64,000 nt of DNA. It comes from Penicillus capitatus (taxonomy: Eukaryota; Plantae; Chlorophyta). Each line of letters opens with the position of its first letter. Positions within the stretch are counted from its first letter, which is position 1. Positions 1-64,000 of this stretch are shown one piece after another. Under the pieces are notes generated by a model. That model was given only the letters and a program-made list of their open reading frames with translations, was not told the origin of the DNA and ran no database searches. The translations under genes were made by a program, and so were the position numbers. The DNA lies in the NCBI GenBank assembly GCA_965649825.1, contig OZ287703.1, forward strand, positions 801,722 through 865,721, written 5' to 3'.

Positions 1-1
1 C

Positions 2-919
2 GGCTGTTTCAATTCGCACTGTTTGCTGCTCCTCGTATTGACATTTGCCCAAACCCGATCGCCACCTCTCCTGCCCCCACTAAAAGATATCTTTCCTGGA
101 CTGAGGTCCGTTATCAAGCAATCCAAGACAGATGTTCAAGTGGATCTCGTAGAAGAGATCGCGCATTTTCAAGACAAGGTCAAAGAACTGACTGAAAAGA
201 AGTGGCCTGCGCAGAACAAGGAATCTATCTGCGAATTACTGATTGCGTTTTTCCTGCAGTTCTCACTCTTTGCGTCACACTGTTACCAAGTTCAGACATC
301 CCCCAAGCGCGACAATCAGATAACGGCTCGACCGACGAGCAGTTGCTGGAAGGGTGGATATGTTCTCTATCAGTGGGATCAGGAGACCACTTACAGATCG
401 CTGCTGTTTGTGGAGGATCCTTTCTGTGCCGAAGACAACTGTGCACGGACAGTGAAATGCGGTCCGTGTACCGAAATCCTGACGACGCTCAAAGAAACGG
501 CCTACTTTGCACAGGCCTTCTCTCTTTCACCCCCGCCTGCGCATTCCGATATGTGGCGAGAATTGTGGGCGCTGCTCTTTAGCAAGATTCGTCTGCGACA
601 GCTACCCAGATTTCATTGGCTTCACTGGCAGGCCTTGCAGTGGATGTACCATCGCCGAGATGCGACGCCTGTCTCTATTGTCTACCATTACCCATCCGCG
701 CCGTTTGTCTATTCAAACGGTCGACCCTGTGTGGTCACGGCCCCTCTCCATAGTTGTTTCGCGTCCTCCGATCGGTGTCCGACGGCATCGGATACCTGGA
801 TGGGTGGGGCACATTGTGCGAACGGCCAGAATCCTGTGCCAAGTGCCTTACTGGCCTCGACATCACAAAAAGATGCGCAGCCGCCGCCGGCGCCATCGAA
901 TTTTATGAGCAACAAATGA
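2..919 (+). CDS. Terminal nucleotidyltransferase (HESO1/Cid1-like TUTase), C-terminal part; 5' end lies outside the window
   Basis: Frame open from base 2. GCFNSHCLLLLVLTFAQTRSPPLLPPL, NKESICELLIAFFLQF and LFVEDPFCAEDNCARTV match the PAP-associated domain motifs of HESO1/Cid1 enzymes. Confidence 0.8.
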   Translation, partial: GCFNSHCLLLLVLTFAQTRSPPLLPPLKDIFPGLRSVIKQSKTDVQVDLVEEIAHFQDKVKELTEKKWPAQNKESICELLIAFFLQFSLFASHCYQVQTSPKRDNQITARPTSSCWKGGYVLYQWDQETTYRSLLFVEDPFCAEDNCARTVKCGPCTEILTTLKETAYFAQAFSLSPPPAHSDMWRELWALLFSKIRLRQLPRFHWLHWQALQWMYHRRDATPVSIVYHYPSAPFVYSNGRPCVVTAPLHSCFASSDRCPTASDTWMGGAHCANGQNPVPSALLASTSQKDAQPPPAPSNFMSNK

Positions 920-1623
920 TCATGTACATTATCTCCTTGGACTCGTAGAGGTTGACAGAAACGAGACGAATTTCATGTCAACTATCGATTCGCTCGTTTT
1001 GCGATGGTATCGTCCACAACATCTCTTTCTTTTAATCCCATGGAGTGAGTGATGTCTTTCTTTAAGACCCTCTTCGGCCGTCTGTCTGTTTTTGAAGAAT
1101 TCCGATCTGCATCTAGCTGTCCATCTTACATTCTTTGTTCGACATGAGTGGGTATATGTGTGTGAGTGTTGTGTTTAGACGGTAGCCTCATTTGTTATGT
1201 GGCCTGAGTGATGGCCTTTTGCCGAGGTGATCTTCGTCTTATTATCTATGTACGTTGTGTCTCCTCGGCTTTCTAATTCTTTACGAACCGGCACATGTAT
1301 GGCACCAATTTCTGCAACAGCAATGGGCGATCGCGGATAGAGATCACAGAGAAAGTGAGGAAATCTCTTCTTCCTTTCTCCTCTACTCTACATCTCAAAC
1401 CGAGAAGCATAGGAGGTCGCTTCATCGTGTCTCTCTTGTCATCGGAATGCATGTCGGGTTGAGACGTCTTAGGGACGTCGCGTGCGTTCGTGCACATTTC
1501 TCCGATCTTTCCTAGCAGATGTCAACATCTTTAAACGAATGCGCCCATTTCTGCATTCGCCCAACAACACACCTGTCCTCGTTGCCTTCTCGCACACGTC
1601 GAAGCTGCGCTGCCGTCAGCAAA

Positions 1624-2860
1624 ATGGAAGAAGATGAGCCGCAAATAGTGGACTTTATGTCTATAACGGGCGCCGATGCCGACGTTGCCAAGCACTACTT
1701 GGAAGCCTGCAACCGGGATATGAGCACCGCCATTAACGCATACCTGGAGAATACTGCCCAGAGTCATCTACACGCACCTACCGTCTCGTCCAGGCACGCC
1801 TTGCCTTCGTCTCCGGATCCCATACGACGCTCTCACAGAGTCGAAGCGCATCCTCTGTCCGATAGCGGCGACATCTTTGAAGACCCCAGTGGTGTGGACG
1901 ATGCTGCACTGGGATCCGGCGAAGCGGGAGAGAACGCCGTAGGAATGGACGAAGCGACGTCGCCCGCTGCGTCGCTCGGAGGCGACAGCAACGACAGTTT
2001 TCACACACCGACGCATCTTTCCTCCTCGCCACAGGCGAATGCTGAATCTTCCTTCGTTGGCGCACGTAGGACGAGCATTGACGTCGGATGTCATGTCTCA
2101 TCGGCACTGTCTGTGTAGAAGGGAGCCAACAGAGACGAGATTTGCCCGAAGACTTTCCTGAAGGCTTCGACCGCAGTGACCTCCACGAAGCGCAGATGTT
2201 GGAAGCGGCTCTGCTCGGTGTCCCTTTCCAAGGAGATCTCGCGCAAATGATGCCAGCACATGAACCCGTGGCGGTTCGTCCGCCATCTCCAGCCACACTA
2301 GCGGCTCGTGCTCTGCGCGAACAACAGGACTTTGAGTATCAGGAATCGGAGAGACAGGATCGGGAGAAACGTGAAGCAGAGATGGCAGAGGAACGTCAGC
2401 AACGCGAAGCAGAGGTGGTGGCGGCACAGCAGAGACAACAGGAGGCCGATGCCATGTCCCGTCTCCTTGACAGAAAACGCAGTTCTTTGCCTGAGGAGCC
2501 AGCAGAAGACGATCCCGATGCCCTTGTCGTGCTCGTGCGTCTTCCTGACGGCGCTCGTTGCCAACGGCGTTTTAGACGAACAGATTCCGTCGTTTTCCTA
2601 TTTGATTTTGTGGACGTCGATGCGAATAGAGAAGTATGAGCGCCTGCCTCTTCCTGAATCAATGTCACACTTCTCACTCAAATGTTGTGTCCTCATAGAG
2701 TGCCGATCGCGAAGAGGGTGCCCAGCATTGGTGGACATTAGAAGGCTACGATCTCATGACTCCCTTTCCGAGACGTCGCATCAGTAATAATCAGGAGCTC
2801 AGTTTCGAAGCCGCTGGATTGAATAATAAGCGAGAAACTTTGTTTGTAGAAATGAAGTAA
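1624..2860 (+). CDS. UBX-domain p97/Cdc48 adaptor (PUX-like), multi-exon
   Basis: N-terminal UBA-like IVDFMSITGADADVAKHYLEACNRDMSTAINAY, EAQMLEAALLG motif, coiled coil, then UBX LPEEP..VRLPDGARCQRRF..TPFPRR..SFEAAGL. Introns near 2070-2118 and 2634-2697. Confidence 0.85.
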
Positions 2861-2913
2861 GGCGTATTATATCACTTCTGCATGAATAGAACATTAAGAG
2901 TGTTCATGTTTTC

Positions 2914-3666
2914 TCACTCTTTGCTTGTCAACACCATCAATGCCAGAATGCCGATGAGAAGGTACTTGGCATAAGGATAATCGTTCATGATAATGGTAAA
3001 CATGCCCAAGTACGGAAAGAACCTGAAAATCGGCACATAGCTTCTCGGCAGCTTCGGCGATCATGCTTACCCGATGGCACGGCCCATGATGTGCTCATTC
3101 TTCAGCCAGTCCTGTCCCGGAGCGTAGAGAGAACGATCGTGTCCAAAGTTGTTGTCTCCCTATAGCTTCGTCCATAAGAGTAAGAGATCGGAGAGGTGGT
3201 AGGTCAGCGGCAGACTTTGGTCAGCAACTTCATTTCTGGGACCGATTGCGACACGCGTTCTTCGTGGACTTTAATTGCCCGATGAACGATCGGAATATCC
3301 CGATGATCTACTCGGAACACAACGATCTCGCCGGTGCGAATGGGAGCGGAGCCCATGTGAAGGAACAGAATATCTCCCCTCTGGAATCCTGTAGCATTAT
3401 GTTTGTCTCAGGGGAGATAGATGCCTTCGGGGTGAATGCCTGGTTCCATGCTGCCGCTCAATACGACGACAATGGGCGATTCGCTGCCCGTCACGAGCAT
3501 CAATGTCTTCCAAATGATGAGCGCCGCCGTCGCAATGAGTCCTATGGAGGACGTCGTCTCTGCCGTCGACGTCGTGCTGAAACGAACCGAGATTGGCACT
3601 CTGGTGGAGGAACTGACGCACGTCCATGTTTCGTAGCGTCTTGATAACATCCTTGACAAACTCCAT
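2914..3666 (-). CDS. SEC11: Signal peptidase complex catalytic subunit, multi-exon
   Basis: [46 protein letters not shown] and [14 protein letters not shown] across short introns. Confidence 0.93.
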
Positions 3667-3882
3667 TGCGCCAGCGGAGGGATTAGACGTCACGTCAACA
3701 ACGGGCTCGTGTCGCGATCTGTCCTGCGATGTTCGCGAAGACCTCTCGTTCGTGTTCGATGCGTCGCGCGACGAAAGCTCGTTGCGCTGGGACGATCTGC
3801 CGTTCAAGGCGTCTCCGTCCAGACAACCGACGAAAGCACCGACTAGTGACAGTAGGACAGGAACGCAAAATGAAGGCGAGAG

Positions 3883-4981
3883 ATGTTGGATGGTGTGTTA
3901 GACTGGCTACGCACACAGGAAGCGCCATGGTAAAGGACGGCGAGATCTCAAGCCATTGCGTGCCGTCGAGAGCACGCCGCCCGAGTTTCCAGTCGTGATA
4001 CCTGTTGTCAGAGACGTGCTCAGATGTCCCTGTAGGATCTGCCACTCTTCAAGCAACTGGCGACGGATTTGGCGAGTCTCGATAAGGCGTTGGTGAGAAT
4101 CCATGCCTCACGACAAACGGCGACGGGTAAAGTGGATGAGTGAGAATTGCTGCTGTATTATGGCCGAGATGATAAGGGGCGCCGCAGGTCGCTGCTCACG
4201 ACATTGATCGAGGAAGTGCAGCGCGAACAGGAGGCGTGGTTTAAACAAGTGCAGGTGATGGAACGACTGATGGAACAAGCAGGTAAGGAAGGGAGGCGAT
4301 TGTGCACCTCCGACTGTGGCGCGGCGATGTAGCAACACTGGAATCGAGCAAAACGGAATTGGACGCCATGCGTCAGCAGTACGATGAGATGCGCCGCAAA
4401 GTGTGTGGATGATCGTGTTCTCCGGAAAAGTGTGACCGAGTGAGGCACCATGTGATGTGACAGGTGGATTTGTACAACGGACTCTTGGAGGAGAGGGAAC
4501 GCGAAGTGGATTCACTGAAGCAGCAATTGGAGGATGTTAACACCGCGGCTGAGTTAAAAGAACGCAAGAACGCTGCATTGAAGGAGCTCGTTGTTGCCGG
4601 TGAGAAAGTGTGAGATGAAAGAGTGAGATCGAATGATCCGACGTCCTTTTCATTGCAGGCGCCTCGACGACGCAGGAAGAGATGGGACTGCCAACGTGGT
4701 CGCCCTCCGAGGTCTCAACCTTCTTCATTAAAGATGAAGACGATACAACAGGCGACAAGCAAAGCGAAACGCAGACCGCCATTGTCGCGTCACATCGTCC
4801 GACAAGACCATTGAAGAAAGTGGAGACGCCAGGACTGGTCTTCGTGTCGATCTTCATGGCCTTCACGCGCTTAACAGGCGGCGCATGGAACTCGACCACC
4901 CGTTATCTGCCCAAAGAGCTTAAAGCACTGGTGCGTGTGACGCGTAAGGGATGGGCTAAGAGATATCGTGTGGATGTATAG
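3883..4981 (+). CDS. Uncharacterised coiled-coil protein with several short introns; boundaries uncertain
   Basis: Spliceable exons give DLPLFKQLATDLASLDKAL...LIEEVQREQEAWFKQVQVMERLMEQ and a C-terminal hydrophobic stretch PGLVFVSIFMAF. Confidence 0.4.
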
Positions 4982-5325
4982 GCCGAAGTGGTAGGACTGG
5001 CGGCGATTCTGATCACGGCAGCCGCTGTGGCATCGAGCGGTTTTCTGTGAAAGCCAAGCGTGAGAAACGGCGATCTGCCTGGCGCGAACAAAATGATGTG
5101 CATACAGAATCCCATGCATTCTCATTAGTACTCCTGTCCCGTACGTACGATCGATCTCGCACGAACGCACGCGCCAAATCCATCATCAGCGTGTTCGGCA
5201 CGCGAACAAACGTACTCGATGTGTTCTTCACGCGCAGGAGTTAGATACTCTATAAAAAGGCGTGCGCGTCCGCATCCGCATCGCCATTTTGAATTTGACT
5301 TGCTCAGTCAGGCTTCAGTTGCGAT

Positions 5326-6038
5326 ATGAACAAAAGTTCTCACTGGAGTCTGTTGCCTTTTGACGGAGACTGCGCTGCCAGTCAAGAATCAGATGTTGTG
5401 CTGCGCTTCGACGACAATACCATGCTCAAAACGCATCGTCTCTTTCTCTCCCGAGCATCTCCACTGCTGCGCGACATTCTGGACTGTCGCGAAAGCGACG
5501 AGATACATCTGGGTCAGACCGATGCTTTGCCATGGCGCATCATCCTCAATCTTCTCTTCCCACTTTATCCCATACGCGACTGTGAACTGATCCGAAACAG
5601 TTCGCTGGTAAGTACGAGTCCGTGTTGAACACGCCGATGACAACGTTGGTGCAGGACACTGTGTTGCGCGAGGCGAACAAGTATAATATCAAGTGTGTGA
5701 TGGACCGTATCGAAAACGCCATAGTGCAGTCCTTGATGCACCAAGCGCAGGAGCGCAGCAAATCTGGACTGCTTGCGGCAATGTTCTTGCGCGATGAGAA
5801 ACATCTGATGATCGTCGCTGGTCGTTACCAGTTGAAAAAAGCAAAGGCGGCGACGATTCGAATTTTGGGCCGTATTCTCGGCAACGCCGTCAAGCTGGAT
5901 GCCCTGCAGATGAAGCAAGGAAAATGGCTTTGTCTCCACGGCGTCGAATTTCGTATCGATGACCTTCGTCGACAGGGATACGAAGATGTCTTTGCCTTCC
6001 TTGAATCTGCCCACGCAGCCATCTCCCGTCGTTCCTAA
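5326..6038 (+). CDS. BTB/POZ-domain protein, 2 exons
   Basis: SDVVLRFDDNTMLKTHRLFLSRASPLLRDIL...EANKYNIKCVMDRIE is a BTB-fold signature. Intron starts gtaagt near 5608. Confidence 0.8.
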
Positions 6039-6233
6039 CAATAGACCAAACGACGCCCTCCAAGCGACTGTTCTTTTGAACGTCGAATACGTTTTCTTTT
6101 AACAAAAATTGAACAGCAGTGCGCACTGAATTTCGAGGTTGTCAAATGGAAAGAGACATAGCATTGTTATCTAGAACGTTCATGTTGTCACATCTCATTT
6201 TCCGCGTCATTGTACGACGAAGCGACGGGTTCC

Positions 6234-6452
6234 ATGCGTTCAGGCCAGAAGAAGGTCTCGGCTTCTGAACGGTTTATCAAGGCTTTTGGACAAAGCTCAG
6301 CCGATTGCCGTCGCGAGTCTTTGGCGTACGGTCGTTGTGTGTGGTCGCTGGTAAACGACGTCGAAAAAAACAGCTGCGAAAAGGAATTCCGAGCACTGAG
6401 AGCGTGTTTCCGAACAGCGTTGAAGAAAAAACTGGCGGAAACGCGTTCCTGA
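6234..6452 (+). CDS. NDUFAF8: Twin-CX9C mitochondrial complex I assembly factor, NDUFAF8-like
   Basis: ADCRRESLAYGRCV...KNSCEKEFRALRACF has CX9C-CX9C spacing and the AYGRCV / C.KEF.AL..CF motifs. Confidence 0.75.
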   Translation: MRSGQKKVSASERFIKAFGQSSADCRRESLAYGRCVWSLVNDVEKNSCEKEFRALRACFRTALKKKLAETRS

Positions 6453-8618
6453 TGGCGACACCGAACAACACCTTTCAACCGGTGACGCAGTTCTGGAAGG
6501 AGTTTGACCTCGAAGCCCGACGACCACAATATGACGCGCATGGAATGAAGATCATGGAGAACCAGGAGCAGTCCGTGAAGAGACGCCGACAGTTGGCAGA
6601 ATCGACGCAGAGTTTTCGACGCAGTGCCGAATCGAATGTGGTATCGTCGGTCGGCGAGTTGCTGAAGCAATATCAACAGGAGATCGATCGGTTCGAACCC
6701 TTTTCATGTGTGACCTGTCACATCATCCGACGGTTGTGTAGTTTGACGATAAGAGCGAAGTATGGAGAACGTGCGTTCTTGGATGTTTACCATGCGTTGT
6801 ACGAGGCACCAGATCCAGCCGCTGCATTGCAGACGGCAACGGAAATGGTGTCGCGTGTGGCGGAATTGGAGACGGAGATACGGCGTCAAGCTCAGGAACT
6901 CGCCGAGTATTCGGCCGAAAGTGAAGAGATCCGTAATCAAGATGCGATTCTTCGACGACTGGAAGACAAGATCCGAAGCTTGGAGACAGAATTGCTGGCT
7001 AAAGATACGGCACGGGGTGTGATGCGCAAGGTTTCTCCTGGAGACGGCGACGCGAAATGACACGGCTCTGTGGATTAGGAGATCGGAGAGGAACTGGAAG
7101 AAGAGACGAAAGCGCGGGAGGCCGTGATGCAGAGATCGGTGGATGAAGCCAACGGGAAGCTGGAGGCAATGCGGAAACTCCATCAATCGTCGCAAGATCA
7201 ACTCCTCCTCATGCAGGCAACGGATCTCGATCTACGATCGCGCACCATGAGATTGTGATGTGCAGTCTAAAAACGAAGAAATGAAGGCAAGATACACTGC
7301 CGAGCTAGAAATGGCGGCGGCCGAAGTCGAGAAGTCGCACAACAAAGTACTAGAATTGGAGAATGCGAAAGAGAAAACGGTATCCAGTCCGAGGCCATCG
7401 ACCACAGATCCTGGTGAGGTCGCAGGTCGTGCACGTGATGTTGGATGATTATGGTGTGCAGAAAAGGAGAGGCTGGTTCGAGAGCTGCAGTCCTGTGTGG
7501 AAGCGCAACAGCAGACGATGTCAGCGCTGAGGGAGGAACTGGAATCGCTGAGAGAAAAGCACGCGGTCTTTGTCTCTGACGCCTCCACTGCTGCCGATTC
7601 GCTCAGAGCCACACTGAGAGAGAAAGATGCTCTCGTGCATTCTTTGGAGGAAGAATTGAACAAGCGCCCAACGGCAGAGACGATGGAGGCATTGGAAGCA
7701 CAGCTCAGGATCTTCCAGACGGTGGAGTACAATGCCGACGTCGACAATGGCGAAAGTGCACCTGCCGCCGATTCCGTCGAGAATCTGCTGATCAAGAAGA
7801 ACAAACACCTGGAGCATCAACTCACCCTCGAAAAACTGAAACAGGTGGCCGTTCGTTGAGGGACGGCTGGGTTATCATGTGTACGATGTGACGTTTAGGA
7901 GGATCTGCAGCAGCAGCTGTCGAATCACCAGGCTCTGCTGTCCAGATCGCAGCATCAGCTGGAGGCACAGCGCGACTTGGTGGCACGGCTGGAAGAGGAT
8001 CTGGTCACGGTGCAGAACACCACCACCGCTGCCGTCAAGCCCACCTCCAGCGCGTCCGATCTGGACGAGGTTGCCGCGGAGGGCAGTGGAGATTCCAGTG
8101 TCGTCGCCGTTCTCCGCAATCAGCGGGATCGCTTCCGCAAGCGGACCCAGGAACTCGAGGCAAAGCTCAACGATGCCGAAAAGAGGAACCGCCAGCTCAA
8201 GGCAGAGGCAGAGACGGCGGCGGCGGACAACGTGTCCCTCGTCGAGCGACTGCACTACCTGCAGGGCTACAAGAAAGACAGAGCAGCGTCCAAGATCGAC
8301 GTCGAAAGCGGACTGGCCGCCGAGCAGAAGTACAGCAAGGCGTACGAAGACCGCATGAATCCCTTCCAAGAGTTCCGCGGACGGCAGCGGGAGCGTCGCC
8401 GCAAGGAGCTCAACCTGGTCGATCGCACGGTTCTCATCGTCGGCGATCTGGTCTTCGGTTACAAATACGCGCGTCTCTTTCTCTGTCTCTACATCATGAT
8501 ACTGCACGTGCTGGTCATGACGATGCTGGGGTCCATGTCGGATCGACACCATCGGCAGACGGTGGACGGCGTCGAGCAGTTCTGTCTGGAGCACGGATTC
8601 CTACCGAAGCTGCCCTAG
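6452..8618 (+). CDS. CASP: Golgin CASP (CUX1 alternative product/Coy1 family), multi-exon
   Basis: N-term VTQFWKEFDLE..ENQEQSVKRRRQLAEST, long coiled coil, NQRDRFRKR, YEDRMNPFQEF and C-terminal TM YARLFLCLYIMILHVLV. Confidence 0.92.
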
Positions 8619-9543
8619 GACGCCGCACGCGGCGCCTTCGTGATGTTCCACCGACGACGTAGAGACACGAGGGACTCCTGCATCAGAAGCGTGAATGGAG
8701 CGAGACGCGTTGATGTGACACTTCGAAGTGATGTTCGTAGTAGATGGACATGAGATCGGTGGCATTGAATCCGGTTCTCACGGCCCAGGGCAACATCCGT
8801 GTAAAGAACCACGCTCTCTGCCGTTCTTTGATCACCAGAGGGGACAGCAGAGCCGCGAAGATGGCGTTTGGAAGTCCCGTCTGCACATCGCGCTATTCTC
8901 GCGCCTTGCGTCTTTCGATCGCGCACCTGAATGCCTTCGACAGTCTTGACGGCGACCTCGCCGGACATGTCGGTCGGGCAGCCCAGAAGAACGTGCCACA
9001 GGTCGTGCACCTGACGATAGCTGCACAGCGATGTCGCGCGCCTCGTCTGAAAAGGGGAGAGGACCGCGCGGCGACGTAGGCGATCTCCGGGTCGTCGATG
9101 AATCGCACGGGAGGGCGTTCGTCTGGACGCAAACGTCGCCGGTCCATGAACTCGGCATAGGCAGCGCCAAAGCTCTCGGCCTCCATGCCTCGACACCTTT
9201 CCAGTGTTGCGCGCTGCAGCATTGCCGAACAGACAGTTGTGGCGGGCAGGCATCGGGGAACAGACAGACCGTGATCTGCGGCTTCTCTTCCAGGATCCGC
9301 CGCGCCCTCTGGCTGTTTTGCATGGACGAGTGGATCTGACGGAATGCCGCTTCGCCCAGCGTCTCGTTGCTCGCCGCGACGAGGTCGGCACGGTAAGGAC
9401 TAAGCGAAGATCGAACACGTGGCCGCTCCGCTTCGCGTGAGATGGCGATACTTGAGGGCCGAGCCGACGCCGGACCCGACGGCGACGAGAACCTTCTGCC
9501 ACGGCCGAAGGGGACAGTGCGTCAGGTAACGCGATTTCGACAT
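8615..9543 (-). CDS. COQ4: Ubiquinone biosynthesis protein COQ4, copy 1
   Basis: [76 protein letters not shown] and [11 protein letters not shown]. Confidence 0.93.
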
Positions 9544-9550
9544 CCTTTCG

Positions 9551-10024
9551 TTAAAACGCGTCGTTGACGTCTTTCCCACAAAACAGCCGGGAAGACTCCT
9601 TCACCGGCCGCGCAGAGACGGCGACGTCACGTCGCTTCAGATTCTCCCGAATCAACGAGGCGTAAGACGAGGCGATGGCGCGGTACAGCCTTTCCTCGGC
9701 GCTCCTCGCCCGCACGGACAGATCTCGCAGGAGAATCTGCGCGTGAGCAGCCACCTGAGATTCTCACTCTTGACGCCAGTGCGTCGATGGGACGTTTGTT
9801 GACGCACCTGATGACACCAATGATTCCCGAGAGCTTCGGTTTCCCACAGAGAGCTCTCGACCGCTCGACTGAGACTCGGATCCGTGGCGTCTGGGTCGTA
9901 GATGTCGTAAGTAACGACGCCATTCTGTGAGCGAGGCCCGAATGGACGGACGCGATGAGCGGTCAAGCAGGACATTGCATGAGGGGTGGCGTCGCACGAG
10001 GTTGTGCATGAAAGTGATGCACAC
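9551..10024 (-). pseudogene. NOC4: 5'-truncated NOC4 fragment in repeat copy 1
   Basis: Only the last exons are present (DPSLSRAVESSLWETEAL). Cut at 10024, with a 4-bp insertion near 9905 relative to the intact copy. Confidence 0.85.
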
Positions 10025-10151
10025 TGCTATGTTATTTTGATAGATGATGCGACTGTGGCCTTAAGAGCATGAAAACATTAGAGCATTTGCCATTGTAACG
10101 AACTTTCTCAGTTTGTTTGTCTCGGTCCTCACATTGCATGGTTTCGGAGCG
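10025..10151 (+). mobile_element. Short LTR (TG..CA, 10025-10138) followed by a primer-binding site TGGTTTCGGAGCG (10139-10151)
   Basis: tgctatg...cattgca termini and an internal tgtaa. The same 13-mer PBS follows the TRIM 5' LTR at 36492. Confidence 0.6.
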
Positions 10152-10299
10152 TCAAGCTCCTCCGTTACAGTTCTCTCTGTTTCGTGCGTGCGGTTTGACG
10201 CTTTGTGCGTTTTCGCGTCGTTCGCTTCGTGCTTTCGACGAGACCTGTTTTGGGCCCACCAATTGAAAGAATTTTTACTAACCATTGTACTCGACAAGA

Positions 10300-10603
10300 T
10301 GAACAGACGATTTCAAGGAAGAAGATATGATGGTCATACACAAAGAGTGGAAACTCGAACGTATGCAGTGGTTGAGACATGCGTTTCAATTCTGAGATAC
10401 GAAGTCGCTGAAGTGGTCGGCTCACAGCTATATGGCTGCATTGTGCAATGCGTTGACAATTGTGATATCCAGTTTTCTTTGCTGCCTGTGTCCGTCTTCG
10501 ATGAAATCCAAGACACCATAAGCGATATGAAAAGAACAGTCGATAAGCTCACATAGGACGTTAAAGCAGCACGAGGATCAGTGAATCACGAAGATGTGGA
10601 GAT
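10300..10603 (+). mobile_element. Truncated gag-like ORF fragment
   Basis: ILRYEVAEVVGSQLYG...DIQFSLLPVS..DEIQDTI.DMKRTVDKLT is nearly identical to the 31254-32006 ORF and lies downstream of LTR+PBS. Confidence 0.6.
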
Positions 10604-10699
10604 AATAATAAAATTGGTCTTTCTTACAACCCCTTTTTAAGTTAAACATCAGAGGCGCGACTATTCGGTACAAGACCAACTATTAGCAAGGCACAAGGC

Positions 10700-12640
10700 T
10701 ATCAATGACTAGGCAGGGGAGAGGTGAAGGATAGAAACCTCGGATAATTTGGGCAAACCGGTTGCTATGCGTGCTATCAAGTGTTTCTGTGAAGGGTCCT
10801 TGAGTCCGCCTCGAGTCATCTGGCGAGGAGTCGCTCCTGGCGCGCCAACCGTCCCTGTGGCGCCACGCCAGCAGAACATCACTGGAGCGCGCATGACGAG
10901 AGACGTGACGATGTGTGACGATGTGACCCTCCTAATCCGGGGTATTTAAACGGACCTGCGCTATTGCATCTGTCTAGCTATGTAAATAGCATTGCCGACG
11001 GAGTTCCCTGCGCGACTCGCCATCCGGTCCGGACTCGGCCGACAGGTCGACGTTCACAGTTTCCACGAGGAGCCCCAGTGATGCGAACGAAGGGACGTAT
11101 CGGGAGGACCATATAGTCCAGCGTAGCGTACGGAGTCTTGTACTCTCCAAGGAGCGTCTCGTAGAGTGTCTTCGAAATGAAGACATTCAGGTTCTTGCTC
11201 GGAATCCATTCTGAGAGGGGCTGTCCTGAGGGATCGCGTTTCCTGCGATTCAGTCGGTGCGGGGCCGCAAAGCGTGTTTCTTGAAGGTCTGCCGCTGTAA
11301 GATTCCATCGGGATGCATTCTGTGTTGCGATTGCTTCGATGGCTGCTTCCGGGTCAATGTCCGTGTCGACGTCGCTGATGACTACGGGGATCTTGTTTTT
11401 CGTGGGCGAGAGGTACGGATTGTTGACCGTGAAAGTGCCGATACCGTCCAACTCCAGGTCCTATGTGGCTCCGGCGCATTCCAGACAGCGATCAAGCGCT
11501 TTCTCGAATTTCTGGAGAAGTTCTGCCCGGATTTATACGTAGAATCTGCCGCCATGGTCAGATCGGATGTCTTCGACATATTCCTTCAGGTTCGTGATTT
11601 TCAGCGTTCGTTCCAGACTAATGTCAAGCTGGCGGAATGACGGGCGATCTCCCTTCTTCAATGTCACTAGGCAGAACTGGAAGCTACGCTCATCGCATCG
11701 GAGCTGGGCCTTGATCGCTTGTGTTTGCTTGCGAATCTCGCAGGCTTAGGCGATTCGTTACTTTTGGCCGGGGGTTATAGCTGTGGGCGCTTAATAGGGC
11801 GCCGCCTTGCGGGGCATCGCGGGATGAGCGGGTCGTTGAGGCTGGCGATGGACTGGCCTCTGCAGTAGGGTACGGAGGCGGGGCAGTCGGGACGAATGAG
11901 ACTAGGGTTCGGCAAAACCTGATACAGGTTTGCAGCTCGTCAAGGCGATTGGCGGAATGTTGCATGAGCTTTCGGGTTGCTAGTTCGTCAGCCGGGATTG
12001 TTTCTTTGAGGGACTCTAGAGTACTCTGCACATTGACTAAATCCTGGGAAACGTTGTCAGAAGGTAGAGGAAGTCCATGTTTGTTGATAGCGGACGATCT
12101 GTGAGAGACAGGACGACGCTTCAGATTTCGGGTTATAGTACGGGGCCTTCGGGGACCAGCAGTAACGAATCTCGCGCGCTCGTGAAAGTGGACGAGGAGC
12201 TGCTCGCTATCTCGGTGTTCGTGAGCTGACAGGCAGGCTCGGATCTTTTACGCCAGTTGCATTTGGTCACCGGCGGTGGCAACCTAGGAGGGGCACGCCT
12301 TGGGGGCGTTGTCCGCAACCAAGAGTTCGTCCTTGCTCATCGCATCGAGCAACTCGCTTGACCGGCGAAGGTCGCGCCGGTATCGGACCGCGTGTGCGGC
12401 CTGGGCAACCGTCGTGCTCGGTACGGTGCCGGAGCCCCCGGCTGTGAACCGGACGGCTGCATCGTTCTTGTTGTGTGCGTGCGGACACCGATGTTCGGCA
12501 ATGGTTTTTGGCAGGCGGAAGGGTAGTGTCATACAGAGAATTGGTAGGGGCCTATGAAGTCTGCTGAACGCCACCAAGAGAGCAGGGATTGCGTGCGTCT
12601 TACAATACAGAACAACTCGTCGATCGACGCAAGATAGCAA
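10700..12640 (-). mobile_element. Degenerate non-LTR retrotransposon ORF1 (gag-like)
   Basis: Frameshifted frames give KIPVVISDVDTDIDPEAAIEAIATQN...LDYMVLPIRPFV, typical of the LINE ORF1 region before the zinc knuckle; multiple stops. Confidence 0.55.
10788..11058 (+). mobile_element. Solo LTR-like element, family A (271 bp)
   Basis: TGTGA...TCACA ends and 5-bp TSD gtttc (10783-10787, 11059-11063). TATA-like tatttaaa and tgtaa are internal. The 3' part is homologous to 33480-33755. Confidence 0.8.
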
Positions 12641-12686
12641 GGAGCTTGGTCATTATGCTCAGCGCGGCTATCGACGACCGGTCTCC

Positions 12687-12812
12687 GTGGGTGAACGAGT
12701 AGCTCTTAGCCCCTTGTACCCCATCCCTAAGAAAGATGGAAGCTACGGATTCACCGACGACTTCTGTTGGTTGAACGCTTACTTAAAGAAATATAGAATG
12801 ACCCAGATTGAC
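12687..12812 (+). mobile_element. Small Ty3/gypsy- or DIRS-type reverse transcriptase relic
   Basis: SPLYPIPKKDGSYGFTDDFCWLNAYLK resembles the SP.F.VPKKDG..R...D.R.LN motif. Confidence 0.55.
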
Positions 12813-12821
12813 GTTTGGATG

Positions 12822-12986
12822 TGTCGCGTTATCGACGAACGACGCGATTACGACGAAGGCGTATCGTTTAACAAAGACTGTTTTAACGTTTATTTGTTCC
12901 AATTATATACGCGTCAAACGCATACGAACGTCATATTAACGCGTCTCAGTGACAGCTGTACGATGGTGGAGAGCTGTTTACTGATA
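12822..12986 (-). repeat. Diverged copy of the TRIM LTR (family B); a partial copy lies at 13464-13521
   Basis: acgacgaaggcgtatcgtttaacaaagact and gacagctgtacgatggtggagagctgtttactgat are the reverse complement of motifs in the 36360/37230 LTRs. Confidence 0.65.
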
Positions 12987-14812
12987 ATCAGATCTCTGCG
13001 TTTTAAGGTCATTTGCGTTCCTAACATTCGGACTGTGAGAGAACGACATGTCGCATGTGGTGCACGGTTCCCCTCAGCTATCCGGCTTGACCTTATTGCC
13101 GCCGCCGCTAATCCCATCAACACGTCTTGGCCCTCGGCCATTGACACAAGAAAGCGTGTCCTGATAAAGGTGATGGGATGAAATCAGATGTCAGACGGAA
13201 TCGATTACAAGACGAACAAATATACGCCTGACCGTTTCCTTTACATTGTCAAGAACTAGTGCATCGAGTCCATTGGATCTGACATCATACTTAAACCATA
13301 ATGACGACAATAAATAACTAGTATCTGTTCCTTTCCCGCTGCCCGCGTGGACGAACGATGTTCAGCGTCCGACAGAAGAGACGAGATCGTTACGGCAACT
13401 TCTTGCCCGCCGACACCCTTGCCCTGCCTCCGAACCGAAACCCGCCGCCGCATTGCCGACCGTTGTCGTGTTTGTCGCTGAAACGCGCTAACGACGAAGG
13501 CGTATCGTTTAACAAAGACTATTCATAACTAATGTTCTGAATTTATGCATTCATTGCAATGCTTGGGCAAACGTGTTCCCCCAACTCAAAGGACCGTTTT
13601 TTGCGCCGTTCTCCCACAACTCCACCTTCTCGTGGTAAATCCGGCCCCTCAACAGTCGACGCGCGCCTGCATTAGCCCATTCTTTCTTGATCGAACCTTT
13701 TCGTGATTCGCCTTCGCCGTTTTACCTGTAACGCATGCAAATCGTGTGAAAGGCCCATGTTACATAAAATGGGGGGGTAGTGAGTCTAGAACGCTCTCTA
13801 GTCTTTAAGATCGTTTTGCCCACTTGCGTTTGAACGCCACGAACACGAGCCGCCCGTTATAGCATCATGCTCGTCGATTTTCGGTGGTTTGGATGAGTTG
13901 AAATTGAGAACATTCTAGATGTCCGGTGTTTTGTGATGGACTTGAAGGGAAAAGAAGTGAAATAAAGTCACATCAAGCTGCCAGCAGGGCGTCTCATAAC
14001 GTCAGCATGACGCAAACCTCACGTCATGCAGATTGGCATAAAAATCGGGGTTTTATATCGGACATTAGCCTTTTAAGAAACTTTACGACGTTTGCGTTTT
14101 TTTTTTTGCTCGTATCAGTACTAAGAGAGGAAGAGTGTGTATAGGCATAGTTTTCATAAGAACTTTTGAGCAAATTTTCTTAACTTGCATACAAGAGACC
14201 TGGACGATTACGATGATCGAGCGTGGGTGCATATCATATGGAAGTCGCACTTGAGACTTTGGGGTTGTTTACCTACTTACGGGTAGCAGTATGTCCAATA
14301 TTCCAATGCGTACTTTAAGGAATAACTGCAACAGCATACTTCCACAAGCGGTGAGTATATGATAAACAAACGAAGAGAAAACAGTTTGATAGAGAGATTT
14401 TAATTATTATAGATTCGCATTTGTTAATGCCAGATTAAGTTTGGATGAATGATACCTTGGACTTTTCCAAACCGAAGATGGTTTTAGTTAGTAACACGGT
14501 TTCCATATTGAATTCTCTTGCATATCTGGAGCACTTTCGTTGCAGACGCAATTAAATGCTGCCTTAAATTGTCCATCTTGTTCGAATACATCAAGATCAT
14601 GACACGACAGTCCAAACAAACCATTCACTTCGACAGAATTCACAAAGTACGAGACAATAATAACATGTGTTTACGGTTTATTAACAAAGTAGGATAGAGA
14701 GAATCAATGACTTAATGCTTCCGTGACGGAGATTTTAAATGGCAAATCCAAAAAGAAAAAACAGAATCATATCCACGGTCAACTTCCGCACATGGATATA
14801 CGAGGTTGTGCT

Positions 14813-17800
14813 TTAATCGACGTACTCTTTTATTTCAAGATCATGACGCAATCCGGGAAATTTATCATCGAACTCCCGTTGCAAATAATCGAGATACAAG
14901 TCAACATCTTCTTTCTTCCATCTTCCGACTTCTTGCGAAGATACAGTATGGAAGACAAGGCGAATCATTTCATCACTTCCAGCGGGATCGAGTGTGAATG
15001 GGTTTTGAACGAAACACAACGAAAAGCCACTTATGTACATTGGGAGAAATGAGATTGCCAGCGAAATCGTTTCTTCAGGCTTTATGCTTTTCAATGCGTT
15101 TCTAGCACGGTCGCGCACGGGCCAATAATCGTCGACGCACTTCATCGCCAACGTCAACGGAAGGCCACTAGAGTGCTGTGGAGACGCCTCAAGGATGCAA
15201 CAAATGGCCTCCACCGCGACAAGCCGCACGTCAACGTATTTAGCATCGCATTTGTCCAACAACATCGACTTAACTTTACTAAAGTGCTGCGGCGCCGCCA
15301 CGACGACGCGACAGATGGCTTCAGTCAGTGTTTTACGCACGTGCGCGTATATGTCGTCGTGCCACCTTGCCAGCGTCGTCAGATGCTCGCCAGCGTGATG
15401 CGGCGCCGCCGCGACGACGCGACCGATGGCTTCAATCGTATCCCGGCGTACGTTCCAGTTTTCATCGCTGCATCCTTTCGTCAGCGTCGGCAGAACCTCG
15501 TCAGCATGCTGTGGAGCTGCCGCGACAATGCGACCAATGGCTTTTGTCGCCGCTAGACGCACTTCCGAGTCATCGTCACACTTTTTCACCAACATCGGTA
15601 GAAACTCGCCGGCGTGCTGCGGAGCTGCCGCGACAATGCGACCAATGGCTTTTGTCGCCGCCAGACGCACGGCCGAGTCATCGTCACCGAACCAACTCGC
15701 AAGCGTCCGGAGAACCTCGTTAGCGTGCTGCGGCGCCGCTGCGGCGACATCAGCGATTGCCTCAATAGCAGCTCGACACGCTGACCTTCGATTGTCGTCA
15801 TGCCAACTCTCTAGCGTCAACTGAATGTCACTGGCGTTCTGCGGCGCCTCCGCGACGACACGGACGATGGCCTCCTTCGCCACTCGACATACAACCGTGT
15901 TTTGGTCGCCACATCTTATTGCCAGCGTCGGCAGACACTCGCCAGCGTGATGCGGCGCCGCCGCGACGACGTGACCGATGGTCCTTATCGCCGCCCGGCG
16001 TATGTCGCAATTTTTTTCACTGCACCTCTTCGCAAGCGCCGGAATAACTTCGCCGGCATGCTGCGGAGCTGCCGCAACGATGCGTTCAATGGATTCAATC
16101 GCCGCCAGACGCACATCCAAGTCATCGTCTACGCAACCCATCGCAAGCGCTGGAATAACCTCGCCGGCGTGCTGTGGAGCTGCCGTAACGATGCGTCCAA
16201 TGGCTCTAATCGCTATTGAACGCATATCTGTGTTTTCGTCGACACATCCCTCTGTGAGCATCGGTAGAACCTCGCCTACATGTTGCGGCGCTTCTGCGAC
16301 GACGTTGGCGATGGCTCCAATTGCCGCCTGACAGATGTACAAGTTTTCGTCGACGCACTCTTTCGTTAGCTTCTGCAGAACCTCGTCAGCGTGCTGCGGA
16401 TCTGCAGCGACGATGCGTCCAATGGCTTCAATCGCCGCCAGACGCACATCCAAGTCATCGACGCAACCCTCCGCAAGCGTCGGTAGAACCTCGCCGGCGT
16501 GCTGCGGAGCTGCCGCGACAATGCGACCAATGGCTTTTGTCGCCGCTTGACGCACTTCCGAGTCATCGTCACACTTTTTCACCAACATCGGTAGAAACTC
16601 GCCGGCGTGCCGCGGAGCTGCCGCGACAATGCGACCAATGGCTTTTGTCGCCGCCAGACGCACGGCCGAGTCATCGTCACCGAACCAACTCGCAAGCGTC
16701 GGTAGAACCTCGCCGGCGTGCTGCGGTGTTTCTGCGACGACGTTGGTGATTGCTCCAATCGCCGCCTGACGAATGTGTAAGTTTTTGTCGACGCAACCCT
16801 TCGCAAGCGTCGGAAAAACTTCGCTGGCGTACTTCGGCGTTGCCACGACGACGCGGTCGATGGCTTCTATCGCCGCCAGACGCACGGTCGAGTCATCGTC
16901 ACCGAACCAATTCGCAAGCGTCCGGAGAACCTCGTTAGCGTGCTGCGGCGCCGCTGCGGCGACATCAGCGATTGCCTCTATAGCAGCTCGACACGCTGAC
17001 CTTCGATTGTCGTCATGCCAACTCTCTAGCGTCAACTGAATGTCACTGGCGTTCTGCGGCGCCTCCGCGACGACACGGACGATGGCCTCCTTCGCCACTC
17101 GACATACAACCGTGTTTTGCTCGCCGCACATTGTTGCCAGCGTCGGCAGATGCTCGCCAGCGTGATGCGGTGCCGCCGCGACGACGCGACCGATGGCTTC
17201 AATCGTATCCCGGCGTACGTTCCAGTTTTCATCGCTGCATCCCTTCGTCAGCGTCGGCAGAACCTCGTCAGCATGCTGCGGAGCTGCCGCGACAATGCGA
17301 CCAATGGCTTTTGTCGCCGCTAGACGCACTTCCGATTTCTTGTCGCCGCGCCACTTTGTCAGCGTCGACAAAATCTCGCCAGCGTGCTGCGGCACGTGTG
17401 TTGCGATAGATTCGAACCTCTTTATGCGCTCCTCTGGCTTGCACCAACCGTCGACTTGATTGGTTAACTTTGAGACAAATTGGGCCATTTCATGAATGTG
17501 CTTGGGAGAGTGCCTTTCGAGCTTGAAGAAATCGGTAGTTTTGGCCATCTCCATCCATTTTAAGTCGTCCTTCTGTGCTAGCAATTTCTTCACTTCGTCG
17601 ATGGTCTCATTGAGAACTCGGGGAAATGCCTCCAAAACGCAAGACAAATGTTGGAATTCTTTTATCACGATTTCACGAATTAGAACATCGTTGACAGTAC
17701 GCCCGAGGAGTTGGCAAGCGGCGTTAACGAGTTCGGTTGCTTGTTTGTCGTTCAAAAGATTCTCCAAAACGTCTTTATCTGTCTCTTCTATGGTTGCCTC

Positions 17801-20781
17801 GAGAACTCGCAGCCTTAAGAAAAAGTGTTGCACTCCAAGAACTTCAACTGGTTGCTCATCAATAATCGAGAGCATTTCTTGCAATGCGTCTTTTCCATGG
17901 CCATTTGCAAATGCGTGCATGGCGAAGTACATTGTCAAGTCATGCTTCTGATTGTATTTTCCTTCTTGAATGAAAGTTAGTACTCGTCTTTCATCTTCCG
18001 ATCCTTTGTTTTTTAGGCTATTGGCGATAAATCTTCCCGCAAAGTACTCTTGAAACGTAAGGTGAGGAAACTGATATTGTTTTCCCTCCAAGACAAGTAG
18101 GAGAAATCCAGTTTCTTTAAAGATCTTCGTTGTATTTGTGGATGTTGCACAAACTTCAACGATTCGTTCTTCGATGAGTATTTGTCCATTCCGAATTGCC
18201 TTGAAAGCGATTTCTTCTAAATCTCTGAAAACGACGTTCTTGTCCGCTTCTTTCGCTTCGGGCTTTTCTTTGAATCTCTTCCACACGTAATTTGTCATGT
18301 TCTTGTAGATCCGAAACATGCTCGCCCTATTTCCTCTATATTCAATAGAGGTGCCGTGTTCTTTCGACAAAGAACAGAGAATGTGCGCCGTCACCGGAGT
18401 GTGTGCGGTGTCCCACATACCCTGATCTTGTTGCAACGAACGGATGAGGCTCGAAGCTTCATTTTGTTGCAGTTCTTTGTTTATGTAGTTCTTGAGCTGT
18501 TGGTCATTGAATCCAAGACACTCGAACTTATTGTCGACTCTTTTCTCTATCCCTTGAAGATTGTATGGTCGCGTGAGCACCAGAAGTTTGCATTCACCCT
18601 TCTCCACCCCGGAAAGGAGATCTCTGGCATCGTCATCGGCTTCGTCTAATCCGTCAAACACTAGCAATGTGCTAAACGTATCGAGATCATCTTTTATTTG
18701 AGTCTTCAACTCCTCAAATTCGTCATCGCTTCCTTTTTGCTTGAAACACATCTGCGCGATCACTTCTTCAAGCGCTTGTCCTCTTGTCCCTTTAGTTTTT
18801 GCAACGTTTAAACCTCTTATCGGAACCACGTAAATGGCTTCGAGCTCTTGCAGCATCTCTCCCATTGCCCATTTGTGTGCAATGGCTTTGCTCAAGCAAG
18901 TCTTCCCCGAACCAGGATTTCCATAGAGAAGTACTTTTCGGATTTCGCTTTTGCCGACGCCAGCTTCCAACGATCTCGGTTTAAACAAGTCTTCGATCGA
19001 AATGGGTATTGTGACCCTTCTCTTTCGTTCACAATATTCTTCCGGATCGTCCCTTTCCTGGGCCGAAGAACTTTCCCCTTCCGTTTCTTCTTCTTCGTCT
19101 TTGCGTTGTACTCCTCTGTTGTCAACTTCCCTTTTCTCGACGATCTCTTCGTACACGACAACGTGGTGCTCCATATCTTTCACGTGTCTACGGACTTCTG
19201 ATTCAAACAAAGAAGGCACCTGTAACATGAATACGAGTAAAGTTCGATTGAAACGGTATCACAGGTAATCACCGTAGCAAAGTTGTCGTGGAGGTACATT
19301 TCCTTGAGGTCTTCGATGTTAGAACAAATAGTGTACGGATGCAGATATCCAACAGTTGCCCCTGTTTTGATGAATACATCATCTCGATCTTTATTCGTAT
19401 CTCCGTGGCGTCGCATCTGAAGCTTTTCTTCAATGGTATTGTCATTCAACCACGTTGTTAACGTCCCTCTGGCACCTTCATCGCATGATTGTTCTATCTT
19501 TTCGAGAACTTCAGCTATTTCTTCGTTTTGTTCCCCCACTGAGTGCATTATGTGCAAAGAGTCTAAAATCTCGGTAAGGATGTCTCCATCGTGAATCCAG
19601 TTTTCCGAGATCGCTTGATTTGTTGCCAATTCAACTAGCTTCGTCGTCGCTTCTTTGCGGCTATGTTTACTGGAGCTCTTGTCGCTTGCCAACAAGCGCA
19701 TTTCTTGAACGATGCCAAACCTCAAGGCTTTTTGGTGATTTTCTCTCGTCGTCTTATGTTGCCCTTCCATCGCCGTGTCGTAAGCTAGTGCAAGAAGTTT
19801 GCACTTTTTATCTTCTTTAAGCGCGCCAAACCTTGCCGCCGTTAGAATCTGAAGTATGTCATACCACTCTTGCTCCGATACTCCCACTCTGGCAATTGCT
19901 GCTCGACCCTTTCTGTATGCGTCCTCGATTGATGTGGGATCGATATCTCCGCCGGCCAATCTTCTGAGAAGGTTGATGACATGCATTCCGCCGTAAAGCC
20001 CAGATGCGGTATATCTTGCCGCTCTTGTTAAGCGAGATGGCTCGTCTTCGATTTCTAAGCGCTCGACGGCTTGCTGAAGAAGCTCGAAGTGAAAGAAAAC
20101 AGGGTAATGCAGAACGGATAGCTTCATCGCCTCTCTCTTTTTTGCGATTGTTTGGCGAAGCAGTTTTTTCTCTTCCTCGAGCGTATAACCACGACCGATG
20201 ATTTGCAAAAGGAAAAAGACCTGATGGATGCAGAGGAACGTTATTTCGTATTTTGTAAAGTTATGCTTGGTTAGCCTGAGTTCCGAAGACAGACTGGATA
20301 GTAGCTTCGTAGCAAGGACAAGCAATTGTGCTGGGTCATATACGGTCGCATCCACCCAGGTGAGTGTGGTGTACAGAGCCTTTGCGACGTTCGTGTCGAG
20401 AAATTCGTCAGGACGGATCAGAGAACCGATGTCATACACCAGTTTTCTCAGAACTTCGGCATCTTGTTCGGAGACGTAGGCAATCTTTGCCAGTTCTGCG
20501 TAGTCCAGGACGGCTGTTGGTCTGAGGAAGTCTTCCTTTGCTTCGCCGTATTTGAACAGCCAGTCGAGGAGAACGGTTCGCTCATTCGCATCCGTCGTGG
20601 CGTTGTACGCCGCGACAAGCGACTTTGTGCTAACGATGTCATACTTCTTCGCGACAGCGCGCAGAAGCTTTGCCGCATTTCTTCGTTGAACGTTGGAATC
20701 TGGTTGGCGGGATGTTCCACCACTTTCCGACGCGGACGGTCCTCCGGCGGACGATTCGTCGCCCAGAGCTTGAGTTTGCAT
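14813..20781 (-). CDS. NLR-like STAND protein 1: ~500-aa helical N-domain, NACHT, ~21 HEAT-like repeats (~1971 aa, one 53-bp intron at 19220-19272)
   Basis: Walker A LLYGNPGSGKT, Walker B LLVFDGLDE, FPHLTFQEYFAG, then 36-37-aa repeats. The phase-0 GT-AG intron joins HDNFAT to VPSLFE. Confidence 0.9.
15085..17395 (-). repeat. Coding tandem array of ~21 HEAT-like units (108-111 bp)
   Basis: Consensus AGEVLPTLA.gCvDd.s.VR.AAi.AIgRiVAAAPQH, with near-identical multi-unit tracts. Confidence 0.92.
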
Positions 20782-21819
20782 GTTCGGTAACCTACACACG
20801 AAGCACTATAACGTCCAGTCGGAAAGTATTAGCGCAGCAAACCTGTTGCTTCAAAGCTGTCGGCGGAAAGTTCACAGAAGAATTCGCAATGGATACGCTA
20901 AATCGGATGAACTGATATTCGTCTAAACCGTAATGATAACGCTGCAGATTCGCGGACATCGCCGAAAAGTTTCGAACCTGGTTTCCGTCTGGCCGATTCC
21001 GGGACGGCTCCATAGAGTTTTTTGCAGAGTTCTTCTTTGTTTTCGGTGTTTCCACCCGTGTACGTGGAGCATAACGTGTTTCTTCGCGTTGCCTAGACCA
21101 CGCAGAAACGTTCGCATAGACGATTCGCAGTGGGAGCAACCTGACATTTGTTATCAAGGTCTTCTGTGGATTGAACATGACCGTCGTTCTTCTGTCATGG
21201 GTCATTTGACTGCGGCTATGACGGTTGGAGCGGAAGACTGTCAGGTGCCTGCTAAATAACAACTTTGACGTGTTTCAGTTGACGGATCGGGAAACTTTTA
21301 GAAATAGAGTCTCCGATCAAAGTATCCGGTTTTGTAGATCAGATTCGCAGTAACATTGTTCCAATACTTAACATTTAAAACAGTAAGAGAATGAATGCAT
21401 CATCCTTCGTAGAGCAGATGGAGAAAAACGGGGGACGGTCGCGTGTCGGATAGCAGTTCGAAATAAATGGTTCGGTGCCTACCAACATCGCGGTCCCGGA
21501 AGATGTTTTTGTTCGTCAAGGTTACCAGTGTGATAACGTACAATCTTCAGGTTTTATGATTCTTTGCCATTGCAGATGTCGGATGAATCGATCCTTTTAA
21601 CAATACAACAAGTGATCCCCATGACAACACGACAGGTTATGATTTTATGAAAGAGGGAAAATCTACGCATGAGCTGGCTGCAATTACAGTGAAATGAAAG
21701 CTTGTCGAATTTCGAGGCGGATAAAAAGCATGGAAATCTAAATAATCCATCGTTCACTGTGATAGTATTTATCTGTGCAGATTGAGTTGTAGGAAATAAA
21801 CTGCTCCTCTTGAGCAATG

Positions 21820-23033
21820 CAGATCCAGGTGAGGTCGCAGGTCGTGCACGTGATGTTGGATGACTATGGTGTGTAGAAAAGGAGAGGCAGGTTCGAGAGC
21901 TGCAGTCCTGTGTGGAAGCGCAACAGCAGACGATGTCAGCGCTGAGGGAGGAACTGGAATCGCTGAGAGAAAAGCACGCGGTCTTTGTCTCTGACGCCTC
22001 CACTGCTGCCGATTCGCTCAGAGCCACACTGAGAGAGAAAGATGCTCTCGTGCATTCTTTGGAGGAAGAATTGAACAAGCGCCCAACGGCAGAGACGATG
22101 GAGGCATTGGAAGCACAGCTCAGGATCTTCCAGACGGTGGAGTACAATGCCGACGTCGACAATGGCGAAAGTGCACCTGCCGCCGATTCCGTCGAGAATC
22201 TGCTGATCAAGAAGAACAAACACCTGGAGCATCAACTCACCCTCGAAAAACTGAAACAGGTGGCCGTTCGTTGAGGGACGGCTGGGTTATCATGTGTACG
22301 ATGTGACGTTTAGGAGGATCTGCAGCAGCAGCTGTCGAATCACCAGGCTCTGCTGTCCAGATCGCAGCATCAGCTGGAGGCACAGCGCGACTTGGTGGCA
22401 CGGCTGGAAGAGGATCTGGTCACGGTGCAGAACACCACCACCGCTGCCGTCAAGCCCACCTCCAGCGCGTCCGATCTGGACGAGGTTGCCGCGGAGGGCA
22501 GTGGAGATTCCAGTGTCGTCGCCGTTCTCCGCAATCAGCGGGATCGCTTCCGCAAGCGGACCCAGGAACTCGAGGCAAAGCTCAACGATGCCGAAAAGAG
22601 GAACCGCCAGCTCAAGGCAGAGGCAGAGACGGCGGCGGCGGACAACGTGTCCCTCGTCGAGCGACTGCACTACCTGCAGGGCTACAAGAAAGACAGAGCA
22701 GCGTCCAAGATCGACGTCGAAAGCGGACTGGCCGCCGAGCAGAAGTACAGCAAGGCGTACGAAGACCGCATGAATCCCTTCCAAGAGTTCCGCGGACGGC
22801 AGCGAGAGCGTCGCCGCAAGGAGCTCAACCTGGTCGATCGCACGGTTCTCATCGTCGGCGATCTGGTCTTCGGTTACAAATACGCACGTCTCTTTCTCTG
22901 TCTCTACATCATGATACTGCACGTGCTGGTCATGACGATGCTGGGGTCCATGTCGGATCGACACCATCGGCAGACGGTGGACGGCGTCGAGCAGTTCTGT
23001 CTGGAGCACGGGTTCCTACCGAAGCTGCCCTAG
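21820..23033 (+). pseudogene. CASP: Orphan 3' half of CASP lacking its 5' exons
   Basis: Translations equal those of 7497-7859 and 7977-8618, but the sequence upstream of 21820 is unrelated. Confidence 0.8.
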
Positions 23034-23958
23034 GACGCCGCACGCGGCGCCTTCGTGATGTTCCACCGACGACGTAGAGACACGAGGGACTCCTGCATCA
23101 GAAGCGTGAATGGAGTGAGACGCGTTGATGTGACACTTCGAAGTGATGTTCGTAGTAGATGGACATGAGATCGGTGGCATTGAATCCGGTTCTCACGGCC
23201 CAGGGCAACATCCGTGTAAAGAACCACGCTCTCTGCCGTTCTTTGATCACCAGAGGGGACAGCAGAGCCGCGAAGATGGCGTTTGGCAGTCCCGTCTGCA
23301 CATCGCGCTGTTCTCGCGCCTTGCGTCTTTCGATCGCGCACCTGGATGCCTTCGACAGTCTTGACGGCGACCTCGCCGGACATGTCGGTCGAGCAGCCCA
23401 GAAGAACGTGCCACAGGTCGTGCACCTGACGATAGCTGCACAGCGATGTCGCGCGCCTCGTCTGAAAGAGGGAGAGGACCGCGCGGCGACGTAGGCGATC
23501 TCCGGGTCGTCGATGAATCGCACGGGAGGGCGTTCGTCTGGACGCAAACGTCGCCGGTCCATGAACTCGGCATAGGCAGCGCCAAAGCTCTCGGCCTCCA
23601 TGCCTCGACACCTTTCCAGCGTTGCGCGCTGCAGCATTGCCGAACAGACAGTTGTGGCGGGCAGACATCGGGGAACAGACAGACCGTGATCTGCGGCTTC
23701 TCTTCCAGGATCCGCCGCGCCCTCTGGCTGTTTTGCATGGACGAGTGGATCTGACGGAATGCCGCTTCGCCCAGCGTCTCGTTGCTCGCCGCGACGAGGT
23801 CGGCACGGTAAGGACTAAGCGAAGATCGAACACGTGGCCTCTCCGCTTCGCGTGAGATGGCGATACTTGAGGGCCGAGCCGACGCCGGACCCGACGGCGA
23901 CGAGAACCTTCTGCCACGGCCGAAGGGGACAGTGCGTCAGGTAACGCGATTTCGACAT
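23030..23958 (-). CDS. COQ4: Ubiquinone biosynthesis protein COQ4, copy 2
   Basis: Intact duplicate of 8615-9543. One visible replacement (LGCPT to LGCST); most other exon changes are synonymous. Confidence 0.9.
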
Positions 23959-23965
23959 CCTTTCG

Positions 23966-25874
23966 TTAAAACGCGTCGTCGACGTCTTTCCCACAAAACA
24001 GTCGGGAGGACTCCTTCACCGGCCGCGCAGAGACGGCGACGTCACGTCGCTTCAGATTCTCCCGAATCAACGAGGCGTAAGACGAGGCGATGGCGCGGTC
24101 CAGTCTTTCCTCGGCGCTCCTCGCCCGCACGGACAGATCTCGCAGGAGAATCTGCGCGTGAGCAGCCACCTGAGATTCTCACTCTTGACGCCAGTGCGTC
24201 GATGGGACGTTTGTTGACGCACCTGATGACACCAATGATTCCCGAGAGCTTCGGTTTCCCACAGAGAGCTCTCTACCGCTCGACTGAGACTCGGATCCGT
24301 GGCGTCTGGGTCGCAGATATCGTAACGACGCCATTCTGTGAGCGAGGCCCGAATGGACGGACGCGATGAGCGGTCAAGCAGGACGTTGCACGAGGGATGG
24401 CGTCGCACGAGGTTGTGCATGAAAGTGATGCACACGAGCGCGCCGGACGGCGACATCCTCAGCGCCAATCGCCCGAATCTCTTCACGAACGCCGCCACCG
24501 TGTACGCAGGCACCAAATCTGCACAGACAGCTTCCAGCGATGCCAAGACTCAGCACAGGTGACGGACCGGATTTCAGGAAAGTGTCCAGCAGACGGAAGA
24601 ATCTCGCACGGTCTTGGCGGTGGAAAACGTCCTCGGTGAGCAAGGTGTAGATGCGTCGATAGAATTCCGGATACTCCAGGTTGTGCTCCGTCATCAGGAT
24701 GAAGATCCCGTGCAGGGCAAGCAGTCCACAGGGCCCTCCGAGGTCGAGACGTCGCGTCAAGAGATCGCTGAGCGTCAACGGCGACGACAGATGCGGCATG
24801 ATCTCGAACGGAAGCTTTGCCATGACATCCTCCAGCAATGCCTCTGGCAAATCGAGAGCCAGAAAGCGATTCCACGCTAAACTGCAGACAAAAGCTCAGT
24901 GTGCAGCGACAGTCAGTGGCAGTGGTGGTGATGCTCGACCTGAATTGCTTCTGCTGTTCTTTTGGATCGACCCAGCAATAGCCTCGCGTTCCGGCGACCT
25001 GCAGCGCTCTCTTTCGCTTTCGGTGACACGGATATCCCGTTGCCGCGGCGACGGCGATTCCTGCCTTGACAGATGGGTGTTGGCCGTCTCGTTTCTAAAG
25101 GGATACCTGCCTGCTTCGGACGCAGCGATCCACGATCTGAGTGTCCCATCGTCCATGCGACAATCGTCTAGCGTCTTGGGCAGTAGATCAAGGCACACTA
25201 GACATGCAGTATCCTCCACGTCGCGTCATACAAAGATATATCTACTCTTTATGTTCTCGGCGATCGGGAGCTGCCCTTCGGCCGTCTCAGCACAGATCTT
25301 GGCCACGGCTTTGTGGGTGTAGTACCGAACGTCTGCATAGCGACTGTACTTCGAGCACAGTACCTCCAACGCCTGCAAACGCCACAGGAATCATAACTGT
25401 CGTGCCCTGCATTGCGGACTTGGGACGCCGATGCAGACGCGAGAAGAATCCGCAATGCCGAGTAGAACACGTCGTTGTTGAACTCGCCAAGTCGATCGGT
25501 TGACACCTGTCGCATGATCGCCTCGAACAGCGTCACCTGGATATCCATCCAGCTCGCCGCCCCCGACATCCCATGCCAATCATTACCTGCGTCGCCGTTT
25601 CAGCAGCAATATTCAAACCATCCTCGAGTTTCTGTCGAAAGATCTTTCGATTGTCGCGGAGCCATCGCGCATACAGCGCTTCGGGGCCCGTGCCATCGAC
25701 GGAGAGGGCATGCGGGTCAGCGCATTCGGAGGCGAAGAACTTTTCCAGATGCACCACTGCGTTACGGAGCTCTTTTTCGCGCATCTCGTCCATTCCGCTC
25801 AGCAGCAGCCCGACATTGTTCGCGTTGCCGATCGGATCCGCTTCGAGTTCGGCACAGAGCTGAGCGACATCCAT
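23966..25874 (-). CDS. NOC4: Nucleolar complex protein 4 (CBF/Mak21 domain), multi-exon
   Basis: PLTLSDLLT..GGPCGLLALHGIFILMTEHNLEYPEFYRRIYTLL, RARFFRLLDTFLKS, VAAFVKRFGRLAL, NLVRRHPSC and ESSLWE. Confidence 0.92.
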
Positions 25875-25926
25875 CCTCTTTGCCGGAGTACCGTATCTGT
25901 CGTATTTCGACCTCGATCGACGACAC

Positions 25927-27426
25927 ATGGACGGCGTCGTCGGACCACTACCTTCGGATGCCAAGTACTTTAGCACAGTCTGTCGCCAAATCTCGCGAGA
26001 CGACAAAAAAACGTGGAACCGTCTGTTGTCGATCTACCATGACGCCCTCTTCGTCCAATCCCTGCAGCAGCGCTTTGCCTATCCCTTTGCTGCGAATCTG
26101 AGGTTCGCCTCGCAGTCATGCAATCGAATAACGCTGGTCTGTGGCTGTCAGATGCGGAGCTTGGTATGTGCGGGATGCTCAGGAAACCTGCTACTTCAAA
26201 TCGACGGATGGTCATCACGGTCATTGGGCATTCAGTGTGACGCGCCTCAATTTTCATCTCTTGGACATCCTGTCCTCCCACGGCGGTCTCGCCATCGTCG
26301 ATGCCACACGCAAGGGAAAGAGATTTCCAGTAGCAGCACTCGACTTGATGACGCGTCATCTCAGAAGAATGTGGTGTCGTGGACAGGATGCCTTGACGAA
26401 GACGATTCCGATATGGATTGCCGTGCTGAACCGCGTGCTCTTCCCTCGACACGAAGAGATTCATTGGTATCCAGAGCTGTCGATCTCGGAGACGGATCAG
26501 TTGGAAAGACGGCTGGAGGAATGGGCATCTGCGTTTCGATCGCTGAATCTTGACGTCGCCTCGCTGCGAGAGAGGGTGAAGAGACCCATGCGTCCATACT
26601 GGACGGCGCCTAACGGCTTTCTCTCGCTTGCTAAATGTCAGCAAGACGACTGCCACCCCATCTTACTCGTTTCGGCATCATCCAATGTCCACGGCAGCGG
26701 TCCATGGAAACGGGATTCGAGAATCGCGGCGTCCTTTGAATACCTCCCTGGTGCGAAATGTTTGTGAATGGAGCGATCGCAGACAGTCTCTGTACTGCAG
26801 GCGCGGCGGACGATGAAGAGAGTTGGTCGCAGGGTTTGACGGCGTCGCTCTTTTGGCAGAACGCCGAGGTCCAAGTCACTGTCTCGTCATTGCTAATACT
26901 TGACAGCTTGATATTTCAGGCCTTGCTTCATTCTGGACCATCGCGGCTAGAGGAAGAAATACGAACAATTCTTGAAGCGCAGCAAAACTTACGTGGGCAT
27001 CCAAGAAACGGTTGTTGCCTTGGGTACGTGGTCGATAGAGAGGGTCATGTGTCCATGGCAGGCCAAAGCCAAATCGCTGCCTTCTCTGGTACTCGCGTCT
27101 ACTGCGGCACGACACCTCCATGGCAATCGTGGCGAGAGGGATGACGCCCGATTGAAGTGATTGCGTGTAGGGAGAGAACAGAGGGCTCCTCTTTTCTATG
27201 GACTCCCATCGAGGATCGCAAGAACGACAAGACGGCATTGTCCCAGGCCCTTTCGCAGATTCTGCCCTTCGTCTCCAGAAGCTTCCAAGACGACAACGTC
27301 TTGCTGATCTACGACAGCGAATGTGTGACCACTGTCCTCGCAGTTCGTGTTTTGCATCTGGATGTTCAGGGAGAGACATTTGCGTCTGTCTGGTCGCCGC
27401 TGTGCTGCTCTCTTCTATCCCGTTGA
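25927..27426 (+). CDS. RIT1: Initiator tRNA A64 2'-O-ribosylphosphate transferase, multi-exon
   Basis: NRLLSI..DA.FV, PFAANLRCGAWY, CYFKSTDGHHGHWAFS.TRLN, IVDATRKGKRFPDALTKTIPIWIAVLNR and EYLPGA.DDEESWSQGLT. Confidence 0.93.
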
Positions 27427-27564
27427 ACGTGGACATGAGGGGAGATGCTGGAGGGCATCAGCAACAGACGCCAGTTACAAAGATGGACGTTAAGAGAGTG
27501 ATGGTACGGGTAACAGGCGTCGGCTCCTGTCCCAATCCTTCCAGAGGTCACGTCAAACAGATTT

Positions 27565-29019
27565 TCAATCACTTTCACCGCCTTCGTATGCACTGTCCAG
27601 TGTCTGCAGCATCGCTGTCTCCAAGGCAGATATCCATTTCTCAGGCCGTTGCCATTTTTTCAAGAATCGACGATACTCGGCCATCGATTTGCCCAACGAT
27701 TTGACAAAAGAGACATCTGAGGAGCCAACAATCTCAAGCAGAGAACGTTTCGTGTGGGGAGAGGCTCTTCTCTTGACGAAACCGAATCTGCGCATGAGTA
27801 GGTCCAGTTTCCTTGTAAGACACACAGGATGCGCGGCAATGTCCGAAAGCGGAACATTCATGACGGACTTCAGAAACAGAAAACGTGGAAGTATCGTCTT
27901 CGCCATGTCCTCGATCAGAAATCCTGGATGCTGCTGCACAAACGAACACATGTGATTCGATTCCATTCCGACGTGATCGGCGAGAAAAGCGACTCTCTCT
28001 TCGACTCTTCCACAGTCCAGAGACAAGAGACGGGGATAACGCAAGGCCATCTCGGTCGAGACACTCTGCAAGACACCAATCGACTAGCACAATCTGCCAC
28101 GATGCTCTTCGGGTGGGACCTTTCTCAGCTGAAGATGCGCCCTCATGGAGTAAAAGAATGACTGGACGTGGATGCGTTTCTTGAGCAGGATGCGCGGATT
28201 TCGGAAGAATATCGCCGCGATCTGCTCTGTCTGGAGTCCCATGCGGTAGAGATACTCGTAGATGTGCGGCAGTTCGCCGTGGTAAACAGGATTGAGCAAC
28301 TGAGGCACACGTGTGACCATATCGCCGAAATCTGTCGCCTTGATCCCCAACGTCGCCGCCAGCCACAACATCAACGACTATGACACAAGATCTGTCGATC
28401 AGATCGCGTGGAAATCGAACCGTACAGCCAGCTCTTCCACATTTTCGCAGTACTCCAGCATTGTCGCGTCCTCTCGAATCAGTTGTTGGATCTCGAGCCG
28501 TTGGAGGCCGGCCGCTTCGAGGAGCTGCAGAAAATGGCCCAGGACTTCGGCATGATGGAAGAGGAGATTCGGATTGCAGGTGAGCAGGGCGCCGATCTCG
28601 TGTCGTTTGAATTTGAGCTCGACAAGAAACCAATGCATCTTGCTCTCCAATAGATTAATGTCCGTCCACAGGATGTTGGGGAGACGACGCAGAACACATC
28701 CTATATCGTTACCGTCGTGCAATCCGATGGTGCTCCACCACAAGACGACACGTTCGAACTCTCCGAAATCGGATGTGGGAAAAGCGTAGTAGTGCTTTGT
28801 GGCCACAACGGTCTCAATGGCGTCTTGGGGCACTCCCTTGGCATCGAGAAAACGTCGAAGGATACTCTTCATGATGTCGTGACGCAGAAAGATCTTCGGT
28901 ATGTAATGCCGACGACTCGAGAAAACGGCGGGGATGGTGGAAGGAAACGCCGCCACTCCGGATGCCGGTGTGATCCATTCTGGCGTTAGACGTCGGAAGG
29001 CAGACAACAGAAGACGCAT
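27565..29019 (-). CDS. mTERF-family organellar protein, multi-exon
   Basis: N-terminal transit-like peptide and repeated R.P.LL mTERF units (LRRLPNILWTDIN, LTCNPNLL, LRYPRLLSLD...V..RVAFL). Confidence 0.85.
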
Positions 29020-29419
29020 GCCGAAAGGCGGACGCGGTGAAAGGTCACGTCCGTCGTGTCATTCTAGAAGACCATGAAACTTTGCGATATTAATTTACAC
29101 ATGTGGTTCTTTACGCAATTTATATCTTTTTGCTACGCTTACGGATGTTCTGCTAATGTTGTTCTGTGTTCTGGGATTGGTTGAATATACATCCCGATAT
29201 AAAACAAACATTCGTTAAACACGGTACATGACGTCTACAAGGATGGAAAGATCATGTGCCTCGAGCGTCATTGTCTATGAATCGACATCTTCCATAAATT
29301 CATCGGAGATGCTGCTGACAAGCTCAAAGTTAATTTTTGGATCTACTTCCAAACAAATCCTTTATTTAACGGTTTGGATACTGAAAAGATGTACTGTCAG
29401 AGATACGGATGTCACGTCG

Positions 29420-29750
29420 CTTTCCACAGCCATTGAAGACGGTTGAGTCGTTGTGCAACCACCCTGGCGCGCTGGCCATCGGTCGCGACTGGCGTTCGAC
29501 TCCGACCTGACTGTTCAATAACCTTCCGTTGATGGACACGGACCGAGGCCTGAAGTTCGCAGCTGTTAGCGCGTAAGGTTAGGAAATCCCTAATCACCCT
29601 GAATATTTAATGTGGACAAGAAACCTGTAATTACCTCGTGTTCGTGGTGTTATCATCGAGTGCGTCGTTTGCGTCGTCGTTTGCGCGTCTCTCGACTCCA
29701 ACTTTCTCTAAGTGTTCACACCGATCCCGACACGTACATTTGAGAAATGG
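29420..29750 (+). repeat. Unclassified repeat (family X); paralogous to 36120-36359 plus 37362-37440
   Basis: Shared aaccaccctggcgcgctg and cgtttgcgtcgtcgtt..tcgactc blocks. Homology runs across the TRIM insertion site. Confidence 0.6.
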
Positions 29751-30339
29751 ACGGATGCTTGTGCCCTCGAAGCAGAATCCAAACAACAGTATCGCTACTT
29801 CTCTCGTCATCCATTCTCCAGGGAGGTCTTCTGAAATGACATGCCAATCGAGTTACATTTTTCTGGAACTGCGCTCACAAGGAAATTGTCCGAAGACTGC
29901 TGCACTGGTCGATAGACAATCTGTACGCACGAACTATTGACAGTTCATGTCGATCGTGAGGTGCAGTAGCAAGCATTCTCTGTCTAGCACTTTATCTTTC
30001 TCCATCTGTCAAGTCGTAGATATCCATTTCAAGCAAGACGGATCTGTGCTTTTTGGCTACACTCAGCGACAGTTCCGCCATCGATGGTGTGTGATCACCT
30101 ATGCTTAAATTTGGCATTCGACGATCATGTAGTGATGGAAGACGAATTTCTAGATTTACCTACTGTTTGTTGGGTTGAGATATCTCCCAACGACACTCGA
30201 TCCCGAAATAGGTTGCAGCATGGTATTGCTGGAGCTTAGGTCACAAATGGTTTGGACGTGTTTTCGTTTTTCATTTCTAAAAAGCGACGCCGCTCAGTCA
30301 CTTTTCGCAGGCGTCGGTCTCGCTAAACGTTTCTAACAG

Positions 30340-31230
30340 TTGATTTGTTCTCTGGTGGGACTACGAGACGGACTACGCACACTCAGGAAGCTGTCAGCTC
30401 AGTCTCCTCAGAACCGAAGACAAAGCCTTGGTCTGATTCTGGACTCGGGCCGGATCCAATCGGTTGCTCTCAGATGGACCAATGTCTCGGAGATTAGTAT
30501 CCAGATTCAACAAGAGCTTCTCGACTGGTCTCTTGAAGGCCACTCGCTCTTTTGGACGACCCAGAAATGGCAACCCGGACTCTCCCTCGCATTGGCAGAA
30601 TGGCGCCGAGCAACCTCAATCACAGAGGAGAGTACCCATGGACCGAAAGGGATACCCCCGGACAGATCATGGATAAAACACCGAATCTCGCACTATCTGA
30701 ATGGTGAGGCGGAGAAGACATCAGACAGAGACAGACCAGCTTTCACCTGACCGCCTATCTGACTAACTTCCGGCGTGGACACTTCCCTGGGAAATACCTT
30801 GAGAGACCCCAGGCTTCACGACTATCGCAATTCGCAGCCAACCACTTCCCCTCGAACCAGTACCTTTTCAGATTCGGAGCTCTAGCCGAATCTCCGGCTT
30901 ACTCATGTGGGGCTGCTCAAGAAGATAGAGACCATCTTTTACTGGAATGCCCATCGCTCCAAGAAGACCGGAGGAAGCTCCAGCGACAGATAACCGGAAC
31001 TCTCTCAACCGCATGCATCTTCCAGTACCCAAAAGGGATGTCGGAGTTTGTAGAAGGCATTAGTGACAAATGGCGCCACGCAAGAAGAAGATGGAGTAAC
31101 ACCCAGACCAGTCTGTTATGTGGCCTACAATTCAATGGTGACACTCTCTGATTCATAGATACATTTCCCATTGTTTGGACGCTCTCTCGATCTTATTAAA
31201 AGAGAGATGTAAAGCCCCCTAACCAAAAAA
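30340..31230 (+). mobile_element. 5'-truncated LINE 3' end (RNase H-like region and CCHC knuckle)
   Basis: SRLSQFAANHFP..YLFRFG..YSCGAAQEDRDHLLLECP parallels 35281-35838. Ends with a stem-loop, tgtaa and an A-rich tail. Confidence 0.8.
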
Positions 31231-31253
31231 ATGTGATAGTCTCGCCTTCAGGT

Positions 31254-32270
31254 TTACCAATGGTGGGAAAATTCGTCACATCCAGAGCACAGGATGTTTC
31301 TGTCTTTCATAGCTCTATCCTCTGGGATCGTCAGTGGACATTCTCTCGCTTGGTGACCCTTTTCTCTGCACTTATAACATCGACGCTGTGTAAGTTTGCG
31401 ATTAGTCTCATTAACAAACTTTTCTGATTGCTTATTTCTTCTTCTTCTTCTTCTTCTTCGAGGAACCCGTTTAATGTCATGAAGAAGCCGTTTTAACTGC
31501 ATCCATTTCTTCTTGTTCTGGCTAGATAGGTCCATCGACTTCCTCTCTGTGGCATTGTCTTTCTGAAGTATCTCTAGCTTCAACAATGCGACTTCAGCCT
31601 GTAATGACTGTAGACTAGTTGCGATCTCCGAAATGCAAACATACTTTTTCCGTGTCTTTTCGTACACAGCATTAACAGATCCCAGCTCCTCAGTCATGGC
31701 TGCAATTTGCAGCGACAGATGTTCGTTTTCATGTATTCTGTTTTGCATCTCCACATCTTCGTGATTCACTGATGCTTGTGCTGCTTCAACGTTTTCTGTA
31801 AGCTTATCGACTGTTCTTTTCATATCGCGTATGGTGTCTTGGATTTCATCGAGGGCAGACACCGGCAACAAAGAAAACTGGATATCACAATTATCAATGT
31901 GTTGTAGAACACAGCCATAAAGCTGTGAGCCGACCACTTCAGCGACTTCGTATCTCAAAATTGGAACGCGTGTTGTTGTGGCGGGCCGGGCCACTCGAAC
32001 GATCAATGCAGCGGAAGTCTTTTACAGGCTCGGAGCAGAAGCATTTCAAAGTTCAGAGTCGCACATGTATACTCGAAAATGGATGTGACTCACCGAGGCA
32101 GGCGAGTCACCACGGTTGCAGAGCCGGAGAGAAGGACCCCTTTCGCAGAACAGAGCCCTCGTAACATGACAACAAACGCCCTTTCCCACAGATGACCTAT
32201 TGTAAACAAGGCAATCACATCGCCATGGAAAATCTTAGCGAAAGGTCGTTCGCTCCCCGTAGCGGTTGAC
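31254..32270 (-). mobile_element. Gag-like ORF (coiled coil plus CCHC zinc knuckle), degenerate at the 5' end
   Basis: RRCYKCREKGHQARECP knuckle after a long coiled coil; homologue of 10300-10603. Confidence 0.65.
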
Positions 32271-32846
32271 ACGAGGACGTGATGTCAACCGCTGGGGGAA
32301 TCCTCACTGATGGGCCTTAACGGTTTTGGCCCCGCGGACCGGAAACGCCGCTGGCTTCCGATGTGCCGGTGGTCCGGGCGCTGAGGGGTATAAAGCCGAC
32401 GTGTACGCTCACCCTGTATGTAGTCTTTGCTTTAACTCAGGTTCTTTCCCTCCGTTTTCACCACTGTGCGCGCGACCGCGCCGTACGAGTCTCCAACGAT
32501 TCCTGTCAGATATCCAATGCTTTTTTTGAACTTTTTCTGTTGTGTTCTCTTCTCGCATTTCTTAAATACGGAGATCGACGTGTTTCTAAGATTTTGTTAG
32601 TTGAACTAGTATAGCTTACCCTTTTCACCCTTCTCCACAAAAGATAGATATTGTATATTGTTTTTTCTTTGTTTTTTTGAAATGAATCCTTAGACCGATG
32701 TTTCTTCATTTTTACTAGTACTCATGTTTTTTCTACTCCGAAATAGCTGCTGTGAAGCTCACGGAGAACTTATCACCTCTGTTAGTTTAGTCAAAATCCT
32801 GTTTGTACGTATTCTACGAAATACAAATGTCTAAAGATAACGCCTT

Positions 32847-35800
32847 ATGCAGGACGACGGCGAGGGGCTCATCCCACCCGTCTCGACTGCCGAGGCTCGC
32901 GAGGCTCTCCTGGGAGGCAGACCATACGCCGCGCCCGGACCGATGGACTACCGAAAGCAGCCATCTCCCGAGTCTTCCGACACGCCCCAGAGACGTTCGC
33001 ACAACTGGCCTCGACCAGCCTCCGCCTCGGCACCCTCCCAACCACTTGGCAACGGGCTACGGTCGTCTGCATTCCAAAGAAACCGAACCCGAGGAACACA
33101 CTCGCCTGTCTCCGGCCTATAAGCCTCATCGGGTCGCTCGCGAAGTGCGTACATCAGGTTGTCAATCAACGCCTGGCACAACACATAGAAGTCCGGCAAT
33201 GCCTCTCTCCTGTGACGGTGCTGTCGGCAAGATGGCGATCATGTCGATGTGACTGTCTTGTGTAGGAGGGGGCACCTTGCTTTTGGAAACTCGGGGTCTT
33301 GTCAGTTGGGGTTTTGGGCCGGGAAAAGGCCTTTTTCTCTGGTCCTGGAGCGGTGCTGAGTCACCTGCCTAGGCATGTCACGTCACCACGGGGGTATTTG
33401 AATGGCCAATCCGCACCTGTTTTCACCTTGCTCCAACAGTTGTAACAAGTCTTCCGCTGCTTCATCGTTTCGTCTGACCCGATCGCCGACAGGTGCGCCC
33501 GCCATCGCCTCGGGTCTCCTGGCGACAAGACGCTGCCGTTGCGGCAACCGTCCCTGTGGCGATGCGCCAGCGGAGGATCACTGGAAAAACGCGTGACGAG
33601 AGACTCGCGTAATGACATGACGTGTCTAATCCGGGGTACTTAACGCGAGAACTGTCTGCTGTACTCGTCCACAGTTATGTAAATAACATTGCCGACGGAG
33701 TTCCCTGCGCGACTCGCCATCCGGTCCGGACTCGGCCGACAGGTCGACGTTCACATCTCCCAGACAATTCGGTTTTCGGGTTGGACGAGGAACGGAAGAA
33801 GCCTTGATCTCGGCCGCGACGTTCGTGGAGAAGAACCTCAGTCGTCATCAGGAAGTCTACGGCATCACGCTGGATGTCAAAGCCGCATTCGATTCTCTCC
33901 GCCCAGAGGCAGTCCTAGACACGCTAGCTGAATGGAGAGTACCGCGCTACCTAATCAATTGGGTGGCCAGCTTCTTCCAGAAACACGAAGCTGAGATCGA
34001 ACTAGAGGGAGGTCGGTTCTGCCACCGGCCAACCGCGGGCACGCCTCAAGGTAACCCCATATCTCCTCTTCTCTTCTGTATAGGAATCGACTCACTCCTG
34101 CGTTTGCCTCTTCTGCCGGATATCCATTTACAAGCATATGCGGACGACCTGTTGCTGATGGGGCCGACGATTCGGAGGATCGTATCCAGTACAAGCTCCA
34201 ACACGCGCTGGACCGGTTAGACACTGAAGCTCGCAGAAAAGGACTTGCCTTTGCACCCTCAAAGTGCTATCAGATCCGATTTACGGGCAAGACGCGACAC
34301 TCTCCCCAAGGCCCCTCTGCCTCAATGACCAGCAACTGCCTCAATAGAAGACCGTGTTGTATTTGGGCATCTGGTTCGATGACACTCTCTCATGGGCACC
34401 GCAAGTGCATTATGCAGCAAAGAAGGTTCGTGGCCGACTCGACCAGATCAGGTGCTTCACAGGACCATTCTGGGTATGCTGCCAGAAGCAGTAGAGAAAC
34501 TCGTGAGCCAAGCAGCCTAGCCGGCCGCCTATTATGGAGCTGTCGTATGGCAAAGTGTAGCCTACAGTGAACGGAAGCTGGCACCCTTGGAGAAAGCGAT
34601 CCGACAAGCATGCCTCCTTCTTGCAGGAGCGTTCCGCACGACCTCATATCCAGCAGCATATGCACTGTCAGGAGTCCGTCCACCGGCGCAACAGATTGTA
34701 CTCCGAAGCCTCTACCACGAGACGGGATGAAGACAGAAGGACGCATGCTCCGGATGGCCTACGGCACGCCAAGAGATGTCGGCTGGACAAAGTTACCGCC
34801 GCATCGCATGGGCACGATGGCAACGTTCACTGCCGGCAAGAACGCAAGGGATAAATGGCCTCCTTCTGCGGGACTGGAGCCCCATCCCACCGCACCAGAG
34901 ACAGCTCTTGGATGGAACGATGCAGACCCCGATAGAGGAGCGGCCCGACTGGCTGCTGACGGTAGCCCTAGGACGGAACCCAAACCAACACAGCTTCGGC
35001 ACATGCTGGACGCTCTCCACATCAGACATGAGAATCAGCGAATCCTGGTGGGATCCAGACTGGGCATCCGAAGGAAGCCGCGCTCGTAGAGGGACTCTGC
35101 ACCGGCCTGGACAGACTGCTTGAGCGAGCCGCCGAAGAATCGTGGCTAGAGGCCCAAACTTTGGGTATCATGACCGACACGACCCAGCACAAGAAGGTCG
35201 TGCCGCGCCTCTCGAATGTCAGTGAAAGGGCTACGCAGATCCAATGCCGCCTCATTGAGTAGGCAGAATCTGGACACGCGATGTTCTGGATCACCTCGGC
35301 ATGGAAACCAGGACTCAGCCCCTTCCTCGCCACCAAAAAAAGCGCGACAAGAGCGGCCACTGAGAAGGAAGGTCCCCCCTACGGGACAGCCCTGAGCCGA
35401 TCCTGGCAAAAACTTAAGATAGCAAGGCACCTCGACAGCGCTGCCCTCCAAGAGATAAAGAGCCGCGAGCAGAGCGCACACCTTACGCAGTATCTAGGAA
35501 GATTCCGAAGAGGCAGCTTCCTAGCGAAGTATCTAGGAAGAGACCAAGCCTCCCGAGTGAGCCAGTTCACTGCCAATCACTTCCCATCGATGCAGTATCT
35601 GCATCGATTCGGTAAGCTGGTTGCGGCCACGGGCTGTTCGTGTGGGGCCCCGCTTGAAGACCGCGATCATCTCCTCCTAGAATGCCCGCATCTGCAAGAA
35701 GCCCGACGATGTCTGAAAAAAGAAATGGACGGCCCTCTTTCGATCGCTTGTGCGTTCGCGCACCCTGAGGCCTTCTCAGACTTCGTGGAGGTGATTGCGA

Positions 35801-35990
35801 AGCAGTGGCAGGAAACAGGGAGAAGATGGGGACGATAAAAGCTCCCCGGCCTAGCGAGACTCGAAAGTCGTGAAGACGAATTTGAACTTAGAACCGCACC
35901 AACTGGTTGCCGATACTCAATGAGTCGCTTACATTGTATTATACGGATGCTCTCCTGATCTTTTTTAAAAGGAGATGTAAAAGCCAAAAG
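32847..35990 (+). mobile_element. 5'-truncated, decayed non-LTR retrotransposon (I/Tad1/R1-like group): RT, RNase H-like, CCHC
   Basis: APGPDGLP, WQRATVVCIPK..LRPISL, QFGFR, LDVKAAFD, GTPQGNPISPLLF, YADD and CSCG..EDRDHLLLECP. 14-bp TSD aaagataa(c/a)gcctt at 32833-32846 and 35991-36004. Confidence 0.92.
33211..33755 (+). mobile_element. Solo LTR-like element, family A (545 bp), inserted in the LINE RT
   Basis: TGTGA...TCACA ends and 5-bp TSD tctcc (33206-33210, 33756-33760). Removing it restores QCLSP-RQFGFR. Confidence 0.88.
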
Positions 35991-36359
35991 AAAGATAAAG
36001 CCTTCTGAGAATTTCACTGTAGATATGTGGGTATCTCTCTCCTGTTGAATGTTACTTATAGTTCTCGATGTCAACTTTTAGAGATTGGTACTCTTGGAGA
36101 TGTAGCATCTAATGTGTTGTTTGTAGCCGTCGGAAGCAGTTCGATTCTGGGTAACCACCCTGGCGCGCTGATCATCAAACGCGACGGGTGTTAGCCTCCG
36201 AGCCAACTTCCTCATAACAGTAGGGCGATGGATTCCGAACGCGCCTTGAAGTTCTCGACTGTTGAACGTTATAATTTGGAATCCATAACCACCGTGGGTA
36301 TTTAAGACCGACGTTCCCGTTGTAAACATTCTCAAGTTCCTGTGCTATCGTTCGAGCGT

Positions 36360-37361
36360 TGTCAGTGGACAGCTGTCCACCTTCGTGCAGCTGTCCAAAG
36401 GATTATATAAATTCTTACAATCATTGTACAAACAGTCTTTGTAAGCCATACGCCTTCGTCGTCAACCCGTTGTCCGTCAACGAACACGACATGGTTTCGG
36501 AGCGACAAAGATTCCGGCGATAGAATCCCGTCATCGAAGACTGAAGACTTTCCAAGACACGACCGTGGTGACAGCGTTTTACCTACCACCTGTAGTCTGT
36601 AGTTCGTTCCACCGTCCGAGCTGCTGTGTTTCAGTTCCACCGTCCGAGCTGCCAAGTTTCAGTTCCACCGTCCGAGCTGCCAAGTTTCAGTTCCACCGTC
36701 CGAGTTGCTGCGTTTCAGTTCCACCGTCCGAGTTGCTGCGTTTCAGTTCCACCGTCCGAGTTGCTGCGTTTCAGTTCCACCGTCCGAGTTGCTGCGTTTC
36801 AGTTCCACCGTCCGAGTTGCTGCGTTTCAGTTCCACCGTCCGAGTTGCTGCGTTTCAGTTCCACCGTCCGAGTTGCTGCGTTTCAGTTCCACCGTCCGAG
36901 TTGCTGCGTTTCAGTGTCACGCTGCGATAAGCGTGCTGTTGCGCATTGTTGTGTTTACGTTCGTTGTTACTTTGTCCGTGTTTACGTTTTCTATCTGGGT
37001 CACCACGGACGTGTTGTCGCTGTGAAGTACGGTTCGAATTTCCAGAGTCGGCGCTGAAGTCTCAGAGACGTAAGAGCTACAAAGCTGCGGCGAATGGGCC
37101 GCAGAGGGAGAAGCCACGTGACGATGGCCCTGGTTCGACTCCTGGCCAGCCTGATGACATCCCGACTATCGTGAATTGTGTTCCGTTCGCATTATTCGGA
37201 GTCTGCACAACGGAAAGGGGGTGGGCACATGTCAGTGGACAGCTGTCCACCTTCGTGCAGCTGTCCAAAGGATTATATAAATTCTTACAATCATTGTACA
37301 AACAGTCTTTGTAAGCCATACGCCTTCGTCGTCAACCCGTTGTCCGTCAACGAACACGTCA
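36360..37361 (+). mobile_element. TRIM-like non-autonomous LTR retroelement (1002 bp)
   Basis: 132-bp TG..CA LTRs (36360-36491, 37230-37361), 4-bp TSD gcgt, PBS tggtttcggagcg at 36492-36504, purine tract ggaaagggggtggg before the 3' LTR, no coding domains. Confidence 0.88.
36605..36915. repeat. 28-bp minisatellite, 11 units, inside the TRIM
   Basis: Unit tttcagttccaccgtccgagttgctgcg; ccaccgtccgag recurs every 28 bp from 36609 to 36889. Confidence 0.95.
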
Positions 37362-37658
37362 GCGTTCGTTTGCGTCGTCGTTCGTGCATCTTTTCGACTC
37401 AGCACTTCCGCAATCCGTTACATCGATCCCAATAGGTACACGTTCGCGCTTGCGCCAATAAATGATCCTTAAATTTTGCAGGAAATGGTTCACCGCGTCA
37501 TGCCCTGAATGCGGTGATCTGGACAAGCAATTGAAAACAAACGAACCTAATTATTAAGGCAAAGGTTTAAATACCGAGATCGACCTAATGAACATTCATA
37601 AGTCTAAGAGGATCCTTGGCGCATTATTGAACCGTCCCCGAACAGACCTAACAATAAA

Positions 37659-40600
37659 TCAAATGCGGAATCGTCGCCACAAATGGATTTTTCGTGGACG
37701 TTCAGAACCCGCTCGTACTAACTCCGACATTCCAAGCTTACTAGCAAGCTGAGGAAACTTGTTGTAAAATTCACGCCTTAGGTGCCACAAAAATTTCTCA
37801 ATAGATTCCTTTTCATACGTTTCGATTTTTTGTGAAAAAGTCGTATGAATGACAAGAAAAGATGTCTCCGATTTCGTTAATTGCTCAACTGTGAATGGGT
37901 TTTGTACGAAAAGGAACAATAGACCATCGTTATAAATAGAATCAGACAAAAACGAAGTAGGGATAACCTTTTCAGGTACTATGGCTTTTAACATCTTTCT
38001 CGCGACATAGCGCACATTCTGGTCATCATTACAGCACCACTTTACGAGCGTCGGCAGAACCTCGCCGGCGTGCTGAGGCACCGCTTCGAGGACCCGATCG
38101 ATGGCCGTCAATGCTGTCTCACGCACGGCCGAGTTATCGTCAACGCACCCCTTCACGAGCGTCGGCAGAACCTCGCCGGCGTGCTGAGGCACCGCTTCGA
38201 GGACCCGATCGATGGCCGTAAATGCTCTCTCACGCACGGCCGAGTTATCGTCAACGCACCCCTTCACGAGCGTCGGCAGAACCTCACCGGCGTGCTGAGG
38301 CACCGCTTCGAGGACCCGATCGATGGCCGTAAATGCTCTCTCACGCACGGCCGAGTTATCGTCAACGCACCCCTTCACGAGCGTCGGCAGAACCTCACCG
38401 GCGTGCTGAGGCACCGCTTCGAGGACCCGATCGATGGCCGTAAATGCTCTCTCACGCACGGCCGAGTTTTCGTCAACGCACCTCTTCACGAGCGTCGGCA
38501 GAAACTCTCCGGCGTGTTGAGGTGCTGCTCCGAGAAACCGATCGATGACCGTAAATGCTGTCTCACGCACGGCCGAGTTTTCGTCGACGCACCCCTTCAC
38601 GAGTGTCGGCAGAAACTCTCCGGCGTGTTGAGGTGCTACTCCGAGAACCCGATCGATGACCGTAAATGCTCTCTCACGCACGGCCGAGTAATCGTCGCCG
38701 CACCCCTTCATGAGCGTCGACAGAAACTCGCTGGCGTGCTGCGGCGCCGCCGCCGCAATGACACGATCGACGACTTTCCACGCGTTTGCACGCACGGCCG
38801 AGTAATCGTCGCCGCACCCCTTCATGAGCGTCGGCAGAATCTCGCTGGCGTGCTGCGGCGCCGCCGCAATGACACGATCGACGACTTTCCACGCGTTTGC
38901 ACGCACGGCTATGTAATCGGCGCCGCACCTCTTCACGAGTGTCGGCAGAATCTCGCTGGCGTGCTGCGGCGCCGCCGCAATGACACGATCGACGACTTTC
39001 AACGCGTTTGCACGCGCGGCTATGTAATCGGCGCCGCACCTCTTCACGAGTGTCGGCAGAACCTCACCGGCGTGCTGAGGCACCGCTTCGAGGACCCGAT
39101 CGATGGCCGTAAATGCTCTCTCACGCACGGCCGAGTTTTCGTCGACGCACCCCTTCACGAGCGTCGGCAGAAACTCTCCGGCGTGCTGAGGCGCTGCTCC
39201 GAGGACCCGATCGATGGCTGTAAATGCTGTCTCACGCACGGCCGAGTTTTCGTCGACGCATCCCTTCACGAGCGTTGGCAGAACCTCGCCGGCGTGTTGA
39301 GGTGCTGCCGCAAGGACGCGACTGATGGTCGTAAATGCTGTCTCACGCACGGCCGAGTTTTCGTCGACGCATCCCTTCACGAGTGTCGGCAGAAACTTTT
39401 CGGCGTGCTGAGGCGCTGCTCCGAGGACCCGATCGATGGCTGTAAATGCTGTCTCACGCACGTCCGAGTTAGCGTCGACGCACCCCTTCACGAGTGTCGG
39501 CAGAAACTCTCCGGCGTGCTGAGGCGCTGCTCCGAGGACCCGATCGATGGCTGTATATGCTGTCTCACGCACGTCCGAGTTAGCGTCAATGCACTCCTCC
39601 GCGAGTGCCGTCAGAATCTTCCTGGCGTGCTGCGGCCCGAGCATTGCGACAGACTCAATCCTCCTTATGAACTCTCTCGAATTGCTATGATATTTGACTT
39701 CTCTCCCAACTTGGATGATGAATTGCAACACTTCATGACTGTGCTTCGGAGAATGTTTTACGAGCTTTAAAGCATCTGCGATTTTTGCCATTTCTATCCT
39801 TGTCAATTCATGTTTGCATGCCAGCGATATTTTCACTTTATCGATTGTTTCATTGAGAACTTGAGGACATCTATCAAAAATGTGGGAAAACCCTTTGAAG
39901 TCTTCGGCCACGATTTCACGAATTAGATTGTCTTCGATAGTACACTTGAACAGTCGACTCGCAATTTCAGCCAGCTTAGTTGCCTGTTCGTCGTTTAGAA
40001 GGTCTTCTAAGAGGCTCTCATCCGTCTCTTGTAGTGTTGCATCAAGAACTCGCATTCTTAACAAACAGTGCTGTATTCCAAGAACTTCAACTGGTTGGTC
40101 ATCAACGATCGACAGCATTTCTTGAAAGGCCACTATTCCTCGGCCTTTGGCGAATGCGTTCATGGCGAAGCGCATTGCCGGGTCATGCTTCTGATTGTAT
40201 TTTTCTTCATGAATGAACTTTCGTACTTGTATTTCATCTTCCGATCCTTTGTTTTTTAGGCTTTTGGCGATAAATCTTCCCGCAAAGTACTCTTGAAACG
40301 TAAGGTGAGGAAACTGATATTGTTTTCCCTCTGAGACAAGTAGGAGGAATCCAGTTTCTTTAAAGATCTTCGTTGTATTTGTGGATGTTGCACAATCTTC
40401 AACGATTCGTTCTTCGATAAGTATTTGTCCCTTTCGAAGCGCCTCGAAAGCTATCTTTTCCAGATCGCCGAAAACAATATCTTTGTTCGCCATTCCTGCT
40501 TCGGACTTTTCTTTGAACCTCTTCCACACAAAATTTGTCATGTCGCCGTAGATTTGAAACATGCTCGCTTTTTTCCCTCGATTTTCAATAGATGTTCCAT

Positions 40601-43276
40601 GTTCTTTCGACAGAGAACAGAGAATGTGCGCCGTCACTGGAGTGTGTGCGGTTTCCCACATACCCTGATCTCGTTGCAACGAACGGATGAGGCTCGAAGC
40701 TTCATTTTGTTGCAGCTCTTTGATTATGTAGTTTCTGAGCTGTTGGTCGTTGAATCCAAGGCACTCAAACTGGCAGTCGACTTCAGTCTGTATCCCTCGA
40801 AGATTGTATGGCCGTGTAAGTATGAGAAGCTTGCAGTCACCCATCTTCGTCTCAGACAGGAGATCTCTAGCATCGTCATCGGCTTCGTCCAATCCGTCAA
40901 ACACTAGCAATGTGCTGGTCTTATCGAGATCGTCGTTGATTTGAGTCTTCAACTTCTCAAATTCGTCATCGCTTCCGCGTTGCTTGAAACAAGTGCTCGC
41001 GACCACCTCTTCAAGCGCCTCTCCACGTATTCCTTTGGCTTTTGCAACGTTTAAACGTCTTATCGGAACCACGTAGATGGCTTCGAGCTCTTGCAGCATC
41101 TCTCCCATTGCCCATTTGTGTGCAATGGCTTTGCTCAAGCAAGTCTTCCCCGAACCAGGATTTCCATAGAGAAGTACTTTTCGGATTTCGCTCTTGCCGA
41201 CGCCAGCTTCCAATGATCTCGGTTTAAACAAGTCTTCGATCGAAATGGGTATTGTGACCCTTCTCTTTCGTTCACAATGTTCTTTTGGATTGTCTCTTTC
41301 CTGAACTGAGGGACTTTCCACTTCCGTTTCATCATCTTCTTCTCGTGGGGAGTTTTGCACTTCCGTTTCTTCTTTTTCTTCTTCTCGTGGGGAGTTTTGC
41401 ACTTCCGTTTCTTCTTTTTCTTCTTCTCGTGGGGAGTTTTGCACTTCCGTTTCTTCTTTTTCTTCTTCTCGTGGGGAGTTTTGCACTTCCGTTTCTTCTT
41501 TTTCTTCTTCTCGTGGGGAGTTTTGCACTTCCGTTTCTTCTTTTTCTTCTTCTCGTGGGGAGTTTTGCACTTCCGTTTCTTCTTTTTCTTCTGTACAATG
41601 TTCTTCTTTTCTTTTAATTCTTCTTTTTTCGACGATTTCTTCGTACATGACAACATGGTGCTCCATATCTTTCACGTGCCTACGGACTTCTGATTCAAAC
41701 AAAGAAGGCACCTGTAACATGAATACGAGGTAAGTTTGATTGAAACGGTACCACAGGTAATCACCGTAGCAAAGTTGTCGTGGAGGTACATTTCCTTCAG
41801 GTCTTCGACGTTGGAACAAATAGTGGATGGATGCAGATATCCAACAGTTGCCCCTGTTTTGACGAATACGTCATCTCGATCTTTGTGCGTATCTCCGTGG
41901 CGTTGCATCTGAAGCTTCTCTTCAATGGTATTCCCATTCAGCCACGTTGTTAACGTCCCTCTGGCACGTTCATCGCATGATTGTCGTATCTTTTCGAGAG
42001 CTTTGGTTATTTCTTCGTTTTGTTCGTCCATTGTGTGAATCATGTGCAAGGTGTCTAAAATCTCGGTAAGGATGTCTCCATCGTGAATCCAGTTTTCCGA
42101 GATCGCTTGATTTGTTGCCAATTCAACCAGCTTCGTCGTCGCTTCTTTGCGGCCATCCTGACTAGAGCTCTTGTCGCTTGCCAACAAGCGCATTTCTTGG
42201 ATGATTCCGAATCTCAAGGCTTTTTGATGTTTTTCTTTCGTCGTGTTATGTTGCCCTTCCATCGCCGTGTCGTAAGCTAGTGCAAGAAGTTTGCACTTTT
42301 TGTCTTCTTTAAGCGCACCAAGCCTTGCCGCCGTTAGAATCTGAAGTATGTCATACCACTCTTGCTCCGATACTCCCACTCTGGCAATTGCTGCTCGACC
42401 CTTTCTGTATGCGTCCTCGATTGATGTGGGATCGATATCTCCGCCGGCCAATCTTCTGAGAATGTGGATGACATGCATTCCACCGTAGAGTCCAGATGCG
42501 GTATATCTTGCCGCTCTTGTTAAGCGAGATGGCTCGTCTTCGATTTCTAAGCGCTCGACGGCTTGCTGAAGAAGCTCGAAGTGAAAGAAAACAGGGTAAT
42601 GCAGAACGGATAGCTTCATCTCCTCTCTCTTTTGTGTGACTGCTTCGCGAAGCGCTTCTTTCTCTTCTTCAAGCGCATAGCCACGACCGATGATTTGCAA
42701 AAGGAAAAAGACCTGATGGATGCAGAGGAACGTTGCTTCGTATTTTGCGAAGTTGTGCTTGGTTAGTCTTAGCTCTGAAGATAGACTGGACAGTAGTTTC
42801 TTAGCAAGGACAAGCAATCGTGCTGGGTCGTCATATACGGTAGCATCCACCCAGGTGAGTGCGGTGTACAGAGCTTTTGCGACGTTCTCTTCGAGAAATT
42901 CGTCAGTACGGATCAGAGAACCGATGTCATACACCAGTTTTCTCAGAACTTCGGCATCTTGTTCGGAGACGTAAGCAATCTTTGCCAGTTCTGCGTAGTC
43001 CAGGACGGCTGTTGGTCTGAGGAAGTCTTCCTTTGCTTCGCCGTATTTGAACAGCCAGTCGAGGAGAACGGTTCGCTCATTCGCATCCGTCGTGGCGTTG
43101 TACGCCGCGACAAGCGACTTTGTGCTAACGATGTCATGCTTCTTCGCGACAGCGCGCAGAAGCTTTGCTGCATTTCTTCGTTGAACGTTGGAATCTGGTT
43201 GGCGGGATGTTCCACCACTTCCCGACGCGGACGGTCCTCCGGCGGACGATTCTTCGCCCAGAGCTTGCGTTTGCAT
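37659..43276 (-). CDS. NLR-like STAND protein 2: helical N-domain, acidic repeat linker, NACHT, ~15 HEAT-like repeats (~1854 aa, intron at 41712-41764)
   Basis: Same motifs and same 53-bp intron as 14813-20781 (GNPGSGKT, FDGLDE, FPHLTFQEYFAG). Confidence 0.9.
37985..39640 (-). repeat. Coding tandem array of ~15 HEAT-like units with a 111-bp period
   Basis: Consensus AGEVLPTLVKGCVDENSAVRETAFTAIDRVLGAAPQH; several adjacent units are almost identical at DNA level. Confidence 0.93.
41320..41590 (-). repeat. 42-bp coding tandem repeat (EEKEETEVQNSPRE x6)
   Basis: gtggggagttttgcac recurs every 42 bp from 41345 to 41555. Confidence 0.95.
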
Positions 43277-44590
43277 GTTCGGTAACCTACACACGAAGCA
43301 TTCTAAGGTCCAGTTGGCAAGTAGGGGAAGAGCTAACTTGTTGCTTCGGAGATATCTGTGAAAAGTTCGCAGAAAAGTTCGCAGAAAAGTTCGCAATGGA
43401 TGCGCTAAATCAGATGAACCGATATTCGTCTAAATCAGAATAATAATGTCACAGAATAGCGGACATCGCAGAAGAGTTTCAAACATGAGTTTATATCGAC
43501 CGAACGAAATTGTTGTTGTAGAGATCATGTCTGTTTTCGCCGTTTCCGTGCATTTGCATCGAGCATAACGCACTTTTCAGCGTTACCAAAAACTTGCACT
43601 GAGCTCTGCCGTGCAACGCGTGACCTTTTCCGATCAAACGGCTTGTACTATATTCAGACGCCGATCATTTCCGGTTCTGAATGCGAAAGGGCAGGAGAGA
43701 TGTTTCATGTAACTCTTTTTACGAACGACAATTTCGTATCCAGCAAAACAAAAAAATCGAGATGTTGACAGATCTCATTACTTTGAAATGCTAAGCCTGG
43801 CTGTATTCTGTAGTCTTCTGCTGTCAATGGACATCCTAGTCATCGGCGGTAATCCTCTTTCCTGACTGTATTTGTTATGTATGTATGGCAAGGGAGATTA
43901 GCACTGACCGCTTGCTGGATGACGTAGGCCAATTGAATGCCGACGCATTTGCTTATGCACTGGATCGCGTTTACACATTTGGCCCTAGCATCCAGAGCAG
44001 AGAACATAAAAAATGACACTGCAGTTTGGAAGAGTTTTGGATGCTGATATCAGAGGCGGTGTTTCATGACCTTTCTCAAGTCATATCACGTGCCGAAACC
44101 TTCTTCAAGTACTGTGCGAAGAGAATTCTCACAAACTGCACAGAAGAACATGCACGTTTGGGCCAGTTTATTATGGAGGACCCATCAGTCATCTAGAAGT
44201 GGGACCCCTTCCGCATTGTGACGTGTGACATACTCATGCTGCAGCTGCTGTTGATGGTAGGACTCAAACAAACTTAGATGACACATGCGGTGAATCAAAT
44301 CTGCTCTAAGAGTCCAGCAAGCAATTCGAGTTCGCCATGGAAAGGGTCCTGACCTGCAGAGCGCGCACGAGCCGCCGCTCACCCCGCCCGTAAGCATACT
44401 AACACATTTACGATCTCCCACTCTTTCAATGTAGACTGCGTAGTATATCGGCGTCCTATTCCAGACACCGCGATTTTTCTCGGATTGTTCTCACACATCA
44501 CACTTTTTACACTTGCAGCAACTATTTCTGACATTGAATATCGATTCTTGATGCCTTGTCTGTTATAAGTGCAATGAATTCTGTATGTTT

Positions 44591-45794
44591 TTATTCGTCT
44601 TCTTCAGATTCCGAGAGTCCTAGAAATTTTCGACGATCCCGGCTTGGGTAGCGCGCGCTGCAACGCTCTCTCCCGATACAAGTGTATAATTCGTAGCCGG
44701 TTTCTCTCGCTCCACTGCGTCCGTCATTCGACAGACCAGATGAATAATTGCGACCGGTACGGCTATCGACAAATCGCTGGCACAACGTCTTCGAAGACTC
44801 CTTCCGTCTTTCGCTCTTGTCCGACCCGCACTTGACGTTTCTCTCTTTCGCAGTCGCCTTCCTCTGCGTCCTTCCACGTCTGGATTGCAGCGGCGACGGT
44901 TGTCTCAACGAAACCGCTACCGGCAGAGAAGAGGGCGACGAGCTTGGACTTTCCGAAATCGTCCGCAATTCTGCAAACCATAGTTACTTCTGAGGGCGAC
45001 GTGCAGTGCCGAGAACAACTGCGTACCTGTGGTGAGAGTCGCGGAGAGAGTTTTGGCTCTTGACTCGATGGCGGTTTCACATTGAATTCGATACTGTGCC
45101 AACTGCGCCATCGTCGTCGTCTTCAGCTCATCAGCCTTATCGTAAACACCTCCTACGCGTGGCGCAGTTGGAAACAGAGGCGGTACCTGTTCAACGAACT
45201 GTTCTTGCAGTTTTGCCATCGCGTCCTTGAACTCCCGCTGGCATTCGATAACTTTCTGTCGAAGAATCTCTTCTTCTTCCTCTTTCGTCATCGACAGTTC
45301 TCGCAGCGCCTGTTCCAATCGTCGTTGCGTCTCCTCGATTTCTGTCGAAGTGAGCAGCATCAGCGTACCTCCCGATACGAACGCGAATCGTGCGCTTACC
45401 GCGCTGTCGTTCTTGTATGACGAAGCAGGTCTGATCCCGGAGGAACCGTTGGTGTTCGCTGGTGTCGAGTTCGTGAGGAACAGCTGTCGGAAGCGACGCA
45501 TCGCGAAGGCCTTCTGGCAACTCGACCGTCAATCTCTCCATCACTTTTGAAACTAGCGTCGTCGCACTCTGCGCAAGTGCACGCTCAGGCTAACGACATG
45601 TGTGTGGTTAGATATCCCACCTCGGTTAACTGTTTCGCCTCGACAGGCATAGAAGATACCGTATCTACACGATCATCTCTCAGTCGGCTCTTTTGCTGGG
45701 CGTCGATCACGAGATCGGTCACTTTGGGGTTTCGGTTTTGTATGGAATAGCGCATTGCGCAGCCTGCGGACATTTCTCTCTGTCGCGAATTCAT
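44591..45794 (-). CDS. Uncharacterised multi-exon coiled-coil protein
   Basis: EIEETQRRLEQALRELSMTKEEEEEILRQKVIECQREFKDAMAKLQEQF and flanking spliceable exons; no family recognised. Confidence 0.45.
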
Positions 45795-46433
45795 CGGTCG
45801 AGTCCGTCTCGCTGTCGGTCATGGTTCTTTGAACTTAGCGGCCAGTCCTCTGTCGCGTCGCAAGCAAAACGACTTCGCATTCGACGCGCCCCGAATGGAA
45901 CGCGAAAGGCTGCGCGATCGCGATAACGTCGACGCGATCTGAGTCAACTCTACATCTAGCAATGGACATGGAACGTTTGCCGATTATTCGACGAGAGAAA
46001 CGTTGGCCGTTGCACCATCAATAGACACGAGTCGCAATCTCTCATGCTGTTTCCCAGGCGCCTGGTGTCTGGTTCACGCGAGACAGTCTCTAATGTACAC
46101 ACATTCGACCGTCTTCCCTCTTCCATATTTACCTGTCGTTACCGCTTCTTCGTCTGAGATGCCGCCGTCCATCCAATCGCAACCCGCATCCGTATGAGCT
46201 GTTCATCCAAGTCCGAGTCAAAGCATCGATAAGGTCTCTCATCCTGTCAACCTCCAAGTGCGATCAACTGTTGTGTGGGTCCAGACGTTTGCGTCTTCGG
46301 ATCTCTGTGACCCTCCGGCAGAACAGACAGCTCACAAAGCAGTCATCGTTCCGCCTAGTCTCGACTGTCATTTATCACCATCGCCTTCAATTGTATTATT
46401 CATCGTCGAAGCCCTCCGCGCTGTCGTTTATTC

Positions 46434-48032
46434 ATGGCCGAGTTCGTATGCGACCGTCACGAGCCTCGTTTGGCTCCCCTCTGCTGCATCTGCGCACATC
46501 GCGACTGGTCCACACTCCCACCGCCCGTTCTCGACAATCTCGCTTCCGTTCTGAAACGCACTCGCAGATGGCGGCTTGATGGACCGAACCTGCGTCGCCT
46601 CAACAAGCACTGGTGCGCTGTCATGGACAGCAACGTGCAGGAAGTCCGTCCGCATCCGCTGCGAAGAATCGGCAGAACAGATGTCTCCTCGTTGCTGAAA
46701 TTTTCGCGCCTGACTTCTCTTGACATCTCACCCTTTGTGGAATTTCGAACAGATGTCGATGCAGATAGACAAGTGGAATCCCCAAGCAGGACGCCCGCGG
46801 TGGACCTCTACGCTCAGAGATTCGAGTGCGTTGTCGGTGTCCTCGGTCAGCTCCGCCACCTTCGCGAAATCGAGCTGCATTGTCTGACCGTCTTTCGCTC
46901 CTTCTCGGACAGCGGAGAATATCTGAGGCACTTCTCCAGGCTGACGGCCACCACTTCGCTGTGCATGTACAGCTCTGTGAATCCGAAGCGCTATGGAGAC
47001 GATGTGCTGAATCCACCAGTGATCAGCCGAGGCCATCTCTGTTCCGTTAACCAACTCGAAAAACTCGTCCAAGGATTTCCCAAGCTGAAGTCACTGGAAA
47101 CTCACGGGACGTTGACCCCGAGCAACACCTCTCTGCCGCCGAGTATCTTTGAGAAGCTCGAATCCGTGAAGCTCTGCGGTCTGAACACGGTCCAATGGAC
47201 TCGCAAGGATCCTCGGCCGACGTCTTTGATGACGTCTCTGAGACTGTTCACGCCGAGTCTGGACGAACTGCGTCTGCTTTCCGCGACAAAACACTTGGAA
47301 GCGCTCTCCCTGTCGATCTCGAATGGACAGGCATTGATGGACGGTTTATTGACCCATATCTTCAAGTGTCTAAAGAATCTGACGGTAAGAAACGGAGGCG
47401 GTGATTACATTCGCATTCCCGAGACTCTGTTCGACGCTTTTCCCAAGGTGCAGCGCCTTTCTTTAACCAAGTTTGAGTTTTGTGGCAAAGAAATCAAGGG
47501 GAATTCCTTATTCGATGTGAAATCTCTCAAATTTTCCGACTGTCGAGTTACAGATGGCGACACGTCTTTCCTTTCCAGGGCAAAATCGCTCGAGAGCCTC
47601 AGTCTGCAGCGGGGTCGCAATGGCAACATCGACGAACTGGAAGCCGTGACCCACGTCAAGAACCTTAGGCAACTGAGTTCTCTTTTTGTCGGTCCCATCA
47701 ACGACATCCAGACCGTCCGAACGATCGCACAGTTGTCCGCGGTGGAGGTCCTCGGCCTTTGCATCCACTCGGAAACGGCGTTGCATGGACTGAGGGATCT
47801 CGATCAGCTTTCGAGTCTTCGAGTCCTAGGTCTAAGCCACTGTTTGGGCACAGATCTGTGTCCGACGCTGCTGTCCTTAAACCTGTTAGGCAGATTGGAG
47901 AAGCTCTTTCTGGATCAAGTTTGCGTGTGCCATGCGCTCCACAAGGACGTGCAGAACAAGAGACCGTTAGGGCTGATTCTGGAGGACAAACGTGTCGATT
48001 TTCATCGGTTTGCGGCTTCGAATTTCTTTTGA
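46434..48032 (+). CDS. F-box-like/LRR protein, paralogue 1 (intronless)
   Basis: N-term RDWSTLPPPVLDNLASVL..LRRLNKHW, then LxxLxLxxLxL repeats. Confidence 0.75.
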   Translation: MAEFVCDRHEPRLAPLCCICAHRDWSTLPPPVLDNLASVLKRTRRWRLDGPNLRRLNKHWCAVMDSNVQEVRPHPLRRIGRTDVSSLLKFSRLTSLDISPFVEFRTDVDADRQVESPSRTPAVDLYAQRFECVVGVLGQLRHLREIELHCLTVFRSFSDSGEYLRHFSRLTATTSLCMYSSVNPKRYGDDVLNPPVISRGHLCSVNQLEKLVQGFPKLKSLETHGTLTPSNTSLPPSIFEKLESVKLCGLNTVQWTRKDPRPTSLMTSLRLFTPSLDELRLLSATKHLEALSLSISNGQALMDGLLTHIFKCLKNLTVRNGGGDYIRIPETLFDAFPKVQRLSLTKFEFCGKEIKGNSLFDVKSLKFSDCRVTDGDTSFLSRAKSLESLSLQRGRNGNIDELEAVTHVKNLRQLSSLFVGPINDIQTVRTIAQLSAVEVLGLCIHSETALHGLRDLDQLSSLRVLGLSHCLGTDLCPTLLSLNLLGRLEKLFLDQVCVCHALHKDVQNKRPLGLILEDKRVDFHRFAASNFF

Positions 48033-48689
48033 CCAGACCCAACGTTTCCTCGTCATTCAGCTCTTGTAAATTCATGCGACCACGAGGAAAAGTACTTCTT
48101 TGGGCATACCAACCGGCTGGACATTCCAAGACATGCCTTACCAGTCGGTAGGGCTTGTGACGTCGTTGTATGTTCGTGCTGGAAGTCGTGCAGCACGATA
48201 ATCACCGTTCCGTTTGTGGGTCGCTAACAAATGTCGCCTTTCCTTCCTATATCGGGTATCCGTTCTCCCTTAACCTGCGCTGAACTCTTTGCTCGCAGTT
48301 CGCTGTTAATGTATGAAATCATTGCTGTGGATCGAATGTTCCCAAACACCAACCGAACGAACGTCACAAACTGTCGTGGTTCCTTGTTGTCACTTGTTGC
48401 TCTCATCCAAATTCTCTTTCAGCTGGACAGGTATCGAGATAACAGGTGAAGATCTCCATCCAGCAAGGTGACGGTTGGTCGATCTCTCGGCAAGAGCGAG
48501 CTTTATCAGAAGCAGTGATCAAGAGAGTCAGGCAGATGGGGTCTTCAACGTCAACGGTTATTAACGGTGGTGCTCTTACTGAAGGCGTTTGGCCGCGGGT
48601 CGAGATTCCACGAAGGGTTTCACGGATCTTAAGGAATAAGCATTCTTTCACCTCCGCGAGAGCGAAGCTTTATACACTGGCGTTACAGA

Positions 48690-50330
48690 CTACATAAAAC
48701 AAGCGTTTTCGAAAAAGTGTTGCCGCGGTTCATAGTCCACCGCGTCTTCTGTCTCGATGATCAACCGTGGAAACTTCTGTTGAAGACTTTCGATCGCGTT
48801 TTGGTATCTTAGAAAATCCGCTTCCCGTATGTCCAACCACAATTGCTCCAACCTCTCGATCATCTCGAGCGACAGAAGGCGAGGCAACAATCGGTTAACG
48901 GACTCGCCCTGCATGACCACACGGAAGATGCGGAGATTGCACAGCCTGTTGAGCTTTTGCAGCCCAGCAGCGGTGACATGTCTTCCTAAAGCGTGGATGG
49001 AGAGAACCTCCAAGCCCGTTCTCTTACAGATGTGTGCCACATCGCGATCCCACTTCATTCGAGAAACGCAGAGTGACCACAGACGCGGGAAGAAGGCCTC
49101 GTGCAACGGAAGGTGCAGCACAGGATTGTTCCGTGAGGAGACGTGGAGCCAGTTCAAGACTTCCAGTCTCCTCAGCTGAGAGAGAAAAGCCACGACACCG
49201 TCCATCACGTTGACACTGGAGAATCTCAGTGCCCTCAGATTGCAGAGGTGACCCAGCATCGCAGCCCCATTGACGGAGCACTGACTGAGATTGAGGCACT
49301 CCAGTCTGCAGAGATTGCCGAACAACGCATTCGGTATCTTCGGAGAAAACCATCCAGTGTCGAATGTCAAATCCAGAACCTGCAGACGTCTGAGCACCGA
49401 AGCAATAGACTCCCGGATAAGGTGGCCGGGACTTTTGTATGTGCAGATCCCGAGGCTCTTGACGTTATCCTTGTCGACGAAGCGGTCGAACTTAGCCGGG
49501 ATCTTTGGCCGCAACAGCATGGAAGACACGATCGTCTTCGGATTCGGCAGATCCTTCATCCGACGTAGGGATTCCGCACGATGCAGCTGGATATTGGGAA
49601 TCTCCTCCATGAACCGTAGCTTCGCCCTGGGGCCAAGTAGACACGCCTGCAGTTCCACGGTCTGCAGACAAGGAAGACTCTCGACCAGCTGCTTGATGCA
49701 TCTGGATATGTCTCCGCGACCCGTGTGCTGGCGAACCCACATCGTATTGAGCACCGTGTCTCCAAAGCTCTTGGGATTCATGAAACAGTAGCAGAAGAGT
49801 GAGGTGACGTCTCTTAGCCGAGACCACTGTTGGTTGGCACCCTGACAACGGTGACTGCACACGAGCAACGCGCCGCGGCTCATCTCGATCCGCGAGAGGC
49901 AGGGCAGCTGCTGAAGGACATGGACGATTCTCTTCAGTTCCTTGCCGTACCATTGAGCACGGGAAGGGATAGATATGCTCTGCTGCTTGGCTGAGTTACG
50001 GCTGGCGACAAAGTGGGAGATGTCGACGGAGGTCAGACGCGAGAATTTAAGCAGAGAAACGAGATCCGCGGGAACGAGGAGGCGGTTCTTGTGCGGTCGG
50101 ACCTCGTAGATGTTCTGATTGATGGCCTCGCTCCAGTGCTTGTTCAGAAGACGCAATGGAGGACCGTCGGACCTCCATCTTCGTAGTACTTTGAGCGCAT
50201 GGGCCAACCGGCAGATAACTGGAAACGGAAGAGACGCCCAGTGACGTGGCACGCTTCTGGAAAGCGAGGGACTCTGTTGGGGAGTAGAAAGGACGTTTAT
50301 CTGTTGGGAATTGGCGGTTTCTGTTCTCAT
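48690..50330 (-). CDS. F-box-like/LRR protein, paralogue 2 (intronless)
   Basis: RHWASLPFPVICRLAHAL..LRLLNKHWS..EVRPH, then LRRs. Likely ATG at 50330 within the longer ORF. Confidence 0.75.
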   Translation of the reverse strand: MRTETANSQQINVLSTPQQSPSLSRSVPRHWASLPFPVICRLAHALKVLRRWRSDGPPLRLLNKHWSEAINQNIYEVRPHKNRLLVPADLVSLLKFSRLTSVDISHFVASRNSAKQQSISIPSRAQWYGKELKRIVHVLQQLPCLSRIEMSRGALLVCSHRCQGANQQWSRLRDVTSLFCYCFMNPKSFGDTVLNTMWVRQHTGRGDISRCIKQLVESLPCLQTVELQACLLGPRAKLRFMEEIPNIQLHRAESLRRMKDLPNPKTIVSSMLLRPKIPAKFDRFVDKDNVKSLGICTYKSPGHLIRESIASVLRRLQVLDLTFDTGWFSPKIPNALFGNLCRLECLNLSQCSVNGAAMLGHLCNLRALRFSSVNVMDGVVAFLSQLRRLEVLNWLHVSSRNNPVLHLPLHEAFFPRLWSLCVSRMKWDRDVAHICKRTGLEVLSIHALGRHVTAAGLQKLNRLCNLRIFRVVMQGESVNRLLPRLLSLEMIERLEQLWLDIREADFLRYQNAIESLQQKFPRLIIETEDAVDYEPRQHFFENACFM

Positions 50331-52047
50331 GCCCTGACAGTGCCGAGACCTTATACGCAGGTAGCGATGGAGAATGAATGTGTCGTGAAGAAGAGGATAG
50401 AGTAAGGAGACCGTAAACGACCGTAGAGGCGTTTCGGCATAACTTCTTGCTGGCGTCGCCTGACATGACAGCTTCAGGTGTCTTTGCGAAGCGCCTGAGA
50501 TAGAGCAGACAACGACGATGCGTTTCTCCAGCACAGACGAAGACGAAGTTCGGAAGGCGTGATGCCCGAGCGTGATTGGTTTCTGTTTATTCACCTTCTT
50601 GACACAGGCGTTGTAAAGCGTGAAGGAAATGTGTGTATGCACTATCCTTCGCGGGCACACCCAACACCGCTCCAGGATCGTCAATCGTTATAAGGCAGAG
50701 ACAGGATGTCTGTGGGAAGCGGGTTCCAGGGCGTTGATGGGCAGAACGCATCTTTATTGTTATCTGAAAGCGAGGGAAGGTGAACAATGACCACCCCAAC
50801 GAACTAACTATACACGTGTTTCAAATGGAGACGTCTTCGAGGACGCATCCTTTAGTTATCTATTCGCACCAATGTTGCCGATACGAGACACTGTCGTCAA
50901 TTCTAGCGCAGCGGTAGTGTCAGACCATACGTGGTTTTCTGCTACGCCATCCACCCCAGCACAAGCGATCGCTTCATACACAGTTCTTCCAGAATCATTC
51001 ACGACACTCTTTCGATCAGTTGCTTGAATGAGATTCCTGTTCATGACAGAGTTGCCTTGTGTTCGCCGATTTCGTGTTGATGCCAGAAAGTGTTGTGTTA
51101 TTATAAAGGAGTCGGGATTTTCTGAGAAGGCGTAGAACTATCCCTTTGCACAACCATTTCCTTTTGTGGTGCCTCATCAAGGATTCCAGCAGAGGCAAAC
51201 TGTGAATCGTAGGAGTGTCACGTCTGATAACTACCTATTCATCTCGGAGCTGGTGTCATTACTCAAATGTTCAGGCAAGAGTCTGCTTACAAAAGAGAGT
51301 CCCTCATTGTTCACGCCCCTCCTTAAATACCTTCGGACTAATACGCCATTGATCCGATGGCTGTAAATGCCGTGATTAGTCATCGTTTGTCTACAGGAGC
51401 TCACATTTGGTATTGTTGATTCATAGTCGACTCTCATGGCCGTCCAGCTCTTCGTTGCATCTTGGCTCGAGATGTCTATGTTATCTCCTCCATTTTTTGG
51501 TCCCGGCGTCCTGAGCTATCGTGTCTTGTCCAAAGGCAGTGCGATCAAAAATGGGTCCCCCTTGCGTTTGCAAACCATCTCTCGGGGACAGCAGCTGCTG
51601 CAACAGACAAGAGTGTAGGCATTGGAGGTGTCTTGTCCAGCGCAGCGGAGACTCTTGACGCGACGGCTAGCCAAAGACATTTGCAAGCGGCAATAACAGT
51701 TTCGTACAATTGCGACAAAAAGGTTACATGGGGAGAACTACGCCATTCAGTACATTGAACACGGGTCCAAAGTAAAGCATGTGTCTCCACAGAAGGAAGA
51801 AACTGATAGCCATATGCAGAAATAGATCAGCAATCATGAGTAGTGGGCCTTAAGGAGCTTAGAAACTGTCGGCACTTTGTTCATCGACATGCGATTCCGT
51901 TGAAAGAAGTGGATCGGTGTATTTCAGTTTCCTGGAAATATGATGCCGACATCTCTGCTGTGATGAGAACAAATCATGATGTGACAGGTGGATTAATCGA
52001 CCTGTCATCCATCGTGGAATGACTTCGGTGTTAAACACACTACTCGA

Positions 52048-56882
<4,835 letters not shown>

Positions 56883-58270
56883 TCTTCCACGCAGGTGGTT
56901 AGTGATTCTCCTTCTACGCAAACTTGTCTACCTTTCTTAATAGCATTGGATTCCTTCCTTAAGTTTTACCGTTTGATTTAATGTGCTAGCCGAACAGTTA
57001 GATGCCTCGATTGCATTATGGACAAATAAGTGTTTATGATTCTTAATCGTGGTTTATTTAAAGAGTCTTTTGCAGTAGCACCCACAGTCCGTGCGGTTAC
57101 AAGAAAGCGATGCCATCTGAGTGCAAGTGTTTCGGGCCATCGAGTGTTCCTGTGCCCCATCGAAAACAAAAACCGTTTTCGTGAACACGGTCCCTGCACG
57201 CCAGGCCGTTCTTGACGACGACAGCGACCTGATATCTCTCATTCAGGCATGGTGCTTGACAAAGGCAGTGCTGTCACATCAAAGGCGATCCGCAGACGTC
57301 TAGTCCGATCCACAAAACCACTATGACGATTCTTTGCTTCGCCTTCGAACGTTCCACTTGCTCAGTCGAAACTGCCGAACGCTAGTCGGAAGTCTTTCTG
57401 TCGATGTTCTCGGACATCCGTATGACCAGTAGGCGGACAAAGCAGTTACTACTCGCAGTTCTGCTGCCATAGACTGTACGACAAAGAAAGTCATTCATGG
57501 AAGCCCCTCATCGAAAGGCGTATACAGTAAAAGGAGGGCACATCGGTCTGCCCACGGGATCGAGTCACTGAAGAGATGCTGAACCCCAATAATCGCCATC
57601 GGAACGGGTGTCTCTTCCATTCCCTCCACGCCGTAGAGCACGGACTGCCGAATTGAGGATGCAGTCTCTGTGAGATCGTCATTCGGCAGGTGTGCAGAGA
57701 GAACAACCGATCTGATGCAGCATTCCTCATATCTCCCTGAAAATGAGCTGGAAGCTGTATCACTGCTCATCTGAGCGAATTGGGAGATTTCGGAGCTGCT
57801 GTACTTTTTAGTCGGAACCCGACACGCTCCGAAGGGATATTCTCTGCGTCCACTCTTGCTGAGGTCATTTCAAAATGCCGTGCGTGCCACGATGAGGACG
57901 ACTGTCGTACGATCGGCGCATCCATTGATGGGACAGCGACTTCTTGTTATTTTCATCAAGGCAGCGGAGATCGAATCTTCAGACGCTGCAAGCAGTATCT
58001 ACCAGTCAAGATGAAGACGCGGTGACGTGGACGTGCAGCACGACGCAGACAACGGATAACAGTGCAGATCAACGCAAAACAGTGCCATTCGCTCATCCCC
58101 GCGTACGTCTTGTCTCATCCGTCGGGTACAGCACAGCACGCGTCCAAAGAAATTCTCAGGCCGTTATTTCAATAGAGCAAGACGCCAGCGGCCTTTCATT
58201 CAAAACCGTTTTTCCGTGAACCCAGTCCAGACCGGCAAGACACTTTCGAGGACAGAAGTGCGCGTTAGAC

Positions 58271-59875
58271 ATGGCGTTGACTAAAGATACCACCGCCTCA
58301 ACAATGCAACGCCACCGCGACTGGGCATCTCTTCCGCCGCCGATTCTCGACACTCTCATCGACGTGCTCAAGCAAACGTTGAGATGGCGATGCGACGGGC
58401 CCTCGCTCAGACTCGTCAACAAGCATTGGTCAGCCGTCATCGACCACAACGTGCAGGAAGTGCGTCCGCACCATCGAAGAACGCTCATCGAAAAGGACAT
58501 CGCTTCGCTGCTCAAATTCCCTCGACTCACATCCGTCGACATTTCGCGGTTTCTCGTCGACCCGCCCAGGCATGAAACGAGAAGGGGCTCGAGGAAAAGC
58601 AAAGCCGTTTTCCGCTGCGCATGGTACAACAGACAGTTGGAAAGGGTGACGGGTGTCTTGTCCCAGCTGCCTCGCCTTTGGCACTTGGAGATGAGCCACA
58701 AGACGCTGAACATCTGCCACTACCAGTGCACAGGGGTCAAGGGCGGATGGTCCAAGTTGGATACCATTCGATCACTCTACTGTTACTCATTCGAAAATCT
58801 AAAGCTTTACGGCGACACGCCGCTCAACACCACGTGGATTCGTCAGTCCTGTGCGTCGGGCGACGCGTCTGCGATCTTGGAGACCGTCGTCGGCGCCCTC
58901 AACTCATTGAACACCGTGGAACTCCAGGCGAATCTGTTCCGTTCGACAGCCGATCTGTCTTTTCTGGAAAGGATGGATTCCGTCAAGCTACAAGGCGTCG
59001 ATTCCATCGAATCGATCGCATCTCTCCCCAATCCATCGGCAACCGTATCTTCTTTGGTGCTGAGATCGATGCCAGCTGCATTCGAGAAACTCGCATCGCT
59101 GGATCACATGAAGAGCCTCGGACTTTTTATCGAGACGCCGCAGGTGTTGCAGGACGCTTCTTTCGTCCAAGTGCTGCGACATCTGAAGGTTCTCGAACTG
59201 GCATTCAAGCGGACGCCCAGATTCGTTCCGGACGAGGTGTTCGATGCTCTGGACCAACTCGAATGTCTCAATCTCAGCGGCTGCCTGTTTCACGGAAAGG
59301 CGGCGAAAGGAAAACTACAGAATCTCACAGTTTTGAGAATAAAGCACTGCTGCGTCAAGGATAACGACGTGTCGTTTCTTTCCAAGATGAAAAAGCTTGA
59401 AGGGCTGCATTGGGTAGGCATCGTTGATCGAACACACGAATGGCTAGACCTGCCTCTGCATGATGTCGTGCTGCCCAGACTTCGTTTACTAAGCATTTCA
59501 GTAAATAAAGGAGACGCAACAATGAAAGCCATCGCCCAACTGGCGAATTTGGAAGTGCTCTTTCTCGAGCCATTGCAAGCGACGACGATAAATGGCATGA
59601 GAGAGCTGGAGAAGCTGTCAAAGCTTCGTATTCTCTACATCAGTACTTTTTTTGATTCTTCAAGTCCAAGCGAACCGATCTCGCACTTGCTCACCTTCGA
59701 CATGATCACGAAACTGGAACAGCTTCTGCTGCTTCTGCCGGCAGAAGTACTCCAGTCGTTGAGTGGAAGCCTTCAAGAGATCCAGAAAAAGGCGCCTCAG
59801 TTGATCGTGGAAGTGGGAAGCCGTTCGCTCTACTCCCGCACCCGTTGCCTTGCCGAGGATGCATTTTTGATTTAG
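58271..59875 (+). CDS. F-box-like/LRR protein, paralogue 3 (intronless)
   Basis: RDWASLPPPILDTLIDVL..LRLVNKHWS..EVRPH, then LRRs. Confidence 0.75.
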   Translation: MALTKDTTASTMQRHRDWASLPPPILDTLIDVLKQTLRWRCDGPSLRLVNKHWSAVIDHNVQEVRPHHRRTLIEKDIASLLKFPRLTSVDISRFLVDPPRHETRRGSRKSKAVFRCAWYNRQLERVTGVLSQLPRLWHLEMSHKTLNICHYQCTGVKGGWSKLDTIRSLYCYSFENLKLYGDTPLNTTWIRQSCASGDASAILETVVGALNSLNTVELQANLFRSTADLSFLERMDSVKLQGVDSIESIASLPNPSATVSSLVLRSMPAAFEKLASLDHMKSLGLFIETPQVLQDASFVQVLRHLKVLELAFKRTPRFVPDEVFDALDQLECLNLSGCLFHGKAAKGKLQNLTVLRIKHCCVKDNDVSFLSKMKKLEGLHWVGIVDRTHEWLDLPLHDVVLPRLRLLSISVNKGDATMKAIAQLANLEVLFLEPLQATTINGMRELEKLSKLRILYISTFFDSSSPSEPISHLLTFDMITKLEQLLLLLPAEVLQSLSGSLQEIQKKAPQLIVEVGSRSLYSRTRCLAEDAFLI

Positions 59876-60652
59876 TTATCATAAGTGATGAACAGACTCT
59901 TAGCATCAAAGATGCAATGAATCACTCTTTCCGACTTTTTTTGGGTTTAAATCACCAACAGTCAAGACAGGGGAATTCGTGGGGAATTCGTTTGCGGAGA
60001 TCCTCGGAGACAGATCCGAGGCATTCAAGATCCCTTAACAGTAGGAAGGGGTTGAAGCCAACGTATGATTGGTGTTTGTTGTCATGTATCGCCCGTACAT
60101 TTGTGGACATTACCACAAGAAACGAGAACTCCTTAGAACTGCCATTGTTTGTGAAAGCAGGGACGTTGTCAGGAGAACATCATGTAGATGAAAAGCTTGA
60201 AAGTTATGAAGCAATCGCAGACTCTCGATATCGAATCGCGATCGATCGTCTCGTCGCGATGTGGGGTTGAAGGTGATTGATTGCTAACGTCACTGGTACT
60301 CCCGACATCACTGGCAACATCTGCGCAGGTCGGACTGGCCGAAAGGCACGAGACGACCTGTCTTTCGGATAATAGCTTGATGTATGTTTCAGGAATTTCG
60401 TTGTGTGCAGCTGAAAAAGGAGAGTTCATTTCGCTGTCGTGTTAAAGTAAGATGCAGAATTGTCAGAGAATCATGGAAACAGCGAGGGTACCTTTCTCTC
60501 CTGCAGAACCACACTTTTGCCTTTTTGAATGCGAGCATCATCTCGATGAGATCGTCTGCCCACCATCTTTTCCATTTGATACGTCAAATTGGCAGTTGCG
60601 TTACAAATCTGCAAGAACTGAATAAAGCAGATCTAGTGCCACGCCATTCAAA

Positions 60653-62544
60653 TCAATAGACAAATGAAGGAGCTGCTGAAGATGGCTCTTCAGTTGGATC
60701 GTCCATAGAGAGTTGCTTCAGGTAGCGGCGAAACATCTCGAGTGCTTGCATCGGATGTGTCTGTGGTACCATGTGCCCTGCATTGCGAACGGTGCAGTAC
60801 GTCAAGCCTTTATATTCGACATGGTATCCGCCAACCTAAGACAGTCTTTCACGAAACAGCCGAGTCCATGCGTGGAGAGTAGAGACCTGTCCTTCCGGAT
60901 CCATCCAGGCATTCCATGGAGAAATAACTTCGAGCCCTAAGCCAGTTGTCCACATCTCTGTGTCTGTGTGTGGCACAGCAAAGTCATGATCGCCGCTGTA
61001 GATCAAAGCGTGGAGTCCTGACGACACAGAACTGCACGGCTGCTCGATCTCATCTGAGAATGACGACCTTTCTGCGTCACAAATTTCTTGTGGAGATCCA
61101 AGACGGAGGACACTGTTTGGTTGTAGGTCAGTCTGTTGGAGCAGAGATAGAAACGGCCAGAGATGTCAATGGGAGCAGTGTAGATGGCTTCTCGGACATC
61201 GTCTCTATTGAGCCATGTTTCCACCGTCCTGGACAGAAACCATTAAGAACACAGTTGTGTACCATCGCCGCTGTACCAGTAGTCTGTGCAAGGCGGTTCG
61301 ACGTCGGCGGCATTCATCCAGTTGTAAACAAGACCCTTTGCCGGCACAGGACCCAACGGCCATGTCCATCCATTTTCCTCAACGAACGCATTCATCCGTT
61401 CAGAACGATGTGTTAGATCATCATTCGCGATTCCTTTTGGCGGAACGTCACACTTTCCAGCAACGTTGTAAATGTTGAGGGGCGGAGTAAACAGCTCATC
61501 ATACGCTTGGTTTTGCAGACGCTGGCAATCGCTTCCTGTAAAGGTACTCATCCAGTGCCATTTCTCCAAGGTCATCATCGCACCTTTCGTTGCAGTGCAG
61601 TATTTTCCATCGCAAGCCTTCGAGATTCTCTCGTAGAATTCGTTGGAGATCAGAGATTTGCCATGAGCAAATGGCATGCGGGTCGAAGCGGACACACACC
61701 AATCGGCCACACCGTTGCCAACTAAATACCCCTGATCTCAAGGGTCACCGCAGGAAAGGCAAAAAACGAATAGGATCGTACAACGAGACGGATGTTGGGT
61801 GTCGGTCTGGCCTCATTGCCTTTGACGATCTCATCTACCAGCATTGGCACATAGACTCCAGCATAACTCTCTCCTGCAGTATCAAAACGTGTGAGAAAGA
61901 ATGAGTGAGATGGTGTCGTGCCTGCAACAAAGAACTTGTTTGCAGCAAACTCTGGGAAAAGCTTCAAGAACTTCAGCACGGCCGCATACAGATCTTCGGC
62001 TGTCTTGTGATCATCCGTTTCGTAGTGGGTGACGCCTTCTGAATACGAGAGTCCGGTACCTATGACAAGACAACGTTTTTTCATTTCTTACAGCAAGGCG
62101 GGATCGACCAGCAGGGGAGTCCAGATATATCACACTGGCCACTTTGGTCCATGTATGGGGATTCCTGCTGAGCTTGACGTCGCCGTCGTTGTAGTCGAAA
62201 GTAAAAGGGCCATGCTCGTAGACAAATCCGTCAAAGCTCGAGCAACCGGGTCCTCCATTGAGCCAAAGAACGAGGGGGTCGTTTTCGGGGTCGTTTTCCG
62301 ATTCGACAAAGTAGTAAAAGAGGTGACTGCGACGTTGTAGATCGACGGTCAGGTATCCGGCATAATGCTTTGACCCGAAACTATCTCCTTTGAATCCGGG
62401 AAGCGCGACCACCTCCTCGCGCGAGGAACGATCAACGAGAGTTCCTAAGGAGGGCGTCGAAGACGCAGCTGCGAAGAGACCAGTTCCAAACTCAGATCCC
62501 AGACAGAGCAAACAGAGTAAGAGGAGAGACATGATGCGACACAT
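60653..62544 (-). CDS. Serine carboxypeptidase (S10, SCPL), secreted, multi-exon
   Basis: Signal peptide, DPLVLWLNGGPGCSS, GESYAGVYVP (Ser), SGDHDFAVP (Asp) and TVRNAGHMVP (His). Confidence 0.93.
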
Positions 62545-62921
62545 AGCGACATGCGATGTCGTTTTAGCCGCTTTAGCAGATTGCCATTAAATCACGAACG
62601 ACAAAGTACACAACCGCCAAGAGAGTTTCCGCTGTCGCTGACTAGACCTACTCCAAGACGTCGTTCCCACCAAACGTGTGTCAATTTTCCACCGTCTGTT
62701 CTTCGGAGACACACGTCAATCACTATGCAAAGATGCGTCCATCTCGTGGTGAGCTCCTTCCTCGCGATGCATCGTCACACGGTCATGGAGTCGACGTCAC
62801 GAACTGCGCACGCTCTGCAAACCATTCTTCGTTTCACGTTTCATGCCGCGGCTCGAAACGTCTCATTCATCTTCTTTGTTTGCAGTTCCTTCTGTCACTC
62901 TTCCTTTGTGCGAGATCCCAA

Positions 62922-63549
62922 ATGATTCGAGACGGTGAGGCCGTTCTGCTCCTTCTTCAGAGAGTGGCATTTCTGTGTTGCTCAGCGATGGAGACGGCAC
63001 ATCAGAGAGGCTTGGCCGCTGCTGATGTCGAACATCGTGTCTGCGTGAACTTCAAGAACAAGTGCTCCACCGAGACGATCTTCAACGTTGCGATCGCTTA
63101 TCCCTATCGCTCTCTCGAATGGCGATGCCGTGGTTGGATGAACGTCCTGCCACTGCACGAGAAACAGGTCTGCTGGACGAGCTCCGATGCCGCCCACTAC
63201 TACGTCCACGTCAATGTCGAGAACGGCGATCCTTCTCCTTCCTGCCATCTCGATCCCGAAGGAGTCCTTCTGGCCGAGTCCGCCAAAAAGTCCAAGACCG
63301 ACCCGGCGATGCGTGCGCTGACCCTTTGGCCCTTTCACTAGGTTTGCCTTCTGCGCCCACATGCAGCGCGCCTTCGACATCTTCGAGACACTTGACGAAG
63401 ACCTAAACCTCGTCGACGAACAGCTCTTCCAGGCGATGGAGCAGAGCGAAGCCGTCTGCGAGGATTTGAGCGATGACGGCTGTTATCGTCGCATGTCTTT
63501 CCACCAAGTGCCGGCGGACAAGGAGATCGTCCTGGATGTCGGATGTTAG
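62922..63549 (+). CDS. Small putatively secreted protein, DUF1036-like; probable intron at ~63278-63341
   Basis: NKCSTETIFNVAIAY...WRCRGWMNVLP...HYYVH then FCAHMQRAFDI...C..GCYRRMSFHQV follows the DUF1036 pattern as recalled. A gtccgc..ctag splice keeps the frame. Confidence 0.5.
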
Positions 63550-64000
63550 GGAGCGAAGCGACCGCTGCCCAGGAACTCTTTCAAGGTAGCCTCTCTCCCC
63601 TTCCCTCTATACGATGGCATGTGTGGCGCTGTAGATACCGCGACCGACGTCTTCTGTTCAGAATAACATTCCTTTAGTCGAATGAGAATGATCCATGAGA
63701 ATGCCGTATGTCAATTGGGGGGGGGTTCGTAGCTGTATGTCTGTCTGTTCGAATGCATGCACTAGCCGAGTTTGTTTATGTGTCCGCCATTGAGAATTCC
63801 TAAGTATGTCTATCTGTCTAGTTCGCCTAGGTGAACCTCAAGACAACAAAAGTATTCGTCGAGTCTCACTCAACTCTGTCCTTTTTTGGTCGTCGGTCCC
63901 TTTGTCGTTGTAATCGACTGATGTCGTGTACTTGACTCGTTCGTGCGGCAAAAGAGATTCAAAGTGATTTGCGCTGACGCAGAGCTCTCTCCGTAACGAG

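Follow-up and report, generated by a model that had tools for sequence, protein, structure and literature searches.

An NLR gene between directly repeated copies of a CASP-COQ4-NOC4 segment in Penicillus capitatus

The window analysed, a stretch of 64,000 nucleotides from contig OZ287703.1 of Penicillus capitatus, contains a pair of direct repeats, R1 (positions 7405-10024) and R2 (21820-24435), that self-BLAST joins in a single alignment of 2620 columns with 98.78% identity, the mismatches being 28 substitutions and one 4-bp indel. A match of 2.6 kb at 98.8% cannot be due to chance. Each copy holds the 3' half of CASP, COQ4 and the 3' end of NOC4. The repeat spacing is 14,415 bp, and the insert of 11,795 bp between the copies (10025-21819) carries an NLR gene of the NACHT-HEAT type. 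Self-BLAST and the Pfam gene content bear out the order CASP(5')-R-NLR insert-R-NOC4(5') put forward in the original prediction. The similarity of R1 and R2 stops sharply at both inner junctions, J1 (10024/10025), which joins a NOC4 exon to the insert, and J2 (21819/21820), which joins the insert to CASP 9 nt upstream of a CASP 5' splice site. Both are derived joins, J1 being blunt-looking, and similarity across them is absent on the sides that can be compared, microhomology being judged on one side only.

CASP, a golgin (CUX1 alternative product, Coy1-like), has its sole complete copy at 6450-8618 on the forward strand, with Pfam matches to CUX1_N in 6269-7057 (E 4e-29) and to CASP_C in 7899-8615 (E 6e-49). 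Its 5' part, up to position 7404, is unique and its 3' part lies within R1. ORF comparison, together with Pfam on the R1 equivalent, identifies a CASP 3' fragment in R2 (21820-23033, forward strand) that is devoid of the 5' exons and of a promoter of its own. The sole complete NOC4 (24070-25976, reverse strand; N-terminal ORF P0089) has its 3' end in R2 and matches positions 2-163 of Pfam CBF/Mak21 over two exon ORFs. A complete CASP is thus read only through R1 and a complete NOC4 only through R2. COQ4 is found twice on the reverse strand, at 8618-9543 and 23033-23958. Copy 1, supported by Pfam Coq4 on three exon frames and by a gene model, has six exons and five short introns with intact reading frame and splice sites; copy 2 is intact as well according to its gene model. 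The prediction that CASP and NOC4 are each intact once, that both COQ4 copies are intact, and that an NLR gene has been placed within a housekeeping cluster whose essential genes are all unbroken is correct.

The NOC4 fragment of R1 (9655-10024, reverse strand) corresponds to part of the last exon only and is a pseudogene relic. Its CBF/Mak21 match ends at a 4-bp insertion (9907-9910) that codon comparison identifies as a frameshift, the frame being kept in R2. The frameshift in the R1/R2 pair is confined to this truncated fragment and lies 114 bp from J1. The two COQ4 copies differ in their coding sequence by one nonsynonymous and three synonymous changes and in their introns by six, so that the differences are mainly intronic (6 in about 240 nt versus 4 in about 686 nt of coding sequence, p = 0.02). 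Constraint still acts on both COQ4 copies. This pattern of decay, with a frameshift in the NOC4 relic and mostly intronic changes in COQ4, fits a real paralogy of R1 and R2.

The insert is composed of three parts. The left part (10025-14487) is retroelement debris with no intact gene and no counterpart in a sister species; it includes a gag-like fragment (10377-10603) 89% identical, in inverted orientation, to 31747-31973, and a segment (10807-11058) 78% similar to 33506-33755, which adjoins an RT. The central part (14488-21374, reverse strand) is the conserved segment with the NLR gene, NLR1, and includes its native flanks, about 330 bp on the 3' side and about 570 bp on the 5' side. The right end (21375-21819, 445 bp) has no match in the sister species or elsewhere in the window. 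The coding sequence of NLR1 runs from 20781 to 14816 on the reverse strand with one short intron near 19183-19258, and encodes an N-terminal domain of about 530 aa followed by NACHT and 19 HEAT units. The HEAT array (15284-17392) counts 19.1 units of 111 bp (37 aa) that are 66% alike. No Pfam family matches the N-terminal domain. Its AlphaFold model (pTM 0.71) is an all-alpha solenoid for which a PDB search gave nothing better than E 2e-3 and TM 0.25.

A paralog, NLR2, is found 22.5 kb away (37662-43492, reverse strand). It is recognised by Pfam, is the older paralog and is orthologous at its 3' end and mTERF-side flank to a gene of the sister species (L005). PF05729 NACHT is matched in both genes (E 5.6e-15 in NLR1, 2.4e-14 in NLR2), and HEAT families match their arrays of 111-bp units with E values down to 1e-52; the nucleotide-binding domain and the C-terminal superstructure-forming repeats of STAND NTPases with a repeat sensor domain are both present. 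The 5' half of NLR1 (19072-20984) is homogenised with NLR2, to which it is 89-96% identical versus 76-86% to either sister gene. The 3' ends and flanks of NLR1 and NLR2 share only 45-53% identity. The 5' halves of the two genes continue to exchange sequence by gene conversion. Leaving NLR2 aside, the closest paralog of the NLR1 N-terminal ORF shows 75% identity. Homogenisation of NLR 5' halves by conversion is seen in the sister species too.

Fungal NLRs, which combine NACHT or NB-ARC with ANK, TPR, WD or HEAT repeats, have highly conserved internal repeats that undergo concerted evolution (Dyrka et al. 2014, PMC4986451). The genes described here share with them the tripartite layout of N-terminal domain, NACHT and HEAT, the fixed-length repeat unit and the exchange of sequence between paralogs. 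The repeats of NLR2 match at 89%, and their number differs between haplotypes (14.4 versus 26.4 units). The genes differ from fungal NLRs in an N-terminal domain with no match to a Pfam family or a solved fold, and in the NLR1 repeats, which are only 66% alike and free of repeat-number polymorphism between haplotypes; in this comparison the fungal thresholds, with repeats above about 85% similarity, apply to proteins and our identities to 111-bp DNA units.

A public ENA contig, ctg340476_38x_l, provides a second haplotype of the locus (haplotype E) with the same architecture, the same J1 and J2, the same 14,415-bp spacing and the same NLR1 HEAT array. Another contig from the same sample, at 34x, matches the window haplotype exactly. 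Beyond 25.7 kb, haplotype E and the window diverge by about 1%, and the NLR2-LRR block shows 3.8% divergence as well as indels. Each of the four R boundaries has, within 8-70 bp, variants specific to R1 or R2 that are common to both haplotypes, which implies that two left and two right R ends exist. The first 25.7 kb are otherwise identical, and 20 of the 21 haplotype differences found there are in the R copies (Fisher p = 2e-13). Since the insert is identical between the two haplotype sequences, which may go back to the same underlying reads, they are not fully independent.

The four R sequences of the two haplotypes form a non-reciprocal mosaic that points to recent gene conversion between R1 and R2. 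In the window, a tract of 915 bp (7475-8389) has no difference between the copies (p < 1e-4; the probability of zero differences is 5e-5 to 3e-7), and haplotype E retains nine private R1 alleles at 7509-8217. By this distribution of alleles, 7475-8389 is an R2-to-R1 conversion tract of the window haplotype only. The R1/R2 differences cluster at both edges of R (p = 0.007 and 0.009). Part of the mosaic could result from mixing of the consensus between repeat copies by the assemblers. The pair resembles, with no essential difference, segmental duplications subject to interlocus gene conversion, which are recognised by non-reciprocal mosaic tracts, by more strongly diverged edges and by variants that the copies of one haplotype have in common. 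The predicted recombination between the R copies is therefore supported as exchange, by non-reciprocal tracts in two haplotypes, and not as crossover, the events seen being conversions only; neither excision nor an empty allele was seen, and with the insert in both haplotype sequences the presence/absence polymorphism has the standing of a prediction.

The sister species is about 84% identical and has an uninterrupted CASP. Its CASP locus has one CASP 3'-COQ4 copy, is collinear with the window across the left boundary of R1 and follows the left flank of R1, not that of R2. The COQ4 adjacent to the sister CASP is a 5'-truncated pseudogene located exactly at the end of synteny, which indicates that the cluster suffered a separate break in that lineage. 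Because of its rearrangement the sister locus is not a clean empty site; several further rearrangements separate the two species, their direction being unpolarised without an outgroup. Introns and edges of R differ by 2-6% between R1 and R2 and by 19-29% from the sister, which indicates a duplication much younger than the species split. The NLR1 segment is orthologous to 8815-15532 of a sister locus (L004) that lies about 92 kb away from CASP. The identity of NLR1 to that gene is 72-75% at the 3' end and flanks, where NLR2 is 71% identical to its own ortholog, and the orthology of the native 5' flank of NLR1 extends out to position 21374. The presence of this ortholog in the region makes NLR1 an old local resident. 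The idea of an imported NLR gene is contradicted by this orthology of its 3' end and both immediate flanks. The locus is a real lineage-specific segmental rearrangement within a fast-rearranging NLR/LRR neighbourhood.

We favour the hypothesis, to which we give an even chance, that a single non-homologous break-repair event inserted the NLR1 segment together with a target duplication on the kb scale. We infer both this one-step mechanism and the provenance of the segment. A nearby chromosome piece of 11.8 kb, made of the pre-existing NLR1, native flanks included, and of retroelement debris amounting to about 4.5 kb, would have been joined into the CASP-COQ4-NOC4 cluster by non-homologous repair. 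The target would have been broken at two places 2,620 bp apart, position 7405 within a CASP exon and position 10024 within the final NOC4 exon, so that the intervening stretch came to lie on both sides of the insert, either because staggered breaks were filled in and end-joined or, equivalently, through two replication template switches. The duplication would be a by-product, preserving CASP in one complete copy (through R1), NOC4 in one (through R2) and COQ4 in two. Afterwards the dispensable NOC4 fragment in R1 would have gained its frameshift, while exchange between R1 and R2 by gene conversion would continue. No donor site for the NLR1 segment came to light, which leaves cut-and-paste and copy-and-loss indistinguishable. 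Of the two mechanisms first proposed, insertion with a giant target duplication comes close to this explanation, whereas nothing specific speaks for integration of a circle.

Staggered breaks have been invoked for kb-scale duplications of unique genes at Drosophila rearrangement breakpoints (Ranz et al. 2007, PMC1885836). The present locus shares with them a kb-scale duplication of ancestrally unique genic sequence flanking the rearranged segment, breakpoints without repeats on the sides that can be compared, broken genes that stay functional and partial copies that decay; the breakpoint reuse of those cases has its parallel in the pseudogenised COQ4 of the sister. The Drosophila events are inversions with an inverted segment and inverted duplicates; here direct duplicates flank an inserted segment, as in a giant target-site duplication. 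Organism and scale also differ, and the mechanism is deduced here without the reconstruction from an outgroup. A stagger of 2.6 kb requires long unwinding, a difficulty acknowledged by the authors of the staggered-break model (PMC1885836). By analogy, the locus would fit staggered-break chemistry applied to an insertion, outside the inversion class.

Integration of the Campbell type is known from yeast integrative plasmids and bacterial suicide vectors, in which direct repeats flank the insert and a crossover reverses the event. Applied to this locus, a circle carrying one R and the insert would have entered the CASP-COQ4-NOC4 cluster by a single homologous crossover, and a crossover between the R copies would excise it. 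The topology is exactly that of such an integrant, with direct repeats and each cut gene rebuilt once; R1 and R2 demonstrably exchange by homology, and the direct-repeat NLR paralogs of the region could loop out circles. We nevertheless hold this origin to be unlikely. Formation of the circle already needs the non-homologous joins J1 and J2, so that the model adds a step and removes none. A circular or mobile origin, as suggested originally, is unsupported: no integrase, transposase, replication or partition gene, terminal repeat, tRNA or ncRNA was found in the insert. No domain came out of the six-frame Pfam scan of 10025-14815 or of Pfam on the larger ORFs of 20795-21274, the tRNA and Rfam searches of the insert were without a match, and the database search showed neither a recent donor nor a free or additional copy of the insert. 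The insert is present in both haplotypes, and all exchanges observed are non-reciprocal conversions, whereas excision followed by reintegration at a different point predicts reciprocal swaps. An independent (foreign, plasmid-like or episomal) origin is at odds with the positional ortholog of 14488-21374 in the sister. The locus thus differs from Campbell-type integrants in that the insert is resident chromosomal DNA, with circle, replicon and foreign DNA unsupported, and in that its repeats exchange by conversion.

Equally improbable is a duplication that predates the split from the sister, with conversion keeping R1 and R2 alike and the sister having lost or rearranged the R1 side. Conversion is clearly active at R, as it is on the NLR 5' halves of both species, and the higher divergence of R1 and R2 at their edges is expected if it acts in the interior. 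Pseudogenisation of the CASP-adjacent COQ4 also requires that a second sister COQ4 exist. Yet even the edges and introns are far closer between R1 and R2 than to the sister, the polarised differences derive both copies from one post-split sequence, and the CASP homology search found no second CASP_C-type ORF on the large contigs of the sister. An R2-like COQ4 and CASP fragment at the 3' flank of the sister NOC4 would make the duplication older and conversion-maintained.

We consider it rather less probable still that R and insert together form a recombination-mobilised NLR cassette with the 2.6-kb R as a homology "attachment site". If so, a crossover between R1 and R2 would loop out the 14.4-kb unit as a circle, whose return by homologous recombination would need no integrase, making presence or absence of an immune-type receptor reversible with CASP, COQ4 and NOC4 never disrupted.

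Slightly less credible again, an assembly artefact would imply that R is single-copy with mis-joined alleles, or that an empty site coexists with an extrachromosomal or tandem R+insert unit. The sample has two haplotypes at similar depth (38x and 34x), the two haplotypes of the sister differ by 0.7%, near the R1/R2 value, and a redundant contig remains in the assembly at the NLR2 repeat array. Against this, J1 and J2 are unique-sequence junctions, which assemblers do not make up, copy-specific variants mark each of the four R boundaries, and the frameshifted NOC4 of R1, if allelic, would leave an essential gene with a null allele. Two assemblies concur on linkage and spacing. The contig names presumably point to a HiFi assembler, in which case typical reads are far longer than the 2.6 kb of R.

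NLRs are known cargo of Starships (Urquhart et al. 2023, PMC10104507), and a multi-kb insert carrying such a gene, with retroelement fragments in its left part, recalls a cargo-carrying transposable element (Starship-like or retroelement-mediated transduction), but we regard this as highly implausible since the insert has no ORF for a captain (DUF3435 tyrosine recombinase), an RT, a transposase or any other recombinase, lacks TIRs, LTRs and poly-A at its ends (10025 and 21819), has a flanking duplication of 2.6 kb of genes instead of a short target-site match, and is single-copy with a positional ortholog of its NLR in the sister.

The locus is not a new kind of genetic element; its value is that of a worked case of NLR-cluster dynamics. 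Under the break-repair hypothesis it is a clean natural example of how an NLR can move in among essential genes without cost, the duplication restoring every gene that was cut and producing duplicons on which gene conversion acts frequently and which could in principle also undergo deletion. Together with the independent break of COQ4 in the sister, it suggests reuse of a fragile site beside a fast-evolving NLR/LRR neighbourhood. The more novel lead may lie in the large NLR family itself, whose N-terminal domain has no known match.

Comparison of the window with itself reveals one long direct repeat, whose left copy (R1, 7405-10024) and right copy (R2, 21820-24435) are 98.78% identical over 2620 columns (28 substitutions and a single 4-bp indel) and enclose an insert of 11,795 bp (10025-21819). 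At all four repeat ends the similarity breaks off abruptly. Pfam matches bear out the gene names given in the original prediction and, together with the self-comparison, the arrangement that it described of two repeats around an insert with an NLR gene. CASP (+ strand) has CUX1_N in its unique 5' part and CASP_C within the repeat, COQ4 (- strand) lies entirely within the repeat, and a last-exon part of NOC4 (CBF/Mak21, - strand) occupies the repeat's right end. The NLR gene of the insert (NLR1, - strand) codes for an N-terminal domain of ~530 aa followed by NACHT and by 19 HEAT units of 37 aa. As had been proposed, CASP is whole solely via R1, NOC4 is whole solely via R2, and COQ4 is doubled; its reconstructed gene model has six exons and introns of 44-54 nt, with reading frames and splice sites intact in both copies. 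These copies differ at 6 positions in ~240 nt of introns and at 4 in ~686 nt of coding sequence, one of the latter being nonsynonymous. RIP-like mutation of the repeat was rejected, since the differences between R1 and R2 are not biased toward C-to-T: 6 are transversions, and the 22 transitions run in both directions.

The CASP locus of a sister species, a relative ~84% identical, was found via a cluster-mate of the CASP_C ORF on two contigs of ERZ26696514 (159x and 173x). They represent two haplotypes that share 99.3% identity with each other and ~84.5% with window positions 1-9344, and in both CASP is unbroken and the CASP 3'-COQ4 stretch is single. The sister sequence matches the left flank of R1 and not that of R2, so that the right join of the insert (J2) is the derived one. 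A homology search with the NOC4 exon has no sister ORF among its matches, no sister sequence falls into the 90% clusters to which the NOC4, Rit1 and mTERF ORFs of the window belong, and the second sister haplotype extends no further toward the NOC4 3' flank.

Two NLR genes are present in the sister neighbourhood. NLR1 has 72-75% sliding identity to one of them (L004) over its 3' end and the flank that follows, while its paralog in the window, NLR2 (37662-43492, - strand), is there 71% identical to the other (L005); NLR1 and NLR2 are unalignable at their 3' ends (45-53%). Orthology of the 3' ends to separate sister genes makes both NLR1 and NLR2 older than the species split. In the 5' halves (19072-20984 versus 41564-43492) paralogs are 87-96% identical within species and genes are 76-86% identical between species, a pattern that shows homogenisation within each species, with concerted evolution over 22-38 kb. 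The native flanks of NLR1 are orthologous to the sister from 14488 to 21374, and the sister ortholog lies ~92 kb from CASP in both haplotypes, beside the LRR block whose window counterpart borders NLR2. NLR1 has therefore long resided in this region and now occupies a new place, rather than having been imported. The collinearity of the insert with 31.7-43.5 kb had made attractive a single 22.5-kb tandem duplication (R, NOC4-Rit1-mTERF, TE and NLR) followed by an 8-kb deletion, a model discarded in view of the ancient divergence between the 3' ends of NLR1 and NLR2 and of their separate sister orthologs.

In introns, the intergenic spacer and the repeat edges R1 and R2 differ by 2-6%, versus 19-29% from the sister, and polarised sites reveal derived changes in R1 and in R2. 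This low divergence and the derived changes in both copies place the duplication of R well after the species split. For the duplication to be older, conversion would have to have wiped its signal even at the edges, which we consider unlikely.

Any model needs two non-homologous joins, of which the left one (J1) falls within an exon of NOC4 and J2 within one of CASP. We give about an even chance to a single break-repair event in which a resident NLR1 segment was joined in. Two breaks 2,620 bp apart would have occurred in the target, the resident NLR1 segment would have been joined between them, and the stretch between the breaks would have been left on both sides of the insert; two replication template switches would be an equivalent route. 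No donor copy is retained, and no homology is visible at the junctions on the sides open to comparison; this tips the balance slightly toward break-and-join. The staggered-break chemistry would be the same as in Drosophila inversions (PMC1885836), but here the event is an insertion and the duplicates are direct; the mode is alike, yet the R pair lacks the inverted orientation that defines the staggered-break class. Campbell-type integration of a circle would give the same end product, but it calls for the same two joins first and then for an extra homologous step, and it has no specific support in the data; we rate it as improbable.

The window molecule (haplotype W) differs from a public ENA contig that carries these proteins (haplotype E; analysis ERZ25074695, ctg340476_38x_l, 944,726 bp). 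Over 39637-44950 W has an exact match (100% identity) in a redundant 5.3-kb, 34x contig from the ENA sample, so both E and W are present in that sample. E has the junctions of W, and the distance between its two CASP_C ORFs, 14,415 bp, is exactly that in the window. W and E differ once in 1-7404 (at 3054), nowhere across the whole insert, 15 times in R1 and 5 times in R2, and outside the R copies and site 3054 they are identical up to 25.7 kb. The concentration of 20 of the 21 differences in the first 25.7 kb inside the 5.2 kb of R (Fisher p = 2e-13) indicates that conversion is frequent relative to mutation. Divergence is ~1% at 25.7-29.1 kb, and collinearity ends at 29,083, consistent with a transposon insertion polymorphism. 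Three other large contigs carry relatives, with >90% identity, of a 190-aa ORF at this break (P0095, 29215-29784, - strand); the ORF probably belongs to a transposon found in one haplotype arrangement only. Further right, the NLR2-LRR block (38034-53295) is 96.2% identical between W and E (3.8% divergence), with 27 indels.

Within the window a stretch of 915 bp (7475-8389) is devoid of any R1/R2 difference (p 5e-5 to 3e-7), and the differences are concentrated at both edges of the repeat (p = 0.007 and 0.009). At 7509-8217 nine private alleles are kept in the R1 of E, where the R1 of W is R2-like: W carries an apparent R2-to-R1 conversion tract of 0.7-0.9 kb. The R1 of E is patchily R2-like at 8597-8977, its R2 is R1-like at 8390-8471 and 9053-9054, and site 8942 varies between haplotypes, yet both copies agree within each. 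None of the exchanges observed in the four-sequence comparison is reciprocal, so that the mosaic is taken to reflect conversions, and cycles of excision and reintegration were rejected as its source. Part of the mosaic could come from assembler consensus mixing between repeat copies. On the sequence evidence, the R pair behaves as ordinary duplicons undergoing interlocus gene conversion. It strikes us as quite improbable that crossover between the R copies mobilises the NLR gene as a homology-driven cassette without an integrase.

That the whole structure is an assembly artefact is quite improbable. The four R sequences have in common copy-specific variants at 4 sites in the first 70 bp and at 15 in the right third, together with the 4-bp indel, and each of the four boundaries has such variants 8-70 bp away, so that R has two true left and two true right ends. 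The only thing that an assembler could have got wrong would be the linkage of these ends across the 2.4-kb interior, on which two assemblies are concordant. Also against an artefact are the intron bias of the COQ4 differences and a frameshift in the NOC4 coding part of R1-type sequence, 114 bp from J1; the latter, expected of a useless fragment and improbable in an essential gene if the copies were alleles, speaks for real paralogy.

The insert has neither a recombinase nor element termini, and a transposon or Starship origin, with the Starship features as defined in PMC10104507, is largely refuted and highly improbable. No integrase, transposase, reverse transcriptase or replication protein came up when 10025-14815 was analysed with Pfam in six frames and when the larger ORFs were scanned, and the insert ends show neither inverted or direct terminal repeats nor poly-A. 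A tRNA/ncRNA integration site was rejected as the window has no tRNA gene or Rfam match. The left 4.5 kb of the insert contain retroelement debris similar to the retroelement beside NLR2. Two 137-bp direct repeats that are 98% identical (36360-36496 and 37230-37366) flank 11 tandem copies of a 28-bp repeat (36606-36915, 97% matches), and short fragments of this unit (36360-37366) occur in the insert at 12822-12883 and 13457-13523. The closest relative of the NLR1 N-terminal ORF is NLR2 at 90%, and the searched data hold no recent donor copy of the insert, the next relative reaching only 75%.

The NLR N-terminal domain, encoded on the - strand at 19183-20781 and 41675-43429, defines a family whose paralogs number at least 70 (proteins P0008-P0078) and lie without exception on large ENA contigs. 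Pfam has no match for this domain. Its AlphaFold model is an all-alpha solenoid (pTM 0.71), and assignment of a fold identity was rejected, there being no significant PDB neighbour (best E 2e-3). The HEAT array of NLR2 (38034-39636) has 14.4 units of 111 bp in W versus 26.4 in E (L010, part of E, 13674-16606), and the redundant 34x contig stops exactly at the edge of this array. In the NLR1 array (15284-17392), which does not vary between the haplotypes, the 19.1 units resemble one another at only 66%. NACHT combined with internally conserved repeats, and a repeat number that differs between haplotypes in NLR2, recall fungal-type NLRs (PMC4986451). A fungal source is a tentative assignment that draws on gene content, introns of ~47 nt and this NLR architecture, the homology searches having no named homolog among their matches. 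The NLR2 linker between N-terminal domain and NACHT contains a tandem repeat with a period of ~39-48 bp (41315-41592; L010 11685-11979), lysine/glutamate-rich when translated, which NLR1 does not have.

The COQ4 beside CASP is a pseudogene in the two sister haplotypes alike (L002 and L003, 10690-11420). It is without exon 1 and the first part of exon 2, homology ending at the equivalent of window position 9344, and what remains is damaged by a 1-bp deletion, by a 4-bp insertion and by a stop codon (TGG to TGA) in the conserved HDxxH motif. Since COQ4 acts in ubiquinone biosynthesis, a functional second copy should exist elsewhere in the sister genome. The position of the pseudogene at a synteny break suggests independent breakage of the same cluster, as predicted by the staggered-break rearrangement model, in which a 5'-truncated duplicate is expected at such a break (PMC1885836). 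An ABC-transporter block (53107-56848) stands in the window between two LRR-gene blocks (44373-59147 region); in the sister the two LRR blocks adjoin each other, and the ABC-transporter block stands inverted at a distance of ~5.5 kb from the pseudogene of COQ4. The differing order implies several block moves between the two species, whose direction is not polarisable from these two species alone. A 230-bp patch at 60630-60856 is 78% identical to L002 11448-11680, beside the sister COQ4 pseudogene; being isolated and oriented as in the sister, it is unreliable as an anchor for a simple inversion and was rejected as such. A conserved reading frame is visible in this patch on the - strand.
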